Shown: one piece after another, positions 1 through 64,000 of the stretch | Layout: each line of letters starts with the position of its first letter | Numbering within the stretch: position 1 is the stretch's first letter | Assembly (NCBI GenBank): GCA_963664395.2 | Contig: OY761159.2 | Location: 4,616,280-4,680,279 of the forward strand | Length of the DNA stretch: 64,000 nucleotides | Direction of reading: 5' to 3' | From: Candidatus Binatia bacterium | Lineage (GTDB): Bacteria > Desulfobacterota > Binatia > Bin18 | Made by a program: the position numbers and the translations under genes | The notes under the pieces: generated by a model | Seen by the model: only the letters and a program-made list of their open reading frames with translations | Told to the model about the DNA's origin: nothing | Databases searched by the model: none

Positions 1-317
1 AAAGATTCACCTAAGCGAGCGGTTTCAGGGGTGTCGTCCAGGCCGGCGTGTACTAAGGTTCGGCGAAATCGCTCCGCGGATACAATCTCGCGCATTTGTG
101 TAGAACGGATTGCGCCGAGTTCCTGATTCACTTGGCTCAAAGCCTGATAAAATCGTTCAAAAGGCAATGCCGGAACCATTTCCGCCACAACGTCGCGCAA
201 CCGACCCATGGTGGAGCGTGTCGTCCGTCCATTCCACTCAAAAACCGGCAATTTTTCCGGATTAAACAGCGCAATGGTCCCAAATAGATCAAACAGCACA
301 GCCTCGTAATGTTTCAC
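1..317 (-). CDS. HAD-superfamily hydrolase, partial (3' end lies beyond the window edge)
   Basis: Manual minus-strand translation from the GTG at 317 gives VKHYEAVLFDLFGTIALFNPEKLPVFEWNGRTTRS..., with a HAD motif-I-like FDLFGT. It stays open to position 1. An AAAGGA lies upstream of the GTG. Confidence 0.45.
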   Translation of the reverse strand, partial: MKHYEAVLFDLFGTIALFNPEKLPVFEWNGRTTRSTMGRLRDVVAEMVPALPFERFYQALSQVNQELGAIRSTQMREIVSAERFRRTLVHAGLDDTPETARLGES

Positions 318-334
318 GACAGTCCTTTACGGAT

Positions 335-751
335 TTACTGATAGTATTGCAGCTTCCGGGGCTGGACCTCAAGCGGCTGACGTCCACTGAATCCTTCAGT
401 TCGTTTGTGATAATAGGCAATCTCTTTTTCGCCATACTGCCAACACAGAGAGACCTCTTCTCCGTTCAACACGGCGGGAAAGTCGACAAGACCAAGGGCT
501 AATCCTTTGAACACGCCGCCATGTTTTTCAATAGACTGAACGGCTTGGGCCATCTCTTCGAATAATGGACGAAGCCCAGGACGGAACTGCAAGGGATGGC
601 GCTGAGCGCCCGCAGCGTGATCCTCTTGGGAAAGTGCCTGGACCTTCTCCCGCACATGGATACAGAGGCGCTGCATCTTCTCCACAGCCATTTCCATGTG
701 TGGGATCATTGCATTTGCTTCTTCAAGATTAAAATGTTTTTGCTCAGCCAT
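335..751 (-). CDS. DUF2203 family protein
   Basis: 138-aa ORF. The N-terminal FNLEEANAMIP and the C-terminal KGLALGLVDFPAVLNGEEVSLCWQYGEKEIAYYH...GFSGRQPL match the DUF2203 pattern as I recall it. Confidence 0.6.
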   Translation of the reverse strand: MAEQKHFNLEEANAMIPHMEMAVEKMQRLCIHVREKVQALSQEDHAAGAQRHPLQFRPGLRPLFEEMAQAVQSIEKHGGVFKGLALGLVDFPAVLNGEEVSLCWQYGEKEIAYYHKRTEGFSGRQPLEVQPRKLQYYQ

Positions 752-896
752 TATTTCAGCTATTTCATTTATTTCAGCTTGGCCCTCGGAGTGCCGAAGT
801 TTGTAACGAGAGTTTCCTACTTGTGCAAGCAGAGACCATGTATTATGGTTTTGAACAGAAAACAGGGTACTGGGAATACTACCGGAGGAGGCCTAT

Positions 897-3344
897 ATGA
901 CAGACATCAAAGTTAGTGAAGGGGAAGAGACGCCTGAACAGAGTGTTGTGGGATTTGAAGAAGACCTGAGTGACGTCGAGCTTCCTAAAGAGCTCCCGAT
1001 CCTGCCCTTGCGTGGCGTCGTCATCTTTCCTTCCGCCATCGTCCCCCTCCTGATTTCACGCGCATCCTCTCTCAAGCTGGTTGAAGACTGCAGGAACAGC
1101 AATAACATTTTAGGCTTGGCAGCCCAGAAAAACCCAGAAGATGAAGCCCCTGAACCGCAGGCGCTTTTTTCGCGTGGGAGTGCCGGCCGTATCCTGAAAA
1201 TTCTTAAATATCCGGACGGCAGCGTCCGCATTTTGGTCCAAGGGCTGAAGCGGATCGAAATTCGAGAGTACGGACAAACTGACCCCTATTACCGCGCGCA
1301 GGTGACGCAACTGGAGAGCGAAACAGAAGAATCCCAAGATTCAGACGCCCTCCAAGCACACCTCGTCAGTCAATTTGCCAAGTTCGTCTCTCTGGTTCCG
1401 TACCTCCCGGATGAACTCCAGGGCGTAGTCATGAATATCAAAGATCCGGCCAGGGCGACGGATCTGATTGGCTCCAACCTCAATATCTCGGTTGATGAAA
1501 AACAAGACCTGTTGAATACCTTGAGCGTCCGCACTCGGTTAGAAAAGCTGTCAACTATTCTGAACCGTGAAGTCGAACTTGTTGAGCTGGGGAATAAAAT
1601 CCAGTCGCAGGTCCAAAGCGAGCTCAATAAAAACCAGAAGGAATTTTATTTACGTCAGCAGATACGGGCGATTCAAAAAGAACTTGGAGAAGGCGACTCT
1701 CGCTCCAATGAGCTTGATGACTTGCGCCAGAAAATAGACGAAGCCAATATGCCCGAAGAGGCGCTCAAAGCCGCGGATAACGAATTCGAGCGCCTCAAAA
1801 TCATTCCGCCCGAGTCGGCAGAACACTCAATGGTGCGGACCTACCTCGAATGGCTCATCCACCTCCCCTGGGCAATCACGACAGACGACAACCTGGATAT
1901 TCCGCATGCCCGCCAGGTTCTGGACGAAGACCATTACGACTTAGAGAAGATTAAGGACCGTATCCTCGAATACTTGGCCGTGCGGAAGCTCAAGCAAGAC
2001 TCGAAGGGACCCATTTTATGTTTCGTTGGCCCCCCGGGGGTAGGTAAAACATCGCTGGGACGTTCTATTGCTCGGGCCATGGGACGGAAGTTCGTACGCC
2101 TCTCACTTGGTGGAGTCAGAGACGAAGCGGAAATTCGCGGCCATCGCCGAACGTATATCGGCTCTTTGCCGGGCCGCATTATTCAGTCCCTTCGATCCGC
2201 GGGGTCACATAACCCGCTGTTTATGTTGGACGAGATTGACAAGCTGGGGATGGATTTTCGTGGTGACCCGGCCTCGGCCCTGCTTGAGGTATTAGATACC
2301 GAACAAAACTTCGCATTCTCCGACCATTATCTGGAAGTCCCCTTTGACCTCTCCAAGGTCATGTTTATTACCACAGCCAACTACTTGGAGCCTGTTCCGC
2401 CCGCCCTCAAGGATCGTATGGAGATCATTGAACTGGCAGGCTATACGGAAGAAGAAAAGCTCGAAATTGCCAGGCGCCACATTACACCCAAACAAATCGT
2501 TGAGCATGGCTTAACTGAGGAACAGATCGAATTTACCGATGAAGCGGTATTGAGTATTGCTAGTGGGTACACACACGAAGCGGGTGTTCGGAACCTGGAG
2601 CGAGAGATTGGGGCGGTGTGTCGCAAAGTCGCACGAGCAGTCACCGAAGGGAACACGGAAAAGACGACGATTACACAGGAGAAAGTCTTAGAGCTGCTAG
2701 GGTCGATCAAGTTCTTCTCTGAGGTGACAGAGCGCATCCAAGAACCTGGGGTCGCTATCGGGCTTGCCTGGACCCCAAATGGGGGAGAGATCTTATTCAT
2801 TGAGGCGACTCGCATGGCTGGGAAAAAGGGTCTCACCCTGACAGGCCATCTCGGCGACGTCATGAAAGAGTCGGCCCAAACCGCCCTTTCATACGTCCGC
2901 GCCCAAGCCGACCAACTGCATATTCCTGCCGACTTTTATGAAAATTGCGACCTCCATATCCACGTCCCCTCAGGAGCCATTCCCAAAGATGGCCCCTCTG
3001 CCGGGATTACCATGGTGACTGCGCTGGCTTCCCTTCTCACCGGTCGTAGAGTCCGTCAGGATGTTGCCATGACAGGCGAGATTACCCTGCGGGGTAAAGT
3101 GATGCCCATTGGCGGTGTCAAAGAGAAGGTTTTGGCAGCACGGCGAGCCGGCGTAACAACCGTCATCATGCCCAAACGAAATGAAAATGACCTTGAGGAT
3201 GTCTCGCCCAAGGTACGAGAGGAAATGCAGTTTCACTTTGTTGAGGTTATCGGCGAAGTGCTTGAGAATGCGCTTGAAGCAGCCACAGTTGACGTCACAG
3301 CCACACAGACGGGATTTCAGCACGGAGCCCCCCCATCAGGGTAG
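897..3344 (+). CDS. lon: ATP-dependent Lon protease
   Basis: 815 aa. Walker [10 protein letters not shown], catalytic PKDGPSAG serine motif, and a Lon N-terminal domain. GGAGGAGG RBS upstream. Confidence 0.97.
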
Positions 3345-3366
3345 GCGTGACCATCACGCTGGGGCT

Positions 3367-3397
3367 CAAGAGCAGCGTCACGTTCGCCCTGCTCTTG
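3367..3397 (+). terminator. Hairpin downstream of lon (9-bp stem CAAGAGCAG/CTGCTCTTG, 13-nt loop), followed by a T/C-rich stretch
   Basis: Inverted repeat read directly from the sequence. It has no clean U-tract. Confidence 0.35.
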
Positions 3398-3481
3398 GTT
3401 CTCCTGTCTCTCTTGTCCGCTTTGCCCTCCCTCTCAGCAGTCAGGTATGGTGCATCAGCCTGAAACTCAAATAGAACTCAA

Positions 3482-4669
3482 ATGGAACTCAAAACGATTG
3501 ATCAGCTGCCTCTGGCACACAAACGTGTTCTGATCCGCGTTGATTTTAACGTGCCGCTTACCTCGGAACAAAAAGTGGGCGACGCGACGCGGATACGGGA
3601 AGCGCTGCCCACCATACGGCACGCCCTCGCTCAGGGTGCGATCATCCTTCTTGCGTCTCACCTGGGGCGACCCAAGGGAACGGTCACACCGGCGCTCAGC
3701 CTCAAACCGGTAGCAGCGCTGCTCCAAGAGCTTCTGGGTTGTCCGGTTAGCCTGACTCCGGATTGTGTGGGACCAGCGGTTCAGCGGCAGGTGAACCAGC
3801 TTACGGCTGGGGCAGTCATCGTTCTTGAAAATCTTCGTTTCCATTCCGCAGAAGAAGCAAATGACCCGGCGTTCAGTCGGGCGCTTGCCGCCTTGGCCGA
3901 CATCTATGTGAATGATGCCTTTGGCTCGTCACACCGTTCTCATGCCTCAGTTGTGGGCGTTGTGCGGCATTTCGAGGACAAAGGGGTTGGGTTTCTGATG
4001 CGCAGAGAGGTTGACGCCCTGTCGTCCCTTTTGTCCGCACCGGAACACCCTTTTGTCGCCATACTTGGTGGCGCGAAAGTGTCGGACAAAATCGGACTGA
4101 TTAAGAGCCTTCTTTCACGAGCCGACGACATCATTATCGGTGGAGCCATGGCCTATACCCTCTTGCAGGCACAAGGGATCAAAATAGGCCGTTCATTGAT
4201 CGAGCCGGAAAAAATCAACGAAGCCAAAAACGTGCTGCAACAGGCTCAGGAGCAAGGAGTCAGGATTCATCTCCCACAAGATCATGTTGTTACGGCGGAA
4301 CTGACATCAGACTCTCCTTCTACAACTACTACGGGAGCAGATATTCCGGATGATCATCTCGGAGTAGACATCGGACCACACAGCATTGCCGCGTTTCGGG
4401 CAGTTGTGCAGTCTGCCAGGACCGTCCTCTGGAACGGTCCAATGGGCGTTTTTGAAATATCTCCATATGACCGGGGGACCCGGTCTGTTGCGGAAGCTGT
4501 CGCCTCCCTCTCAGCCTGTTTTAGCGTTGCCGGAGGGGGGGATACGGTTGCGGCATTGAATCAAGCCGGCCTTGCCGGTCAGATCAGTCATATATCAACT
4601 GGAGGCGGGGCTTCCTTGGAATTTCTCGAATCAGGAGATTTACCCGGCCTCGCTGCCTTACGCCCGTAG
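3482..4669 (+). CDS. pgk: Phosphoglycerate kinase
   Basis: 395 aa with typical PGK sequence (RVDFNVP, GGAKVSDKI, STGGGASLEFLEG-like C-terminus). Confidence 0.97.
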   Translation: MELKTIDQLPLAHKRVLIRVDFNVPLTSEQKVGDATRIREALPTIRHALAQGAIILLASHLGRPKGTVTPALSLKPVAALLQELLGCPVSLTPDCVGPAVQRQVNQLTAGAVIVLENLRFHSAEEANDPAFSRALAALADIYVNDAFGSSHRSHASVVGVVRHFEDKGVGFLMRREVDALSSLLSAPEHPFVAILGGAKVSDKIGLIKSLLSRADDIIIGGAMAYTLLQAQGIKIGRSLIEPEKINEAKNVLQQAQEQGVRIHLPQDHVVTAELTSDSPSTTTTGADIPDDHLGVDIGPHSIAAFRAVVQSARTVLWNGPMGVFEISPYDRGTRSVAEAVASLSACFSVAGGGDTVAALNQAGLAGQISHISTGGGASLEFLESGDLPGLAALRP

Positions 4670-4805
4670 GAAACTGAGTGGTATAGCGTTTCCGGCAATG
4701 CCACATTCGAGCTTGTCGGAATACCGCTTTTCTGTTAGAGAAAGGCATCTCCAGTCGGAGGAGTTTTTTTTGTACAAACCCAAAAGAAAGAAAGGAGATC
4801 AGGAG

Positions 4806-5477
4806 ATGATTCGAGGAGGTAGAGGCTTTCATTTTGTCGGGGTTATTGCTCTCCTCTTTCTGGTTGCAGGCTGCGCAACGGAAAGACAGAAGCGTGCATT
4901 CTACGGTGCCACACTCGGTGCCGGTATTGGAGCCGCGGCCGGTACGGGGATAAGTGATGATGACAATGAAGCGGCGATTGGTGTTGGGGCAGGAGTTGGG
5001 GCACTTGTCGGTGCGGTCTTAGGCTATTACTCGGCGGATGATCCGCCGCCACCACCGCCACCGCCACCACCACCACCACCACCACCACCGCCACCACCGC
5101 CACCACCGCCACCGCCGGAACCGAAGGTCATTATCCTGCGCGGGATTAACTTCGACTTTGACGAGTCGGATGTGAAGCTTGAGTTCGAGCCTGTCCTCGA
5201 TGAAGCGGCTCAGATTCTTCAGGACAATCAGGATTGCATGGTCCTCATCGAAGGGCACACCGACTCGATGGGCTCTGAGTCCTATAACCAGGGCTTATCA
5301 GAAAATCGTGCCGCAGCGGTAAAGGCATACTTGGTCGGCAAAGGCATAGGCGCGGACCGTCTCGAAACCGTCGGGCGTGGGGAAAACGACCCGGTCGCCC
5401 CCAACACGAACGACAACGGGACGGACAACGCTGAAGGCCGGGGCATGAACCGACGAGCTGAACTTATCGTTCAATAA
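4806..5477 (+). CDS. OmpA/Pal-like peptidoglycan-associated lipoprotein with a polyproline linker
   Basis: The ATG at 4806 follows an AGGAG. Lipobox LVAGC. Gly/Ala-rich segment, then 25 Pro, then an OmpA_C domain (NQGLSENRAAAV...GRGMNRRAEL). The track ORF start at 4572 overlaps pgk and was rejected. Confidence 0.85.
   Translation: MIRGGRGFHFVGVIALLFLVAGCATERQKRAFYGATLGAGIGAAAGTGISDDDNEAAIGVGAGVGALVGAVLGYYSADDPPPPPPPPPPPPPPPPPPPPPPPPPEPKVIILRGINFDFDESDVKLEFEPVLDEAAQILQDNQDCMVLIEGHTDSMGSESYNQGLSENRAAAVKAYLVGKGIGADRLETVGRGENDPVAPNTNDNGTDNAEGRGMNRRAELIVQ
5043..5117 (+). repeat. Run of 25 consecutive proline codons (CCA/CCG)
   Basis: Counted codon by codon in the frame of the 4806 CDS. Confidence 0.95.
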
Positions 5478-5528
5478 GCCACCCTGAACAGGATGAGATA
5501 CGCCTGCGTGTCCATCCATAATCGGCAA

Positions 5529-5576
5529 GAAAAGGGCGGGAGCTTGGTGAGAGAAAATCAGAGCCCCGCCCTTTTC
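5529..5576 (+). terminator. Hairpin after the OmpA-like gene (GAAAAGGGCGGG ... CCCGCCCTTTTC)
   Basis: Roughly 11-bp inverted repeat with a long (about 24-nt) loop and a short T run. Confidence 0.4.
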
Positions 5577-5592
5577 GCGTCTCACATGTAGG

Positions 5593-6138
5593 ATGCTACT
5601 CAAGTACTTTTTCCATACCTGCGCTCCCGGACTGCCTGTGTTTTTTTTCTGCTGCCTCGCGACAGCCGGGGAGACTCGCCCTGCGCCGACTCATACGCTA
5701 GAGAGCGAACATGCGCAAAACCAGGCGCAGGCCCTCACTGACCCCTCAGCCGAGGACAAGCAGGACAAGCAGGACAAGCAGGACAAGCAGGAAGAGGAAG
5801 AAGATCACGCACGAGAGAGCTTCGAGCTCTTTACCCGCAAATGGATGCAGAAACTGGTAAAGACCGAAGATTTTCAGAAAAAAAAGATGATGAAAATCAT
5901 ACGAGCAGGAGAAGGGTTTGTTGCCGAATATACCGGATATCTTCCCCATCGCTACACCGTGGTCAAACTGACCAAATCAAAGCTTACACCCTTTGTCGGC
6001 ATCCTTACCTATTACAAAAAGAAAATGCGGAGTGTGGGTAAAACAAAAGGGCAAGCCATCAACGGCCTCTTTGAGCAGGCAGAGACCAGCCAAGTCTCTG
6101 AGATCTTTCGCTACACGAAAGGGAAATGGGTGTACTAA
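5593..6138 (+). CDS. Hypothetical secreted protein with a (DKQ)4 repeat
   Basis: 181-aa ORF with a hydrophobic N-terminus, an acidic DKQDKQDKQDKQEEEED stretch and a basic C-terminal half. No family recognised. Confidence 0.5.
   Translation: MLLKYFFHTCAPGLPVFFFCCLATAGETRPAPTHTLESEHAQNQAQALTDPSAEDKQDKQDKQDKQEEEEDHARESFELFTRKWMQKLVKTEDFQKKKMMKIIRAGEGFVAEYTGYLPHRYTVVKLTKSKLTPFVGILTYYKKKMRSVGKTKGQAINGLFEQAETSQVSEIFRYTKGKWVY
5755..5790 (+). repeat. 9-bp in-frame tandem repeat GACAAGCAG x4
   Basis: Four perfect copies read from the sequence. Confidence 0.95.
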
Positions 6139-6274
6139 TCTGACCCTCTCCACTCTCAACGCCGGGCTCTCGCACCGACGCTCCTTTCTCCCTCTTCCTT
6201 TTCCGGTCCAGGCTCCCCTTGCAAACAGGGCCGGCGTTCGCAACCATGAATATATGGGTATACGGCGTCAACCG

Positions 6275-7708
6275 ATGAGATTTTTTTCCAGGTTCGTTTG
6301 TTTCCTTACCTGTTTATTCCCCCTCTTGGTTGGCCTTCAATACGGCTATGCACAACCACTCGACGGCTATGCACAACCACTCGACGGCTATGCACAACCA
6401 CTCGAAAAGAGCGGCTGGCAGGTTACCCACAACGTGCTCAACAACGGACTGACGGTCCTCATATTGGAAGATCATCGTGCTCCGGTTGCCACCCTGCAGG
6501 TCTGGTACAAGGTCGGCTCGCGCAATGAGCGGCCGGGCATTACCGGCATTTCTCATCTGCTTGAGCACTTGATGTTCAGAGGAACGCCGACCTACGGCAA
6601 AGGGGAATTTTCTCGTTTGGTTCAGGAACGTGGCGGACGGCTCAATGCGTTCACCTCTACCGACCAGACCGTCTATTTTGAAAGCGCGGCGGTTCAGCAC
6701 CTTGACCTCTTTCTTGAACTCGAAGCGGACCGCATGGCCCATGTCATGCTGGATGAAGAAGGCTTTCTGTCGGAGCAGAAAATTGTCATGGAAGAGCGCC
6801 GGCTCAGGACTGCGGATGAGCCAAGCTCCGACCTATGGGAGCAGGTCAGTGCCGCCGCGTTTACCGCTCATCCCTACGGCTGGCCCGTTGTCGGCTGGAT
6901 GCACGACCTGGAGGCGGTCACCCTCGCAGCTGTCAAAGCCTATCGTCAGACCTATTACGCTCCCGGCAATGCCATCCTGGTAATCGCCGGGGACGTGACC
7001 CCAGAGACCCTCCTGCCCCGCATCCGCCAGACGTTTGGCCAGGTTCCGGCCGGGCCGGCGATTCCCGAGGTCACCTCAGTGGAACCTCTACAGCGGGGCG
7101 AACGGCGCGTTTTTCTCAAGCGCCCGGCATCGCTACCGCTGTATATTGCCGGCTACCACGTTCCGACGCTCGCACATGACGAGAGTTTTGCGCTCTCCAT
7201 TGCGGCCACTATTCTGGGCGGCGGTCGGAGCGCCCGCTTGCAACGCTCGCTGGTTGAAGACCAGCAGATTGCCCTGAGCGCGAACGCCGGGTATGACCGG
7301 ACCTCACTCGATCCCACACTCTTTACCTTGTCCATGCGGATCGCTCTGGGGAAAACCTGGCAGGCCGCGGAACAGGCATTGTCTGAGGAGATTGCCCGGC
7401 TCAAGACCGCACTGGTGACGGAAAAAGAGCTGGAGCGGGCCAAGAATCTGATTGAGTCGAGTTTTATCTATGCCCAGGACTCGTTCTTCTATCGCGCCCT
7501 GCAACTCGGGCAGTACGCCGCTCTTGGCGACTGGAGCCTCATCCTCAAAGTCATTCCTGGCCTCAGGGCCGTCACAGCGGAACAGGTCCGACAGGTGGCC
7601 CAAAAATATCTGATCGATACGAATCGAACCGTCGGCATCCTGGAACCTGATGGCACACCCATTCGGGAAGTACCCCAGGGAGACCCAGGGCGCCGGGGTG
7701 CGCATTAA
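6275..7708 (+). CDS. M16 (pitrilysin/insulinase) family zinc peptidase, active-type subunit
   Basis: HLLEHLMFRGT (HxxEH zinc motif). Signal peptide MRFFSRFVCFLTCLFPLLVG. An alternative ATG lies at 6254. The track start at 5993 overlaps the upstream gene. Confidence 0.9.
   Translation: MRFFSRFVCFLTCLFPLLVGLQYGYAQPLDGYAQPLDGYAQPLEKSGWQVTHNVLNNGLTVLILEDHRAPVATLQVWYKVGSRNERPGITGISHLLEHLMFRGTPTYGKGEFSRLVQERGGRLNAFTSTDQTVYFESAAVQHLDLFLELEADRMAHVMLDEEGFLSEQKIVMEERRLRTADEPSSDLWEQVSAAAFTAHPYGWPVVGWMHDLEAVTLAAVKAYRQTYYAPGNAILVIAGDVTPETLLPRIRQTFGQVPAGPAIPEVTSVEPLQRGERRVFLKRPASLPLYIAGYHVPTLAHDESFALSIAATILGGGRSARLQRSLVEDQQIALSANAGYDRTSLDPTLFTLSMRIALGKTWQAAEQALSEEIARLKTALVTEKELERAKNLIESSFIYAQDSFFYRALQLGQYAALGDWSLILKVIPGLRAVTAEQVRQVAQKYLIDTNRTVGILEPDGTPIREVPQGDPGRRGAH
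6344..6406 (+). repeat. 21-bp in-frame tandem repeat x3 (GYAQPLD GYAQPLD GYAQPLE)
   Basis: GGCTATGCACAACCACTCGAC repeated. Only the last base of copy 3 differs. Confidence 0.95.
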
Positions 7709-7761
7709 CCAATCCGTTCCTGCTCGCTCCGACCCTTCCTAGCGCGTGAAGGAAGCATGCT

Positions 7762-9165
7762 ATGACACGACGCCTTCTTATCGGCCTTATTCTCAGCCTC
7801 GGTTTTGCGCCGTCTCTCTCAGCCGCACCGCTGGGCATCCGGACCGTGCTCGATAACGACGCAACGCTGCTCGTTGCCGAGCGCCCCGGTCTGCCCATGG
7901 TCGTGATGAGCATGATCCTCAAAACCGGCGCCGCGGTTGACCCGCAGGGTAAACAGGGACTGGCAAATCTCACCGCCGAGTTACTCACGCGCGGGACCAA
8001 GAATTACTCCGCCCAGGCGCTGGCCGAAGAACTCGACTTCCTAGGGACGTCATTATCGGTTGAAGCCGGTAACGATGCCACGACCATCGGCCTGACGACC
8101 TTGACCAAGAATCTGGACCGGTCTTTCGCCCTCTTGGCCGAAGTCGTCCTGTCCCCAACCTTCCCCCAGGACGAATTCGAGCGCATCCGCAAGGAGATTG
8201 AGGGCCGTCTGCACAGCAACCGGGAAGACCCCGGCTGGGTCGCCGGCAAAGCCTTCAAAGAGCATCTCTACCCTCAGCATCCCTACGGACGGTTGATCTC
8301 GGGCCAGGCAGAGACGCTGGCGCGCATTACGCCTGCTGATATCAGGCAGTTCCACGCCACCTATTATCGTCCCAATAACGCCATCATCGCCGTTGCCGGA
8401 GAAATCACCCAGGACCAGATCGGCTCCCTCCTCGCTGCTCATTTTGCCGACTGGCAAGCGGCCGACCTGCCCGATTTCTCGTGGCCGGACCCACCCGAGC
8501 GAGCGGCCCAACAGGTCAACCTGAATAAAGAAGTCACCCAGGCCAACATCATGATCGGCCATTCGGGCATCGCCCGCTCGCACCCTGATTATTACGCCGT
8601 TCTGATCATGAATCACATTCTCGGGGGCGGGGGATTTGGCTCGCGACTCATGGATCGCATTCGAGAAGAGCAAGGCTATGCCTACTCTATCGGCAGCTAT
8701 TTCTCCGCTCGTAAACATCCGGGCCCTTTCACGGTTGCGTTGCAAACCAAGAATGAAAGCGCCCAACAAGCCATTGATGAAACCCTGGCCGTTATTCGGC
8801 ACTTCAGGGAAGAAGGGGCAACCGAAGAGGAACTCGAAGCGGCAAAAGCCTATCTCGTCAACAGCTTCCCGCTCCGGCTCATTTCCAACGCGGATGTCGC
8901 CGGAATGCTCCCGGTGCTCGAGTTCTATGAACTGGGACTCGATTACCCGGACCGCTACCCAGGCATTATTGGGGCGGTGACGCTTGAGCAGGTGAGAGCG
9001 GCGGCAAAGAACCACCTCCACCCGGATCAATTCGTTCAGGTCGTGGTCGCCGATCTGGAAAAGGCTGGCCTGGAACGGGCCGAGACTAGCGCCGATGTGT
9101 CCGGTGGGAACACGGAACACACGGCAACGGAAGAGCCAAACCCCGCCGCGACAATGGCGGAGTGA
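7762..9165 (+). CDS. M16 family peptidase, non-catalytic-type subunit
   Basis: 467 aa with the M16 fold pattern, but the HxxEH position reads LTAELLTRGT. Signal peptide ...SLSAAP. Confidence 0.88.
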   Translation: MTRRLLIGLILSLGFAPSLSAAPLGIRTVLDNDATLLVAERPGLPMVVMSMILKTGAAVDPQGKQGLANLTAELLTRGTKNYSAQALAEELDFLGTSLSVEAGNDATTIGLTTLTKNLDRSFALLAEVVLSPTFPQDEFERIRKEIEGRLHSNREDPGWVAGKAFKEHLYPQHPYGRLISGQAETLARITPADIRQFHATYYRPNNAIIAVAGEITQDQIGSLLAAHFADWQAADLPDFSWPDPPERAAQQVNLNKEVTQANIMIGHSGIARSHPDYYAVLIMNHILGGGGFGSRLMDRIREEQGYAYSIGSYFSARKHPGPFTVALQTKNESAQQAIDETLAVIRHFREEGATEEELEAAKAYLVNSFPLRLISNADVAGMLPVLEFYELGLDYPDRYPGIIGAVTLEQVRAAAKNHLHPDQFVQVVVADLEKAGLERAETSADVSGGNTEHTATEEPNPAATMAE

Positions 9166-9195
9166 GGCGCCGCCATATATGTGGAGTGAGCGTTT

Positions 9196-10188
9196 ATGCT
9201 TCTCCCCGGCAAACTCCCAGCTGATTTCCTCAAAACCTGCATCACACATGCGGGGACGGAAGACCCGCGTGTTCTCATCGGCCCACGTTTTGGCGAGGAC
9301 TGCGCCGTTATCGATATTGGCGCTCAGTATCTTGTTGTCAAAACCGACCCGGTGACATTCACAGCGGCAGATGTGGGTTGGTACGCCGTGCATATCAATG
9401 CCAACGATGTTGCGACCATGGGCGCACAGCCGGCCTGGTTTCAAACCTGTCTCCTGTTTCCGCCTGATACTCCAGAAGAAAGCGTCAGACAGGTCTTTGC
9501 CCAGATTGACTCTACCTGTCGAGATCTGGGCATTACTGTCACCGGTGGGCACACGGAAGTGACCGCGTCAGTCACTCAGCCAGTCGTGGTCGGCAATATG
9601 ACAGGCGTGGTCGCCAAAGACCGATTAGTGACCACACAGGGAGTCCGGGCCGGAGACTTGGTCGTAATGACCAAGACAGCCGGTCTTGAGGGGACCAGCA
9701 TTGTGTTCACCGAGAAGCGCAAAGAACTGGAGGACATTCTTGTACCGGAGCTTCAGGACGAGGCGCAGAATATCCGCACAACATGGGGAATCTCCATTGT
9801 CAAAGAAGCCCTGTTAGCCGCACAATACGGCGCTACAGCCATGCACGACCCCACAGAAGGCGGCGTGGCCATGGGCCTGTACGAGCTGACCGCGGTCAGC
9901 GACCTCGGCATGCAGCTCGACCTCGACGCCATTCCCACCCTGCCCTCCACCCGAGCCATATGTGAGCACTTCAGTATCAATCCACTCGGATTGATTAGTT
10001 CCGGCACCCTGCTCCTGACCATTGCTGCTGACAATTGGCCGAGTCTTGAAAATATTTTTCAGTTAGCAAACATTCCCGCTCAGGTCATTGGGAGCGTCAC
10101 GCCGGAGACCGGCATTCAGGCCCGGCGGAACGGCCAGGAGGTGCGGTTTGTCTATAGTGAAAGGGATGAGCTGCTGAAGGTTCTTTGA
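9196..10188 (+). CDS. AIR synthase-related (PurM/HypE/ThiL superfamily) protein
   Basis: 330 aa. GEDCAVID...VKTDP, GGHTE and the C-terminal domain are typical of the PurM-like fold. Confidence 0.8.
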   Translation: MLLPGKLPADFLKTCITHAGTEDPRVLIGPRFGEDCAVIDIGAQYLVVKTDPVTFTAADVGWYAVHINANDVATMGAQPAWFQTCLLFPPDTPEESVRQVFAQIDSTCRDLGITVTGGHTEVTASVTQPVVVGNMTGVVAKDRLVTTQGVRAGDLVVMTKTAGLEGTSIVFTEKRKELEDILVPELQDEAQNIRTTWGISIVKEALLAAQYGATAMHDPTEGGVAMGLYELTAVSDLGMQLDLDAIPTLPSTRAICEHFSINPLGLISSGTLLLTIAADNWPSLENIFQLANIPAQVIGSVTPETGIQARRNGQEVRFVYSERDELLKVL

Positions 10189-10203
10189 GAAAAGAGCCCT
10201 TAA

Positions 10204-10380
10204 AGGAAAGGGGAGAGAGAATGTAAATATTGGCTCGATCGGGAGCGCTTTGATGTGGAAGAAGTCTATGCTTATAATCTTTCTCCCCGAGACCGCCGAG
10301 ATATCAAGAAGATCATCTTTGACCATTTCGAATACATTGAACAGCGATGGGAAAAGTTTCAACGGAGTCGCCAACCATGA
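10204..10380 (+). pseudogene. 5'-truncated DUF4160-like gene remnant
   Basis: Manual translation: ...KYWLDRERFDVEEVYAYNLSPRDRRDIKKIIFDHFEYIEQRWEKFQRSRQP*. This resembles the C-terminal half of DUF4160 proteins. There is no start codon after the in-frame TAA at 10201. Its TGA overlaps the ATG of the next gene (ATGA). Confidence 0.5.
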
Positions 10381-10634
10381 AGCAATATCATGCTGTGGGA
10401 GATGTGCATTTCGAGGACAATATTTTGCATGTCACCATCGATGGGCAGGCCAGGATGTTCAACATACCCGAGATATCTCAAGTCCTCCTCAATGCTCCAG
10501 AGAAGGACCGCCAGATTTTTGAGATTTCCCCATCGGGGTATGGGATTCATTGGCCGTTACTCGATGAAGACTTATCGATAGATGGGCTGCTTGGCGTTAT
10601 GCATACGCCCTCAAAGAAAAGGCGGAGCGCCTAA
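10377..10634 (+). CDS. DUF2442 domain protein
   Basis: MKQYHAVGDVHFEDNILHVTIDGQ...ISPSGYGIHWPLLDEDLSIDGLLG matches the DUF2442 pattern. The start was chosen at the ATGA overlap with the upstream remnant. Confidence 0.75.
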   Translation: MKQYHAVGDVHFEDNILHVTIDGQARMFNIPEISQVLLNAPEKDRQIFEISPSGYGIHWPLLDEDLSIDGLLGVMHTPSKKRRSA

Positions 10635-10698
10635 TCAAACCTGGCCGTACAAAAACCAGCAGTCTCACCCAGATAGAATTGCAACCAAGGAGGTAGGA

Positions 10699-11754
10699 AT
10701 GGACTACGGAGTGATTTTTCTTTCCCATGTTGAGGCCTATAAAGACGTCATGATTGCCGAGGACAAGGGCTATACCCATGCCTGGTTCGGAGACTCCCAG
10801 ATGGTCTGGAGCGATGTCTACCAGTGCATGGCGCTGAGTGCGACCCATACAAAGACGATCAAACTCGGCACCAACGTGACCAACCCCAGTTCGCGCATTG
10901 CCCCGGTGACGGCCTGTAGCTTCGGCACCCTGAATGTGCTCGCTCCGGGCCGGGTCATCATGGGTATCGGGACGGGCAATACCGCCCGGCGGACGCTCGG
11001 CATGCCGGCGGCCCGGTTGGCAGACCTGCGGGCCAATGTGGAGGTGTGTCGCGGCTTGCTGAAAGGAGAGACCGTTCCGTATCAAGAAGGCGAGCGCAAG
11101 CGCCAGATCAGGTTCCTCAACCCCAACAGCCAGTTCGTCAATCTGAAAAATCCCATCCCGATTCACGTGGCCGGCAGCGGCCCCAAGACGCTGGAGTTGG
11201 CCGGGGAAATCGGAGACGGCGTGATCCTCTTCGGTACGGTTGGTGACAGCCTGCTCAAATATACACTGGACCATATTCGACGCGGAGCCGAACGCGCCGG
11301 CAAGCGCCTGGAAGACCTCTATGTCACGGTGGTGACGGCCTTCCATCTGAGAAAACCCGGAGAGACCCTGGAAGACCTTCAACAGGCGGTCGGCCCGCTG
11401 GTTTCTTCGGAGTGCAATATTTTCGCCCTGTCGGTGAAGGACCCCTTTCAGTTGCCGGGAGACATCCGGGATGACCTCATGGCCTTTAAGGACGCCTATC
11501 GTACCCCAAACGCCCCGATCGAGACCCGTCATCTGGACCTCTACACGGACTATTGCGCCGCGTTTAAGCCGGAACACGCACCGTTGGTCACTGAAAAGAT
11601 GATTAAGGAGACCACGCTGACCGGCACGCCCGAGGAGCTTCGGGAACGGGTGCGGAAGATGAAGGAGTTGGGCGTCAGCCAGGTCTGCATAACCGGCGGA
11701 GAGGCAGAGATGGACGACTTCGCCACCCACGTCATACAGCAAGTTGAGGGGTAG
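10699..11754 (+). CDS. LLM-class (luciferase-like) flavin/F420-dependent oxidoreductase
   Basis: The ATG at 10699 follows AAGGAGG. FGDSQMVWSDVY...RIAPVTA...GIGTGNTARR. Paralogue of 49625..50704. Confidence 0.85.
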   Translation: MDYGVIFLSHVEAYKDVMIAEDKGYTHAWFGDSQMVWSDVYQCMALSATHTKTIKLGTNVTNPSSRIAPVTACSFGTLNVLAPGRVIMGIGTGNTARRTLGMPAARLADLRANVEVCRGLLKGETVPYQEGERKRQIRFLNPNSQFVNLKNPIPIHVAGSGPKTLELAGEIGDGVILFGTVGDSLLKYTLDHIRRGAERAGKRLEDLYVTVVTAFHLRKPGETLEDLQQAVGPLVSSECNIFALSVKDPFQLPGDIRDDLMAFKDAYRTPNAPIETRHLDLYTDYCAAFKPEHAPLVTEKMIKETTLTGTPEELRERVRKMKELGVSQVCITGGEAEMDDFATHVIQQVEG

Positions 11755-11779
11755 CTTGGAGGGGCGTGATCTGACTCAA

Positions 11780-12109
11780 TCACATAGCGTCATTGGCGAG
11801 GCGCGCGCTCACCAACCGGTTCAGGCTCACCCCCTCCTCTGCTGCCTGTATGGCGAGGGCACGGTGTGTTTCTGGGGGCACGCGTACCATAAACTTTCCG
11901 CTATAGGTCCGGTCAGCCAGTGGCGGCGGCGGAGTTTCTCCGGTGGTTTGCATATCGGCGATACAGGTACGCACCAGCCGCTGGATACCGGCCAAAGCCT
12001 TAGCCGGAGTAGATGCCAGCCAGCTTAACGAAGGGAATTCTGTACACAGGCCAACATGGGCGTTATCTTCGGTGGACCAAGTAATGCGGTAGGTGTAGTG
12101 AGTCGTCAT
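11780..12109 (-). CDS. hicB: HicB-family antitoxin (HicB fold plus C-terminal RHH)
   Basis: 109 aa: YTYRITWSTEDNAHVGLCTEFPSLSWLASTPAKALAGI... followed by RVPPETHRALAIQAAEEGVSLNRLV. Confidence 0.85.
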   Translation of the reverse strand: MTTHYTYRITWSTEDNAHVGLCTEFPSLSWLASTPAKALAGIQRLVRTCIADMQTTGETPPPPLADRTYSGKFMVRVPPETHRALAIQAAEEGVSLNRLVSARLANDAM

Positions 12110-12462
12110 TTCATGCCCTCCAATTTCTCAATCGCTTTGATGACCTGGCGAGCTTGATAGGGTTTTGCCATCCCTTTGACGTTCTGGATATTCACTCTGG
12201 GGTCATCCGGCCAGGGAGTGCGGTAGATGCGGTGGCTCGTGCCCTTCTGACGCGGTTCTCCGAGGAGCATCTCGGTATCAGCCACATGCGCTAAGATATC
12301 AATAGTGATACTATTCAACAAGGGCCGGGGAGAAGAAAGAGATAGTCCCTCGTCGCTGTTCAGTTCTCTGCCGCTATACTTCCCGTCGCTGAATGGAGGT
12401 GCCGGCAGGTTGCCCGCACCCCCAGCTTGACCCTGGGGAGATTCGTTTCTATACTCCTCCAT
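12106..12462 (-). CDS. hicA: HicA-family mRNA interferase toxin with a low-complexity N-terminal extension
   Basis: C-terminal ...RQKGTSHRIYRTPWPDDPRVNIQNVKGMAKPYQARQVIKAIEKL (the QKGSH-type HicA motif). ATG at 12462 with AAGGAG upstream. ATGA overlap with hicB. The true start could lie further downstream. Confidence 0.7.
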   Translation of the reverse strand: MEEYRNESPQGQAGGAGNLPAPPFSDGKYSGRELNSDEGLSLSSPRPLLNSITIDILAHVADTEMLLGEPRQKGTSHRIYRTPWPDDPRVNIQNVKGMAKPYQARQVIKAIEKLEGMK

Positions 12463-12504
12463 ACTCAACTCCTTGAATAAACAGAGTAATCTCTTGATAT
12501 CGCC

Positions 12505-13371
12505 ATGCTGAAAATTTTCCTCCTGCGCTCGTACTGCCTGACCCGTCTGTCTCTTGTGTTCTTTCTTTTTTTCTCCCCGTCCGTTTTGTTTGCCGAACCC
12601 CAGTCCGCGCCGGTCATGCAGGCTCAGGCCTGGGAGCCGGACATCGACATCCGAGGCTGGTGGATGAGTGAAAAGCTGGACGGCGTGCGCGGCTATTGGA
12701 CGGGCGAGCAACTCGTTTCTCGGTCGGGCAACGTGTTTGCCGCGCCGGCCTGGTTTACCGAGAATTTTCCGGCTGTACCGTTAGACGGGGAGCTATGGGT
12801 CGGACGGCAGCGGTTCGCCGAGACCGTCAGCATTGTGCGCCGCCACACACCGCACGACGGCTGGAAGTCGATCCGGTATATGATCTTTGATGCGCCACAG
12901 GCCGAGGGCGGCTTTGAGCAACGTCTGGCCTTTGCCCGCGAATGGTTTCAGCAGCATCCCAACCCCTACGTGTCCGTCATCGAACACGAAGTGTGCGAAG
13001 ATGAGCAGCATCTCCGTACAAAACTAGCCGAGATTGAAGCGCTGGGCGGCGAAGGCCTGATCTTACGCCAGCCCGAATCGGCCTATACCGTCGGGCGCTC
13101 GGCCACCATCTTGAAAGTCAAAACCTTTCAGGAAGCCCAGGCGGTTGTCCTTGAACACCTGTCCGGCTCAGGGCGAAATGCCGGGCGGCTGGGATCATTG
13201 CGGGTTGAATTGTCAAACGGCGTCCGGTTTGCCATTGGTTCAGGTTTTTCCGATGCGGAGCGCGACAGCCCGCCGCCGGTCGGCAGCACCATTCGTTTCA
13301 AGCACCAGGGGTATACCAAAGCCGGAGTTCCCCGGTTCGCCTCGTTTCTGCGCGTCGAGGGGAAGTTCTGA
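12505..13371 (+). CDS. ATP-dependent DNA ligase, minimal Lig E type, with an N-terminal signal peptide
   Basis: 288 aa. Hydrophobic leader ...VLFAEP, adenylation motif I SEKLDGVRG, DGELW, FDAP, EGLILR and an OB domain. No extra DNA-binding domains. Confidence 0.85.
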   Translation: MLKIFLLRSYCLTRLSLVFFLFFSPSVLFAEPQSAPVMQAQAWEPDIDIRGWWMSEKLDGVRGYWTGEQLVSRSGNVFAAPAWFTENFPAVPLDGELWVGRQRFAETVSIVRRHTPHDGWKSIRYMIFDAPQAEGGFEQRLAFAREWFQQHPNPYVSVIEHEVCEDEQHLRTKLAEIEALGGEGLILRQPESAYTVGRSATILKVKTFQEAQAVVLEHLSGSGRNAGRLGSLRVELSNGVRFAIGSGFSDAERDSPPPVGSTIRFKHQGYTKAGVPRFASFLRVEGKF

Positions 13372-13382
13372 CAGAGGGCGCG

Positions 13383-14333
13383 CTAGGCCGAAGCGGGCGG
13401 TTCACGGACGACCTTCTCGAAATAAGTCATATTGGGATTGGTCATGGCCTCGCCCAACTTTGAATCAAGCCGGTGATGCAAAGCTTCCGTAGCCCATTTA
13501 CCGATGGCAACGGCTTGATTAAGGTCCACGCCGGTCTCAATCCCAAGGCCGTTCAGCATATAGACCAGCTCTTCCGAGGACAGATTCCCGGTTGCGCCCG
13601 GCGCATTCGGGCAGCCGCCCAGCCCGCCGCAGGCACTCTCAAGAATGGACACTCCCATTTCCATGGCAGCGTAGCAGTTGGCCAGCGCCATTCCGCACGT
13701 GTTGTGAAAATGCGCGGTTAATACGGAGGCAGGGACACCCTCGTCTTCACAGGCTTGGATGATTGCTTTAATCGACCGCGGAGTACCGACCCCAATGCTG
13801 TCTCCAAGGGCGATTTCGTAACAGCCCATAGCCTGGAATCTTTTGACCAGCCGGCCGACCTCTTGAGGATCGACATCACCTTCATACGGACAGCCGGCAA
13901 CGCAGGAGACCGCGCCGCGCACCTTGACGTTGTGTTCTTTTGCCGCGGCAACAACCGGCTCAAAACGTCCGAAGCTTTCTTCAATCGTACAATTGATATT
14001 GGCATTACTGAACTGCTCAGTGGCCGCGCCAAAGATCGTGATGACATTGACACCCGCCCTGAGCGCATCGTGAAAGCCCCGCATATTCGGCACAAGCGCG
14101 CTGTATTCCACGCCAGGTTTTGGTTCGATCTGCCGGGCAACCTGATCCGAGCCCTGCATGGCCGGAATAACCTTGGGGCTCACGAATTCACCCACTTCAA
14201 TGGCGGGAAACCCCGCCGCGGAGAGCCGGTTGACCAGCTCAATCCGAAAGTCTACCGGGATCAAATGCTTAAAACCTTCTAAACCATCTCTGGCGGTCAG
14301 ATCGACGATTTTCACTTTGCTTGGGAGTGTCAT
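13383..14333 (-). CDS. Hydroxymethylglutaryl-CoA lyase
   Basis: MTLPSKVKIVDLTARDGLEG...EVGEFVSPK...HFHNTCGMALAN. This is the HMGL-like TIM barrel family. Confidence 0.9.
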   Translation of the reverse strand: MTLPSKVKIVDLTARDGLEGFKHLIPVDFRIELVNRLSAAGFPAIEVGEFVSPKVIPAMQGSDQVARQIEPKPGVEYSALVPNMRGFHDALRAGVNVITIFGAATEQFSNANINCTIEESFGRFEPVVAAAKEHNVKVRGAVSCVAGCPYEGDVDPQEVGRLVKRFQAMGCYEIALGDSIGVGTPRSIKAIIQACEDEGVPASVLTAHFHNTCGMALANCYAAMEMGVSILESACGGLGGCPNAPGATGNLSSEELVYMLNGLGIETGVDLNQAVAIGKWATEALHHRLDSKLGEAMTNPNMTYFEKVVREPPASA

Positions 14334-14480
14334 GGGTTTGCCTCCATCTTTTTTCTCACTTGTCTTTTTCACTTGCCCCTGACCTAACACTATGCGGCGC
14401 AAAACGGCAAGTAAGGTACAGGTGACAGGCTCCTGGACAGGGTAACGTGTTCCGCCCTCGCCCTGCTCGGGGCTTTTACC

Positions 14481-14678
14481 GTGCTGCTGGCCGCCACCAT
14501 CAGCTTCGCCCTCTGGGACCGCCGCAGTATGCTTCGGCCCATTGAGGGTCGGGTGAAAAGTCTGGAAGAAGAGTTAGCCACCAATCGGCCCCATGTGCGG
14601 GCCCTGCTGGAATCCTTACGCAATCTCAGTCAGCGCGACCCCGAAGTCGCGGCCGTGCTGAAAAACTTTAATCTCTGA
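14481..14678 (+). CDS. Small hypothetical protein (possible membrane anchor plus coiled coil)
   Basis: 65-aa ORF in an otherwise empty 290-bp gap, with a GTG start. No family recognised. Confidence 0.25.
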   Translation: MLLAATISFALWDRRSMLRPIEGRVKSLEEELATNRPHVRALLESLRNLSQRDPEVAAVLKNFNL

Positions 14679-14696
14679 GTGACGAATCACTGTTCG

Positions 14697-15611
14697 TTAC
14701 TCAACATGTTTCCAGGCGTGGTAGGAACTGCGTACCAGCGGGCCGGATTCGACATGGCGAAAGCCCAGATGCAGGGCCTCTTCGCGTAAGGCTTTGAACT
14801 CGTCCGGATGGACGTAGCGTTCGACCGGGAGCTGTTCCTTCGACGGTTGGAGATATTGCCCGAGCGTCAGGATATCGCACTCAATCGCTCGCAGGTCACC
14901 AAAGACGGTCAGGAGTTCTTCATAGGTCTCGCCAAGACCGAGCATGATGCCGGTCTTGGTTTTCAGATTCGAGCGGACGGCTTTGGCTTTCTCCAGAACA
15001 CGTAAGGAGCGCTCGTACTTCGCCCCCGGGCGCACCCGTTTGTACAGACGCGGCACACTCTCGGTGTTGTGATTGAAAATAGTGATCGGCGATTCGGCAA
15101 CAGTGACAACCGCACTTTCATTGCCCTGAAAATCGGGGGTCAGGACTTCAATCGCACAGTCGGGATTCAGGTCTTTGATCGCGTTCACGGTCTCGGCAAA
15201 ATGTTTTGCTCCACCGTCCGGCAGGTCGTCTCTGTTTACAGACGTGACGACAATATGCGAGAGGTTCATCTTGCGGGCCGCCTCAGCCACGCGGCGGGGC
15301 TCTCCGGGGTCGAGAGCCACCATGCGACCGTGACTGACCGCACAGAACCGGCAGTTACGGGTACACACGTCACCCATGAGCATGAACGTGGCGGTGCCAT
15401 GTCCCCAGCATTCAGCAATATTGGGACACTGGGCTTCCTGGCACACCGTGTTGAGCTTGAACGTCGAAACAATGGCCCTTGTCTGCGTATAGCCTGGGCC
15501 ACTCGGCATGCGGACTTTAATCCAGTCCGGATGCCGACGCTTTACCGGGCGGCTGCCGTGTGTTCCATTGGATGAGGCTTGAGAGCTGGCGTCTGCAGGC
15601 TGGTGTTCCAT
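14697..15611 (-). CDS. lipA: Lipoyl synthase
   Basis: CEEAQCPNIAECW-type and CTRNCRFC radical-SAM cysteine clusters. Start set at MEHQPAD, which overlaps the 3' end of lipB by 70 nt. Confidence 0.95.
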   Translation of the reverse strand: MEHQPADASSQASSNGTHGSRPVKRRHPDWIKVRMPSGPGYTQTRAIVSTFKLNTVCQEAQCPNIAECWGHGTATFMLMGDVCTRNCRFCAVSHGRMVALDPGEPRRVAEAARKMNLSHIVVTSVNRDDLPDGGAKHFAETVNAIKDLNPDCAIEVLTPDFQGNESAVVTVAESPITIFNHNTESVPRLYKRVRPGAKYERSLRVLEKAKAVRSNLKTKTGIMLGLGETYEELLTVFGDLRAIECDILTLGQYLQPSKEQLPVERYVHPDEFKALREEALHLGFRHVESGPLVRSSYHAWKHVE

Positions 15612-16234
15612 ACAATCTCCTGATGACCAAATGTTCGAGCAAGGCTTCGTACAACAGTCGCTTTCACTGTATTGAGCGAGATTTCTTCCTGCAACAATTG
15701 CTGCATGGATGTCATGCGCACGCCCGGCAGTCCGCACGGGATAATAGCCGAGAAATACGACAGGTCAGGATTGACGTTCAAGGCAAAGCCATGAAACGTC
15801 ACCCAGCGGCGGACGCCAATTCCGATCGAAGCGATTTTTTCGGTTCCCACCCATACGCCAGTGAGGCCGTCTCTCCGCGTGGCCACAATGTCCCATTCGG
15901 CCAGCGTTGTTATTAAGACGTCTTCAAGCCGGCGCAGATAGCGGTGGACATCTTTGCCGTGTTGTTTCAGGTCCAGAATAGGATAGCCAACCAATTGGCC
16001 AGGTCCATGGAAGGTGACCTCCCCGCCGCGACCGACTCGATGGACCGGCACCTGACCAGGGTCGAGCAGATATTTTTCGTCTCCCCCACGGCCTAACGTA
16101 AACACCGGAGGATGTTCGAGAAGGAGCAGGCTGTCCGGTATCTCATCAGCGTAGCGTCGCGCGACCAGGGTCTGCTGCACTGTCAACGCGCGAGCATAGT
16201 CCATCAAACCAAGGTCAGCATGTAAAAGTTTCAT
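15542..16234 (-). CDS. lipB: Octanoyltransferase
   Basis: 230 aa: LLLLEHPPVFTLGRGG...RGGEVTFHGPGQLVGYPI...KIASIGI. Confidence 0.93.
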   Translation of the reverse strand: MKLLHADLGLMDYARALTVQQTLVARRYADEIPDSLLLLEHPPVFTLGRGGDEKYLLDPGQVPVHRVGRGGEVTFHGPGQLVGYPILDLKQHGKDVHRYLRRLEDVLITTLAEWDIVATRRDGLTGVWVGTEKIASIGIGVRRWVTFHGFALNVNPDLSYFSAIIPCGLPGVRMTSMQQLLQEEISLNTVKATVVRSLARTFGHQEIVWNTSLQTPALKPHPMEHTAAAR

Positions 16235-16254
16235 GACACCAGTTCTCAGGCCGG

Positions 16255-17646
16255 CTAGAAATTAATGCCCCGCCCTTCGGCATCTAATGCGGCTTCCATA
16301 ATCGCTTCAGACAGTGTCGGATGGGCATGGACGGTTTCGCTCAACTCGGCGGTGGTTGCTTCCAGCGTTCGAGCCAGACAGACCTCGGCAATGAGGTCTG
16401 TCGCACCGCGCCCGACGATGTGACAGCCCAGGATCTCACCATATTCTTTCTCAACCACCAGCTTGACCATCCCTTCGTCATGTCCGGAAGCGAGCGCCTT
16501 GCCCAGCGCGCGGAACGGGAAGCGCCCGACTTTGACTTCATAGCCCTGCGCCTGGGCCTGCTCTTCGCTCAGCCCAAAGACCGCCACTTGCGGCTGACAA
16601 TAAATACAGGCCGGGATGCGGGACGCATCCCGCCCTTTCTCCCGTTCGCCGGTCATGTATTCAACCGAGGCAATACCTTCTTCTGAGGCGGCATGAGCCA
16701 AGAGCGGTGGCCCATTTACATCCCCGATCGCATAGATTGCGGTATTGGCGGTTTGCATTTGCGCGTTGACCTGCACATAACCGCGCTCAATCTCTACGCC
16801 GGCCTCTTCAAGACCAAGGTCAGCGCTAATAGGAGCCCGACCGACAGCCACCAGGACTTTATTGGCCGTGCGTTCCTTGAAGGTACCGGCGCTATCCAGG
16901 TTGACCTCGACCCGGCCCGGATATTTTTCCAGACTGTGAAACATCGTCTGTGTCAGGATCTCGATTCCCTTTCTCTTAAATGAGCGTTCCAGCTCCTGCA
17001 CGATTTCACTATCGACCCCAGGCAGGAGTTGCTTTTCCATTTCAACAATCGTCACCCGGCAGCCAAACGTGCTGTAGATATAGGCGAACTCCACACCAAT
17101 CGCACCGCCGCCGATTATGACAATGGATTCGGGGATGGCTTGCTCCGTTAATGCCTCATAACTGGTTAAGACCTGCTTGCCATCGACTTCAAGTCCGGGC
17201 AGCGTCCGCTCGCGCGAACCGGTGGCAATCACAATACGCTCGGCTTCAACCTGCTGCGCCTCCTGACCACTGGCTTCAATCACCACGCGATTTTTAGCCT
17301 CAAGCCTGCCCGCCCCCTTGAAGAGGGGCACCTTGTTCTTTTTGAGCAGGTATTCCACCCCTTTGGCCAATCGGCCGGCAACCTGGCGCGAACGCTTGAT
17401 GACCTGGGGATAATCAAAAGACAGCCCACTCACCTTAATGCCATAGCGCTCGCCCTGTTTGAGGTCTTCATACATCTCGGCTGAGGTCAGAATGGCTTTA
17501 GACGGAATACAGCCCCAGTTCAGGCACACCCCACCAGGCTGATCTTTCTCCACTACTGCGACGCTCAGGCCAAGCTGGGCGGCCCGAATGGCGGCCACAT
17601 AACCTCCCGGGCCTGCTCCAATCACCACCAAGTCGTATCGTTCCAT
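16255..17646 (-). CDS. lpd: Dihydrolipoyl dehydrogenase (E3)
   Basis: GAGPGGY FAD motif, redox-active GGVCLNWGCIPSK, and C-terminal HAHPTLSE. Confidence 0.95.
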   Translation of the reverse strand: MERYDLVVIGAGPGGYVAAIRAAQLGLSVAVVEKDQPGGVCLNWGCIPSKAILTSAEMYEDLKQGERYGIKVSGLSFDYPQVIKRSRQVAGRLAKGVEYLLKKNKVPLFKGAGRLEAKNRVVIEASGQEAQQVEAERIVIATGSRERTLPGLEVDGKQVLTSYEALTEQAIPESIVIIGGGAIGVEFAYIYSTFGCRVTIVEMEKQLLPGVDSEIVQELERSFKRKGIEILTQTMFHSLEKYPGRVEVNLDSAGTFKERTANKVLVAVGRAPISADLGLEEAGVEIERGYVQVNAQMQTANTAIYAIGDVNGPPLLAHAASEEGIASVEYMTGEREKGRDASRIPACIYCQPQVAVFGLSEEQAQAQGYEVKVGRFPFRALGKALASGHDEGMVKLVVEKEYGEILGCHIVGRGATDLIAEVCLARTLEATTAELSETVHAHPTLSEAIMEAALDAEGRGINF

Positions 17647-17655
17647 AGCTGTCCT

Positions 17656-18915
17656 TTACACCATTAAGCCGACCGGGTTTTCGAGTAAATTCTTCAGTTC
17701 TTCGAGAAATTGGGCAGCGGTCGCCCCATCCAATACCCGATGATCGCACGACAGCGTTGCCATCATCGTCCGAGAGATGACCATCTGCCCGTCTCTGACC
17801 GCCGGGCGCTCTTTAATAGCACTGGTCGCCAGAATCGCCGCCTGGGGAGGATTAATCACCGCCGTAAAGTGTTCCACAGGATACATGCCCAAGTTGGAAA
17901 TGGTAAAGGTACCTCCAGATAAATCTTTCGTCGTCGGCTTGCCTGCCCGCGCCCGTTCCACCAGCCCATTTGCCTGGGCGGCGATGTCAAGCAGCGACAT
18001 CGCCTGACAGCCGTGCAGCACTGGTACAATCAACCCATCATCAAGGGCAACCGCAATACCGATATTGATCTCAGCCTTGAGTTCTCGCCCGTTACCGCTA
18101 AAAGACGCATTCAGCCGTGGATGTCGCCCCAACGCAACCGCGACTGCCTTGACCAATAAATGGGTATAGGTCACCTCGGCGGCAATCCGGTCACTCAGTT
18201 TCAGCGAAGTCCGCAGCCGAACGGCCTCAGACATATCAATCTCAGTGGTGACATAAAAATGCGGCGCCTCACGCATGCTGGCAGCCATGCGTTTGGCAAT
18301 AGTCGCCCGCATCCGAGAGAACGGCTCCACCGTTCCGGTCGGCGTGACGACTGCCGGCTGAGGCTCCGATTGAGCCGCTACCGTCACAGCCAAAGCCTCG
18401 GCGCCTTCAAGGTCTTGCTTAATAATCCGGCCGCCCGGTCCACTTCCCCGGACACTGGCGAGTTCAATGCTACGCTCTGCCGCGATTTTCTTGACAATGG
18501 GCGAAGCTAAAATCCGTTCGCCCTTTTTTCGAGCGGGCGGCTTCTTTTTCGGGGTGGCTTCACGGATTTTCCGTACTTTCTTCGCTGCCGGCGGGTCCGC
18601 TTTTTGGTCAGACCTTTTCTCTGAAGGTGGAGTTGATGCAGTTGCTGTTCGTGGCGGTGGAGCAACCCCGACTTCAACCTCTTCTCCTAACAGGGCCAGC
18701 ACGGTTCCAACCGGGACAGACTCGCCCTCTTGAACGCGAATCTCAGTGAGAAAGCCTTCGTCCAAGGCTTCCATTTCCATGTCAGCCTTATCGGTTTCCA
18801 CCTCAGCGATAATATCGCCGACCTCAACCTGCTCCCCGACTTTTTTGAGCCACTTGAGGATTTTCCCTTCCTCCATGGTGTCGCTCATGCGGGGCATGAT
18901 AACTTCAGTCGCCAT
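17656..18915 (-). CDS. Dihydrolipoamide acyltransferase (E2) of a 2-oxoacid dehydrogenase complex
   Basis: Lipoyl domain with ETDKA, a Pro/Ala/Lys linker, a subunit-binding domain (ASPIVKKIAAE...GSGPGGRI) and the catalytic DHRVLDG. Confidence 0.93.
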   Translation of the reverse strand: MATEVIMPRMSDTMEEGKILKWLKKVGEQVEVGDIIAEVETDKADMEMEALDEGFLTEIRVQEGESVPVGTVLALLGEEVEVGVAPPPRTATASTPPSEKRSDQKADPPAAKKVRKIREATPKKKPPARKKGERILASPIVKKIAAERSIELASVRGSGPGGRIIKQDLEGAEALAVTVAAQSEPQPAVVTPTGTVEPFSRMRATIAKRMAASMREAPHFYVTTEIDMSEAVRLRTSLKLSDRIAAEVTYTHLLVKAVAVALGRHPRLNASFSGNGRELKAEINIGIAVALDDGLIVPVLHGCQAMSLLDIAAQANGLVERARAGKPTTKDLSGGTFTISNLGMYPVEHFTAVINPPQAAILATSAIKERPAVRDGQMVISRTMMATLSCDHRVLDGATAAQFLEELKNLLENPVGLMV

Positions 18916-18936
18916 ACTACCCTCCTGGTCTTTCCT

Positions 18937-19665
18937 TCAGTATAGCAGAGGGAACGGTTGGAAGTGAGCCAGAACGCCGGAACAAACGCCGAGAACAAAC
19001 GTCGAGAACAAACGAAATGAGCGTCGATGAGCCGGGCACGGTCCGTACTCGCGCAGGGCCTCACGATGGGCGGCGGTGCCGTAGCCCATATGGCGGGCAA
19101 AGCCGTACTGTGGATACTGCCGGTCCAGTGCAAGCATGAGCCGGTCGCGATACGTTTTCGCAATAATCGATGCCGCCGCAATGGAGTAAATATCCCGATC
19201 TCCCTTCTTAAAAGTGGACTGCGGCGTTGGATAGTCTTTCAGCACACGTCCATCTATCAGTACATGCTCGGGTCGAACCGGCAGTTGGTCCAAGGCCAGC
19301 CGCATGGCTTTTAAGCCGGCTTGGTAGATATTGATCCGATCAATCTCCCCGACCTCAACCACCCCAATGCCAATGCCCGTTGCGATCTGACGGATCTCCG
19401 GCTCAAGACGTTCCCGGGCTTTCTGCGTCAGGGTCTTGGAGTCGCGCACGCCGGCTGGGAAAGGCTCGGGAAGGCTCTGGCCTGCAAGGCTCTCGCCTGC
19501 AAGGCTCTCGCCTGCAAGGCTTGGCGGAAAAACTGCTGCTGCTGCAACCACCGGCCCGGCCAGGGGTCCCATGCCGACCTCGTCTACGCCGGCAACATGA
19601 CTGAGCCCCGCTCGCCACAGCTTTTGTTCAACAACAAGTGTCGGATAGATCAGGCGGGAAGCCAC
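18937..19665 (-). CDS. rnhB: Ribonuclease HII
   Basis: VAGVDEVGMGPLAGPVV (DEVGRG-type motif), DSKTL, ASIIAK. Contains an inserted SLAGE repeat. Confidence 0.92.
   Translation of the reverse strand: MASRLIYPTLVVEQKLWRAGLSHVAGVDEVGMGPLAGPVVAAAAVFPPSLAGESLAGESLAGQSLPEPFPAGVRDSKTLTQKARERLEPEIRQIATGIGIGVVEVGEIDRINIYQAGLKAMRLALDQLPVRPEHVLIDGRVLKDYPTPQSTFKKGDRDIYSIAAASIIAKTYRDRLMLALDRQYPQYGFARHMGYGTAAHREALREYGPCPAHRRSFRLFSTFVLGVCSGVLAHFQPFPLLY
19481..19521 (-). repeat. 15-bp in-frame tandem repeat (about 2.7 copies; encodes SLAGESLAGESLAGQSL) inside rnhB
   Basis: Plus strand reads CCTGCAAGGCTCTCG x2 plus a partial copy, flanked by a degenerate copy. Confidence 0.9.
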
Positions 19666-19679
19666 GGGGGTTTCTTGCG

Positions 19680-20324
19680 CTAGACCGACGTTTCAGGCTC
19701 GTTTTGCTTACGCGCAGATACGGCAAACATAGGATCAGAGCCGCCCGGATGAGGACTCCAGTCTTCAAAGACGGCTGTATCGTATCCGCCCACCTGCCGG
19801 AAATACGCTTCGATTAGCTCGGCCCGGCCCGTATCTCTCAGCGTTTGCCACAGGCGAATGGCTTTGGTTGGGAACATCCGGTTGGAGTACAGCACAAGAA
19901 AGGGACAGCCGGGCTTCAGCACGCGATTCACTTCAGTGAAAATTTCGACCGGGCGGGTCATATATTGAATCGAGACTGCCACCACCACACCGTCAAAATA
20001 GGCGTCAGAAAATGGGAGCTGCGGGTCTACGTTGAGGTTGTGGACGACATATTCATCCAGGTCCGGGTTATCCGCCATCTCCTCGGCGTTGAGCCCGAGT
20101 CCGATACATTTTTGCTTCACAAATCCTTCGGGCAGATGCGAACGCCAACTGCTCATGAGATCCAAAAAGACACCGTTCGGAGTAAACGTCTGGGCGATAC
20201 ACCGCCCGGCTGCAGCAATCGCTCCGGCGTCAATATGCACGAGTTTGCGCGGAACAGTATAAAAGAGCGCATCATCGTTTTCGTCGAGCCGCTCGAACAT
20301 GTCCGGGGTCAAACGCTGGTCCAT
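19680..20324 (-). CDS. Class I SAM-dependent methyltransferase
   Basis: 214 aa with a Methyltransf_11-like core (VFLDLMSSW...DGVVVAVSIQYM...LKPGCPFLV). Confidence 0.8.
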   Translation of the reverse strand: MDQRLTPDMFERLDENDDALFYTVPRKLVHIDAGAIAAAGRCIAQTFTPNGVFLDLMSSWRSHLPEGFVKQKCIGLGLNAEEMADNPDLDEYVVHNLNVDPQLPFSDAYFDGVVVAVSIQYMTRPVEIFTEVNRVLKPGCPFLVLYSNRMFPTKAIRLWQTLRDTGRAELIEAYFRQVGGYDTAVFEDWSPHPGGSDPMFAVSARKQNEPETSV

Positions 20325-20346
20325 GGCGTGTCGGCAGGGCAGAGCC

Positions 20347-21123
20347 TTACTGAAAAAACGCGGCTAGATGCGTCACAGTTTCTTCCGGTTTTTCAAACGG
20401 CGGCGCGTGGCCACAGTCGGGAATCATGGCCAATTGCGAACCTTCAATCCCCTCATGATAGGCACGCCCGTGGGCGAGCGGTATCAGCCGGTCAGATTCG
20501 CCCCAGATAATCAGGGTTGGAACGGTCACCCGATACAATCGGCTACGCAGCTTTGGGTTGCATAAATGTGGATTCCAGCCCACCCGCGCCGTTGCTTCGC
20601 GCGCGCGCATGACGTTTTCAAGGACTTCTTGGCTTGGTTTGTCAGGGATAAAACTCCGGGCGAGTTCCGACTCCGGATCATGGAAGACTAAGCGGCGTGT
20701 TTCCTGTGTATTTGCCGCAAAAATATCCTCCATTGGGGAGCCGGGTACGCGCAGCCCGGCCGGATTAATCAAGGCGAGCTTTTTCAGGCGATTGCTATAG
20801 CGAGTCGCTAATTCGGCGGCTAACCAACCCCCGAGAGAGAGACCGACCACATAGGGCTGATCGAGCCCTATGTGGTCCATCAAATCCGTATAGTGAAAGA
20901 CCAAGTCTTCTATGGTGTCTATTTGATCCAGCCCTTCAGATTGGCTAAAGCCTGGATGTCCTGGCACATACACGCTGTAATGCTGCGCAAGCTGCTCGAA
21001 AAAAGGCAGCCAGACCACCTCTCCCCCAGCACTATGGAGATACAGAAGTGGGTCTCCGGACCCCCCACTGAGCATTTGGGTCTTCTTGCCACGAATATCA
21101 AGAAACTCTTCCCGGAAGGCCAT
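20347..21123 (-). CDS. Alpha/beta-fold hydrolase
   Basis: 258 aa. LHSAGGE, nucleophile elbow GLSLGGW, C-terminal DCGH. Confidence 0.85.
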   Translation of the reverse strand: MAFREEFLDIRGKKTQMLSGGSGDPLLYLHSAGGEVVWLPFFEQLAQHYSVYVPGHPGFSQSEGLDQIDTIEDLVFHYTDLMDHIGLDQPYVVGLSLGGWLAAELATRYSNRLKKLALINPAGLRVPGSPMEDIFAANTQETRRLVFHDPESELARSFIPDKPSQEVLENVMRAREATARVGWNPHLCNPKLRSRLYRVTVPTLIIWGESDRLIPLAHGRAYHEGIEGSQLAMIPDCGHAPPFEKPEETVTHLAAFFQ

Positions 21124-21195
21124 AATCTCTCCCTTTTTCGGTCACAGTCCTGTCAGTCAATGCGCTCCCCGTGTACCACATCCCCGGCAGCTTGC

Positions 21196-22101
21196 CTAGC
21201 GATTTTGAGCGGGACGGATGACTGCCAATGCCTGAGGAATCGCCCGCAGCGTGACCGGCAGAGAGCCCAGGCGCTCGCCGTCGGCGTAAACATCGCCCGG
21301 GATTTCCGAACGGATATTTATTTCTCTCCCGCGCAGACTCTCAATGCCGGTCAGGTAGACGTGGCTGCCGTTAAAAACGCGCGGAAAGGCCCGCAGCAAT
21401 AGTTCCCACTTGCCCATCCCGTGCGCCATACAGGCGTCCAGGATACCATCGTCAACTCGGGCGGCGGGCACGAGTTGCATGCCCCGCCCCGAACTTCCCA
21501 GGTTGCCGACAGCAATGAGCCAGCTATAGCAGCGCTGCTCATGACCATCGCAGGTAATAGTGAACGTCTGCGGAGAGGAAAGAAAGACTGAGAGAACTGT
21601 CAACAACGAATAGACGGCGTTGAAGCGCAAGCGGCCCAACAGGTTTGCCCGGCGGTTAATCTCCGCCGCGAGGCCGACCAGGGCAATAGACAAGAAATAG
21701 CGCTCATCCGCCTGCCCAACGTCAATACGGGGGGCGGGCTGGGCAGCGTACGCGCCATATTGAGCGATCAGCTCACACGCCTCGGTCAGGCGCAGCGGGA
21801 TACCCAAGCCGCGCGCAATGTCGTTTCCGCGTCCGGCCGGAATGATGCCCAAAGTCGTATGAGTCCCGACCAGGCTATTTGCTACCGCATGTAGTAAGCC
21901 GTCGCCGCCCACTCCGACCACCAGAGCGCAGCCATCTACGACTGCCTGATGGGCCAATACGCCGGGATCAGTGGGCGAGCTGCTGTACAGCACTTCGTGT
22001 TGTAATCCAAGACGCTGAAGCTCCAGGCTGGCCTGGTGGGCAATCGCAGCTCCCTGTCCTCCACCCGCAGTTGGATTGACAATAAGGCGTGGGGCGGACA
22101 T
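21196..22101 (-). CDS. Diacylglycerol-kinase-family lipid kinase (YegS/BmrU-like)
   Basis: LIVNPTAGGGQG and VGVGGDGLLHAV (GGDG motif), plus the C-terminal beta-sandwich region. Confidence 0.85.
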   Translation of the reverse strand: MSAPRLIVNPTAGGGQGAAIAHQASLELQRLGLQHEVLYSSSPTDPGVLAHQAVVDGCALVVGVGGDGLLHAVANSLVGTHTTLGIIPAGRGNDIARGLGIPLRLTEACELIAQYGAYAAQPAPRIDVGQADERYFLSIALVGLAAEINRRANLLGRLRFNAVYSLLTVLSVFLSSPQTFTITCDGHEQRCYSWLIAVGNLGSSGRGMQLVPAARVDDGILDACMAHGMGKWELLLRAFPRVFNGSHVYLTGIESLRGREINIRSEIPGDVYADGERLGSLPVTLRAIPQALAVIRPAQNR

Positions 22102-22115
22102 CCGGTTTCTCGCCT

Positions 22116-23426
22116 TTACTCGCTCGACCGGAGCCCGCCGCGCTCAAGGTGCGCCTGCACAAAATTTCGACTCCCGTCCGCGGCCATACTGGCTGAGGCA
22201 GAGAGTTCGAGGCACAGAGCCGTGGCCGCGATGATTTGTGCAAACCGATATACCTTGCCCTCTCCCAAACAGTCCAGCAGTTGCAGATATGAGCGCGCAT
22301 GGGGCAGACTCGTCCCCCCACCGAGCGTGCCAACTTCCAGCCCGGCAAACCGAATAGAGAGGTGCAGTCCGGCACTGCCAGGACTGGCCGTCACCTGGGC
22401 CATACTGCTTGTTCCAACCATGCCCAGGTCCTGACCTGTCGCAGCAAAAATAGCCGCTATGGCTGAGGCTGGAGTAAACGCAAAAGATTGCATTCCACTC
22501 GCGTGTGCGCCGTGCAGTCCGGCATGTTCCAAGGCGAGGATGTCAGCCGCCTCAATGCGTAAAACGCGCCGGAGGACGGCATTCGGCAGCGTCGTCTCGG
22601 CATGAACAACCTTGCCATGCCCAGGAAACTGGAAAAATGCATGACTCGGTTTTTTATCGCCCCCCATATTGGCTTCGAGAAATATACGCAGCGGCGTCAT
22701 ACCCGACTCTGCTGAGAAACGCTCGCTGATATAGGCATGATTCAACGCATAGGCGTTGCGCGTTATCATATTGGGCCCACAGGCATCGCCCGTTGTAAAA
22801 CGGTATAATACGTGACACATGGGTCCGACCACATGGGTCTGCACCTCATGCAGCACCGCATGCCGACTGAGCAAAAGGCCTGTATCTGAGGGCAAGGAAC
22901 GGGCCGGACCTTTGAGCCAGGCAGCCATGTCAGCGGCATGAGCTGCTACCCACTGAGACAGGGCGAGGGCCTCTTGCGTAGAAGAAAACACAAAGCACGA
23001 GTCTCGTGTCATCCGGTCGGCCAGCACGTGAGTGCGGACTCCACCCGCAAGCGCCACGGCAGTCACTCCGCGTTGAAGTGAGGCTGAGAGTCCGCCTTCG
23101 GTATGGGCCAGAGGAACGAAGACCTGCTCTTCTTGTCGGCCACGCTCGTGCAGGTGTCCCTGTGGGTCAAGTTCGTATTGTCCCCAGTTCAACGCCAGCG
23201 GTCCAACGACACCGACAGGCAATGTCATCCGGCCAGTCAAACACTCTTGGAAAGGGGCCAGCGCATCGAGTGGGCCGTCTAACACGTGCTGGTATTCATC
23301 CCCCCAGTGCGCCAGTGTCCGCAGGCGTTCTTGGCGTTCTGCAATCCCTTGGGGAGTATTCCCCCGCGGCCAACGTGGGAAACGAGAAGCGGAGGCGCTT
23401 GTATCGGGCTGGCGCGGCCCATTCAT
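22116..23426 (-). CDS. Class I-type hydroxymethylglutaryl-CoA reductase
   Basis: PVGVVGPL, PLAHTEGGLSASLQRG (TTEG-type Glu), GGDKKPS (Lys), ATGQDLG (Asp), GTLGGGT, and QAHL (His) near the C-terminus. Confidence 0.85.
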   Translation of the reverse strand: MNGPRQPDTSASASRFPRWPRGNTPQGIAERQERLRTLAHWGDEYQHVLDGPLDALAPFQECLTGRMTLPVGVVGPLALNWGQYELDPQGHLHERGRQEEQVFVPLAHTEGGLSASLQRGVTAVALAGGVRTHVLADRMTRDSCFVFSSTQEALALSQWVAAHAADMAAWLKGPARSLPSDTGLLLSRHAVLHEVQTHVVGPMCHVLYRFTTGDACGPNMITRNAYALNHAYISERFSAESGMTPLRIFLEANMGGDKKPSHAFFQFPGHGKVVHAETTLPNAVLRRVLRIEAADILALEHAGLHGAHASGMQSFAFTPASAIAAIFAATGQDLGMVGTSSMAQVTASPGSAGLHLSIRFAGLEVGTLGGGTSLPHARSYLQLLDCLGEGKVYRFAQIIAATALCLELSASASMAADGSRNFVQAHLERGGLRSSE

Positions 23427-24202
23427 TCTTCTGCCGGCCCTTCTGCCAACTCTTCTGTTTTATGGAGGTGGAGACGCCGGGCCTTGTTCTCAATGTCTCG
23501 CTTCACCTTGCCAAACAAAGTCTGCCCATCAATGCCGATCAGGAGCGCCTCGGATTTAAGCGCCGTATACATCGCCTCCATAAGCCGTAACAATTCGTCC
23601 CGCATCTTGAGAAAGACAGGGCCGAACTGGGGTTCACGTTCCAACGCCGCTCGTAAGTAGAGTTCAGCAAACGCGAGATGGCGGGCCTCATCTTGCACGA
23701 TACGGCTCGCAATAGAGGCAAAGAGAGAATCGGGGTGGGCTTTTACCAAAATGCTGTAGAAATGGCGGGCAAGAATATCGCTGAGGAGTATCCCCCACAG
23801 CCATTCAACCCGATCTCGCGATTTGAACAATCGCGCCTGATAGCGGAACATATCTTTGAGCTGACGGACTTCAAGCGGGCGCTGATTCAGAGTGTTATAG
23901 AATCGAGTCAATATATCGAAATGCCGGGCTTCGTCCAAAAGAAAGGTCGAGAGATAGAGTTGGGCTTCTGTCTCATGGGCGGCAAAACACTGCGGGATGG
24001 TCGAGCTGGCACCGATCATAGCCGTTTGCTCCCCCAGATAGATGGGGGTCAGCACCATAGCTAAAGCGCGCTGTTCGTGACGGTCGAGGGACAACGGCTG
24101 CGTCCAGTCAATTTCAGCCGCTGACCACTGGCCCTCAACGCCCTTCCGAAACAGGTCCATGAGCTTGGCGTTCTCGATGCGGGGAAAAACCCGAATCACC
24201 AT
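23423..24202 (-). CDS. Ferritin-like diiron-carboxylate protein (two DEARH motifs)
   Basis: GEQTA...(33 aa)...DEARH and SDILARH...(30 aa)...QDEARH give an E..ExxH x2 architecture. Its TGA overlaps the HMG-CoA reductase ATG (ATGA at 23423..23426). Start chosen at the ATG at 24202 with a GGAGAGGGG upstream. Confidence 0.65.
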   Translation of the reverse strand: MVIRVFPRIENAKLMDLFRKGVEGQWSAAEIDWTQPLSLDRHEQRALAMVLTPIYLGEQTAMIGASSTIPQCFAAHETEAQLYLSTFLLDEARHFDILTRFYNTLNQRPLEVRQLKDMFRYQARLFKSRDRVEWLWGILLSDILARHFYSILVKAHPDSLFASIASRIVQDEARHLAFAELYLRAALEREPQFGPVFLKMRDELLRLMEAMYTALKSEALLIGIDGQTLFGKVKRDIENKARRLHLHKTEELAEGPAEE

Positions 24203-24374
24203 CCCCAACCCCTCTCCATTGCCTGACGTGAGGCAGCACCATAGCAACCCCTCCCCTAGTACTCAAGTAAACGCCTGAGCAGGAAGTTTGGTATTCGATA
24301 TCGCCGCGTGCGTCCGACAGGTATCGGAACGGCAGATATAAACGATTTCTCAATGTGGTTTTGGCAATACAGCC

Positions 24375-25844
24375 CTACAGCGGCTTCGCTACACACTCGG
24401 CAAACACCGCCTCAGCTGCGGCTTCTCCACTCCGCACGCAGTCGGCAAGACCAACGCCGCGATAGGCGTTGCCGGCAAGCGCCAGACCTGGATGCTCGGC
24501 CACCCGTTTTTCAATCTCACCAACGAGCTGAAGATGGCCGACGCGATACTGCGGCATGGAGCGCGGATAGCGGGCAATGCGGGTCAGGAGGGGTTCGGCT
24601 TCAATCCCAAGCAACTGTTGCAGTTCACTGCGTACCAGAGCGCGGATTTCAGCATCATCGCGCTCAAACAGCTCCGCCTGAAGTGCGCCACCAACAAACG
24701 TTCGTAACAGGGCATGATCGCTCGGAGATCGTCCGGAATATTTCACGCTCGAAAAAGTCCCGGCAATAATCGAACGCCGCTCCACTCGTGGCACCACAAA
24801 ACCAAAACCGTTCAGCGGATGGGGAATCTGGTCCCGACGATAGGCCATATTCACCGTTGCTGCGGAGCTGTAGGTGATGCAGGAGAGTTGCTGACTCAAG
24901 GACCGATCAAGCGCGCACACAAGATGCGCCGCAGCAAAGGCTGGCGTCGCCAGCACGAGGCCATCGGCCTGGAGGGTTGAGCCGTCGTCACATTCTACGT
25001 TCCAGCGTGAGCCGTTCGCGTTTTCAGGCTGATAGCGGACACTCGTCGCAGGACAACTCTGGCGAATGGTTCCTGATGAGAGCCGTTCGGTTAGGACAGA
25101 AACGAGGCGCTGCATTCCGGTTTGCAGGGTCACAAACAAACTCCAGCGCGCCCCACTCGTTCCCTTGGCCGTCTGAGGATTACGGCGAGCTGCCCGCCAG
25201 AGCGCATAAATCACGCTCCGATAGTCACGCTCCATTTGAAGAAAACGAGGCATGGTCGCAGCAAGGCTGAGTTGGTCGGGGTCAGCCGTATATATGCCGC
25301 CGATTAGGGGTTGAGCAATGCGTTCGAGCGCTTCTCGGCCAAGGCGACGGCGTACAAACGAGCCAAGGCTCTCATCCGCTTGTTCCGACGCCCGGGGCAG
25401 GAGCAGGTCGAGCGCCATGCGAAATTTCCCCGACCAGGAAAAAATACGGGATTGGATCAAAGGACCAAGCTGGGTGGGCGCTAATAGCATGAACCCCTGC
25501 GGCAGTGGCTCAAGCCTCCCCTTGTGCACCACAAATGTGGCCCGATGCGCGTTGTTAGTGCCCATCAGTTCGGGCTCAAGACCAAGACGGCGACACAGGG
25601 CCAAGGCCCAAGGTTTTTCCGAAATAAATGAGTCCGGGCCGAGTTCAAGCAGAAAATCGTCTCGCTGCTCTGTTGCAATGACTCCGCCTAGCCGATCGCT
25701 GGATTCAAGCACTGTAAATCGAAGCGGCTGATCACGCTCCCGGCTTAATTCTTCGAGTTTGTACGCAGCGGCCAGACCGGTAATACCACCACCAACGATC
25801 ACAATATGGAGAACCGGACTGCTGTCCGATGGAGAAAGAGACAT
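24375..25844 (-). CDS. hemY: Protoporphyrinogen/coproporphyrinogen III oxidase (HemY/CgoX type, FAD-dependent)
   Basis: IVGGGITGLAAAY dinucleotide motif. 489 aa with HemY-like sequence throughout. Confidence 0.9.
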   Translation of the reverse strand: MSLSPSDSSPVLHIVIVGGGITGLAAAYKLEELSRERDQPLRFTVLESSDRLGGVIATEQRDDFLLELGPDSFISEKPWALALCRRLGLEPELMGTNNAHRATFVVHKGRLEPLPQGFMLLAPTQLGPLIQSRIFSWSGKFRMALDLLLPRASEQADESLGSFVRRRLGREALERIAQPLIGGIYTADPDQLSLAATMPRFLQMERDYRSVIYALWRAARRNPQTAKGTSGARWSLFVTLQTGMQRLVSVLTERLSSGTIRQSCPATSVRYQPENANGSRWNVECDDGSTLQADGLVLATPAFAAAHLVCALDRSLSQQLSCITYSSAATVNMAYRRDQIPHPLNGFGFVVPRVERRSIIAGTFSSVKYSGRSPSDHALLRTFVGGALQAELFERDDAEIRALVRSELQQLLGIEAEPLLTRIARYPRSMPQYRVGHLQLVGEIEKRVAEHPGLALAGNAYRGVGLADCVRSGEAAAEAVFAECVAKPL

Positions 25845-25863
25845 GCGCGGAAGTTTCTACAGC

Positions 25864-26796
25864 CTATTGATTCAGGGTTGATTGGACCACCTCAGCTATC
25901 ATCTGAATAAAAATTGGATGATCGTTGACGGTCCGGGCACGGATCATATTGAGTCCGTTCCGTTCGGCAATCTCCTTCGCTTCCGTATCCAGATCATATA
26001 GAACTTCGATATGGTCACACACGAATCCAATAGGCACGACGACCACATCTTGAGTTCCCTGCGCAGCCAGGCTCTTGAGCACATCGCCGATATCCGGCTC
26101 CAGCCACGGCGCTTGGGGTGGGCCGCTCCGACTTTGATAGGCAACACACCAGTTTTCGAGTCCAATGCGCTCGGCGACTAAGCGTGCGCCTTCTTCGACT
26201 TGTCGGACGTAGGCGGCGGAGGCTTGGGTACTGGGCATGGCCGTCGGTATACTGTGCGCGGTAAATACCAAAGGCGTTGCAGCACGGCGGTCTGCCGGGA
26301 TATGCGAAAACGCCTGCTTTGTCAGATCGGCAACCGCGTGAATGAATAAGGGGTGATTATGCCAGCCAGGGGTGAAGGTAACGTGGGGAGCAAGAGACCC
26401 TACAGTTTCTCTCGCCTCTTCCACATTCGTCTTATACCGCTCCCAGCCGGCCTCGCTTTGCTGAGCGGAAAGAATGAAGCCAACGGCATTTTTCACTCCA
26501 TCCTTCCCCATCTGTTCCAGAGTCTCGCCTATATAGGGATGCCAGTTTCGCATGCCAACATACACCGGCAGTTGGGGACCTTCTTGCGCCAAGAGGCGTC
26601 GGAGTGCCTGCGCTTGTCGAAAGGTGATCTCGTTCAAAGGCGAGCGTCCGTCAAAAAGCTCGTAGTGTCGGACGACTTCTTGCAGTCGGGCTGGCGGCAC
26701 CGGACGACCGCGCAGGACATTTGCCAAAAAGGGCCGCACGTCATCCATTTTCTCCGGCCCGCCAAAGGCGATCAGCAAAACTGCATCGTATTGCAT
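25864..26796 (-). CDS. hemH: Ferrochelatase
   Basis: MQYDAVLLIAFGGPEK..., SIP...HSIP, DHIEVLYDLD. Confidence 0.92.
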   Translation of the reverse strand: MQYDAVLLIAFGGPEKMDDVRPFLANVLRGRPVPPARLQEVVRHYELFDGRSPLNEITFRQAQALRRLLAQEGPQLPVYVGMRNWHPYIGETLEQMGKDGVKNAVGFILSAQQSEAGWERYKTNVEEARETVGSLAPHVTFTPGWHNHPLFIHAVADLTKQAFSHIPADRRAATPLVFTAHSIPTAMPSTQASAAYVRQVEEGARLVAERIGLENWCVAYQSRSGPPQAPWLEPDIGDVLKSLAAQGTQDVVVVPIGFVCDHIEVLYDLDTEAKEIAERNGLNMIRARTVNDHPIFIQMIAEVVQSTLNQ

Positions 26797-26824
26797 ATGA
26801 AGTAAAGCGTAAAATCTGACCCGT

Positions 26825-27859
26825 TCACGTTTCACGGCTAGAGAGCTCGTGCACCATGTCGACCAGCGCAATCACATTATCAACTGGAGTTTGCGGCAAA
26901 ATTCCGTGACCCAGGTTGAAGATGTGCCCTGCCCTGCCCTTGGCCTCGTCCAGGATACGTTGCACTTGCTTGCGTAGTTCATCCAGTGGAGCAAAAAGAG
27001 CCAATGGATCAAGATTCCCCTGCACTGCCCGATCTGCACCGATCCGCCGCCACGCGGCCTCAAGATCAACCCGCCAGTCTACACCAATCACATCCCCGCC
27101 CGCTTCGGCCAGAAGCTCCAGCAGGCCGGCTGTTCCCGTACCAAAATGGATGAGAGGGATGCCCGGCGTAATCCCTTGGACGAGCGTCTGCATATGGGGC
27201 AACAAATAGGTTCGATAGTCCTGGGGGGCCAGACAGCCTACCCATGAGTCAAAGAGCTGAATGGCCTGCGCACCTGCGGTAATCTGGCCATTCACATAGG
27301 CGGTGATCACACGAACCAGATGCTCCATGAGCGCGTTCCAGGCAGCCGGCTCCTGGTACATGAGGCGCTTGGTTTCCAGATACTGACGTGACGCTCCGCC
27401 CTCAATCAAATACGACGCGAGGGTGAAAGGCGCGCCTGAGAAACCGATCAAGGGGATGTGACTCGGTAAGCCACGGCGAATCTGCCGGACTGCCTCAAAC
27501 ACAAAAGGGACCGACTCTCCCGGCGGAACCTCTCTAAGAGAGTCAATATCTTTTCCTGAACGAACAGGACGGTGGATGACCGGCCCATCACCTTGGGCAA
27601 ACTCCAGCCCAACGCCCATTGGCTCAATAACGAGGAGGATATCGGAAAAAAGAATGGCCGCATCCACGCCGAGGCGTTCAACCGCTTCGATCGTCACTTG
27701 CGCGGCTAAATCGGGGGTCTTGCACAATGCGAGAAACGGGACGCGTTCGCGTAACGCCCGATATTCGGCCATATACCGCCCAGCCTGTCGCATGAGCCAT
27801 ACGGGGGTATGCGGGGTCGGCTCCCCCCGGCAGGCACGTAGAAAAACCGGCGTCTCCAT
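26825..27859 (-). CDS. hemE: Uroporphyrinogen decarboxylase
   Basis: PVWLMRQAGRYM signature. 344 aa. Confidence 0.95.
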   Translation of the reverse strand: METPVFLRACRGEPTPHTPVWLMRQAGRYMAEYRALRERVPFLALCKTPDLAAQVTIEAVERLGVDAAILFSDILLVIEPMGVGLEFAQGDGPVIHRPVRSGKDIDSLREVPPGESVPFVFEAVRQIRRGLPSHIPLIGFSGAPFTLASYLIEGGASRQYLETKRLMYQEPAAWNALMEHLVRVITAYVNGQITAGAQAIQLFDSWVGCLAPQDYRTYLLPHMQTLVQGITPGIPLIHFGTGTAGLLELLAEAGGDVIGVDWRVDLEAAWRRIGADRAVQGNLDPLALFAPLDELRKQVQRILDEAKGRAGHIFNLGHGILPQTPVDNVIALVDMVHELSSRET

Positions 27860-27962
27860 GACTGGCTAAACTACCACATGGTCGAAGGACAGCAGAAGCC
27901 CCGCTCCTCTTGCTGTCCGCTCCATGCTTCGGATACAAAACAAGAGAAAAAGGAGTGGAGCT

Positions 27963-28826
27963 ATGACGGACACAGGCACCCATCATGTGGCAACGGTGAA
28001 TGGATTTCGGATGCACTACATTATTGCCGGCTCAGGCTACCCCTTAGTTTTTGTCCACGGCTGGCCGCAGAGCTGTTATGAGTGGCACAAGATTATTGGT
28101 CCTCTGTCGGAGCAGTTCACGGTCATCACACCCGACTTGCGTGGCTTGGGAGATTCCGAGCGCCCCCTGAGCGGGTATGACAAACGCACCCTGGCTTCAG
28201 ACGTGTATGAACTCGTCACCTCACTCGGCTTTGAGAAAATCGGACTGACCGGCCATGACTGGGGCGGCGCGGTCTCGTATTATTTTGCCTACGATCACCC
28301 GGAAATGGTCGAGCGGCTGATGATACTGGATATGATTCCCGGCCTGGGCCGCACAGGCGAAAAGATGGATATCGCAGTTGCCCAGCGACTCTGGCACGTC
28401 TTCTTTCACGCCGGTATGCCCGACTTGGCCGAAAAGCTGGTGAGTAATAATGTCGAAACCTATTTGCGTCATTTCTATAATTCAACCGTCTACAACTATA
28501 GCCCGCAGGTGTTCACAGACGAGGATGTCGCCGAATACGTCCGGGTCTATTCCGCGCCAGGAGCGCTGCGCGCCGGGTTCCAGTATTACCGCACGGGCAT
28601 TAACGAAGACTTGGAGAGCCTGAGCGCGTGTACTGAAAAACTCAAAATGCCGGTCCGAGCCTGGGGCGGCCAGACCTTTCTGGGTGACCTCGTCCCCATT
28701 TGGCAAGGAGTGGCAGAAAACGTGACAGGCGGCCAGGTAGAAGAGTGCGGCCACTTTATTGCGGAAGAAAAGCCGGATTTTGTCATTGCCCAAGCCCAGG
28801 AGTTTTTTGGTCCTTTACAAGAATGA
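27963..28826 (+). CDS. Alpha/beta hydrolase, epoxide hydrolase/haloacetate dehalogenase-like
   Basis: HGWPQSCYEWH and GHDWGG (Asp nucleophile), with C-terminal CGHFIAEE. AAGGAG RBS before the ATG at 27963. Confidence 0.85.
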   Translation: MTDTGTHHVATVNGFRMHYIIAGSGYPLVFVHGWPQSCYEWHKIIGPLSEQFTVITPDLRGLGDSERPLSGYDKRTLASDVYELVTSLGFEKIGLTGHDWGGAVSYYFAYDHPEMVERLMILDMIPGLGRTGEKMDIAVAQRLWHVFFHAGMPDLAEKLVSNNVETYLRHFYNSTVYNYSPQVFTDEDVAEYVRVYSAPGALRAGFQYYRTGINEDLESLSACTEKLKMPVRAWGGQTFLGDLVPIWQGVAENVTGGQVEECGHFIAEEKPDFVIAQAQEFFGPLQE

Positions 28827-28916
28827 ATGCAGGGTGAGCGGGATTTCCCGTCGGTCGTTGGAACCGTTTGAAGATGGTTCGACTTCGCCTATAATCCGGT
28901 TGGTGGAGGTGGATGT

Positions 28917-31301
28917 ATGAAAGAAGCGGCGGTGGCGGAAAAAATTCTTACCACAGACCTCGGGGTTGAAGCGGAAGCCCGCTATCTCAATTACGCGCTC
29001 AGTGTTATTACCTCACGGGCCCTGCCCGATATTCGTGACGGTCTCAAGCCGGTACAGCGGCGGCTGCTGTACGCCATGCACCAGAACCTGCATCTTGGTG
29101 GCGATGCCCGGCCCCGTAAATCGGCAGCTGTTGTGGGTGAAGTCCTGGGCAAATACCATCCGCATGGAGACCAGGCCGCCTACGATGCCATGGTTCGCTT
29201 GGCGCAGCCGTTCTCGCTCCGCTATCCGCTGGTTCAGGGGGAAGGAAATTTCGGCTCGCTCGATGGCGATAGTGCGGCGGCCATGCGCTACACCGAGGCC
29301 AAGCTCGCGCCCTTATCCGAAGAGCTGTTCCGTGACCTGCGCGGCGCGACCATTCCGTACCGTCCCAACTATGACGCCACTCTGAATGAGCCGGTCGTCC
29401 TCCCGTCCGGTATTCCCCAACTCCTGCTCAACGGAGCGAGCGGCATTGCCGTTGGTATGGCTACCAGTATTCCGCCGCATAACTTTACAGAAGTAATCAA
29501 GGCCCTGCTGGCAATGATTGATGACCCGACACTGACCAGCGCTGGATTGCTCAAACATATCAAAGGCCCGGACTTTCCAACCGGCGGTGAGATACTTACC
29601 AGTAAGCACGAGCTGCGAGATATCTACGAAAAGGGCCAAGGGACGATCAAACTGCGCGGAGAATGGAAGGTTGAGGACCTGCCCCGCGGGAAGCGTCAGG
29701 TCATCGTGACCTCCCTGCCGTATACCGTCAACAAGGCCCAATTGGTGGAAAAGATCGCCGAATTCGTCAGCAGCCGAAAAATCCCGCAAGTCGTCGATGT
29801 CCGGGACGAATCGACAGACGATATTCGTATTGTCCTTGAGCTCAAAGGCAACACCTCAGATGAGCTCGCCATGGCGTATTTGTGTCGCCATACGACGCTG
29901 CAAACGTCCTTTTCCGTCAACCTGACCTGTCTGATTCCGACCGACAACCCGGAAGTCGGGCAACCCCGGCGCGCCACGTTGTCCGACCTGTGCCGACATT
30001 TCCTGGACTTCCGTTTTGAGGTGGTCACCAAACGCTTTGAACATGAGTTGAGCGAGTTGGAAGCCCGCCTGCATATCCTTGCCGGGCTGGCCCTGATTGC
30101 CGACCGGCTCGACACCGTCATCCGCCTCATCCGGAACGCGACCTCGCGCAAAGACGCGCGTGAAAAACTTCGGCAGAGTTTTCAATTGGACGAGACGCAG
30201 GCCGACGCCATCCTCGATATTCGCCTCTACCAGCTCGCCCGCTTGGAAGTCGAAAAAATTCAGACCGAACGCCAGGAGAAAGAAACCCGCGCCCAGGAGT
30301 TGCGCCGGTTGTTGAGCAGTGAAAGCCAGCGCTGGACGATCATACGGGACGAACTGGAAGCGCTGGGCAAGCAGTATGGCGACCGACGCCGGACGGCCCT
30401 GCGCGCGGGCGAACAGCTCAATTACGACCCCGACGCCTATATCGTCCATGAGGAAGCTACGGTCGTCCTCAGCCGCGACGGCTGGATTAAGCGGGTCAGA
30501 GAACTCAAGGACCCAACCAGTACCCGGCTGCGTGAAGGTGACGACATCAAGGCCGTTCTTCAGGGCACAACCCGTGATCGCCTGGCCGTTTTCACCAACC
30601 GGGGTATGCTCTACGTCATACGCATTAACACCGTGACGGCGACCACCGGCTATGGAGAACCCATCCAGACCCTGTTCAATTTTCAGGATGGCGAACAGAT
30701 TGTGACAGTCCGCCTTATCCGCGACCGCCCGTCGGGAAGCCCGGCCCAAGAGAACGGGACGGGCGCGGCCAAGCCGGGCCAGACCGACCTATTTGCGCCC
30801 CCGGCTTCCCCCCAGGTGGCTGGCGAGCGGGAACCGGCCCTGCTCCTGGCGACGGCCAAGGGCCTGGGGTTTCGTTTTGAGCCCAGTGTCGAAGAAACCA
30901 CCCGTAACGGGAGAAAAATTGCCCGTTTGGCCGCAGACGACGCCGTTATTACCGTCCAACCGGTGCGCGGCGGCCGGACGGTGTGTGCCACCGCGTCCGG
31001 GTATATCTTGGCCTTTCCAACCCAAGATATTGCCGAATTATCCGGAGCCGGACGCGGAGTTATTCTCATGCGCCTGGAGCAAGACGACCGTTTGGTTGGG
31101 GCGGTCACAAACGAACCCGGCGCGGGTGTGACCGTTATCAATACAGACGGGAAAGAGCGGAAAATCCCACTGCGGGAGATTCCGTTAGGCAAACGGGCCG
31201 GAAAGGGCCGGCGAGTAGTCAAACGATCGGTGCTGGTGGGGATGCAGCAAAACGGCGCCCGGCGCGGCGCAAATGGTGGAGTGGAGGAGGCTGAGGCGTA
31301 A
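28917..31301 (+). CDS. Type IIA topoisomerase subunit A (GyrA/ParC family; ParC-like because no GyrA box was seen)
   Basis: [25 protein letters not shown] (catalytic Tyr), and a beta-pinwheel C-terminal domain without a QRRGGKG-type box. Confidence 0.92.
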
Positions 31302-31302
31302 T

Positions 31303-33219
31303 ATGGCAGTGCAAAAGCAAGCCTACACGGCAAAAGATATTACCGTTCTTGAGGGTCTCGACCCGGTTCGCAAACGACCCGGCATGTATATCGGCGGGGT
31401 TGATAGTACGGGGCTGCATCACCTCGTCTGGGAACTCCTGGATAATGCGGTGGATGAAGCCATGAACGGCCATGCCAGTCGTATTGAAGTGAGCCTGCAT
31501 ACAGACGGCTCAAGCGTGACCGTGGCTGACAACGGGCGCGGGATTCCAGTAGACCTGCACCCGCAGTTCAAGAAGCCCGCGCTGGAGCTTATTCTGACTA
31601 CCCTGCATGCAGGCGGGAAATTTGGAGATCAGAATTACGCCCACTCTGGAGGTCTGCACGGAGTGGGGGCTTCCGTAGTCAACGCGCTGGCCGACCGCAT
31701 GGTGGCCCGTATCCGCCGGGATGGGGTGGAGTGGGAACAATGCTTTAGCCGCGGCAAAGCAACAACAAAGCTCAAACAAATTGGTGAGGCGCGTGGCCAT
31801 GGCAGCACACTCACCTTTCACCCCGACCCTGATATTTTTCCGTCTATTACGTTCACACCCGAGCGCATTGCCGAAAGATTGGAAGCCAAAGCCTATCTTC
31901 ACAAAGGTCTGATACTGGTCTTTCGGAACGAGACAACCGGGCAAACGCAGCAGTTCCTGTATAAGGACGGCCTCAAAGCCTATCTCAATAAACTGCTCGC
32001 CGACGGTGAAAAAAAGGCCGTTATTCAGGATGTCTTCCATATCGAACGCGCCGCCTCGCCTCCCCTGGAGTGCGTGCTGACGTGGACGGAATCACCGGAA
32101 GAGCGCATCCACTCGTTTGTGAACGGCATCCCAACTCCTTTCGGCGGCACGCATGAAACCGGCTTAAAGACCGCCATTGTGAAGGCAGTTCGCAATTACA
32201 TCAACGTCAACAACCTGACGCCCAAAGGGATGAACATTACCGCCGACGACACGCGCGAAGGGCTTGTTGCCATCCTCAGCCTGTATCTCAAACACCCTCA
32301 GTTTCAGGGCCAGACCAAAGAAAAACTCGGCAACCCGGAAACAACAGCGCAAATTGACAACCTGATCCGGACCTCCTTGGAAAATTTTCTGCTCAATAAT
32401 CGCTCCCAGGCGGAGACGATTGCCCAGCGGGTGATACTGGCTGCGCGCGCGCGGTCTGCCTCACGCGCGGCTTTGGAAAGCGTGCGGAGTAAGGGGGCGG
32501 TCTCACATCGTCTGAACCTGCCCGGCAAGCTTGCCGACTGTTCCTCAACCAGCCCGGAGAAAAGCGAACTCTTCATCGTTGAGGGAGATTCTGCTGGTGG
32601 CTCAGCCAAGCAGGGCCGAGATCGGGGCTTTCAAGCCATTCTGCCTCTGCGCGGCAAGGTTTTGAATACGGAACAGGCCTCGCTCAATAAAATCCTGACC
32701 AATAAAGAATTAAACGATCTTGTGTCGGCCTTGGGCTGCGGCGTGGGCAAGACGTTTGATCTGTCCAAGATCCGCTATCACAAAGTCTGTCTTTTGATGG
32801 ACGCTGATTCGGACGGCAACCATATTTGCACGCTCCTGCTGACTTTTTTCTACCTTTATCTGCCTGAACTGATTCAGGCCGGCTATGTCTATATTGCCAA
32901 GCCGCCGCTGTATAAAATCGAGATCGGCAAGGAAGTCTATTGGGCAGACGATGACGCAGACAAAGAACGCCTGCTGGCCCAGCAAAATGGACATGCCGGC
33001 AAGGCTCAAGTCCAGCGTTTTAAGGGCTTAGGTGAGATGAATCCGCGTACGCTCAAAGAAACAACACTCGACCCACGCACGCGCACCTTACTCCAGGTCT
33101 CTAATCACGATGACGAGCGAACGAAAAAAGCCATCCAAACGCTGATGGGCAAAGATGTCCAGCCGCGCTTCAGCTTTATCATGGAGCGTGCCCCTAAGGT
33201 TGAAGAAGTAGACGTCTAG
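31303..33219 (+). CDS. Type IIA topoisomerase subunit B (GyrB/ParE family)
   Basis: The ATG lies 1 nt after the stop of the A subunit. GLDPVRKRPGMYIGG, GHKL ATPase, and TOPRIM EGDSAGGSAKQGRD. 638 aa. Confidence 0.92.
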   Translation: MAVQKQAYTAKDITVLEGLDPVRKRPGMYIGGVDSTGLHHLVWELLDNAVDEAMNGHASRIEVSLHTDGSSVTVADNGRGIPVDLHPQFKKPALELILTTLHAGGKFGDQNYAHSGGLHGVGASVVNALADRMVARIRRDGVEWEQCFSRGKATTKLKQIGEARGHGSTLTFHPDPDIFPSITFTPERIAERLEAKAYLHKGLILVFRNETTGQTQQFLYKDGLKAYLNKLLADGEKKAVIQDVFHIERAASPPLECVLTWTESPEERIHSFVNGIPTPFGGTHETGLKTAIVKAVRNYINVNNLTPKGMNITADDTREGLVAILSLYLKHPQFQGQTKEKLGNPETTAQIDNLIRTSLENFLLNNRSQAETIAQRVILAARARSASRAALESVRSKGAVSHRLNLPGKLADCSSTSPEKSELFIVEGDSAGGSAKQGRDRGFQAILPLRGKVLNTEQASLNKILTNKELNDLVSALGCGVGKTFDLSKIRYHKVCLLMDADSDGNHICTLLLTFFYLYLPELIQAGYVYIAKPPLYKIEIGKEVYWADDDADKERLLAQQNGHAGKAQVQRFKGLGEMNPRTLKETTLDPRTRTLLQVSNHDDERTKKAIQTLMGKDVQPRFSFIMERAPKVEEVDV

Positions 33220-33224
33220 ATTTC

Positions 33225-33701
33225 ATGTCCAAGCGTCATCCCAGCCTGGTCTCCCTCTCGCGGGAGCATCATCACGGCCTCCTTCTCGCGTTCCGCATCA
33301 AACACGGGCTACCCAAAACGCGCCGGCCACACGACAGTCCGCAAGAGCAAGCGGCCGATACGGCGCACTTTTTCAAGAGCGGTTTGGCACCCCATTTTGC
33401 TGCAGAAGCCGATATCCTCTTTCCAGCGATTCGGGCCATGCAGCCTCAAGCGTCCGCCCTACTCGACCGGCTCATTCAAGAACATGCGGCCATGCGGGAG
33501 TTCGTGCACCAGATTGACCAGCAGTCTCCTGACGGGCCACAGTTGACGGAATTACTGATGTCATTTGGCACACTCTTAGAGCGGCATATTCGATGTGAAG
33601 AACGCGATCTTTTTCCGGTGTACGAGGCGCACGTCTCTGAAGCCGAGGCGACCCGGATAGAACGAGCAATCTTCCGGGTGATCGGCGACGGTCTTGCTTG
33701 A
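33225..33701 (+). CDS. Hemerythrin (HHE cation-binding) domain protein
   Basis: LSREHHHGL...EHAAMREF...LERHIRCEERDLFP. Starts 5 nt after the topoisomerase B stop. Confidence 0.8.
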   Translation: MSKRHPSLVSLSREHHHGLLLAFRIKHGLPKTRRPHDSPQEQAADTAHFFKSGLAPHFAAEADILFPAIRAMQPQASALLDRLIQEHAAMREFVHQIDQQSPDGPQLTELLMSFGTLLERHIRCEERDLFPVYEAHVSEAEATRIERAIFRVIGDGLA

Positions 33702-33776
33702 CAGTCGGAGTCACAACCGGATAGGGGAAGCAGGAGCAGGTACGAGCGAATCTCAGGAATACGAGGAGGGCAAAGT

Positions 33777-34172
33777 ATGGAGTTCTTACACACCATGATC
33801 CGGGTCAACGATTTGGACGAGTCGCTTAAATTCTACTGCGAGGGGCTGGGCATGAAGCTGCTGCGCAAACAAGACTATCCAGGCGGTGAGTTTACTTTGG
33901 CTTTTGTTGGGTACGGTGACGAGAAGAATAATACCGTCGTCGAACTCACGCATAACTGGGGCACGTCAAGTTATGACCAAGGGAGCGCATTCGGGCATCT
34001 GGCTATCGGCGTAGATGATATTTATGGGACCTGCGACGAGCTCAAAGGGAAGGGGATCAACGTGGTGCGCGAGCCCGGCCCCATGGCGCACGGCGGCGCG
34101 GTTATCGCCTTTATTGAAGATCCGAATGGTTACAAGGTCGAACTGATCGATCTCAAAGGCACCCGCGGATAG
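33777..34172 (+). CDS. gloA: Lactoylglutathione lyase (glyoxalase I)
   Basis: HTMIRVNDLDESLKFY...VELTHNWG...GHLAIGVDD...FIEDPNGYKVELI. Confidence 0.92.
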   Translation: MEFLHTMIRVNDLDESLKFYCEGLGMKLLRKQDYPGGEFTLAFVGYGDEKNNTVVELTHNWGTSSYDQGSAFGHLAIGVDDIYGTCDELKGKGINVVREPGPMAHGGAVIAFIEDPNGYKVELIDLKGTRG

Positions 34173-34206
34173 GAAAAGTCTCTTTACCACGAATAAGGAG
34201 TTCCCA

Positions 34207-34599
34207 GTGCTACAAGCAGCAAAAGACTCAATTGACGTTGGTATTTTTGTCAAAGACATCAGCACCATGCTCGATTTTTACCAGGGCACGCTGGGTCTGG
34301 AAAAGACCGAGGAGGTGCCGACCGCCTTTGGCACCATCCATCGCTTCCGGCATGGGACGAGTGACATCAAGCTCATGGACCCCAAAGAAGTACCACCGGC
34401 CGCGCCAAACGGTTTTGGCAAACGCCTGGGCATAGGCTATCTCACCTTTGTGATCAAAGACCTGAGTGGGCTGTGTGCCGCACTCAAGGACAAAGGGGCT
34501 GAGTTCACCATTCCGGAAACCGAAATCCGCCCTGGCACCCGCATCGCCATGATCAAGGACCCCGAGGGCAATATTCTGGAGTTTGTCGAACGCGGCTAA
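34207..34599 (+). CDS. VOC (glyoxalase/bleomycin-resistance/dioxygenase) family protein
   Basis: 130 aa with the VOC beta-alpha-beta-beta-beta pattern, ending ...IKDPEGNILEFVE. Confidence 0.8.
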   Translation: MLQAAKDSIDVGIFVKDISTMLDFYQGTLGLEKTEEVPTAFGTIHRFRHGTSDIKLMDPKEVPPAAPNGFGKRLGIGYLTFVIKDLSGLCAALKDKGAEFTIPETEIRPGTRIAMIKDPEGNILEFVERG

Positions 34600-34612
34600 G
34601 ACCGTGAGATAA

Positions 34613-34660
34613 GGGGATGCGGCTCCATCCCCCAGCCGGGTGGCCTCCCAGCCACCCGGC
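34613..34660. terminator. Two back-to-back perfect hairpins in a convergent intergenic gap
   Basis: GGGGATG-cggctc-CATCCCC (34613..34632) and GCCGGGTGGC-ctccca-GCCACCCGGC (34635..34660), read directly. Neither has a U-tract. Confidence 0.5.
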
Positions 34661-34698
34661 CAAAGATCAATACGGTCGCCACGGAAAAGGACCGAATC

Positions 34699-35970
34699 CT
34701 ACGCACTTCGCCGCCGCCGGCCTCCCGGCCTGAAGTGTCGGATAGACCCACTGGCCAGACGCGCTCCACGCGAGGCATCCCGCTTCGCAAATCGGCGGAT
34801 AGTGAAATGGGTTGGTTCAAAGCCTTTAATCATCTTGCGTGAGATCTCTGTGCCTAAAAGACTTTCGATTGCGCGGACTGCTTCGACCTCGTCGGACGAG
34901 GCAAACGTAAGCGCATCCCCTGTGGCCGTCGCTCGCGCGGTGCGGCCGATGCGGTGGACGTAATCTTCCGGGCGGTTGGGGACGTCAAAATTCACAACAT
35001 GAGAAATTCCCTCAACGTCAAGGCCACGCGCGGCAACGTCGGTTGCGACTAAGACATCAACCTTTCCGCTCTTAAAGTTGTTGAGAACTTGTGTACGGAC
35101 GTGCTGGCTCTTATCGCCGTGTAGAGCGGCCACACGCCGATTCGTCTGGGAAAGACGTTTGGATAATCGTTCCGCACGGACCTTTGTCCGCGTAAAGATA
35201 AGAACGTGCTTGAGATTCCCATGCTGGAGGAGATAATGCAGGAGATCATTTTTCTGTTCGGCTTCAACCAAATAGAGTACGTGGCGTAGAGTCGCTACAG
35301 GCGTAGCGCGGCGCCCGACATCAATCACCTCGGGTTCTCTCAAGGTATCTTGCGCAAGGCGCTCAATCTCTTGTGGCATGGTCGCTGAAAACAAGAGCGT
35401 TTGGCGCGATTCAGGTATCGCGGCAAGGATACGCCGGACATCGGGTAAAAAGCCCATATCGAGCATACGGTCAGCTTCGTCCAAGACGAGCACTTCGACA
35501 TTGGCAAGCGAGACGTTGCCTCGGTTCAAGTGATCGAGGAGTCGTCCGGGTGTTGCGATTAACAGTTCCACCCCGCGACGGAGTTGATCAGCTTGGGGGC
35601 CGAGCCCGACACCGCCGTAGACCACGGTTGACCGGACTGGCACGTATTTCCCGTAGGTTCGAGCACTTTCCCCTATTTGTACGGCGAGTTCGCGAGTCGG
35701 TGTCAGCACTAAAGCCCGTACTTCCCCCCGCTCTTCTTGGGCGAAACGTTGAAGTATGGGAAGAAGAAATCCGGCAGTCTTTCCCGTTCCAGTCTGAGCA
35801 CAAGCGAGCATATCTTTGCCATCCAGGGCAACTGGAATTGCTTGTGTCTGAACAGGAGTCGGCGTTTCGTATTGCGCGTCTTCAAGAGCGCGTAAGAGCT
35901 CGGGCATCAGCCTGAGCCCAGAAAAACCAGAACAATCAGAAAGACCATTATTCGTACTATCTAGCGTCAA
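34699..35970 (-). CDS. DEAD-box ATP-dependent RNA helicase (RhlE-like) with a basic C-terminal tail
   Basis: Q motif TPTPVQ, AQTGTGKTA, DEAD, SAT, HRIGRTARA. TTG start. Confidence 0.93.
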   Translation of the reverse strand: MTLDSTNNGLSDCSGFSGLRLMPELLRALEDAQYETPTPVQTQAIPVALDGKDMLACAQTGTGKTAGFLLPILQRFAQEERGEVRALVLTPTRELAVQIGESARTYGKYVPVRSTVVYGGVGLGPQADQLRRGVELLIATPGRLLDHLNRGNVSLANVEVLVLDEADRMLDMGFLPDVRRILAAIPESRQTLLFSATMPQEIERLAQDTLREPEVIDVGRRATPVATLRHVLYLVEAEQKNDLLHYLLQHGNLKHVLIFTRTKVRAERLSKRLSQTNRRVAALHGDKSQHVRTQVLNNFKSGKVDVLVATDVAARGLDVEGISHVVNFDVPNRPEDYVHRIGRTARATATGDALTFASSDEVEAVRAIESLLGTEISRKMIKGFEPTHFTIRRFAKRDASRGARLASGSIRHFRPGGRRRRSA

Positions 35971-36155
35971 AGGACCATCTCTTTCTCCGTGCTGCCCAGG
36001 TGCGCGGACGGGTATGAGCGCTGACCATGCGTCAGCACATCGTGTTACTATGCAGAACCTGGGAAACGTGGAACTCGGGTCTGGGCAACCAGAGACCCGC
36101 TTCTGAGCGGGATTTCTTACAAGGGAAAAGAGACCTGCTCGCGGTTCGTTCTTCT

Positions 36156-36182
36156 ATTATATAGACCCAGCATACCTGACAA
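36156..36182 (-). promoter_or_regulatory. Sigma-70-like promoter for the DEAD-box helicase (-35 TTGTCA, -10 TATAAT)
   Basis: Minus strand reads TTGTCAggtatgctgggtctaTATAAT. The spacer is only 15 nt. This implies a leader of about 180 nt. Confidence 0.4.
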
Positions 36183-36225
36183 ACAGTGAAAATACTAGCC
36201 GGAGATTCTTTTTTTTAACTGGCCC

Positions 36226-36627
36226 CTAGGCGAGTTCAGTCTTGCGCTTCGTCAGGATGAGGGCCGATCCCAGCGAGACCCCAACCGCAACAATGGAGTA
36301 GAGGAGGTAGAAGAGACCCAACTGATTGGCCTCTGGGGCAGCGCGGTACACAAAGAGCAAGAGGTTCACAATGACATACAGCGCATACGCATGCGCCATG
36401 CCCACAACGAAACGTTTCATATTCCAGATGCCGTAGGCATAGACGAGCAAATAGAGGCCGGCCACGATGCCGGCTATCGTGTTTGGCATCCCGGACAACC
36501 GAGAACCAAAGAGCACAAAGCCGGTCTCCTCATTAATTTGGAGGGGTTTCAGCAAATTTGATATGGCTAAGATGGCAAACAGGACAGCAAAGACCGTGAG
36601 TACGCTACCACGTTCAGCTTGAGCCAT
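36226..36627 (-). CDS. Hypothetical integral membrane protein (about 4 TM helices)
   Basis: 133 aa, strongly hydrophobic. No family recognised. Confidence 0.6.
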   Translation of the reverse strand: MAQAERGSVLTVFAVLFAILAISNLLKPLQINEETGFVLFGSRLSGMPNTIAGIVAGLYLLVYAYGIWNMKRFVVGMAHAYALYVIVNLLLFVYRAAPEANQLGLFYLLYSIVAVGVSLGSALILTKRKTELA

Positions 36628-36768
36628 TGGGCCTCCTTGTGATCTGAGGCCTCAGGTTACAATACTTCCCACAGCCCAAGCAAGCGCGAGCGACAGGTAG
36701 CAATACCCGGAGAGTTCCGATACCAGAATCAGAGTCGAAAATACGCTGACACCTGAGAGGGGATAGTT

Positions 36769-37548
36769 ATGACAATACAACTACGTCAGATCTGTTTCGT
36801 TGCGGAGAAACTCGCGCCTGTGGTTGAAGACCTCAAATCCATATTCGGCCTGGAGGTATGTTTTGTTGATGCAGGTGTGGGCGTTTTCGGCTTAGAGAAC
36901 GCCCTGTTTCCGGTGGGCTCAAACTTTTTTGAAGTCGTAGCACCGACCAAAGACAATACTGCCGCCAGCCGCTTTCTGCAACGTCGCAACGGCAATGGCG
37001 GCTATATGGTCATTTGCCAGTGCGATAGCCGCGAAACGCAACAGACCCGCAAGGCTCGGGCGGAAGAGCTGGGCGTGCGTATTGCCTGGGAGTGGGATAT
37101 TCACGGCTTTCAGTGTATGCAGCTCCACCCTGGAGATACGGGCGGTGCCTTCTTTGAACTCGACTGGGACCCAAAAAATGAGCCCGAAGGGCATTGGGAA
37201 CCGGCCGGTGGAGATGGTTGGGACACAGCCCGGCGGACGGATGTGGTCAGCAGCTACTCAGCCGTTGAGATGCAGTCCCAGGACCCCCGATCAATGGCCG
37301 AGAGATGGGCAGACATCGCGGGCATTCCGCTCAAGCAAGACGATCAAGGCCGCACGATCCTGGCGCTGGAGAATGCTGACGTGCGGTTTGTTGAGGCCAC
37401 TGATGGACGTGGAGATGGTTTAGGGGGAATTGATATTGCTGTTGCTGATACACAGAGACTCCTGACTACGGCAGAGCAACGCGGGTGTCGCGTGTCGGAC
37501 GAGCAGGTGGATGTGTGTGGCGTCCGTTTTTATCTCAAAGAGGCTTAG
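36769..37548 (+). CDS. Glyoxalase-like/VOC-domain protein
   Basis: 259 aa: LRQICFVAEKLAPVVEDL...FFEVVAP...GGYMVICQ... resembles the Glyoxalase-like domain family. Confidence 0.65.
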   Translation: MTIQLRQICFVAEKLAPVVEDLKSIFGLEVCFVDAGVGVFGLENALFPVGSNFFEVVAPTKDNTAASRFLQRRNGNGGYMVICQCDSRETQQTRKARAEELGVRIAWEWDIHGFQCMQLHPGDTGGAFFELDWDPKNEPEGHWEPAGGDGWDTARRTDVVSSYSAVEMQSQDPRSMAERWADIAGIPLKQDDQGRTILALENADVRFVEATDGRGDGLGGIDIAVADTQRLLTTAEQRGCRVSDEQVDVCGVRFYLKEA

Positions 37549-37638
37549 GCCAAGCACGCAGGTCGGGTGAACGAAGCGTAGCTCGGCATCACATGTCGGG
37601 CAGCGCACGCGGCAGGAACAGATATCCTACGCCCTCCC

Positions 37639-38115
37639 CTAATTGCCGTACTTCTGATCAATAAAATCCCTGATGACTGCCGGTGGGGCTCCTGATTCAA
37701 ATAACGCCTGCGCATCCTGCGCTTCGCTTAAACAGTGCATTCAGCCAGCGGCATGATCGTCCACAAAGCAATCAAGTAGGTTTCCGTGTCCCATGGACTG
37801 ATCACAGCCACAGTAGCAGTGCAGGCCCGCCAACACGTCCGGGATGGTTTGGGCGATGATATAGCCCTCTTTGACTGCTCCGCCGAAGAGGGCTGGAGAT
37901 AATGTGTCAGGCAGACTGGTATGGGTTGGAAGTTTTATGACTGACTTTTTCTTTTCTTGCTCAGGCGGGGTTTCGGGAGCCGTGCTCGTCTCGGCCAAGA
38001 CAAGAGCAGGAGAGAACTCTGGCACATTGAGCCCAGAACCAATCCCCAAGGCGAGCATAAGGGCGACTATCAGATGGATGACCATGCGTACGATCTCCTT
38101 TCGGTATGTGAACAC
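37639..38115 (-). CDS. PCYCGC-motif family protein, candidate selenoprotein (in-frame TGA at 37741..37743 read as Sec)
   Basis: The ORF 37741..38115 (signal/TM segment, HCYCGC motif, ...DCFVDDHAAG) stops at a TGA. A 33-codon ORF (MHCLSEAQDAQALFESGAPPAVIRDFIDQKYGN) continues directly in the same frame. Together they reproduce the family layout, with the TGA at the first Cys of a CxxC. If the TGA is a true stop, the CDS is 37741..38115. Confidence 0.5.
37702..37730 (-). promoter_or_regulatory. Candidate bacterial SECIS-like hairpin
   Basis: The RNA reads UAAGCG-AA-GCGCA-GGA-UGCGC-AGG-CGUUA. It starts 10 nt after the UGA. It has a 5-bp apical stem, a GGA loop and an outer stem of about 5 bp with an internal loop. 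Confidence 0.4.
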
Positions 38116-38208
38116 ACAGGGCCAGTGCTCAGGCTACCACACATCCCTACCCGGCCCAACACTGGAGTTCTGAGTGGCAACCACGCCGCCCTCTTCTCTC
38201 ACATACGG

Positions 38209-38895
38209 CTACAGCACATCAAGGTGCAGGGGCTGGCGCTGGGAAAATGTATAGAGTTGGGCCGGTCGGTGAGCGCCCCGCCTTGTTTTAGAGAGCGGCT
38301 TGAGCAAACCGGAGCTGATAATTTTTCGCCTGAAATTCCGTCGATCCAACTGACGATCGAGAATGATTTCGTAGACCTCCTGCAGTTCCGCAACCGTAAA
38401 TTCCCGCGGCAGGAGACTGTAGACAATATTCGCGTAGCCCAGTTTGCTTTGGAGCCGTTGCAGCGCATATTCGGCTATCGCATTATGATCATAGGCAAGC
38501 GCGGGTAAGTCGTGCACCGGGAACCAATCAATGTCCGCATATTTTTCCCCGAGATGGGGAGTCTGCGCAAGCGGCGGGACGAGCGCAAAATAAGAGACCG
38601 ACACGGTTCGCGCGGATGGGTCTCGGGTAGCACTTCCAAACGTATACAGTTGCTCCAGATAGAGGTCCCGTACTCCTGTTTTTTCATACAGCTCACGCTG
38701 GGCCGCATCGTCGAGCGATTCGTCCAACTGCACAAGGCCACCGGGGAAAGCCCAGCGACCCGCGAATCCACCTTTCTTAATCTTCACCAAAAGAGCGCGT
38801 AAGGCACCCTGAGTGATGGTAAAGAGCACCGAGTCAACGGCTACACGCGGATGAATTTGTTTTGCGGTACGCTGGCCTCCGTTTGATCTGCCCAC
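38209..38895 (-). CDS. nrtR: NrtR-type Nudix-related transcriptional regulator (Nudix domain plus C-terminal winged helix)
   Basis: Nudix box region FPGGLVQLDESLDDAAQRELYEKTGV, and a C-terminal DRRNFRRKI...L motif typical of NrtR. Lies 9 nt downstream of nadA. Confidence 0.8.
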   Translation of the reverse strand: MGRSNGGQRTAKQIHPRVAVDSVLFTITQGALRALLVKIKKGGFAGRWAFPGGLVQLDESLDDAAQRELYEKTGVRDLYLEQLYTFGSATRDPSARTVSVSYFALVPPLAQTPHLGEKYADIDWFPVHDLPALAYDHNAIAEYALQRLQSKLGYANIVYSLLPREFTVAELQEVYEIILDRQLDRRNFRRKIISSGLLKPLSKTRRGAHRPAQLYTFSQRQPLHLDVL

Positions 38896-38904
38896 AGGAG
38901 CACA

Positions 38905-39918
38905 CTATGCATTGAGTTCAAGCATGCGGTCAAGTGAACGCTGGGCACCGATACGCGTCTCTTCCGGCAGCGTAATCTCAAAACGTCCTTCACGCAGAGA
39001 GTCACGCACCCCTTCGAGCGTAATCATCTTCATGTAGGCACACAATTTACAGCTCTTGTAGAATTTCTTTTCTGGGACTTCCAACAGCAAGCGGTCCGAC
39101 AGGCCGCACTCCGTGACGATCAGAAACTCTTGAGCCGGGCTTTCTTTGGCGTAGCGCATCATCGCACTCGTTGAGAGGACGGCATCGGCTAATGCGATCA
39201 CATCTTCCCGGCACTCGGGATGGACGAGCACTGACACCTGCGGGAGTTTGTCCCGTACCTCTTGAATCTGCTCCGGCGTGATCTGATGATGAACGTAGCA
39301 GTTGCCCTCCCACGCAATAATGTTCTTGTGGGTTTCGTTTTGGACATAGCGGGCCAAGTTCTCATCTGGCACAAAGAGGATGTTCTCCGTGTCGAGCGCC
39401 TCTACTACTTGGACCGCATTCGACGAGGTGCAACACACATCAGACTCGGCTTTGACATCCGCAGTCGTGTTGACGTAGCAGACCACTTGGAGATCGGGAT
39501 ACACTTTGCGTAGCTCTTCTTTCCGATCAGCCAAGGCATCCCCCGTAATACTCTCAGCCAGGGAGCAACCAGCCCGCAGGTCAGGGAGTAGTACTGTTCG
39601 CTCAGGATTCACGATCTTGGCGGTTTCGGCCATAAAGTGGACACCACAAAAGACAACAACCTCAGACTCAACCTGTTTTGACTGGCGGGCTAATTCGAGT
39701 GAATCGCCGATCACGTCAGCCACCTCAAAAATCTCCGGACGTTGGTAATTGTGGGCCAGGATGACGGCGTTATGCTGGTGCTTCAGCTTGTGAATCTCAT
39801 GAATCCAGTCTGCGTATTGGGTGCAAGCGTCCAGCGTATAGCCGCTGTCGAGTTGAGCCAGGTGCTCGTAGAGTTGGTGCGGAGTCTTTTCTTGAGGGCT
39901 GGTCAATCCGTTGTGCAT
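38905..39918 (-). CDS. nadA: Quinolinate synthase
   Basis: 337 aa: ILAHNYQ...VHFMAETAK...CSLA...VVCYVNT...HPEC. Confidence 0.96.
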   Translation of the reverse strand: MHNGLTSPQEKTPHQLYEHLAQLDSGYTLDACTQYADWIHEIHKLKHQHNAVILAHNYQRPEIFEVADVIGDSLELARQSKQVESEVVVFCGVHFMAETAKIVNPERTVLLPDLRAGCSLAESITGDALADRKEELRKVYPDLQVVCYVNTTADVKAESDVCCTSSNAVQVVEALDTENILFVPDENLARYVQNETHKNIIAWEGNCYVHHQITPEQIQEVRDKLPQVSVLVHPECREDVIALADAVLSTSAMMRYAKESPAQEFLIVTECGLSDRLLLEVPEKKFYKSCKLCAYMKMITLEGVRDSLREGRFEITLPEETRIGAQRSLDRMLELNA

Positions 39919-39944
39919 AATCGCTCTCCAGTTGATACGCTTCA

Positions 39945-39990
39945 GTTTGCGTAATATAGACGCATACTTTTACGTCATTCTGACGCAAAC
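39945..39990 (-). promoter_or_regulatory. Nested inverted repeats upstream of nadA (candidate NrtR operator/promoter region)
   Basis: TGCGT-aatatag-ACGCA (39948..39964), CGTCA-ttc-TGACG (39973..39985), and outer arms GTTTGCGT/ACGCAAAC. A TATATT -10-like hexamer (minus strand) lies inside the first repeat. Confidence 0.35.
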
Positions 39991-40023
39991 TAGAGATGGT
40001 TGTCAACCGGAGTGGGAGAAGGC

Positions 40024-41058
40024 TCAGGCGGGCACGGAGTCAACGGCCGGCGGGTGCTCTCGTGGGGAGAGCGGGTGCTGGCTGCGATATTCCAAAAACT
40101 GGCCGACCAGCTGGTAATAGTGCTGCCGGCTACTGAGTTCCTTCATGGCTAAACGCAGCGGCCGACAGGGCCCAAAAGACTTTGCATACCAGTCTATGGT
40201 CTTCCTGAATTGAGTACAAGCCAAGTGCTCTCCTCGCTGCTGCACCGCTCGTTCAAAATGACGTGTCATAAAGGCAACGCGGGCTACTAATGGTGGTGCA
40301 GGCGGAGCCGGCTGCCCCAGCAGGCCGGCCTGAATATCATGGAAGACCCAGGGGTTGGTCAGTGCCCCGCGGCCGATCACAAGACCCGCGCAGCCCGTTT
40401 CTTCCAGCATATGTTTCGCTGTTTCCGCGTCACACACATCGCCGTTTCCGAAAACGGGCATGGCCTGTACGGATTCCACAACCGAGCGAATACCGTCAAG
40501 ATTGACCGACCCACGAAAGGCTCCTGCTCGCGTTCGTCCGTGAATTGTGAGGGCCGCAACACCCACGTCTTCAAGAATAGGCGCGAGCAGGGGCGCATCA
40601 AGTTGCGTATGGCCCCAGCCCAGGCGCGTCTTTACCGTCACCGGAATTTTGACCGCCCGCGTCACCGTTCGGACGAACGCTCCGGTTTTTTTCGGATCTT
40701 TTAACATGGCCGCGCCGGCGCCGATTTTGATGACCTTTTCAACCGGGCAACCCATGTTGATATCAATGACATCCGCTCCCTGCTCTTCAAGCCAGACTGC
40801 TGCATCCCGGACTTCTTCGGCCACCGGACCAAAGAGTTGGACGCTCAGCGGGCTATCTTCCGGACACGTTTCAATCAGTTCAAACGCGCGACGATTTTTT
40901 TCGAGTAAAGACCGGGCATGGACTAGTTCGGTTGTCGCCAGACCGAAACCACCCACCTCGCGCATACACCACCGAAACGGCAGAGTCGTGTAGCCTGCGA
41001 GGGGGGCCAGGAGCAAATTGGCAGCAAGCGGGAGAGTACCTATCTGTATCGGTGTCAT
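40024..41058 (-). CDS. tRNA-dihydrouridine synthase
   Basis: LAPLAGYTTLPFR...IDINMGCP...VTVKTRLGW...LTIHGRT. Start set at MTPIQIG. Confidence 0.9.
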   Translation of the reverse strand: MTPIQIGTLPLAANLLLAPLAGYTTLPFRWCMREVGGFGLATTELVHARSLLEKNRRAFELIETCPEDSPLSVQLFGPVAEEVRDAAVWLEEQGADVIDINMGCPVEKVIKIGAGAAMLKDPKKTGAFVRTVTRAVKIPVTVKTRLGWGHTQLDAPLLAPILEDVGVAALTIHGRTRAGAFRGSVNLDGIRSVVESVQAMPVFGNGDVCDAETAKHMLEETGCAGLVIGRGALTNPWVFHDIQAGLLGQPAPPAPPLVARVAFMTRHFERAVQQRGEHLACTQFRKTIDWYAKSFGPCRPLRLAMKELSSRQHYYQLVGQFLEYRSQHPLSPREHPPAVDSVPA

Positions 41059-41104
41059 GATTTCAAAGAGACCGTCAACAGTTGAAAAGGAGTAGCGTGC
41101 TTCA

Positions 41105-43030
41105 TTATCGCCGGTCAAACTGGCGTTCGAGCTGGCGCACCGAATAGCGGACCATGGTTGGCCGGCCATGCGGGCAGGTAAATGGTGAGGTACAATCCAG
41201 AAGCGTTTTCACCAGGGCGTGCATGGCCTCCGGGGTCAGCGTCTGGCCGGCTTTAATCGATTTCACCTTGCAGGCGATACGTGCCGCTAAGTCCTCCTGC
41301 TTGGCCTCAATGGAATTATCCGAGCGTCCTTCGGCCTGGGCTTCAGCAAGTTCACGGATCAGGTCCGGAGTATCTGCCGGCCGGAAATAGGCCGGCGCGG
41401 CCTGCACCTGAAAGGAGTTACCCCCAAACGGCTGAATGTCAAAACCGATGAGCGCCAGATAGTCGTGGAGTTCCTCCAATATACCAGATGCGGCGGGAGA
41501 CAAATCAAAGGTAATCGGTATGAGCAAGGGCTGCACCGCGCTGTGCTTGTGTCGCAAGCCGTCAAGCACCTGCTCGTACGTAATACGCTCGTGCGCTGCG
41601 TGCTGATCCACAATCCAGAGTTCGCCTTCCACTTCAACCAAGACAAACAGTTCATGACTCTGCCCGACTACACGAAATTCGGTGCCATCAGGCCGTTGCC
41701 ACAAGGCCGTTTGTAAGGAGGCCGGGGTTAGCGGGGCTGCCTCCGACTCGTGGACCAGCGGCTTGTCCAGCATGCGCAATTTTCGCAAGTCCGGCTCGGA
41801 CTGAGGCGCATAGGAGCCGGGAGAAGGCACGGTCTTTTGGCCTCTTTGGGGTCTCGGATAATCAGCCGGGTCGGGTCTCGGGACCGAGCTGTCTAATGCC
41901 TGACTGTCCGTTCGCGCCTGACTCTCAGCGCGGCGTGGAGACATATCTTTGGTTCGGCTGTCAGCATGTCGATTGCTGTGTGGCAGGTCAGAGCCGGGAA
42001 TATCAATTTTTTTGAACAGGTTGGCTTGATTGAGGTTGTTCCGGACGGTCTGGACGACCAGCCGGAGGAGTTCGCGTTCCGCTTTGAATTTTACTTCGCG
42101 CTTGGTGGGATGGACGTTGACGTCAACCTGGTCAGTCGGGACAGTCAGAAAGAGCACCCCCAGGGGGAAACGGCCCGCCGCTAAGAGTTCCCCGTAGCCG
42201 CGACTCAAGGCAGACGATAAGGGCTGGCTTTTCACCGGACGTTCATTCACGAAGAAGTATTGTCCGGTCCGGGTATTTCGGGTACGGCTGGGTGGACTGA
42301 TGAGGCCAGTTACCCCAACGCCCTCTTCAGCCAAGGTTGCTTCCGCACTCGGGAGCGGGAGGAATTCCCGGGCCCAATCCTTCCCTAAAACCGCACGTGC
42401 ACGCAGGGCGATCTCACCGTGAGGAGGCGCATGAAACACCTCGCGTCCGTCTGACTGAAAGCGGAAGTGTATGGACGGTTGTGACAGCGCCAGGGCAACC
42501 AACACCTCATGCACCTGATGACTTTCGGCGGTCGGTGATTTGAGGAAGGCCCGCCGCGGTGGGGTGTTAAAAAACAAATGGCGCGCGGTCACCGTCGTTC
42601 CCCGCGAACAGCCAGCAGGGGTTGTCTCTATAGGCGCACCACCGGCCGCCCGAACGCGCACACCTTCAATGGCATCCGTTGTCCGCGAGAGCAATTCGAC
42701 CTGCGTGACAGCCGCAATGCTCGCCAGCGCCTCACCCCGAAATCCTAAGCTTGTCAGGAGAAAGAGATCATTGCTGGATTGTATTTTACTGGTCGCGTGG
42801 CGCTGGAAGGCGAGCGGCGCATCCTCCGGCGTCAGGCCGCTCCCGTCGTCTTGGACGACGATTTCATCGATCCCGCCTTTGGTAATCGACACGCTGATTG
42901 AGCGCGCGCCGGCGTCAATCGCATTTTCGACCAGTTCTTTGACAATCGAGGCCGGACGCTCAATGACTTCGCCAGCCCGGAGCTGCTCAATCGTGTGCGA
43001 ATCCAGCAGATGAATACGGTCCATGCCCAT
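41105..43030 (-). CDS. mutL: DNA mismatch repair protein MutL
   Basis: [25 protein letters not shown] GHKL motif and a C-terminal dimerisation domain ending in CPHGRP. Confidence 0.95.
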   Translation of the reverse strand: [641 protein letters not shown]

Positions 43031-43038
43031 GCCTCAGA

Positions 43039-45558
43039 CTATGACTCGCGCGCTTGCCCAAACAGGCCGAGCTGCGAAGACTTTTCTTTCACTATGGTCC
43101 GTGCTTTACCCGCACTTCTCCGAGAACGTTTTTTGGCTGGCCGGACCAGCTCTGCCGATCCTTCGAGATCCTTGAGGATTTCTTCTGCTCGCTCCGTCAC
43201 CGCGCGTGGCAGCCCAGCCAGCTTGGCCACATGGATGCCATACGACTGATCTGAAGCTCCGTCGATGACCTTATACAGAAAAACGACCTCGTCCTGCCAT
43301 TCACGCACGGCAAACGTGTAATTCACAAGGCCGGGAAGGAGGCCTTGCAAATCCGTGAGTTCGTGAAAATGCGTGGCAAACAGGGTACGTGGCCGTGGCC
43401 CTTCTCCATCAACCAGGAACTCAATAATCGATCGGGCTATGGACAGGCCATCTGACGTCGATGTTCCACGCCCAATCTCATCCAGCAGCAGGAGACTTCG
43501 TTCCGTAGCCGCGTTCAGGATCTGGGCGGTTTCAATCATTTCTACGGCAAACGTGCTCTCTCCCAGCGCCAGATTATCGGATGCCCCGATGCGGGTAAAA
43601 ATACGATCCACAATGCCAATCCGGGCGTGCTTGGCCGGCACAAATGCGCCGATTTGAGCCAGCAGCACAATAAGCGCGGCTTGGCGCAAATACACGGATT
43701 TGCCGCTCATATTGGGGGCGGTCAACAGCAGAAACTGGTGATCCGGCCGATTGAGCTGAACATCATTCTCTACAAAAGCGCTCCGTCCCAGCAGCGACTC
43801 AACAACGGGATGCCGTCCACCAACGATCGACAGCTCAGCTGTATCTGACATTTCAGGTCGAACGTAGTGCTGATTGACCGCCACCCAAGCGAAGCTGGCT
43901 AAGACGTCAAGCTGGGCGCACGCCTGCGCGATAGCTTGAATCTGCGCCACATAGCGGAGAACCAGCTCGCATAACTCGGTAAAGAGTTCCTGCTCCAGGG
44001 CAACCGAACGTTCCTGGGCGTTGAGAATTTGATCCTCGTATTCTTTTAATTCAGGCGTAACAAATCGCTCCGCGTTGGCGAGGGTTTGTTTTCGCATATA
44101 CGAGTCAGGGACCTTATTGAGCTGGGTCTTGGAGACTTCCAGATAGTAACCAAAGACCCGGTTATAACCAATCCGGAGCGAGGGAATCCCCGTGCGCTCA
44201 CTTTCTCGCGCTTGGAGCGCTGCCAGCCATTGCTTGGCATCCGAGGCAATCGATTGCAAGCGATCCAGTTCCGCATGATAGCCTGGAGCAAAGACACCCC
44301 CTTCTCGGAGGTGGACGGGCGGCGCCTCGACCAAGGCACGCGCCAGGGTGCCCGGTAAGGGGCCGAGATCGGCTTGCAGGCGTGCACGCTGTCTGCTCAG
44401 CAGAGGACTGCGGACTGTTTCAAGCGCTCGGCTTACACCAGGAATTTGAGCCAGTGAGTCTCGCAACGCGGCGCTGTCTTTGGGATTCGCCACTCGACAG
44501 CTAAAACGGGCGGCCAAGCGTTCCAGATCACGGATGGGACCTAGCGCGCTACGGGCGGCTTCCAGCACCGCAGGCGCATTGACGTACTCATCCACCCCAG
44601 CATGGCGGGCTTCAATAGCGGAGACGGACAAGAGAGGATTCCTCAACCAATACTGCAAAAGTCGCCGGCCCATTGGCGTGACCGTGTCATCCAGTACGTC
44701 GATCAGTGTCCGGCCACGGATATCAGGGTTCGCCGGCCGAAAGAGCTCAAGACTGCGCTCGACTATCGGGCCAAGCAGCATGGTTTCGCCGGTTTGGAGC
44801 CGTTTTGGCAGGCCAATATGCGGCAGGCTGACCCGCATATGCTGTTGGAGAAAACGGAGCACCAGGGCGATTGCGATGGTTGTTTCCGTGTCCAATTCCA
44901 ACGCGCGTAGAGAATCCAGCCCAAAAAAGGTCTGAATACACTCTACGCTGTCATCCACGGCACCATGCCAGTCTTCCAGCGTTGTCAGGGTGCTCTGGGC
45001 TTGACCGCTCCGATACCCGGCAAGGGCGGGATGCTCGGCCATGCCCTTGGTTATGACCATCTCACGAGGCGCGAGATGGCCGAGCGTGTCGGCAATGGCA
45101 GACTCTGTCTCATTCCAGAATTGGAACGCGCCGGTCGTTGGTTCGAGGAGCGCCAGCCCCCACTGTCCTCCGCGTGCAAACATCCCCAGCAAGGTCGGAC
45201 TTGCTCCGTCAGCATCGTTTTCAACATAGGTTGAAGGCGTAATCACACGCGTGACTGCACGCTTGACCAAGCCCTTGGCTGTTTTAGGGTCTTCGACCTG
45301 TTCACACAGAGCGACTTTCTTCCCCGCCTTGACCAGACGCGCGATATACCCCTGTACGGCATGGTGGGGCACTCCGCACATAGGGACCTTACCGTCTCCG
45401 CCGTCGCGGGCGGTCAGCGTTAAATCGAGTAAATCCGCGGCAAGAGGCGCATCATCAAAGAATACCTCGTAGAAGTCTCCCAAGCGGAACAAAACAATCG
45501 CGTCCTGATGCTGCTGCTTCACCGACGAGTATTGCTGCATCAGGGGGGTCAAGGCCAT
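43039..45558 (-). CDS. mutS: DNA mismatch repair protein MutS
   Basis: TPLMQQY, FYE mismatch-binding motif (GDFYEVF), Walker A TAPNMSGKS, DEIGRGTST. Confidence 0.97.
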   Translation of the reverse strand: MALTPLMQQYSSVKQQHQDAIVLFRLGDFYEVFFDDAPLAADLLDLTLTARDGGDGKVPMCGVPHHAVQGYIARLVKAGKKVALCEQVEDPKTAKGLVKRAVTRVITPSTYVENDADGASPTLLGMFARGGQWGLALLEPTTGAFQFWNETESAIADTLGHLAPREMVITKGMAEHPALAGYRSGQAQSTLTTLEDWHGAVDDSVECIQTFFGLDSLRALELDTETTIAIALVLRFLQQHMRVSLPHIGLPKRLQTGETMLLGPIVERSLELFRPANPDIRGRTLIDVLDDTVTPMGRRLLQYWLRNPLLSVSAIEARHAGVDEYVNAPAVLEAARSALGPIRDLERLAARFSCRVANPKDSAALRDSLAQIPGVSRALETVRSPLLSRQRARLQADLGPLPGTLARALVEAPPVHLREGGVFAPGYHAELDRLQSIASDAKQWLAALQARESERTGIPSLRIGYNRVFGYYLEVSKTQLNKVPDSYMRKQTLANAERFVTPELKEYEDQILNAQERSVALEQELFTELCELVLRYVAQIQAIAQACAQLDVLASFAWVAVNQHYVRPEMSDTAELSIVGGRHPVVESLLGRSAFVENDVQLNRPDHQFLLLTAPNMSGKSVYLRQAALIVLLAQIGAFVPAKHARIGIVDRIFTRIGASDNLALGESTFAVEMIETAQILNAATERSLLLLDEIGRGTSTSDGLSIARSIIEFLVDGEGPRPRTLFATHFHELTDLQGLLPGLVNYTFAVREWQDEVVFLYKVIDGASDQSYGIHVAKLAGLPRAVTERAEEILKDLEGSAELVRPAKKRSRRSAGKARTIVKEKSSQLGLFGQARES

Positions 45559-45771
45559 GGTATTCTTCTCCGTTACCCGTGTGTCTGCTACTATTTGCTA
45601 CTATCTGCTATTTGGGGCAGGGTGTTTTTTCTTCTTATATGCTTTCTCCTTGCCCAGCCAGTCCAACCTTGCCCGACTTGCCAGCCCTTGATCTCACGTC
45701 GTAAAGTTGGAGCATTGACGAGGGTCCATAACGGCCGTTGATTAACAGACAAAGCAGAAAGGATATCAGCC

Positions 45772-46926
45772 ATGACTGAGCTCGACACAGAACAACAACA
45801 AATCCTGTCCACGCTCAACCGTTTCGTTGAGCGCGAGGTCAAGCCAGTCGCCAGCGAAATGGAGCACCGCGACGAATACCCGCACGCCTTGGTCGAGCGG
45901 ATGAAGGAGCTCGGTCTATTCGGTGCGATTATCCCAACCGAGTATGGTGGTATGGGACTGTCCTTTACGACGTATGCCATGATTATTGAAGAAATCTGCC
46001 GCGGCTGGATGAGCCTGACCGGCGTCCTGAACTCGCACCTGCTGTTCGCTCACATCTTGGCCCTGTTCGGAACAGAAGAGCAAAAACAGCGTCTCCTGCC
46101 GGCTATGGCCACCGGAGAAAAACGCGGCGGCCTCGCCCTGACCGAGCCGCATGCCGGGAGCGATGTGCAACGCATCCGCACAACGGCAAAGAAGCAGGGA
46201 GACAACTATCTGATCAACGGCTCTAAAATGTTTATTACCAATGCGCGTCATGGCAATATTCTGGCTGTCGCCGCCAAGACGAACCCGGAAGCTGAGCCAG
46301 CCTATGCGGGCATCAGCCTGTTCGCTGCTGAGAAAGGCGCTCCGGGACTGACGGTGAGTCGGGATATCAAGAAACTGGGGTATAAGGGTCTGGATACGTG
46401 TGAACTCGCCTTTGAGGACTTTCCGACGCCAGCCAGCTCCCTTATCGGCGGGGAAGAGGGACTGGGATTCAAGCAGGTGATGCACGGCTTGGAAGTTGGT
46501 CGGATCAATGTTGCGGCGCGGGCGGTCGGCGTAGCCCAGGCCGCATTTGAGGAAGCGATTCGGTATTCCCAGCAGCGCGAAACGTTCGGCAAGCCGATTT
46601 GTGAACATCAGGCCATTCAGCTCAAGCTGGCCGATATGGCAACCAAGATCGAAGCCTCCCGCTTACTGGTCCGGCAGGCCGCCGATAAGAAAGACAGAGG
46701 CGAGCGGTGCGACCTGGAAGCCGGTATGGCGAAACTGTTTGCATCTGAGGCGTGTGAAGAAGTCGCCCTGGAAGCCATGCGCGTGCTGGGCGGGTATGGC
46801 TACACTCAGGAGTTTCCGGTCGAGCGTTTTTATCGGGACGCGCCCCTCATGCTTATTGGGGAAGGCACGAACGAAATTCAGAAAATTGTGATCGCCCGCA
46901 ATCTCCTGAAAAAATATCGAATATAG
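45772..46926 (+). CDS. Acyl-CoA dehydrogenase
   Basis: 384 aa: LTEPHAGSD, GSKMFITN, C-terminal IGEGTNEIQ. Confidence 0.93.
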   Translation: MTELDTEQQQILSTLNRFVEREVKPVASEMEHRDEYPHALVERMKELGLFGAIIPTEYGGMGLSFTTYAMIIEEICRGWMSLTGVLNSHLLFAHILALFGTEEQKQRLLPAMATGEKRGGLALTEPHAGSDVQRIRTTAKKQGDNYLINGSKMFITNARHGNILAVAAKTNPEAEPAYAGISLFAAEKGAPGLTVSRDIKKLGYKGLDTCELAFEDFPTPASSLIGGEEGLGFKQVMHGLEVGRINVAARAVGVAQAAFEEAIRYSQQRETFGKPICEHQAIQLKLADMATKIEASRLLVRQAADKKDRGERCDLEAGMAKLFASEACEEVALEAMRVLGGYGYTQEFPVERFYRDAPLMLIGEGTNEIQKIVIARNLLKKYRI

Positions 46927-47181
46927 AGGGGCCGCGGGGACGATCTTTGTTTTTTCACGATTCTGTCACCTAGGTGCCACTCGCTGCATAGCTTCTGGCT
47001 TGGAATGCCTGATTCTTTTGTGTATTGTGATTAAAAGAATCGACTGTTTTAACTGTTCGCTATGGTTTTCTACCAACACAGGTCGTACTCACAAGTCGGC
47101 CCTTCCCTCTAACTGAACGTTACATTTTTGCGTCGAATGGAGCATACTTCTCGGAGCAGTGCACCGAGTCGGGAGAAGAAT

Positions 47182-49254
47182 ATGTCTACCACGTTGGAAA
47201 AAACTCGAAACATCGGCATCGTTGCTCACGTTGATAGCGGCAAAACGACAGTGAGCGAACGTGTCCTGTATTATACGGGCCTCTCGCACAAGATTGGTGA
47301 GGTGCACGAAGGGACTGCCGTCACCGACTGGATGCCCCAGGAACGTGAGCGGGGCATCACCATTACGGCGGCGGCAATTACTTGTGAATGGGACAACCAT
47401 CAGATCAATATTATCGATACGCCAGGCCATGTAGATTTTACCACCGAGGTTGAGCGGAGCTTGCGCGTCTTGGATGGCGCCATTGTCGTCTTCTGTGGAG
47501 TTGGCGGCGTCGAACCACAGTCGGAGACCGTGTGGCGCCAAGCGGACAAATACGGCGTGCCACGCATTGTCTTTATCAATAAGCTGGATCGCATAGGGGC
47601 AGACTTTCACGCTGTGGTCGATCAAATTAAGAATCGATTGGGCGCGAATCCTTTGATTCTACAACTTCCGATCGGCACGGAAGATGAGATGACGGGTGTG
47701 ATCGATCTGATTCGTCAGAAGGCCCTCGTATGGGAAGAAGACACGCTTGGAGCGCAGTTTCACGAAGAGGAGATTCCGACAAAGCTCCAAGCAGATGCGG
47801 CGAGATTCCATGAGCTGCTGGTTGAAAGCGTGGCTGATGCCGATGATGCGTTATTAGAGAAATATCTGGGCGGTGCATCCCTGACGGAGAAGGAAATTAC
47901 GACCGCGGTGCGCTTAAAGACGCAGTCGCTGGCAGTCTTCCCCGTCCTGTGCGGAACCGCTCTCCGCAACAAGGGGATTCAGCCGCTACTCGATGCCGTT
48001 GTCGACTATCTCCCCCCTCCGGTACGACCAGTGACGGGGCAAACGCTCGCAGGAAAAGAACATACCTGGCAGGTCGATGATGACATCCTGGCCGGCTTGG
48101 CTTTTAAGACCATGCACGACCCCTACTCTGGCCAACTGACTTTTGTACGTTTGTACAGCGGGGAGTTGAAAACCGGCACTGCAATTTTTAACCCACGGAC
48201 CGAACGAGGTGAACGCATTGGCCGCCTTGTCCGTATGCACGCCGATAAAAAGGAAGACTTGGAAAGTGCCGCGGCGGGAGACATCATCGCTATCGTAGGC
48301 TTAAAGAATTTTACCACCGGTGACACCATCTCGACCAAGCAGCATCCCGTTTTGCTTGAATCGATTTCATTCAAGGAACCGGTTATCTCGGTCGCGATTG
48401 AGCCCAAAACCAAGATCGATTCTGAAAAGCTGGGGCTCGCACTCCAACGCTTATCCTCCGAAGACCCAACCCTTGTGATTCAAACGAATAGAGAGACCGG
48501 TCAAACTATTCTGTCTGGCATGGGAGAGCTGCACCTCGAAGTGATTCTGGATCGGCTCGCGCGGGAATTCAAAGTCGAAGTGAACACGGGCACGCCGCAG
48601 GTCTCCTATCGCGAAACCATTACACGCGGAGCAGAAGCCGAAGGGCGCTATGTTCGACAAACGGGTGGTCGAGGTCAGTTTGGCCATGTCTTCCTCAAGA
48701 TCGAACCCAATGACAACGAAGGCTTGGTCTTTGTCAACGGTATTAAAAGCGGAGCAATTCCCCGAGAGTATATCTCCTCGGTCGAAAAGGGCATTCGTGG
48801 AGCCGCAGAGAACGGGGTGACCTACGGCTATCCCCTCCTCAACACGACCGTCACCTTATATGATGGCAACTACCACGAAGTTGACTCGTCAGAGATGGCT
48901 TTCCACATGGCGGGCTCCATAGGGTTCAAAGCAGCCGTGCATAAAGCCAAACCCATTTTGTTGGAACCCATGATGGAAGTCGAAGTGGTCATGCCTGAGG
49001 GCTATATGGGAACGGCCATGGGTGACTTGCAGGCCCGCCGCGGCAAAGTAACAGAACTCGGCGAGCGGGGCGGGGGCCAGCGCACCGTGACCGCGCACGT
49101 CCCGCTGGCGACGATGTTCGGTTATGCCACAGCCATTCGGTCACTCACCCAAGGGCGAGCGACCTACACCATGGAGTTCGACCACTATGGTAAAGTTCCT
49201 GCCAGCGTCATAGACGAGGCGCTCGGCCGAAAAAAGGAACTTGAAGTCGGGTAA
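47182..49254 (+). CDS. fusA: Elongation factor G family GTPase (stand-alone copy, not in a str operon)
   Basis: [26 protein letters not shown], and domains II-V. Start at MSTTLEK with GGGAGAAG upstream. Confidence 0.92.
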
Positions 49255-49341
49255 GAGGCTCCCCTCGCCGCCCCGTGGCACCCCTCCGAGCAGGGGAGTA
49301 TGTTGCGAGATAGTAACCCTTCGCCTACAATCTGCCCGCAT

Positions 49342-49426
49342 GCCGGAGTGGTGGAACTGGTAGACACATGGGACTTAAAATCCCATGGGGCATTGCCCCG
49401 TGCGGGTTCAAGCCCCGCCTCCGGCA
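49342..49426 (+). tRNA. tRNA-Leu (anticodon UAA), long variable arm, CCA not encoded
   Basis: Folded by hand. Acceptor GCCGGAG/CTCCGGC, D-arm GUG..CAC with GG, anticodon stem UGGGA/UCCCA with loop CUUAAAA, a 16-nt variable arm, T-arm GCGGG-TTCAAGC-CCCGC, and discriminator A. Confidence 0.9.
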
Positions 49427-49445
49427 GTGCAAAAACAGATATTTC

Positions 49446-49488
49446 GGCGCTTCTGGCGACTTTCTTAGCCGGAGCGCCTTTCTTCTTT
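49446..49488 (+). terminator. Hairpin plus T-rich tail downstream of tRNA-Leu
   Basis: GGCGCTTC ... GGAGCGCC (8 bp with one G-U), followed by TTTCTTCTTT. Confidence 0.45.
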
Positions 49489-49624
49489 GTAGGAACGTCA
49501 TGGAAAGATTTCCGCTCCTCGGCTTCCCCTGTCATTCACAACGTCCGCACCACCTACTTCACCTCGCCGATAATCTCCGTATCTGCTCTCCAGCCACCGA
49601 TACGCTAGAGCCTCTTCAGCCAGC

Positions 49625-50704
49625 CTAGTATTTCGCGATTACCTGTTCGGCAAAGTCTTTGTAGACCTCACGACTTGTTTTCAGCGGCGGCAGAAGAGAA
49701 ATTTCTCCAAGTCCGCCCTGCTCCGCCCGGCGGATATCAGCGATCAGTTCATCCGGTTCGCCGACCATGCACGATCCCTTGATCGTTTTCGGTGTAATGA
49801 ATTTTCGTTCCTCAGGGACATGATAGGTGCAGTGCCCATCATGGATCTGCAGATAGCGTTTCGCCTGAGGCGTTGCCATATTCTCTACCTGGTCACGATA
49901 CTCTTCCCAGACATCCTGGAACGCTTCGGGCACGCCGCTCTCATCCCCCGTTTGTTCATAAATTTCATACACAAAATGCAGGGCACAGGTGACCCAGGAG
50001 CCGCAGGCTTCAATCACACGATCGGAGGTTAAATCTTCTCCTGGTTTCAACACAACCGCATTTGTCAGGGCAGTCGTATGAAAATTCTCAGGCAATGTCC
50101 GCCCGGCTCGCTTGGCCCCGGCTTGCACCCGGCTTACATTCGCCTGTAATACCTCAGCCTGTTCGTTGAACAGCGAAACCAGTCCATCGCCAAACTCTCC
50201 CGCGGTTCGGAGAGCCAGCGGTCCATTGGCCGCAACGTAGATGGGAATCGGCTGTTCCAGGTCGATGAATTTAAGCTCTTGGTGCAAGAACTTGATCGTC
50301 CGTGTCGTTCCATTCAGTGTGTACTCAACCTCTTCACCACGCAGCAGCGTGCGGACCACCCGCAGGTATTCTCGAAAATCCCTGACCTTCATAGGCTGCA
50401 TGCCCATGACCCGCATGGCGGTATGACCAGTCCCAATGCCAAGGAAGACCCGCCCAGGAGCGATACGGTTAATCGAGGCAATGGAATGCGCGGTCACCGG
50501 GGCAATGCGTGTCCCAGGAATGGCGACCCCGGTGCCAAGACGAATGCGCGAGGTGTTCTGAGCGGCCAGCGCCAAGGTCGCATAACAGTCCGACCAGATC
50601 ATCTGAGAGTCAGGCACCCAAGCTGCGTCAAAGCCTAAATCCTCAACATATTTGAAGACTTCCCAGTTATCGATTTTGGTATGGGCGGTGATACTGAATT
50701 GCAT
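49625..50704 (-). CDS. LLM-class (luciferase-like) flavin/F420-dependent oxidoreductase
   Basis: VPDSQMIWSDCY...RIAPVTA...GIGTGHTAMR. Clearly a paralogue of 10699..11754. Confidence 0.85.
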   Translation of the reverse strand: MQFSITAHTKIDNWEVFKYVEDLGFDAAWVPDSQMIWSDCYATLALAAQNTSRIRLGTGVAIPGTRIAPVTAHSIASINRIAPGRVFLGIGTGHTAMRVMGMQPMKVRDFREYLRVVRTLLRGEEVEYTLNGTTRTIKFLHQELKFIDLEQPIPIYVAANGPLALRTAGEFGDGLVSLFNEQAEVLQANVSRVQAGAKRAGRTLPENFHTTALTNAVVLKPGEDLTSDRVIEACGSWVTCALHFVYEIYEQTGDESGVPEAFQDVWEEYRDQVENMATPQAKRYLQIHDGHCTYHVPEERKFITPKTIKGSCMVGEPDELIADIRRAEQGGLGEISLLPPLKTSREVYKDFAEQVIAKY

Positions 50705-50906
50705 ACGACTCCTCCTCGTGATGGTTATTGGAGTGTCTCTATATCATCCATCGCTCACAATTTTCAGCCCACCTTTGACTCGCCTATTCTCTCACTTTAA
50801 GGTGGGGGAGACGCTATACTCCAGACTGTCCCATCTTCTGCGGCAGCGTTTTTGAGAGGCTTGGTTTGGCATTCATCCGTGCTCCTCAGCACGGCACTCC
50901 TATCTC

Positions 50907-52175
50907 ATGTTGTACCTATCGCATTGCTGTTCGATTTTCTTTCTGTATGCGGCCACTATCGGTATCTTCAGCGCTTGCAGCACCAGGCAAAGGGACACCC
51001 GCCTCGGCACGGAGCCCTTTCCGGTTGTAGCCCAGCCGGGCGCTCCATCTTCACCGCCGGCGCAACCGGAAATGAGCCTGACATCCGACCCGGAGGCAGA
51101 ACTGGCCTGGGAATTTTTGGCGGGCGTCGATGAGACAGGCATCATCCCTCATCCTCCAGTGGCCCCGCCCGTTCAGCCTGAGCCCACCGCCTCTCAGCCG
51201 GATGAAGAACTCAATGAAGAACTCAATGAGGAACTCAATGAGGAACTCCCCCCCCTCCTAGCGCTCGGTCCCCCTCAAGAAGAAAAAGCCTCGGGCTGGC
51301 TGGCTTGGGTGCCGGACTTGTCTCCGGACGAGTCCGGCACAAATGGAAATGCGCAGTACCGGACCGAGCAAGACCTCCTCAAGGTTGTCGCCGAGTTTCA
51401 GCGCGTGGCGGCAAAAGATACCTACCGCTTTCCTTTACCCAAAGATGTGACCGGAGCCAATGTGCATAAGGCGACACTCACCCGCATCCATGATTATGAA
51501 ACCAAACATCCGGGTGCCTATTCCGAGATTATCGCCTTCACCCGAGGGCGGGCCTATGAAGGGCTGCACGCCTATGAACGAGCCCTGGCCGAGTACCAAC
51601 GGGTAGCCCAAGGCAAAAGCCGACTCAAACACGAGGCCCGCCAAGCAGTCGAAGCGCTCACCGCCTTTCAGGCCCTCGCGCAACAGGTACCGACAGCCAC
51701 AACCGTGGGTGAGTATGTTCAGGCGCTTGACGAACACGGGCAGCGCTGGAGGGGCTTAGCCCAGCAGTATCAGAACACGCCCTATAGCGCCCTGGCGCGC
51801 GAAGAAGAGGAACGTCTTGACCAGGCGAAAATCGCCTTCTTTGCAATCAACCGCTACCGGATTGAGGATGGTAACGAGAGCGTTCTCTTGGCCTACCAAC
51901 AGTTACTTGATAAACATCGGGAGAGCAAAAACCGCTATCGGTATCGGATGGAGCTAGGGGATTTCTATGTTACGCTCGCCCATGAGTATATTGCCCAGAA
52001 CGATCCTGAAAGCTTACGTTTCGATTCCGACATCTTTGAAGCATTGGGACAAGCGGCGCTCCACCATTACGCGAGGGTTGCCCAAGAGGACGGCATCATG
52101 GAAAAACTTGAAGCCAAGGGCAAACTCGAAGCGCTTGAAGCCTATATGGCCAAAGTCGGACGTTTAGGACGTTAA
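50907..52175 (+). CDS. Hypothetical lipoprotein, helical/TPR-like, with an (EELN)4 repeat
   Basis: N-terminal ...IGIFSAC lipobox-like cysteine, a Pro-rich linker, and a helical C-terminal 300 aa. No family recognised. Confidence 0.55.
   Translation: MLYLSHCCSIFFLYAATIGIFSACSTRQRDTRLGTEPFPVVAQPGAPSSPPAQPEMSLTSDPEAELAWEFLAGVDETGIIPHPPVAPPVQPEPTASQPDEELNEELNEELNEELPPLLALGPPQEEKASGWLAWVPDLSPDESGTNGNAQYRTEQDLLKVVAEFQRVAAKDTYRFPLPKDVTGANVHKATLTRIHDYETKHPGAYSEIIAFTRGRAYEGLHAYERALAEYQRVAQGKSRLKHEARQAVEALTAFQALAQQVPTATTVGEYVQALDEHGQRWRGLAQQYQNTPYSALAREEEERLDQAKIAFFAINRYRIEDGNESVLLAYQQLLDKHRESKNRYRYRMELGDFYVTLAHEYIAQNDPESLRFDSDIFEALGQAALHHYARVAQEDGIMEKLEAKGKLEALEAYMAKVGRLGR
51204..51248 (+). repeat. 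12-bp in-frame tandem repeat (GAAGAACTCAAT-like) x3.75
   Basis: Encodes EELNEELNEELNEEL. Read directly. Confidence 0.9.
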
Positions 52176-52196
52176 GCCGTGCAGAAAGAAAACGGC

Positions 52197-54236
52197 ATGT
52201 GGTATCGTTTCATCCCGCTGCTCCTGTGTTTCCAGCTCCTGCCTGCATCCCCACTGCACGCTCGGGATTTCGCAGATCCGCTAGCCCGGCGCGTGACTGA
52301 GTTTTTGCCGGCCTATACCCCCTTTGTGCCACCGCTGCCTCCGGAGCGATATTTTCCGGATGAGGTCGGAGAGTACGTTGCCGACGCGATTATTGATGGC
52401 TACCTCCAAGACCCGTCAGCATTACGAGGCAGGATAGCGCAACTGGAGCGGCAGGATGCGCAACTCTCAGCGCAAGGAGATGAAGCAACCGATGTCATTC
52501 CCCTGGTGTATGCCCTGCTGTATCGGTCAATAGAGCACAATGGGCAGGAGTATCTCCCACTTGTTGAACTGAACGCGACGCCGGATGAAATTCTCTCTCA
52601 GGCGGACCAACTCTACGCCTCGGAAAAGCGCTACCGTATGGCCCGGCTGTTCAATTGGGTACTCTCGACCTTTGACGTGGCACGGCTGTTTCTCGGCGCG
52701 CCGGCCAGTCCCAGTCCATACGCGGCTCAAGGCGTAGTCTCTTCAGTCGGCCAACAGTCCGGGCCAAGTCCACGAGAGCGAAAGGCATTGGCCCTGTATC
52801 GTCTTTTCCTCGAACAAGCCCCGAATGATCCGCGTGTCCCGGAAGTCGAAACAAAAATGGAGGCCCTCGACACGAAACGAAAAAAGGCTGCCGTCCAGGC
52901 TGAATTGGCCCGGGCTGAGCAAGCATTCTCTGAAGAAGACTATTGGAAGGCCAATTTTTATTATCAACTCACCCTTCTTGTTGATGAAAACGCCGAGGAA
53001 GCCAAAGCCGGCATCCAACAAGTCGAAGCCCGCCTGCAACACTATGCCGCTCTCAACGCGCACGACCTACCCCAAGACCCACTGGCTGGTGTGAAACAGG
53101 CGGAGTGGGAGCACAGTAAGGAAACCTTGACCTATATGCTGCCAGGGAGCGGGTTTGTCAAAGACAATATTGTTGTGGCCGGCCTCCAGATCGGTACGGA
53201 GGGGCTTGTCGGCGCGGCCACCTTTGGGGGGCTGACCATGATCCAGACCTTGGGGAAACTGTGGCACGTCATGACCGGACGGGCCGTCTCCCGGCAAGGG
53301 ATTATTACTGAGGGCGAAAAATACTTGCAGCAGACCCCCTCAGAGGAGCGCGCTCCGGAGATCTACCCCATCCTGGCCAAAGCCTATGCGAAGGAAGGCA
53401 AGGTTGAGAAAGCCGTTCGGTATTATGCCTTAGCCGGCATGGAAGAAGAGATTCCCACGCTCCAGGAAAACGCGGCAGAAGCGCTGCTCGACCAAGCCAA
53501 CGCAAGTACGCATCAAACGGAGAAACAAGCCTACCTGCGTCGCCTGCTGGAGAGCTATCCCAAGACTGATGCAGCAAAGAAAGCGGCTGAAGAATTTCAG
53601 AAGGGCAGGCGGCCTGAAAACCAGGGGCTACAGCTCAGTAAGATGTTCTTGCGCGACAATCCGGACCTGTTTGGCACTCAGGGCCTTGGACTCAAAAGGG
53701 AACTGTATGATGGCAACTGGCGTAATATCGAGCTCACGGACGACGGGATCATCCTCTCCCCCCATGGCGACGTGACACTGCTGTTAGAAAGCGACGATGG
53801 TCCTCGAACCAAGGTATACAGTGTGCCAACGGCGGCGTGGCAACAGTTCTGGCGCACGTTCCGAGAAAAGGGCTATGAAGACGCTCTCTATCGCGGAGAC
53901 CGAAAAATTGCCAAGCTCGTCCAGGGGGCGGAGCCAGCAGACATCAAACTCAAGAGCGAGTTTGAAAAAAATGATGAAGACGGCTGGCGCGTCCTGCCTC
54001 ATCTGACCGGGAGTATGGGAGAAGGGTTTGACGTACGAGGGACTCTACCCAAAGACATCCTCGGTACCCGCCTTGCGTTTGGGAGAGACCGGCTCAGTAG
54101 CTATATTGGCATTGAAGTTCCCATGCCGCTCGTACCGGTTGATTTTCTCCTCCTCGGTCGCGACGGCCTGCCCTCGCTCTACCCACGCATTCGTCTTCCG
54201 GATCAGCATATCAAGGACGAGGAGTTGTACCGGTAG
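52197..54236 (+). CDS. Hypothetical secreted/membrane-associated protein (about 680 aa)
   Basis: Signal peptide MWYRFIPLLLCFQLLPASPLHA (an alternative GTG lies at 52179, 3 nt after the upstream stop). Central hydrophobic segment IVVAGLQIGTEGLVGAATFGGLTMI. No family recognised. Confidence 0.6.
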   Translation: MWYRFIPLLLCFQLLPASPLHARDFADPLARRVTEFLPAYTPFVPPLPPERYFPDEVGEYVADAIIDGYLQDPSALRGRIAQLERQDAQLSAQGDEATDVIPLVYALLYRSIEHNGQEYLPLVELNATPDEILSQADQLYASEKRYRMARLFNWVLSTFDVARLFLGAPASPSPYAAQGVVSSVGQQSGPSPRERKALALYRLFLEQAPNDPRVPEVETKMEALDTKRKKAAVQAELARAEQAFSEEDYWKANFYYQLTLLVDENAEEAKAGIQQVEARLQHYAALNAHDLPQDPLAGVKQAEWEHSKETLTYMLPGSGFVKDNIVVAGLQIGTEGLVGAATFGGLTMIQTLGKLWHVMTGRAVSRQGIITEGEKYLQQTPSEERAPEIYPILAKAYAKEGKVEKAVRYYALAGMEEEIPTLQENAAEALLDQANASTHQTEKQAYLRRLLESYPKTDAAKKAAEEFQKGRRPENQGLQLSKMFLRDNPDLFGTQGLGLKRELYDGNWRNIELTDDGIILSPHGDVTLLLESDDGPRTKVYSVPTAAWQQFWRTFREKGYEDALYRGDRKIAKLVQGAEPADIKLKSEFEKNDEDGWRVLPHLTGSMGEGFDVRGTLPKDILGTRLAFGRDRLSSYIGIEVPMPLVPVDFLLLGRDGLPSLYPRIRLPDQHIKDEELYR

Positions 54237-54274
54237 TGCTCAGGCGTCGAAGCATACTTCTCATTCCGATTCTC

Positions 54275-55831
54275 TTATGCATTCGCGGCGTAGAAGATAA
54301 ATTCCACGTCCCCGATACGGACGTTCATGCCATCTCTGAGAAGATTTTCGGAAACCTTTTTCCCATTAATATGGATTCCGTTTTTGCTTTGCAAATCGAG
54401 CAGCACATAGCCCTGTTTGACTTTTTTTATTCGAGCATGTTCACGCGATATGGATGAGTGCAGAATAATTGCCTCACATTCTTCTCCACGCCCAAATGTC
54501 ATCCCATCACGGGAAAACGCAATTTCGCGGGGCACTTCTTCAAATGGACTTTGGCGAACAAGGCGGGCGTACGGAGCGGATGTCCCGGGCACGACAGCAG
54601 CTGAGCTTTGATTCATGGAACTGGGGCCACCGGTTGCCGTCTTCAGCATACTCAGCACTTCGGCCGGAAGCTCAGGAATCTGATTGAGGCGAACACGCGC
54701 CAGTAAAATCAGTCCGCCAGCGGCTAGGAGTAGAATCACCCCATTCCACACCCCATAGACAACGACGGCTTGCGGGGTGGTTGCGCCAGGTCCTGAGCTG
54801 GTCGTAACGACTCGTGCGCCACCAATACCACGCACCTGGTAGGAAATACGCGCCTCCCCTTCCCCGTTCGGATGCTGAATGGTAAGCGCGACCTCACGTT
54901 CTGCCCCATCCTCGACCGGGCGTGGGCTGGTATACGTCAGGAAGTATTGCGACGCGAGCGAGCGGCCGATCTCACTAATCAGCTCAGGAAATCGTTCACC
55001 CTCACTGACAATATTATAGTGTCGCCCAGCGCTCTCCTTTGCGATCATATGCAGGTCGGGAGCCATAAAGGGCGGCGGAGAGATAGCAAAGACATTCAGA
55101 TTCGCCTTTTTAATCTCTGCCAATACCTCCGCGCCCGACACTTGCGTGACTTCCCGACCGTAGAGATTATTTTTTTCCGAGCCATCCCCGCGCGTATGAT
55201 TCGGTGCGTCGGTAATCAGGATGAGGACAGCCTGGGCGTCAGGCCGAAACGGAAAGCTGCAGGCCAGTAACATCGCATCGAGTGAGTTCTCCGGAATATC
55301 GCCTCCGCCTGCCGGACGCAGAGCGCCAACCCAGCTTTTGAACTCCCGGGCGCTCCGGGTAAACGCCCGCTCGTCCCGAATAACATAATCTTCAAAGGTC
55401 ACTAAACCTAAACGATAATCCCGGTTGGCCTTGGACAGGCGGTCGGCAAAATCGATGGTGGCTTCTTTCATGCCGTCAATGAACGGCCCCATGCTTTCCG
55501 TTACATCGAAGACTACTACGATATCGACAGGCCGGCCCTGCTGTTCCCCTCGGAAATCAATGATCTTGGCGTCCGTACCGTCCTCTTGCACTGTCACGTG
55601 CTCTGGCGTGAGTTGTCCGACCGGCTGCCCACGTAAATCAGTCGCATTGAAATACAGACCAACGGCACCGCCGTTAGTAAAATTCTCCAATTGGGGATTG
55701 GTGACAGATACGACCACTGAATCTGACGCAGAGACACTCTTCGTAAAAAACGAGAAGAAGGCCAGGCAATATATGAGCACCAGCACAGCGCTGGGATAGC
55801 TCTGCTGAGCGAGACGGTCATCCAGTCTCAC
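54275..55831 (-). CDS. Membrane protein: N-terminal anchor, vWA domain, TM helix, C-terminal FHA domain
   Basis: MIDAS VVVFDVTES, TM VWNGVILLLAAGGLILLARV, and FHA ...MTFGRGEECEAIILHSSISREHARIKK...NGIHINGKKV. GTG start at 55831, just after the upstream stop. The alternative ATG at 55906 would overlap the upstream gene. Confidence 0.8.
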   Translation of the reverse strand: MRLDDRLAQQSYPSAVLVLIYCLAFFSFFTKSVSASDSVVVSVTNPQLENFTNGGAVGLYFNATDLRGQPVGQLTPEHVTVQEDGTDAKIIDFRGEQQGRPVDIVVVFDVTESMGPFIDGMKEATIDFADRLSKANRDYRLGLVTFEDYVIRDERAFTRSAREFKSWVGALRPAGGGDIPENSLDAMLLACSFPFRPDAQAVLILITDAPNHTRGDGSEKNNLYGREVTQVSGAEVLAEIKKANLNVFAISPPPFMAPDLHMIAKESAGRHYNIVSEGERFPELISEIGRSLASQYFLTYTSPRPVEDGAEREVALTIQHPNGEGEARISYQVRGIGGARVVTTSSGPGATTPQAVVVYGVWNGVILLLAAGGLILLARVRLNQIPELPAEVLSMLKTATGGPSSMNQSSAAVVPGTSAPYARLVRQSPFEEVPREIAFSRDGMTFGRGEECEAIILHSSISREHARIKKVKQGYVLLDLQSKNGIHINGKKVSENLLRDGMNVRIGDVEFIFYAANA

Positions 55832-55841
55832 GGCAATCCCC

Positions 55842-56774
55842 CTATTCCTTCCCTGCCCGCTCTCGAAAGAGGAGTAGAGTTCCACCGACTTCAATCCGAT
55901 CGCCATTTTTAAGCTGGACTGATTGGGCAATCGGGGTCCGGTTGACGCTGACCTGCCCTTCGTTTTTGGCAAGCACAAATGTATGCTTGTGTTTCTCGAC
56001 CACGGCATGAAGATTGGCAATGGAACGGTCGCCAAACAGACCGACATCGCTTTCTTCGGCTCGGCCTATTGTGGTTTTGGGCTTAGTCAGATGATATTCA
56101 CGGCCTTCACGGACATTGCGGCTCTGCGAGCGAATCACCATAAACCAGCCGCGCTTAAACATCTCACTGACCAAGCCTATCCAGAGACCGATCATCGCTC
56201 CCAACAGGGCAAATGCAACCCCACGGCCGGCGGTCTGCGATAGCAGGGTGGTGACAATCTGAAAGAGCGCTCCGCCGATCGCCCCGCCGATGCATCCGCC
56301 AATCGCCCCATTGCGTAAACGGACCAGCGACTGGCCGACCCAGCCCGCTCCGAGCCCAACTGCGAGTCCAAAGAGTCCCCAGCCTATAGTGCGTCCGCCA
56401 AGACCACCAAACAGGCCAAACACCAGCTCTCCCATCAGAAGACCAACAGCACCACCCGCCAGACCGGCCAGCCCACCCAGCTTCACGCCTTGCCACGTCT
56501 TGTTCTTATGACCCGCACTGAGTCCTTCAATGGCACCGATGAAAGCGCCCACACAAATTCCAGTCACGGCGCCCAAGGCAATGGCCCGGAGATGGATATT
56601 TCCAACCGCGGCCAAAGGGTCAGCCGCGGCCCATCCAGCGATGCCACCCAGGAGCCCGGCCCCGCTATAGAGGACAAGTCGTTCGCGTGAAAGTTCCATA
56701 CTACTCCGCTGCTCAATGCACCACGTGTATGTACAGACAGCCGTCATGATACGGCCTAGAGTTGCAGTGACCAA
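55842..56774 (-). CDS. Polytopic glycine-zipper membrane protein with a C-terminal FHA domain
   Basis: About six Gly-rich hydrophobic helices (GGLAGLAGGAVGLLMGELVFGLFGGLGG...), then the FHA region TTIGRAEESDVGLFGDRSIANLHAVV...NRTPI. The start is uncertain (ATGs at 56774, 56747 and 56699). Confidence 0.75.
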   Translation of the reverse strand: MVTATLGRIMTAVCTYTWCIEQRSSMELSRERLVLYSGAGLLGGIAGWAAADPLAAVGNIHLRAIALGAVTGICVGAFIGAIEGLSAGHKNKTWQGVKLGGLAGLAGGAVGLLMGELVFGLFGGLGGRTIGWGLFGLAVGLGAGWVGQSLVRLRNGAIGGCIGGAIGGALFQIVTTLLSQTAGRGVAFALLGAMIGLWIGLVSEMFKRGWFMVIRSQSRNVREGREYHLTKPKTTIGRAEESDVGLFGDRSIANLHAVVEKHKHTFVLAKNEGQVSVNRTPIAQSVQLKNGDRIEVGGTLLLFRERAGKE

Positions 56775-59125
56775 TGTCCGCTCACGCTCTCGGACGACCC
56801 GACACTATACGTTCCGCTGAGTCGGTTTTCTTCACGCCAGCCGCGGAAATGATAGTCGCGATTGCCAATCCGACTTTGAAAGTCAATGTTATTATCCTGT
56901 AGGCTTCCTTCCAGAGAGGCGGCGCCGAAACCGGTCGCGTGGATCACCAAGTTACCACGTAACACCCCGTTACTGTGCGGTTGAAAATGCACCTCAAGAG
57001 GAACCTCACGCTCAGGACCCAGCCCGAGGATGCTCCCTTGGTGCGAGTTGAGGATATGGGCCAAGTCCCGATCATCGGTTACGGTAAATTTCTCGGGCGA
57101 GAGCGGGTAGCCGTTGACATAAAAGTCAACCTTGTAATCGCCGGGGGAAAAGGCGCTCCCACTGGCATTGCCGATTCTGGCAGTAAACGTCACCTTCTCT
57201 GTTGTATCCGAGACTTCTTTTCCCTCTTCGACCGTCCCGAGAATCTGGCCGTTGGGGGCATAATAGGTTGCGGTGACCCGGTGGTAAGAAGGCAACAGGT
57301 CATGGAGCTGGTTCTGAAAATCCGCCTCCCAGGCCACGAACCGGAGTTTGGATGCGCCAAACGAAGATGCGGATTGAGAGAGGCGGCTGCCATCTTTCGC
57401 GGTATTGAAAAAGCGGACGGAGACCAGAGAAAGCGGCTCCTTGCTCCGTTCCTGGATGAGGGCCAGCCGTTTTTCCTCTGCCGCACGCCCGGCGCGCTCT
57501 TCCTCCGGTGTCGGTCCAATGACTGCCGGGACATCAGCCCTACCAGCTACACCACCTTCTTCAGCATCGGCCTTTGCGACCTTGACCGGATCGGCTTCAA
57601 TCCGGACTGTTTGACTGGCCAGCTTGGCATCCCCGAAATAGAGCTCAAGCTGGTAATCGCCTGTGGCCCGCTCTTTGAGCCCCTCAAGCAGCGTCACGCC
57701 CCGGAGTTCAAGCTGTTCTTCTTCGGGCCGCACAAACCGGCCGGCTTCGCTTTTCCCAGCCAGCCCCCCCTCAGGATCGAAAAAGCGGCCCTCTATCCGA
57801 TAGTTCCCGCCTTCGACCCCGGACAACCTATTCTTCAGCACGGCTTCCCAGGTCAGGTATTGCACCTCACCAACTGTATAGCTTGCCTTGGCTTCCGACC
57901 GTGGCGTGCCGTCGCGCGAGGTATTCACTAGGCTGAGAGAAACGAGTTCGAGCGGATCGGCCCGTAGCGTGCGCAGGCGTTTCTCCCGCTCCCACGGCAA
58001 ATCCGCAACAAAAGCCCGGAACCCTGCACGCCGGGATTCCGGCAGCCAGGTTTCGAGCTGCTGCCAGGGAATCTTTTCTCCCAACTGCGCGATCGGATTA
58101 CCTTGCAGCAGTTCAGGGGAAGTCAACAGTCCATACGCTCCGCCAGTCATCAGCAGCAAAAAAACAAGGGCCGCAACCATACGCCCCCAGCGCCGTTTCT
58201 TTTGCGGCGGTGCGACGGTGAGGGGTTCCTCAACCGGCTCCGGCAAAGGCTCGAGAATCTGGGTCGCGGCTTGGGACGAGCTGGGAGATGGGGCCGCGCT
58301 CAGTCCGCGCCCATACAGAAACATGTCCTTAAACGCTTCCGCGCTCTTTGGCCGCTCTTCCGCTTTATACGCCAGGGTCTGGTCAATGGCTTGAGCCAGG
58401 AAGGGAGACGCGTCGGGCTTCTCCGAAAGCACCGGCGGACACGAGAACGGCGGATGTTTCTCGGGGTCACGGCCGGTCAGGATATAGTGCAGGGTTGCGG
58501 CCAGGCCATAAAGATCGGACCGTTCATCAACCTGTCCCGAGTATTGCTCGGGCGGGGCAAATCCGGGCGTGCCAATCAGGGTGGCTTTGCCTTGGGGAGA
58601 GAAAATTCTGGCAATGCCAAAGTCAATCAGCGTGATGCGCCCGTCCGGCCCGAGGATCACATTGCCCGGTTTCATGTCCCGATAGATGATGGGCGGAGAA
58701 AAGCCATGCAGATACGTCAGGACATCGCACAGTTCCCGGCCAATCTCGATGACCCGGCTCTCGGGGAGCCGACCGCCCAGTCCGGCGATTTCCTGCTCCA
58801 GATTGACCCCTTCGACAAAATCCATCACCAAATAATGGCAATTGCCTTCACCAAAGCGGTCAAAAATGGCGGGAATGGCCGGATGGGTGAGCTGGGCCAG
58901 CGTGTCAGCCTCGCGATGAAAATACTCGATTGCTTGGGCGCGCTCCTCGGGATTGGTGAACCGGTCAAAGATTTCTTTGATGGCGACACGCCGCTCGGCA
59001 AGACGCTGATCCTGGGCAATATAGACGACGCCCATACCACCGCCGGCCAGAAAGCGCTCGATCTGATAGCGCCCCGCCAGGGTCGTTCCAGGTTCAAGTT
59101 GACCGCTTTCGTTCCGCGACATCAA
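56756..59125 (-). CDS. Receptor Ser/Thr protein kinase (Hanks type) with one TM helix and a roughly 445-aa extracytoplasmic region
   Basis: AGGGMGVVY, VAIKEI, YRDMKPGN, DFGIA, GTPGFAPPE. TM VAALVFLLLMTGGAYGLL. Confidence 0.93.
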   Translation of the reverse strand: MMSRNESGQLEPGTTLAGRYQIERFLAGGGMGVVYIAQDQRLAERRVAIKEIFDRFTNPEERAQAIEYFHREADTLAQLTHPAIPAIFDRFGEGNCHYLVMDFVEGVNLEQEIAGLGGRLPESRVIEIGRELCDVLTYLHGFSPPIIYRDMKPGNVILGPDGRITLIDFGIARIFSPQGKATLIGTPGFAPPEQYSGQVDERSDLYGLAATLHYILTGRDPEKHPPFSCPPVLSEKPDASPFLAQAIDQTLAYKAEERPKSAEAFKDMFLYGRGLSAAPSPSSSQAATQILEPLPEPVEEPLTVAPPQKKRRWGRMVAALVFLLLMTGGAYGLLTSPELLQGNPIAQLGEKIPWQQLETWLPESRRAGFRAFVADLPWEREKRLRTLRADPLELVSLSLVNTSRDGTPRSEAKASYTVGEVQYLTWEAVLKNRLSGVEGGNYRIEGRFFDPEGGLAGKSEAGRFVRPEEEQLELRGVTLLEGLKERATGDYQLELYFGDAKLASQTVRIEADPVKVAKADAEEGGVAGRADVPAVIGPTPEEERAGRAAEEKRLALIQERSKEPLSLVSVRFFNTAKDGSRLSQSASSFGASKLRFVAWEADFQNQLHDLLPSYHRVTATYYAPNGQILGTVEEGKEVSDTTEKVTFTARIGNASGSAFSPGDYKVDFYVNGYPLSPEKFTVTDDRDLAHILNSHQGSILGLGPEREVPLEVHFQPHSNGVLRGNLVIHATGFGAASLEGSLQDNNIDFQSRIGNRDYHFRGWREENRLSGTYSVGSSESVSGHWSLQL

Positions 59126-59136
59126 CTAGCGCCTCA

Positions 59137-60882
59137 CTACTCGTGAAAGACAACGATCACTGAGGTATTATCGCTGCCGCCACCCGTATTTGCCGCAACG
59201 GTCAACTCCAAGGCCGCCTCGGACGGAGTACGGTGGCGACTCAAGATATCAGCAATCGCCGGATCAAGGACATGGCTGGTCAACCCATCGCTGCACAGGA
59301 GGAGTCGGACCCCTCGCTTGAGTGGCCGCGAGAGCGTATCAACCACAACATTTTCCTTGCTCCCCAAAGACCGAATCAGGACGTTACGGTGCTCGTGGGT
59401 CAACGCCTCTTCTTCCGTCAATTGGCCGATCTCGACCAGACGGGCGACCAAGGAATGATCGTGCGAGAGCTGCCGCAGTTCCCCATTTTCCAGCAGGTAG
59501 ACCCGGCTGTCCCCGACCCACGCCACCGTCAGTTGTCCGGCCCGGACCAGCGCAGCAACAATCGTTGCTCCCAGGCCGGCAGATTCTGGATGATCTTTCC
59601 CGTATTGGACAATTTTTGTATTGGCCGCCTCGACCGACTCACGTAAATGGGTCTCCCAGGCTGCCGCATCAAATCCCTCAACCCCCTTTTGCTGTCCAGT
59701 GGAGGCCCCCTCTCTCCTCAGCCCTCTCCCGCCAGAGGGGAGGGAAACGGTGGCTTCTTCAACATGCTGGGCCACAGTCCGAATGGCAATCTGGCTGGCG
59801 ACCTCACCGGCTTCGGCTCCGCCCATACCGTCTGAAACGATATAGAGTCCATTAAAATCATCGCCCTCTATGCTGCCTTGACCCACCTCTTTGACAAGAA
59901 CGGCATCTTCATTATGGTCGCGTACCTGTCCGACATCGGTCCGCCAGGCCGAGCGAATATGCACCGACTGACTCAGAGCGAGCAAGTCTTGTTTCAGGGC
60001 TGGCAGGTTCGGATAGCGCTCCCCGACCTCAAAGGCTAACGCTCTTCTTAAAACGCGCTCAAAATCGGGCGTCAGGACCTTCTCAGGATAGAATACTGGT
60101 GGCTCAGGCTGAACCGCCCAGCCTTCAATGGGTAAACGGCGCCCCACGAGAACGGCATACAGGCATGCGCCCAGAGCAAACACATCAGCAGCTTCGTGTA
60201 ACACTTGGGACTTATATGCCTCAGGCGCAGCATACCCATCCGTCAAAAAGGGACTCTCCTCAAGCGCGTCTTTCAGGCGTATGGCGTCAAAGTGGGTGAG
60301 GTGCAGACGGCCGGTCTTGTCGAGTATGATATTTTCCGGAGAAAGTTCAACACACAAGAACCCATGCCGGTGCAAAGCACTCACGGCCTGGCACAGCTGC
60401 ACGCCCCAGCCGGACGCCTCCCGCTCCGACGTCCGGCCCATGCGGCTACTCAGAGGGATACCGGACTGAGTCGGCGTAATGAGGTAGACCCGGCCATCAC
60501 GTTCCAGACTTTCCTGCGGGAGGATGAGAGCCGGGTGGTGAATCGCGGCAAGCTGCTCGGATAGCTCAAACGCACCACCCGCGTCGGTCTGGTCACTTAA
60601 TCGTTCAGCTATAAGATAGGTCTGTCCGGCGTCAGTCTGACGAACCGCCTGGTAGCGATTTTCCTGTCCGGTCGAGAGGATGGATGTGAGGCGATAGGTA
60701 TCAGCGAGGATTGTGCCTGGCGTCAGTGGTTCAAAGAGGGAGACCGAAACGCCCCCTTCTTCAAGCGATACGCCACAGGCAGTACAAAAAATTTCTCCAA
60801 GCACATTGGCTTGTCCGCACTCAGCACAAACAAGGCTCTCCTCAATGTCTATAGGCTCGGTCATCAGAGGCGCAGAACCCAT
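59137..60882 (-). CDS. Zinc-ribbon / degenerate kinase-like domain / PP2C phosphatase fusion protein
   Basis: CAECG...CTACG. The kinase-like region has VAIK->YQAVR, HRD->CVELSPEN and DFG->HFD. The PP2C region has VRDHNEDA, SDGMGGAEAGEVAS, LCSDGL and GGSDNTSVIVV. Confidence 0.85.
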   Translation of the reverse strand: MGSAPLMTEPIDIEESLVCAECGQANVLGEIFCTACGVSLEEGGVSVSLFEPLTPGTILADTYRLTSILSTGQENRYQAVRQTDAGQTYLIAERLSDQTDAGGAFELSEQLAAIHHPALILPQESLERDGRVYLITPTQSGIPLSSRMGRTSEREASGWGVQLCQAVSALHRHGFLCVELSPENIILDKTGRLHLTHFDAIRLKDALEESPFLTDGYAAPEAYKSQVLHEAADVFALGACLYAVLVGRRLPIEGWAVQPEPPVFYPEKVLTPDFERVLRRALAFEVGERYPNLPALKQDLLALSQSVHIRSAWRTDVGQVRDHNEDAVLVKEVGQGSIEGDDFNGLYIVSDGMGGAEAGEVASQIAIRTVAQHVEEATVSLPSGGRGLRREGASTGQQKGVEGFDAAAWETHLRESVEAANTKIVQYGKDHPESAGLGATIVAALVRAGQLTVAWVGDSRVYLLENGELRQLSHDHSLVARLVEIGQLTEEEALTHEHRNVLIRSLGSKENVVVDTLSRPLKRGVRLLLCSDGLTSHVLDPAIADILSRHRTPSEAALELTVAANTGGGSDNTSVIVVFHE

Positions 60883-60941
60883 GCATCACCAGTCCAGTCA
60901 ATTCCAGCAGTTTAGGCAGTTCCAGAACGGCCAGCGCAGCC

Positions 60942-61607
60942 TCATGGCACGCGCGAGACCTTGAAAAAGGTTTTGCCGACGATGATCTCATCCCCGTCTT
61001 TGAGGGTAGCCGGTGAGCCTGGCTCAAGACGTTGGCCCCTGTTGACAAACGTCCCGTTCAGGCTCCCAATATCCTCAATCGTCAACTCATCGCCGAATTT
61101 TATCAGCGCGTGTTTTCGGGAGATACGCGCTTCCGCATCATCATTTTCCATATCAACTTCAGGGAAAGAACCGGAATCCGGGTCCCACCGACCAACCAGA
61201 TTATCTCCTGCTTGGAGCTCAAAAACCTTACCCACCGTTCCGCCACGGGTGATGGTGAGAGAAGCGCTCCCGGCTGCACCTTCTGTTCCTTCTGTTCCTT
61301 CTGAGCCTGGACCCTCGCTTGGTGCGACGTCTCCGGGTGCTTCTTCAGGGGCCGGTGTAGGAATATCTCCAACCGCCTCAGCCGCAGGTTCTTCTGCAAC
61401 GGCCTCCGGACTTGTCTCACTTGCCCCACTTGCCGCACTTGCTGCACTTGCCTCAACTCCGGCAGGAGCTTCCTCCACGGCTTCGCTGTCAGGTGCGGCG
61501 GGGGCTTCGGCACTCTCCGTCGCTATGACTTCAAGTTTCGCTCCGCAGCTATCACAGTACTCCAGACCATCCATGTTTTCTTCATTACATTCCGCACAGC
61601 GAATCAT
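60942..61607 (-). CDS. Zinc-ribbon / acidic low-complexity linker / FHA domain protein
   Basis: MIRCAECN...YCDSCG, then an Ala/Glu/Pro-rich linker, then FHA LVGRWDP...ISRKHALI...GSLNGTFVN. Confidence 0.85.
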   Translation of the reverse strand: MIRCAECNEENMDGLEYCDSCGAKLEVIATESAEAPAAPDSEAVEEAPAGVEASAASAASGASETSPEAVAEEPAAEAVGDIPTPAPEEAPGDVAPSEGPGSEGTEGTEGAAGSASLTITRGGTVGKVFELQAGDNLVGRWDPDSGSFPEVDMENDDAEARISRKHALIKFGDELTIEDIGSLNGTFVNRGQRLEPGSPATLKDGDEIIVGKTFFKVSRVP

Positions 61608-61662
61608 GCTCGTATCTCCTTCATTGACCTCATTGCTGAACCGTTACCCTTCACGGGCGAGC

Positions 61663-62952
61663 TTAGTCTTGCAGGGCATCTTTGACGCTCTCGGGATCAA
61701 GAAGTTGCGTTTTTCGTAAGGTTGCCTGAGCGTTGAGCAACTGGGTTTTGGCCGCCCCGGTCGCGAGACTCTGTGTTTTCTTCAATTCACTCTGGAGCCC
61801 TTCGAGCGCTTGGGTTGCCTTCGTGTTCCCAAGTCGTTGGGTTCCGGCTATGGCATTGCCCAACAATCGCGTGGCTTTGTCGGTATTGCCGGCAGCCATA
61901 GCAGCCTCAGCCTGCATTTGGATCTTGGCGACGCTGACTTGATCAACGAGATTCATCACATAGCCGTTCGCCTTGCCAATGGAAGCTCGCTCAAGCGTAT
62001 AGTTCACCACAACGTCCACGTTTTCGTGTTGGTTCTTGGCCTCAGGCGTATCGTAATGCAGCCCGGCCTGAGCGAGCCGGACCCGACCGGGGCGGCGGGG
62101 CGGTAAGACTAACACTGCCAATGCCGAACTTGGCGTACCCGCTTCAATATCTCCCAACGGGAGAGAAATAATCCGATTGGCATCGGGCGTAATATCTTTA
62201 ATCGGGTAAATCTGAGGACTGGCGCGAAAGGCTTCTTTCACCTGCACCCCAGCGCTCAGTTGCACCTCAATACGCGCATTGGTCAGTGCGACATTCCGAA
62301 GTCCCTGGAGTTCGCTGGAAAAAATATCCGGAATTGAGGCCGGGGTATCAATAAAGTGATAATTGGACCCGCTCGCCTCCGCCATTTCCATCAGCAGTTT
62401 TTCATTAAACTCGCCGCCCACGCCGAGTGTGCTACACGAAATACGGTCACGATGCTGACGGGCGAGATCGAGACATTTGCGCTCCTCATACGTCTGACCA
62501 TCGGTCAGGAGCAACAGCCGGTTCAGGCGGTTGGGCGAATAATACTTCTCGACCTCGGCAAGCGCCGCTTCCATCCCCAGCGCCATTTGTGTTCCGCCCC
62601 CGATCTCCAACAGATCCAGATCGTCAATGGCTCGTTTCACACCGGATGCATCCGCAGCCACCCGGTCTGCCGTTGCCGCAACGTCTGCCTTGTCTGCAAA
62701 CGCGACCACCGCCGCCTTGTCATCCGGACCAAGATTATCAATCAGATATTTGACGGCATCAATGACATAATCAAGCCGCTGTTCATCATACATGGAACCG
62801 CTCCGGTCAAGCACAATGCCGAGATTGAGAGGCAGGCGCACGCCCCCGCCTTGCGGCTTTGTCTCCATGAGCAGGTACAGGATAAAATTTTCTGCGCTGC
62901 TCAGCACGGCATTACGGCTTGTCAACGCTTGGAAACCAACAGCAGCAGACAC
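61663..62952 (-). CDS. von Willebrand factor A (vWA) domain protein with a helical C-terminal region
   Basis: MIDAS IVLDRSGSM, LLTDGQT. Start set at the GTG at 62952, preceded by AAAAAGGAG. The track ORF begins at a TTG at 62973. Confidence 0.8.
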   Translation of the reverse strand: MSAAVGFQALTSRNAVLSSAENFILYLLMETKPQGGGVRLPLNLGIVLDRSGSMYDEQRLDYVIDAVKYLIDNLGPDDKAAVVAFADKADVAATADRVAADASGVKRAIDDLDLLEIGGGTQMALGMEAALAEVEKYYSPNRLNRLLLLTDGQTYEERKCLDLARQHRDRISCSTLGVGGEFNEKLLMEMAEASGSNYHFIDTPASIPDIFSSELQGLRNVALTNARIEVQLSAGVQVKEAFRASPQIYPIKDITPDANRIISLPLGDIEAGTPSSALAVLVLPPRRPGRVRLAQAGLHYDTPEAKNQHENVDVVVNYTLERASIGKANGYVMNLVDQVSVAKIQMQAEAAMAAGNTDKATRLLGNAIAGTQRLGNTKATQALEGLQSELKKTQSLATGAAKTQLLNAQATLRKTQLLDPESVKDALQD

Positions 62953-63060
62953 GAGAGGCTCCTTTTTTGCCAAGAGAATTGTTCAGAAGAATTGTTGAAT
63001 TTTTATCTCACGTTTTTTCCCCAGGAGCAATATAACTACCCGCGAATTCTTGCGGCCTTA

Positions 63061-63549
63061 TTACTCCGGCTTCCGAAACTGGTCGTGACAGCCCTTACAC
63101 GTTCCGAACATCTTTTGCATATGTTCCTTGACTGCAGCGGCATTGTTTTCTCCTGCGGCCACGGCAAGCGCGTCAGCTTCTGTACTCAGTTCTGTGGCTG
63201 AGGCGAGAAAAGCGTCCCAGTTCTGCCAAATTTCTTCTTTCGCCCGAGAGGAGTCTGACGTGCTGCCCTCCGGAAAGAGCCCTGCGATCCGGGTGGAATG
63301 AAGGGCTATGGCGGCGGCATTCATTTTTGCCTCTTTGAGTGTACCGGCATCGATCTTGCCTTTCATCTCCTTGGCATTGGCCCCAATATTCTCCATCAGA
63401 TACTCGCGAAACGGCACCGCCTGCTGAGGGTCCGGCATATGGGTGGGATGATTTTCATGCCCAAAACTCGACCCACTATGCAGACAACTTGCCACCACAA
63501 CTGCGCTGACCAAAGCCATACGGACCACACGTTTGACCCGACCTTTCAT
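63061..63549 (-). CDS. Cytochrome c' / class II c-type cytochrome
   Basis: Signal peptide, a helical bundle-length protein, and a single C-terminal CKGCH haem-binding motif. Confidence 0.8.
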   Translation of the reverse strand: MKGRVKRVVRMALVSAVVVASCLHSGSSFGHENHPTHMPDPQQAVPFREYLMENIGANAKEMKGKIDAGTLKEAKMNAAAIALHSTRIAGLFPEGSTSDSSRAKEEIWQNWDAFLASATELSTEADALAVAAGENNAAAVKEHMQKMFGTCKGCHDQFRKPE

Positions 63550-63607
63550 TGCAGCACCTCCTTACTTACGAAAAACACGCCCGCCCGCGTTGCGTCTCAG
63601 GGCTCCG

Positions 63608-64000
63608 TTACTGTTCTGACTCCCAGGTAGAAAATTTGGGAGCAACCGATTTGAGATATTGGGCAACCGCCTGCGCATCTTCATCTGTCATGTCTTTGTA
63701 CCCGCCTCCGGGTACCCCATCAATCACCAAGGCCATCAGCCCTTGGACGTTATCAAAATTCGGGAGAAAACCGGTGCGCAGCAGCGAGACGATTTCCCCT
63801 TCGCTCCACTGCCCGATACCCGTTTCGTCATCAGGGGTAATATTGGGAGCGACCTCGCCGTCAATACCCGCCGGATTGCCAGCTAAATTTTGCGCACGGT
63901 CGAGGGTGCCAAACACCGTGCGCGGCGTATGGCACTCCTGGCAATGGGCGAGATGTTCACTGATGTAGCGACCTCGGGCAACCGGGTCTGCCCTTGCAAG
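63608..64000 (-). CDS. c-type cytochrome (partial; N-terminus lies beyond the window)
   Basis: Manual extension of the frame to the window edge gives ...GRYISEHLAHCQECHTPRTVFGTLDR... (CxxCH). Confidence 0.75.
   Translation of the reverse strand, partial: LARADPVARGRYISEHLAHCQECHTPRTVFGTLDRAQNLAGNPAGIDGEVAPNITPDDETGIGQWSEGEIVSLLRTGFLPNFDNVQGLMALVIDGVPGGGYKDMTDEDAQAVAQYLKSVAPKFSTWESEQ

Follow-up and report, generated by a model that had tools for sequence, protein, structure and literature searches.

The locus considered here lies on the minus strand of a 64-kb stretch of DNA from Candidatus Binatia, the whole of which was analysed and is termed the window below. An ORF at 37741..38115 ends in ...HCYCGCDQSMGHGNLLDCFVDDHAAG-TGA, with the TGA at 37741..37743, and the codon right after it opens, in the same frame, a run of 33 codons reading MHCLSEAQDAQALFESGAPPAVIRDFIDQKYGN-TAG (37639..37740, minus strand). 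The original prediction had described this arrangement of an ORF closed by TGA and continued by a second short ORF, and inspection of the sequence and its frame confirmed it, with a refinement of the start. The likely start codon is the ATG at 38085 (MVIHL...), rather than the GTG at 38115 with which the mechanically called ORF begins, because it is preceded by a putative Shine-Dalgarno sequence AAGGAG (38095..38100, minus strand, 9 nt upstream of the ATG) and because all orthologues begin with MVIH, MVIR or MIIR. The complete gene of the predicted CYCXC-family selenoprotein would thus span 37639..38085 on the minus strand, with 148 codons and a TAG stop (37639..37641), the predicted selenocysteine (Sec) codon being codon 115.

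The predicted protein displays a signal-peptide-like N-terminus, a low-complexity linker and a domain of about 90 residues. The N-terminal hydrophobic segment (37993..38085, minus strand) was delineated by eye, lacks a lipobox Cys and would probably be cleaved between MVIHLIVALMLALGIGSGLNVPEFSPALVLA and ETS; a hydrophobic N-terminus is common to all homologues. The domain bears a CYCGCD motif (Cys90, Cys92, Cys94 and Asp95; 37801..37818, minus strand), whose columns are invariant or nearly invariant in our alignment (A1), followed by the in-frame TGA at residue 115 (37741..37743, minus strand), identified as a predicted Sec codon by codon counts and by alignment with Cys. The TGA forms the first position of a UxxC motif (U-M-H-C; 37732..37743, minus strand), the second Cys of which is invariant in both the Sec and the Cys forms. 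The 33 post-UGA codons and the TAG (37639..37740, minus strand) correspond, as indicated by the match to PF13798 and by dN/dS, to the C-terminal third of the CYCXC domain.

Sequence profile analysis of the read-through product, scored with Cys substituted for the stop, recovered a significant match to the Pfam family PF13798 (PCYCGC; 56 bits against a gathering threshold of 25), in which profile positions 52-141 are aligned without a break across the TGA junction, as would be anticipated if the two ORFs were a single member of this family. The 33-residue tail by itself matches positions 111-141 of the same profile (E = 0.012), and the shortened ORF ending at the TGA scores 34.4 bits, which is still above 25. 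The joined product also matches NF041379 of NCBIfam (short name OS_HP4_CYCXC, "CYCXC family (seleno)protein"), a curated equivalog model (cutoff 90 bits) through which NCBI gives such proteins their name automatically, at 109 bits (E = 9.3e-32, profile 2-89 of 90), and has all the features of its members, namely the score, the CYCGC at residues 90-94 and Sec/Cys at the first position of the UxxC/CxxC; the shortened ORF falls below this cutoff with 73 bits. The layout that the original prediction had given for the PCYCGC proteins proved right, in that the full-length homologues P0043, P0044, P0105 and P0107, which are few, possess a Cys at the TGA column followed by xxC. Its supposition that no Sec-containing member of this family had been described did not hold, given the name of NF041379 and the listing of a UxxC member in two reviews of prokaryotic selenoproteomes (PMC9312934, PMC13188914). 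In these the family is entered as OS_HP4/CYCXC, with PF13798, UxxC and one Sec, and both cite for OS_HP4 the study of the Olavius algarvensis symbionts by Zhang and Gladyshev in 2007 (PMC1976440), the main text of which names OS_HP1-3 only.

Thus, the CYCXC/OS_HP4 (PCYCGC) proteins already figure in catalogues of selenoprotein families, with both their Sec position and the recoding mechanism, and the locus is an ordinary further example of them. The window protein has in common with NF041379 and OS_HP4 the CYCxC motif, the single Sec and its position in the UxxC, without any essential difference, except that its host is Candidatus Binatia, a lineage without mention in that literature. With the members of PF13798 it shares the conserved Cys pattern CYCGC...DC...CxxC, the CYCGCD motif being a defining one of both PF13798 and NF041379. 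The Bacillales members of PF13798 contain Cys and are lipoproteins that possess a lipobox Cys (PMC13068155), whereas the window protein would have Sec where they have the first Cys of the CxxC, and its N-terminus is plainly signal-peptide-like and lacks a lipobox.

A protein search recovered about 60 homologues of 111-114 or 135 residues, all of which end in ...DDHAAG, ...DDHGAG or ...DDHGAT, that is, at the same alignment column. The relatives of the window are Candidatus Binatia MAGs, and in tblastn searches residues 1-148 were aligned across the stop in Binatia genomes. For a comparison at the level of DNA, loci were drawn from 80 species-representative genomes and three near-identical assemblies, and 71 loci could be classified at the TGA column. 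The codon is TGA in 33 of these 71 (the window included), belonging to about 30 species-level genomes, and TGC or TGT in the other 38, with TAA or TAG in none (0/71). Homologue alignments thus place a conserved Cys at this codon, as the original prediction had held in assigning the TGA to the first Cys of the CxxC, and both states of the codon occur among orthologues. A column with Cys in all non-TGA homologues, at which TGA is the only stop codon used, is the classical signature of Sec/Cys exchange.

When a neighbour-joining tree was built from the domain, the TGA forms, including that of the window, fell into one large clade that is sister to the Cys-form Binatia, with a single TGC form (L084) nested within it. 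Two further TGA forms (L050 and L052), from Thermodesulfobacteriota/'delta proteobacterium' MAGs, define a second, separate Sec clade. The Sec form is ancestral to a broad clade of Candidatus Binatia. The nested TGC form (L084:97-516, encoding P0043) is 95% identical to the Sec form L033 and has TGC where the latter has TGA, a difference of one base at the critical codon; its SECIS core GCGCTGGATGCGC is intact. Either Sec was converted to Cys very recently in this form, or its contig, which is short (865 nt), contains an error. Several peculiarities of individual relatives were also observed. L050 and L052 (match at 3001-3351) have a variant motif, CFCECE, in place of CYCGCD. Binatia-type CYCXC selenoprotein genes, with 49-64% identity to the window protein, were found in MAGs labelled 'Klebsiella pneumoniae' or 'uncultured Enterobacteriaceae' (L023, L026, L027 and L032), and the taxonomy assigned to these bins looks mistaken. 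P0062 (118 residues), from a near-identical genome, is a frameshifted product that is identical over about 50 residues and then out of frame, probably on account of a long-read indel error. For P0056 no gene on record was found with exactly its product.

Immediately downstream of the TGA, RNAfold predicts a SECIS-like stem-loop within the coding sequence (37702..37730, minus strand), in which an apical loop GGA tops an upper stem GCGCA/UGCGC, itself separated by an internal loop from a lower stem AGCG/CGUU. This is the structure described in the original prediction, at a spacing in the bSECIS range. The MFE is -8.8 kcal/mol for this segment and -10.7 kcal/mol for an extended one, and 23 nt separate the UGA from the first G of the loop, which is the 24th nucleotide downstream. 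The published bSECIS model (PMC13188914, Fig. 2 legend; four criteria in all) specifies an apical loop of 3-9 nt (3 nt, GGA, or 5 nt, AGGAU, in the window) with G in the first two loop positions (loop GGA), an upper stem of 4-16 bp (5 bp), a spacing of 16-37 nt from the UGA (23 nt) and an MFE of at most -7.5 kcal/mol (-8.6 to -10.7 kcal/mol), and the window hairpin agrees with the model on every count. Like bacterial SECIS elements (the bSECIS model, of the E. coli fdhF type), it is a stem-loop in the coding sequence directly 3' of the UGA with GG in a small apical loop; it differs from them in the absence of sequence similarity to any Rfam model and in the very small size of its loop, 3-nt (or 5-nt), and is here considered a putative SelB target.

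The evidence for a function of this hairpin comes from comparative data and not from the single sequence, because the folding energy of the latter could not be distinguished from that of shuffled sequence (z = +1.0). The 13-nt core pattern with one mismatch would be expected 0.48 times per window; a motif scan found no other TGA-linked copy of the core in the window. The invariant core, GCGC-AGGAU-GCGC (37710..37722, minus strand), coincides with codons +7 to +11 after the TGA. Of the 32 Sec loci, 30 carry it and two have a G-U variant of it, and it occurs in 0/38 Cys loci; an alignment of 29 distinct sequences likewise showed no change in it other than a G-U variant in two. In all 32 Sec forms these codons read GCG-CWG-GAT-GCG with zero synonymous diversity, and the flanking codons vary by 0.5-1.7 bits, whereas in the Cys forms the same codons show a synonymous entropy of 0.98-1.49 bits (1.28 and 1.49 bits for the homologous Ala codons). 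Frozen codons (+5 and +7 to +11) account for 6/7 of the hairpin zone vs 2/25 among the remaining tail codons (Fisher p = 2e-4) and 2/44 in a background that includes upstream codons (Fisher p = 1e-5); the Cys forms have 0/7 (Fisher p = 0.005 vs the Sec forms). Likewise, dS is 0.61 in the SECIS part vs 1.03-1.13 elsewhere. Judged from these codon patterns, the hairpin is under RNA-level constraint only in the TGA forms. The sole Cys form retaining the hairpin is L084, which is uninformative as a natural Cys control because it is a one-base TGA-to-TGC revertant that still has it. In the second Sec clade (L050/L052) a hairpin of unrelated sequence (AAGAGG-AGGC-CCUCUU) has the same architecture, with 9 bp, a loop AGGC and GG 18-19 nt after the UGA.

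RNAalifold returned only the invariant 4-bp GCGC stem, with compensatory changes at 0/6 pairs; compensatory covariation is lacking because the upper stem never varies, and the lower stem is out of register across the clade. Neither gathering nor permissive Rfam scans matched a SECIS family. The only local match, a weak one of a 13-nt fragment to RsmY in Rfam (8.4 bits), is meaningless and arises because the core also fits perfectly the description of a GGA exposed in the short loop of a hairpin. A role of the core as a binding site of the CsrA/RsmA type is conceivable and unsupported, the constraint being confined to TGA-containing genes.

These observations make it very probable that the locus is one gene for a small, exported, Cys-rich protein of the CYCXC/OS_HP4 family in which the UGA at codon 115 is decoded as selenocysteine. 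The central claim of the original prediction, that this TGA is the Sec codon of a UxxC in a PCYCGC-family protein with a SECIS downstream, is supported by the Cys column, the use of TGA as its only stop, the conservation of the tail (see below), the fit to bSECIS and the constraint on the RNA in the TGA forms only. In mechanistic terms, the hairpin, with its GC-rich upper stem of 5 bp and with GG in an apical loop placed 23 nt beyond the UGA, would allow SelB to bring Sec in place of termination; translation would then run 33 codons further, to the TAG at 37639..37641, giving a product in which a helix begins with the U-x-x-C pair, next to a CYCGC...H...DC...H cluster.

The alternative that survives best is a read-through of the UGA without selenium, by which a near-cognate or suppressor tRNA would insert Trp, Cys or Gly, or the codon would have been reassigned in this lineage, with the hairpin only as a stimulator. 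It is consistent with the lack of selA, selB, selD and tRNA-Sec in the 64-kb window and in about 0.5 Mb of fetched loci, as searched with Pfam on 30 window ORFs and the Pfam families of the central 20 kb, and with ARAGORN on the window and the loci; moreover, the data bear on the translation of the tail and not on the identity of the inserted residue. The window is occupied by housekeeping genes (lon, pgk, a 2-oxoacid dehydrogenase E2/E3 pair, hemH, hemE, gyrA/B, mutS/L, nadA and fusA), and the evolutionary pattern suggests that the Sec machinery is encoded elsewhere in the genome of about 5 Mb. Against selenium-free read-through, TGA terminates about 10 other ORFs of the window, among them those for RNase HII and uroporphyrinogen decarboxylase (URO-D), both of which are aligned with their Pfam profiles through to the last positions, and in one orthologue the genuine stop is itself a TGA; UGA being an ordinary stop in these genes, there is no reassignment. 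The invariable Cys in the non-TGA homologues with the use of TGA only, the fit of the hairpin to a SelB-type bSECIS in both loop sequence and spacing, and the curation of the family as one of selenoproteins likewise speak against it, and we consider this alternative improbable in comparison with the insertion of Sec. Reports of experimental Se incorporation for a member of the family were not found in the literature consulted.

A second possibility is that the gene ends at the TGA, either as a nonsense-mutated pseudogene or as a naturally shortened gene, with the 33 codons as decaying remnants. This is how the gene callers of every public assembly treat it, giving products of 111-114 residues, and the shortened ORF does pass the Pfam cutoff (34 bits vs 25). 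However, it remains below that of NF041379 (73 < 90), the same TGA recurs in 33 loci from about 30 species-level genomes, and a Cys that is invariant throughout the family, the second of the CxxC pair, is encoded within the 33 codons. Moreover, among the 32 distinct Sec-form sequences the tail beyond the hairpin (codons +15 to +33) has a dN/dS of 0.155, compared with 0.117 for the upstream domain, and the same tail nucleotides give 1.45 and 1.95 in the two shifted frames (1 and 2, respectively). Frameshifts in the tail are absent from all 32 sequences, and a true stop, mostly TAG, is conserved at +34 in 26 of them. By these measures the 33-codon tail is under in-frame purifying selection, which answers in the affirmative the question of whether it is conserved, and a gene decayed or curtailed at the TGA is very unlikely.

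Equally slight is the chance of two genes, in which the upstream ORF would end at the TGA and a peptide of 33 residues would be initiated at an adjacent ATG by termination-reinitiation. An ATG does follow the TGA in the window and altogether in 21 of the 32 distinct sequences; in the remaining 11 the codon is CCG, AAC, GGT or GAC and the tail is equally conserved, so that it cannot be a separately initiated peptide. Furthermore, the Cys-form homologues are single polypeptides and the Pfam profile is unbroken over the junction. Finally, an error of sequencing or assembly that turned a TGC/TGT into the TGA is scarcely credible, even though TGA and TGC are one base apart and the close relative L084 has TGC, since an identical TGA is found in 33 independent assemblies, of differing projects and technologies, down to about 50% protein identity (the exclusion resting on these assemblies and not on reads).

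For the domain, an AlphaFold2 model of the Cys homologue P0043 shows a small all-helical fold, with a pLDDT of 94-98 over most of residues 50-139, preceded by an N-terminal helix and then a disordered linker, and with the CxxC at the N-terminal end of a helix (residues 105-119). A PDB sequence search returned no match at E <= 10, and Foldseek found no significant fold match for the model in the PDB. The best-probability Foldseek match was the N-terminal domain of CcmH (PDB 2kw0; probability 0.54, TM 0.55 on the target, E = 2.2, 14% identity), a periplasmic helical CxxC thiol-disulfide oxidoreductase; given this E-value and the lack of sequence similarity, membership in the CcmH-like oxidoreductases was rejected. 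The two are analogous only, as small, exported, all-helical proteins with a redox pair of the CxxC type, and the CYCGC/His cluster of the CYCXC protein has no counterpart in CcmH. The most likely role of the protein would be that of an extracytoplasmic redox-active selenol/thiol centre, or of a metal-binding one, beside a Cys3-His2-Asp cluster. No function of the CYCXC family was found in the literature consulted.

The genes for quinolinate synthase (nadA) and an nrtR-like NUDIX regulator (window 38209..39918, minus strand) precede the CYCXC gene in an order that is kept on one strand in about 30 Binatia-type genomes (L004-L049). This order accompanies both the Sec and the Cys forms, within Binatia only, and the neighbours in other lineages differ (an M13 peptidase, EcsC and a DedA/VTT protein); it may be plain synteny, with no functional link evident. 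Elsewhere in the window, three large ORFs (422, 685 and 499 residues; 50907..54236, plus strand, and 8053..9552, minus strand) gave no Pfam match at E <= 1e-5, and those of 422 and 685 residues are adjacent to each other and adjoin genes for an FHA/VWA protein and two Ser/Thr kinases, one of them PP2C-fused (54275..60882). A tRNA-Gly(TCC) called by ARAGORN at 30020..30092 (minus strand), within the coding region of gyrA (ORF 28917..31301, plus strand), is absent from the Rfam gathering scan and is probably a false positive. Among 54 greedily selected window ORFs TGA is the rarest stop (11, with 25 TAG and 18 TAA); such a high share of TAG is unusual at a genomic G+C content of 56%.

The value of the locus lies mainly in annotation. 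It is a textbook selenoprotein gene split by standard gene callers, the public copies found being unnamed "hypothetical protein" entries of 111-114 residues, from which the redox pair is missing along with the whole C-terminal third of the domain. The locus opens no new question and gives no strong clue to the biochemical function of the family; its slight novelty lies in having Binatia as the host lineage, a literature search on Binatota/Binatia and selenocysteine having found nothing. Models of the bacterial SECIS could be refined with the roughly 30 orthologous pairs of TGA and SECIS, together with the second, independent Sec clade and a single fresh revertant from Sec to Cys. More tentatively, a whole clade of Binatia, an uncultured lineage that is widespread in soils and sediments, might depend on selenium for an exported CYCXC protein, in which a new helical fold would unite the U-x-x-C and the CYCGC/His cluster in a selenol-based redox or metal centre, maybe analogous to CcmH or linked to nadA-nrtR, though as a whole we regard this scenario as rather doubtful. 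Candidatus Binatia would, at any rate, join the lineages with the Sec form of the CYCXC family.

Follow-up and report, generated by a model that had tools for sequence, protein, structure and literature searches.

A conserved, expressed six-gene cluster for a probable Ser/Thr signalling unit resembling the archaeal ArnA/ArnB switch in a sponge-associated bacterium

A sponge-associated bacterium carries six genes (g1 to g6) that constitute a conserved, expressed and previously uncharacterised Ser/Thr signalling unit. The genes lie in a 64-kb stretch of DNA (the window) and can be described as encoding a membrane receptor of three proteins that is linked to a bacterial version of the ArnA/ArnB phospho-switch. 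The reading that we favour, with moderate confidence, is that they would form one self-contained, two-layer Ser/Thr phospho-signalling unit, with an ArnA/ArnB-like switch behind a membrane receptor.

All six co-directional open reading frames (54275-62973, minus strand) lie where a previous interpretation of this DNA, made from the letters alone (the sequence-only reading), had placed them. Its parts list is correct, as judged from the reading frames and from Pfam and NCBIfam models, which we used to assign domains, and its predicted topologies are backed by hydropathy, from which ours were predicted.

61663-62973, minus strand: g1, cytosolic ArnB-type three-domain vWA protein (Pfam VWA, PDB sequence matches, Foldseek)
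61699-61872, minus strand: g1 C-terminal tail (aa 368-425), putative helix bundle with six Thr sites (conservation, motif enrichment, ArnB analogy)
60942-61607, minus strand: g2, ArnA/FraH-like adaptor, zinc ribbon and FHA (Pfam FHA and DZR, PDB matches)
59137-60882, minus strand: g3, zinc ribbon, pseudokinase and PP2C (Pfam, NCBIfam, alignment)
56756-59125, minus strand: g4, receptor Hanks Ser/Thr kinase (Pfam Pkinase E = 3e-29, hydropathy)
55842-56699, minus strand: g5, polytopic glycine-zipper protein with C-terminal FHA, 285 aa (Pfam, hydropathy, start as in L001)
54275-55828, minus strand: g6, anchor, vWA, TM and FHA, 517 aa (Pfam VWA_4, VWA and FHA; hydropathy)

The genes had been described as separated by gaps of 11 to 59 nt or overlapping. 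The gaps stand (55, 59, 11, 56 and 13 nt from g1 to g6, with corrected starts), but the overlaps vanish: comparison with the gene calls of a related locus (L001; 285 aa and 517 aa) moved the g5 start to ATG 56699 and that of g6 to GTG 55828, so the apparent overlaps were an artefact of choosing the longest reading frame. On the coding strand, no terminator-like site was found between the genes. The word "island", formerly applied to the locus, is a misnomer, since its GC content is the same as that of the flanks, the remainder of the window consists of housekeeping genes (Lon, PGK, 2-oxoacid dehydrogenase, topoisomerases, MutS/L, EF-G) and the synteny is stable.

Identical gene order, g1 to g6, was found in at least seven independent loci (L001, L002/3, L004/5, L006, L008, L087 and L088), and the MAGs with the complete order are labelled Binatia, Methylomirabilota or "Desulfurellaceae". 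A five-gene core (g1-g2-g3-g4-g5) is present in about 20 Binataceae-type MAGs; the tier-2 loci, roughly 20 in number, have this core and lack both g6 and the cytochrome genes discussed below. The arrangement is therefore not due to chance, and the concern that the neighbourhood might not be conserved can be set aside, as the six genes keep their order across phylum-level labels. Contigs from sponge metatranscriptomes cover every junction within g1-g6, and the cluster appears to be steadily expressed in situ; these contigs are unstranded assemblies in which DNA carry-over is possible, and one of them also joins the convergent ends of u685 and g6.

Of the six proteins, g1 is the best conserved (77-91% identical); it is a protein which has no TM segment by hydropathy and whose PDB sequence matches are 4FX5, 5A8J and 8S05_A. 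Its AF2 model (pLDDT 75, below 50 in the final ~35 residues) gave as best Foldseek matches 4FX5 (TM 0.70), 8S05 ArnB (0.63/0.71) and 5A8J. Matches to 4FX5, ArnB and vWA2 fall between E = 1e-23 and 8e-20 (TM 0.55-0.71), and a large gap separates them from the next fold, at 2e-12 and TM 0.36. In an alignment of 16 sequences the tail contains six invariant Thr (T368, T378, T387, T400, T410 and T422), each with an invariant Leu (in one case Leu/Ile) at +3 and five of them in a TQxL context, and these T-x-x-L sites are kept in the loci of tiers 1 and 2. Within the six proteins TQx[LIMV] is confined to g1 (five times) and g4 (once), the background being 0.78 per 1000 aa. By analogy with ArnB, the tail Thr are candidate multi-phosphorylation and FHA-docking sites, and the g4 juxtamembrane segment shares their TQxL motif. 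The motifs of g1 fall within predicted helices and could instead be structural, heptad-like repeats.

The g2 protein combines an N-terminal C4 zinc ribbon (CxxC...CxxC, aa 4-25), near-invariant across tiers 1-3, with a canonical FHA domain (GR, SRKH, NG), joined by an acidic, Ala/Glu/Pro-rich linker; its PDB matches are GarA/OdhI, ArnA 5A8I and 8S05_C. A similar zinc ribbon opens g3 (aa 19-37), where it precedes a kinase-like domain (~aa 55-310) and a PP2C domain (aa 315-578). In the alignment the former has lost its Gly loop and VAIK Lys, a conserved HRD Asp and DFG, and the latter has all its metal and catalytic motifs, which are invariant, so that g3 had been rightly called a pseudokinase-PP2C fusion with, from its motifs, an active-looking phosphatase. 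The PP2C scores 224 bits against the Stp1/IreP model, g3 matches tPphA, Stp1 and PstP in the PDB, and 5459 homologues at E <= 1e-10 were counted among 8000 candidates scored, generic PP2C matches included.

The catalytic domain of g4 (aa 20-270) has every Hanks catalytic motif and is followed by a conserved juxtamembrane ATQILEP motif containing T288 (58247-58267), a single TM segment (aa 316-334, 58124-58180) and an ectodomain of ~450 aa (aa 336-789, 56759-58120). Only 64 homologues of this ectodomain were found. In its AF2 model, two tandem beta-sandwiches are accompanied by a helical segment and a small beta domain, and Foldseek gave the model just generic Ig/FnIII/MG-like matches with no pointer to a ligand. 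In g6, a signal peptide or anchor is predicted to be followed by a periplasmic beta-rich segment and vWA domain (MIDAS DVTES), a TM segment and a cytoplasmic FHA with canonical pThr-binding residues. The g5 family comprises 913 representative clusters at E <= 1e-10. Of the three FHA proteins originally proposed, g2 and g6 are canonical, but g5 is non-canonical and YscD-like: its FHA scores better with the Pfam model Yop-YscD_cpl than with FHA, and the Ser of SxxH and the NG are missing. This loss and the Gly pattern are family-wide. From these residues and the better fit of the YscD-type model, g5 probably does not read pThr in the canonical way. Many genomes carry g5 and g6 as a single fusion protein (several 50%-identity clusters, and also L088 and L004), and in one protein, P0179, the latter half of a g4 ectodomain is joined to a vWA of the g6 type. 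These natural fusions support a membrane complex of g4, g5 and g6, and strengthen the earlier idea of a receptor with a periplasmic vWA and a cytoplasmic FHA.

From the gene content, conservation, folds, motifs and in situ expression observed, we infer the following phosphorylation and binding steps, ligand and output. In the input layer, g4, g6 and g5 would make up a three-protein receptor, in which an extracytoplasmic cue, presumably a MIDAS-bound ligand for which the g6 vWA and the ectodomain of g4 would be joint sensors, would activate g4. Active g4 would autophosphorylate, including at juxtamembrane T288 (TQIL), where the g6 FHA would dock. g2 would already be bound through its zinc ribbon before recognition of the phospho-tail; clamping of the tail by its FHA would then shift the conformation or oligomeric state of g1-g2, as has been demonstrated for the ArnA/ArnB pair of Sulfolobus. 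For the reset, the pseudokinase and g2-like zinc ribbon of g3 may direct its PP2C towards g4, g1 or both. The conserved core encodes no output component (DNA-binding domain or enzyme), in agreement with the earlier remark that the window does not reveal the output; this would most likely lie in how the g1-g2 adaptor is assembled, with the free MIDAS face binding a partner.

Upstream of g1 lie two further genes.

63061-63549, minus strand: cytochrome c' (class II), C-terminal CKGCH, signal or lipoprotein leader (PF01322 E = 3.9e-25)
63608-64000, minus strand: c-type cytochrome with CQECH haem motif, truncated at the end of the window so that only its 3' part is present (translation)

The full c-type cytochrome of related loci has ~290-330 aa, directly upstream of cytochrome c', and a homologue occupies this position in L001, L002, L004, L006, L008 and L088. 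Cytochromes c' bind NO and CO. It is possible, though we think it improbable, that the cytochrome pair (and a divergent MlaD gene) belongs to the same functional unit, as part of an envelope or periplasm homeostasis sensor for redox or NO; such a receptor would report the state of the haem proteins or of an outer-membrane lipid system. The order MlaD(-)/cytochrome c/cytochrome c'/g1-g6 is kept in loci of the window lineage, of Binatia and of Methylomirabilota, cytochrome c' sits 87 nt from g1, and RNA-derived contigs (X26, 60239-63154; X25, 62216-63398) span the junction. However, L087 carries all six genes without cytochromes, the tier-2 loci have the core without them, the gap widens to 295 nt in L002, a small opposite-strand ORF is called in between in L004, and the synteny could stem from shared ancestry or block transfer with no functional link. 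Cytochrome c' is a lineage-specific companion of the cluster.

We regard as rather unlikely a TerY-P-type conflict or anti-phage system, in which a vWA+PP2C+STK switch would free g5 as a membrane-damaging effector. Known TerY-P triads combine a TerY-like vWA, a PP2C and an STK with a zinc ribbon, and modules of this kind function as defence systems (PMC10542128); a tier-2 g1 homologue exceeds the Pfam vWA-TerF-like threshold (31.1 vs 29.4 bits), the kinases match PADLOC kinase models, and glycine-zipper membrane proteins could form pores. The window g1, however, stays below that threshold (18.7 bits), PADLOC gives nothing for g1, g2, g5 and g6 and, for g3/g4, no more than its generic models of kinases and PP2C, and it is g2 and g3 that carry zinc ribbons instead of the kinase. 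The conserved order and high g1 identity across distant lineages are unlike fast-evolving, patchy defence islands, and the housekeeping surroundings, flank-like GC and apparently steady expression also speak against such a system.

An envelope growth or division regulator is less probable still. In the mycobacterial fhaA-fhaB-pstP-rodA-pbpA-pknA-pknB locus, peptidoglycan synthesis is under the control of membrane-bound FHA proteins and of a pseudokinase scaffold like that of MviN, and the MviN-FhaA pair of M. tuberculosis, in which a pseudokinase domain is the phospho-scaffold for an FHA protein, offers a precedent for g3. Matches of g2, g5 and g6 to the FhaB/FipA model, and of g4 to the PknB kinase-domain part of NF033483, are nevertheless far under the family cutoffs (37-39 vs 125 and 171 vs 450 bits); there are no PASTA domains, rodA, pbpA and ftsW are absent nearby in all loci examined, and the mycobacterial locus has no counterpart for two vWA proteins. 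Very improbable, finally, is a PpkA/PppA/Fha-type pathway gating a secretion machine, of type VI or another type, whose genes would lie elsewhere in the genome: the domain set is the same (Hanks kinase, PP2C, FHA, periplasmic vWA), the g3 PP2C matches PppA (6jkv) at 2e-23 and the g5 and g6 FHAs match the YscD cytoplasmic-domain model, but the 64-kb window contains no secretion-system genes, as had been noted for T6SS, nor do the 20 kb examined around each of more than 25 related loci, the g4 ectodomain has no vWA, and the PP2C is nearer tPphA and Stp1 than PppA.

The self-contained phospho-switch is the reading that we compare with known systems. The known system closest to it is the archaeal ArnA/ArnB switch, and not the T6SS threonine-phosphorylation pathway described in PMC3953482 and PMC5995506; the resemblance to PpkA/PppA/Fha1 first proposed is a loose analogy, as all three FHA proteins reach 25-32 bits with the TagH model (TIGR03354) against a cutoff of 120. 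[quoted passage not shown] In ArnB, the Hanks kinase ArnC phosphorylates Thr sites of the C-terminal helix bundle, which are then recognised by the FHA of ArnA, whose zinc finger binds the beta-sandwich and C-terminal domain of ArnB (PMC6509490, PMC12852372); according to its authors the ArnB fold is widespread, mostly without a link to multi-phosphorylation. Next come the generic vWA+STK+PP2C(+FHA) modules, namely the TerY-P triad, which differs in the placement of its zinc ribbon, and Deinococcus DRA0331-0334.

The stretch 54275-62973 carries six ORFs, all on the minus strand, and Pfam and NCBIfam searches returned for them the domain content listed by an earlier, sequence-only reading. That reading had also described overlaps between some of the genes; these are an artefact of choosing the longest ORF and vanish when the starts of g5 and g6 are taken from their orthologues in L001, a related locus in another genome, whose products of 285 and 517 aa place them at ATG 56699 and GTG 55828. 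With the starts so corrected, the intergenic gaps from g1 to g6 are 55, 59, 11, 56 and 13 nt. The genes are the following:

61663-62973, minus strand: g1, cytosolic vWA protein (Pfam/NCBIfam)
60942-61607, minus strand: g2, C4 zinc ribbon and FHA domain (Pfam/NCBIfam)
59137-60882, minus strand: g3, zinc ribbon, kinase-like domain and PP2C domain (Stp1/IreP model, 224 bits)
56756-59125, minus strand: g4, receptor Hanks kinase (Pfam/NCBIfam)
start ATG 56699, minus strand: g5, Gly-rich hydrophobic region, then an FHA/YscD-like domain
start GTG 55828, minus strand: g6, vWA and FHA domains

By hydropathy, g4 has a single TM segment (aa 316-334), g5 has four to five that are rich in Gly, and g6 bears a signal or anchor at its N-terminus and a further TM segment that separates its vWA from its FHA domain. 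The cluster is a real, conserved, expressed and previously uncharacterised variant of the vWA/FHA/STK/PP2C signalling theme, and is not a new kind of system. A literature search did not find a paper describing it and, on pseudokinase-PP2C fusions, yielded only a PP2C survey that mentions Pkinase and zinc-ribbon fusions without characterising them. The observation made in the sequence-only reading stands; its interpretation, a phospho-threonine island likened to a secretion-gating pathway, stands only in part.

Conservation was analyzed by searching with g3, which returned thousands of homologues whose contexts came from exact look-ups and one scan of GTDB species genomes, and also by a tblastn run of every protein in the window against 85 loci and by ORF clustering. 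The neighbourhood check proposed with the sequence-only reading bore it out, as the six genes are retained together and in the same order in a first tier of loci: L001 and L006 (about 78-91% identity), L002/3 (Binatia), L087, and L004/5/8 and L088 (Methylomirabilota-type). Candidatus Binatia is the label of the L001 and L006 genomes (4.6-5.2 Mb), and Desulfurellaceae that of a NadA cluster member. The second tier, about 20 Binataceae or "delta proteobacterium" MAGs, has g1, g2, an extra STK-FHA fusion, g3, g4 and g5, followed by a ~260-aa lipoprotein in place of g6; the extra gene, for a soluble kinase-FHA protein, sits between g2 and g3 (L013 7583-9286; also L011 and L019). The third tier, of Sericytochromatia and cyanobacterial loci, has just a kinase, g3 and g2. 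On every contig long enough to show it, a full-length g3 is found together with g1, g2, g4 and g5. The most conserved protein of the cluster is g1, with 77-80% identity between lineages where g3 reaches only about 55%. In L087 (9522-11296) the gene calls split g3 in two, with 112 aa on the N-terminal side and a 431-aa pseudokinase-PP2C after it; the cause is a frameshift, or else the zinc-ribbon protein is truly separate there.

The call of g3 as a pseudokinase-PP2C protein was confirmed by an alignment of 13 homologues. Its kinase-like domain is without the Gly-rich loop, the VAIK lysine and DFG, and reads CVELSPEN at the HRDLKPxN position, which varies among the homologues; the PP2C signatures RDHNED, DGMGG, GDSR, DG and GGSDN are all invariant. 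This combination of lost kinase motifs and invariant phosphatase signatures indicates a pseudokinase joined to an apparently active phosphatase. The g4 sequence presents GxGxxG, VAIK, YRD...N, DFG and PPE. The pThr-binding FHA signature (GR, SxxH, NG) was found in g2, where SxxH is SRKH, and in g6. In the g5 FHA domain the SxxH serine is Ala, NG is absent and the GR arginine is unconserved across 34 family members, a loss of pThr residues that agrees with its higher score on the YscD cytoplasmic-domain model than on the FHA model. Both vWA proteins have an intact MIDAS: in g1 it consists of DRSGS, T128 and D158, all unchanged across 16 sequences, and in g6 of DVTES.

The ectodomain of g4 found only 64 homologues in a set of 5.8 billion proteins, nearly every one of them the same kinase; it is an orphan sensor domain. 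Its AF2 model (pLDDT 82.5) predicts a short helical stretch, a pair of beta-sandwiches and a small beta domain, the sandwiches being set apart by a disordered linker and a long helix. Foldseek matched this model to generic Ig/FnIII/MG-like beta-sandwiches (RbmA, complement C3, transglutaminase) at a whole-chain TM of about 0.2, and these matches point to no ligand class. Natural fusions of two kinds link g4, g5 and g6. An exhaustive phmmer search with g5 gave 913 representative clusters at E <= 1e-10, among which several members of 735-903 aa combine a g5-like N-terminus with vWA and FHA domains, that is, g5 and g6 in one chain; a g5-g6 fusion is also called in L088 (801 aa) and L004. In the second kind, the protein P0179 (L086 405-2390) joins a TM anchor, a g6-type periplasmic vWA and the C-terminal half of the g4 ectodomain, with its second beta-sandwich and its terminal domain. 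P0179 is a stand-alone membrane protein from an unrelated locus, where a HicA toxin gene and a zinc-ribbon protein adjoin it.

The soluble pair g1/g2 resembles ArnB and ArnA, the vWA and zinc-finger-FHA proteins of Sulfolobus. Sequence searches of the PDB matched g1 to 4FX5 (E = 2.5e-8, aa 53-388), 5A8J and 8S05_A, and g2 to GarA/OdhI and, weakly, to the ArnA entries 5A8I and 8S05_C. When the AF2 model of g1 was submitted to Foldseek, the top matches were 4FX5, 8S05_A/B and 5A8J (E = 1e-23 to 8e-20, TM 0.55-0.71), with TM 0.70/0.71 for 4FX5 and 0.63/0.71 for ArnB in the ArnAB complex; the next fold after these four best matches was eight orders of magnitude weaker, and Sec23/24 stood further down the list. 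In this model g1 has the three domains of the ArnB fold (vWA, beta-sandwich and C-terminal helix bundle), and its gene is adjoined, at a 55-nt gap, by that of a partner with a zinc finger (CxxC...CxxC) and a pThr-competent FHA domain, g2. Common descent of g1/g2 with Sulfolobus ArnA/ArnB is possible at the observed identity of 16-19% (E about 1e-6). 5A8J is vWA2, an ArnB paralogue, and ArnB has the same three-domain fold as the g1 model; the ArnA zinc finger contacts the beta-sandwich and C-terminal domain of ArnB, a threonine cluster in the helix bundle is phosphorylated by the Hanks kinase ArnC, and ArnA FHA binding after phosphorylation turns a loose complex into a tight one (PMC6509490, PMC7472852, PMC12852372). 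The ArnB fold is widespread in all domains of life and elsewhere, in the words of its authors, "mostly not involved" in multi-phosphorylation (PMC12852372).

The C-terminal tail of g1 contains six invariant threonines (T368, T378, T387, T400, T410 and T422), each followed at +3 by a Leu that is itself invariant (Leu/Ile in one case); TQxL is the reading at five of the six sites. A hydrophobic residue at pThr+3 is favoured by many FHA domains. The same motif recurs in the juxtamembrane linker of g4 as a conserved (A/S)T(Q/R)xLEP at T288; of the six proteins, only g1 (five copies) and g4 (one copy) contain TQx[LIMV], whose background rate is 0.78 per 1000 aa. Six T-x-x-L sites and an adjacent, active-looking Hanks kinase are prerequisites only, and on these the g1 tail is a candidate multi-Thr phospho-switch. 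The zinc ribbon of g2 is nearly invariant across tiers 1-3 and resembles that of g3.

DNA runs contain the window stretch at 0.99 of sampled words. The same sample also gave an RNA run that is a sponge metatranscriptome, which makes the organism a sponge associate. Four further metatranscriptomes supplied contigs (95-100% identity) that together span the cluster and all of its junctions:

60239-63154: bridges g3, g2, g1 and the cytochrome c' gene
58140-60236: bridges g4 and g3
55708-57054: bridges g6, g5 and g4
54786-56221: bridges g6 and g5
62216-63398: bridges g1 and the cytochrome c' gene

These contigs are consistent with one polycistronic mRNA; they are unstranded and may include DNA carry-over, and one of them also spans the convergent ends of g6 and of the neighbouring gene u685, which encodes 685 aa. 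The strains in these runs carry an in-frame 18-nt deletion at window position 61426, in the low-complexity acidic linker of g2; within the cluster, divergence is highest or coverage lowest in the g4 ectodomain region (57005-58400). Scanning for promoters and terminators gave no useful signal, since the coding strand has its terminator-like sites inside genes and fewer of them than shuffles do, and Rfam found in the whole window a single tRNA (49342-49426, plus strand), with no riboswitch or leader near the cluster.

The label of "island" was not borne out. The GC of the cluster (0.54-0.59) is that of the rest of the window, whose other large ORFs are housekeeping genes (Lon, PGK, M16 peptidases, 2-oxoacid dehydrogenase E2/E3, HMG-CoA reductase, topoisomerase subunits, DEAD helicase, NadA/NrtR, Dus, MutL, MutS, acyl-CoA dehydrogenase and EF-G), and on these two grounds a mobile island was rejected. 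Convergent to g6, at 50907-54236 on the plus strand, are genes for two large proteins without clear family: one of 422 aa with an acidic NEEL-repeat region, and the 685-aa product of u685, with a signal peptide and a weak YbgF/TPR-like match. Both are kept beside the cluster in L001 and L006, and in L002 of Binatia, too, the 685-aa protein is retained, about 5 kb from the cluster. Just past this pair is a luciferase-like oxidoreductase of the F420/FMN-dependent LLM family (49625-50704, minus strand), and another is encoded at 10582-11754 (plus strand). A long co-directional run at 13383-27859 (minus strand) contains HMG-CoA reductase, an amine-oxidase/desaturase-like flavoprotein and 2-oxoacid dehydrogenase E2/E3; HMG-CoA reductase in this bacterial context may point to a mevalonate-type pathway.

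Directly upstream of g1, on the minus strand, are the genes of a cytochrome c' (63061-63549) and a c-type cytochrome (63608 onward). The pair also precedes g1 in L001, L002, L004, L006, L008 and L088, in most cases alongside a divergent MlaD gene, and its place beside the cluster spans three phylum-level labels. The cytochromes are absent from L087 and from the tier-2 loci, on which ground an obligatory link was rejected, and we treat the connection as a lineage-specific association.

In a working scheme built on the observed gene content, order, conservation, folds, motifs and expression, and whose output we infer, g4, g5 and g6 would form a receptor, g1 and g2 a multi-Thr switch, and g3 a targeted eraser. 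Ligand binding at the g4-g6 layer would lead to autophosphorylation at T288 and FHA docking; the g1 tail would be phosphorylated, and g2 and g3 would dock on g1 via their zinc ribbons. A fuller version strikes us as improbable. It would make the cluster a bacterial counterpart of the multi-phosphorylation ArnA/ArnB (Sec23/24-like) switch, wired to a receptor and acting as a cytochrome-linked redox/NO route; the receptor would comprise an orphan-ectodomain kinase, a periplasmic MIDAS-vWA/FHA co-receptor and a glycine-zipper partner, co-transcribed with cytochromes c/c' in a sponge-symbiont, Binatia and Methylomirabilota lineage. If it were true, a Ser/Thr-kinase route would sense periplasmic redox or NO and be read out as phosphorylation-dependent g1-g2 assembly.

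The main interest of the cluster lies in a precise, testable phospho-switch hypothesis in bacteria, unusually explicit in its six named threonines, its single juxtamembrane site and the reader and eraser that it specifies; the genes could be expressed heterologously. Most of what is understood of Hanks-kinase signalling in bacteria comes from a handful of model loci (PknB, the T6SS pathway, Myxococcus), and the lineages carrying the cluster (sponge symbionts, Binatia, Methylomirabilota) are uncultivated and ecologically important. The ArnA/ArnB logic, in which a zinc-finger-FHA reader clamps a three-domain vWA protein by its multiply phosphorylated helix bundle, has to date been investigated in Sulfolobus alone; by analogy, bacteria would appear to have it as a complete operon that also encodes a receptor kinase, a phosphatase and membrane co-receptors.

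Several known systems share parts with the cluster. The mycobacterial division locus fhaA/fhaB/pstP/pknA/pknB was rejected on its PASTA kinase, FhaB/FipA-family FHA and rodA/pbpA features, as PknB_PASTA scored 171.7 bits against a cutoff of 450, on the kinase part only, the FhaB model scored 18-39 bits against 125, and rodA or pbpA was absent from every locus examined. The sequence-only reading had compared the cluster with the PpkA/PppA/Fha1 pathway of the Pseudomonas H1 T6SS, and the cluster and the Pseudomonas/Agrobacterium T6SS threonine-phosphorylation pathway (PpkA, PppA, Fha/TagH) do share a receptor Hanks kinase with a PP2C antagonist, an FHA reader of pThr on a membrane component and a periplasmic vWA in sensing. 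Identity with that pathway fails on membership. The 64-kb window holds no secretion-system genes, and T6SS core genes are absent from it and from the related loci, as the sequence-only reading had noted for the immediate neighbours; g2, g5 and g6 score 30.1, 25.4 and 32.2 bits on the TagH/Fha1 family (TIGR03354, cutoff 120.25 bits) and are not members; and Pfam, the AF2 model and Foldseek found no vWA in the g4 ectodomain. The T6SS kinase carries the periplasmic vWA itself, whereas here it is on the separate FHA protein g6, and the cluster has an additional cytosolic ArnAB-like layer.

The TerY-P triad of Anantharaman et al. 2012, a TerY-like vWA with a PP2C and a Ser/Thr kinase, comes closer as outlined in PMC10542128: there too the gene of a cytosolic vWA accompanies those of a PP2C and a Hanks kinase, zinc ribbons belong to the module, and a metal/MIDAS-linked phosphorylation switch is predicted. 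Here the PP2C and kinase genes share an operon, as in TerY-P, g3 and g4 being 11 nt apart. On the vWA-TerF-like Pfam model (cutoff 29.4 bits) the g1 of the window falls below at 18.7 bits and a tier-2 homologue above at 31.1. In that paper the TerY-P kinase is C-terminally fused to a zinc ribbon or OB fold and the triad goes with ter, restriction or defence genes, whereas the zinc ribbons of the cluster are on g2 and g3 and g4 ends in a periplasmic beta-rich ectodomain. The cluster also differs in its three FHA proteins and transmembrane receptor layer, and in a housekeeping context with no ter genes or restriction/CoCoNuT partners. PADLOC matched g3 and g4 with generic kinase/PP2C models and gave no match for the vWA and FHA proteins, a pattern that down-weights a defence reading.

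Set side by side by domain types, the Deinococcus radiodurans operon DRA0331-DRA0334 likewise unites vWA, STK, FHA and PP2C; its FHA protein is FraH-like, its PP2C has an N-terminal docking domain, and push-pull regulation of the kinases was shown in vitro (bioRxiv 10.64898/2026.01.23.701218). The phosphatase docking domain is a KI-FHA in Deinococcus and a pseudokinase with a zinc ribbon in the cluster, and the Deinococcus kinase, unlike g4, carries three TM helices at its C-terminus and lacks a large ectodomain; its operon is without membrane FHA proteins of the g5/g6 type.

The best sequence and structure match of g1, with the same three-domain fold, is 4FX5 (Catenulispora acidiphila Caci_2163; PMC6509490), a structural-genomics entry with no assigned function, and the nearest characterised relative of the cluster is ArnA/ArnB. 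As in Sulfolobus, neighbouring genes encode a zinc-finger-FHA protein and a three-domain vWA protein, the helix bundle has a threonine cluster, and a Hanks-type kinase and a Ser/Thr phosphatase are part of the system. The archaeal system is crenarchaeal, with the Hanks kinases ArnC and ArnD and the phosphatase PP2A; the cluster is bacterial, has no archaellum, encodes kinase and phosphatase in the same operon, and its phosphatase is a PP2C fused to a pseudokinase. Its threonine motif is a regular TQxL repeat, its kinase is a receptor with a large ectodomain, and it adds two membrane FHA proteins, one with a periplasmic vWA.
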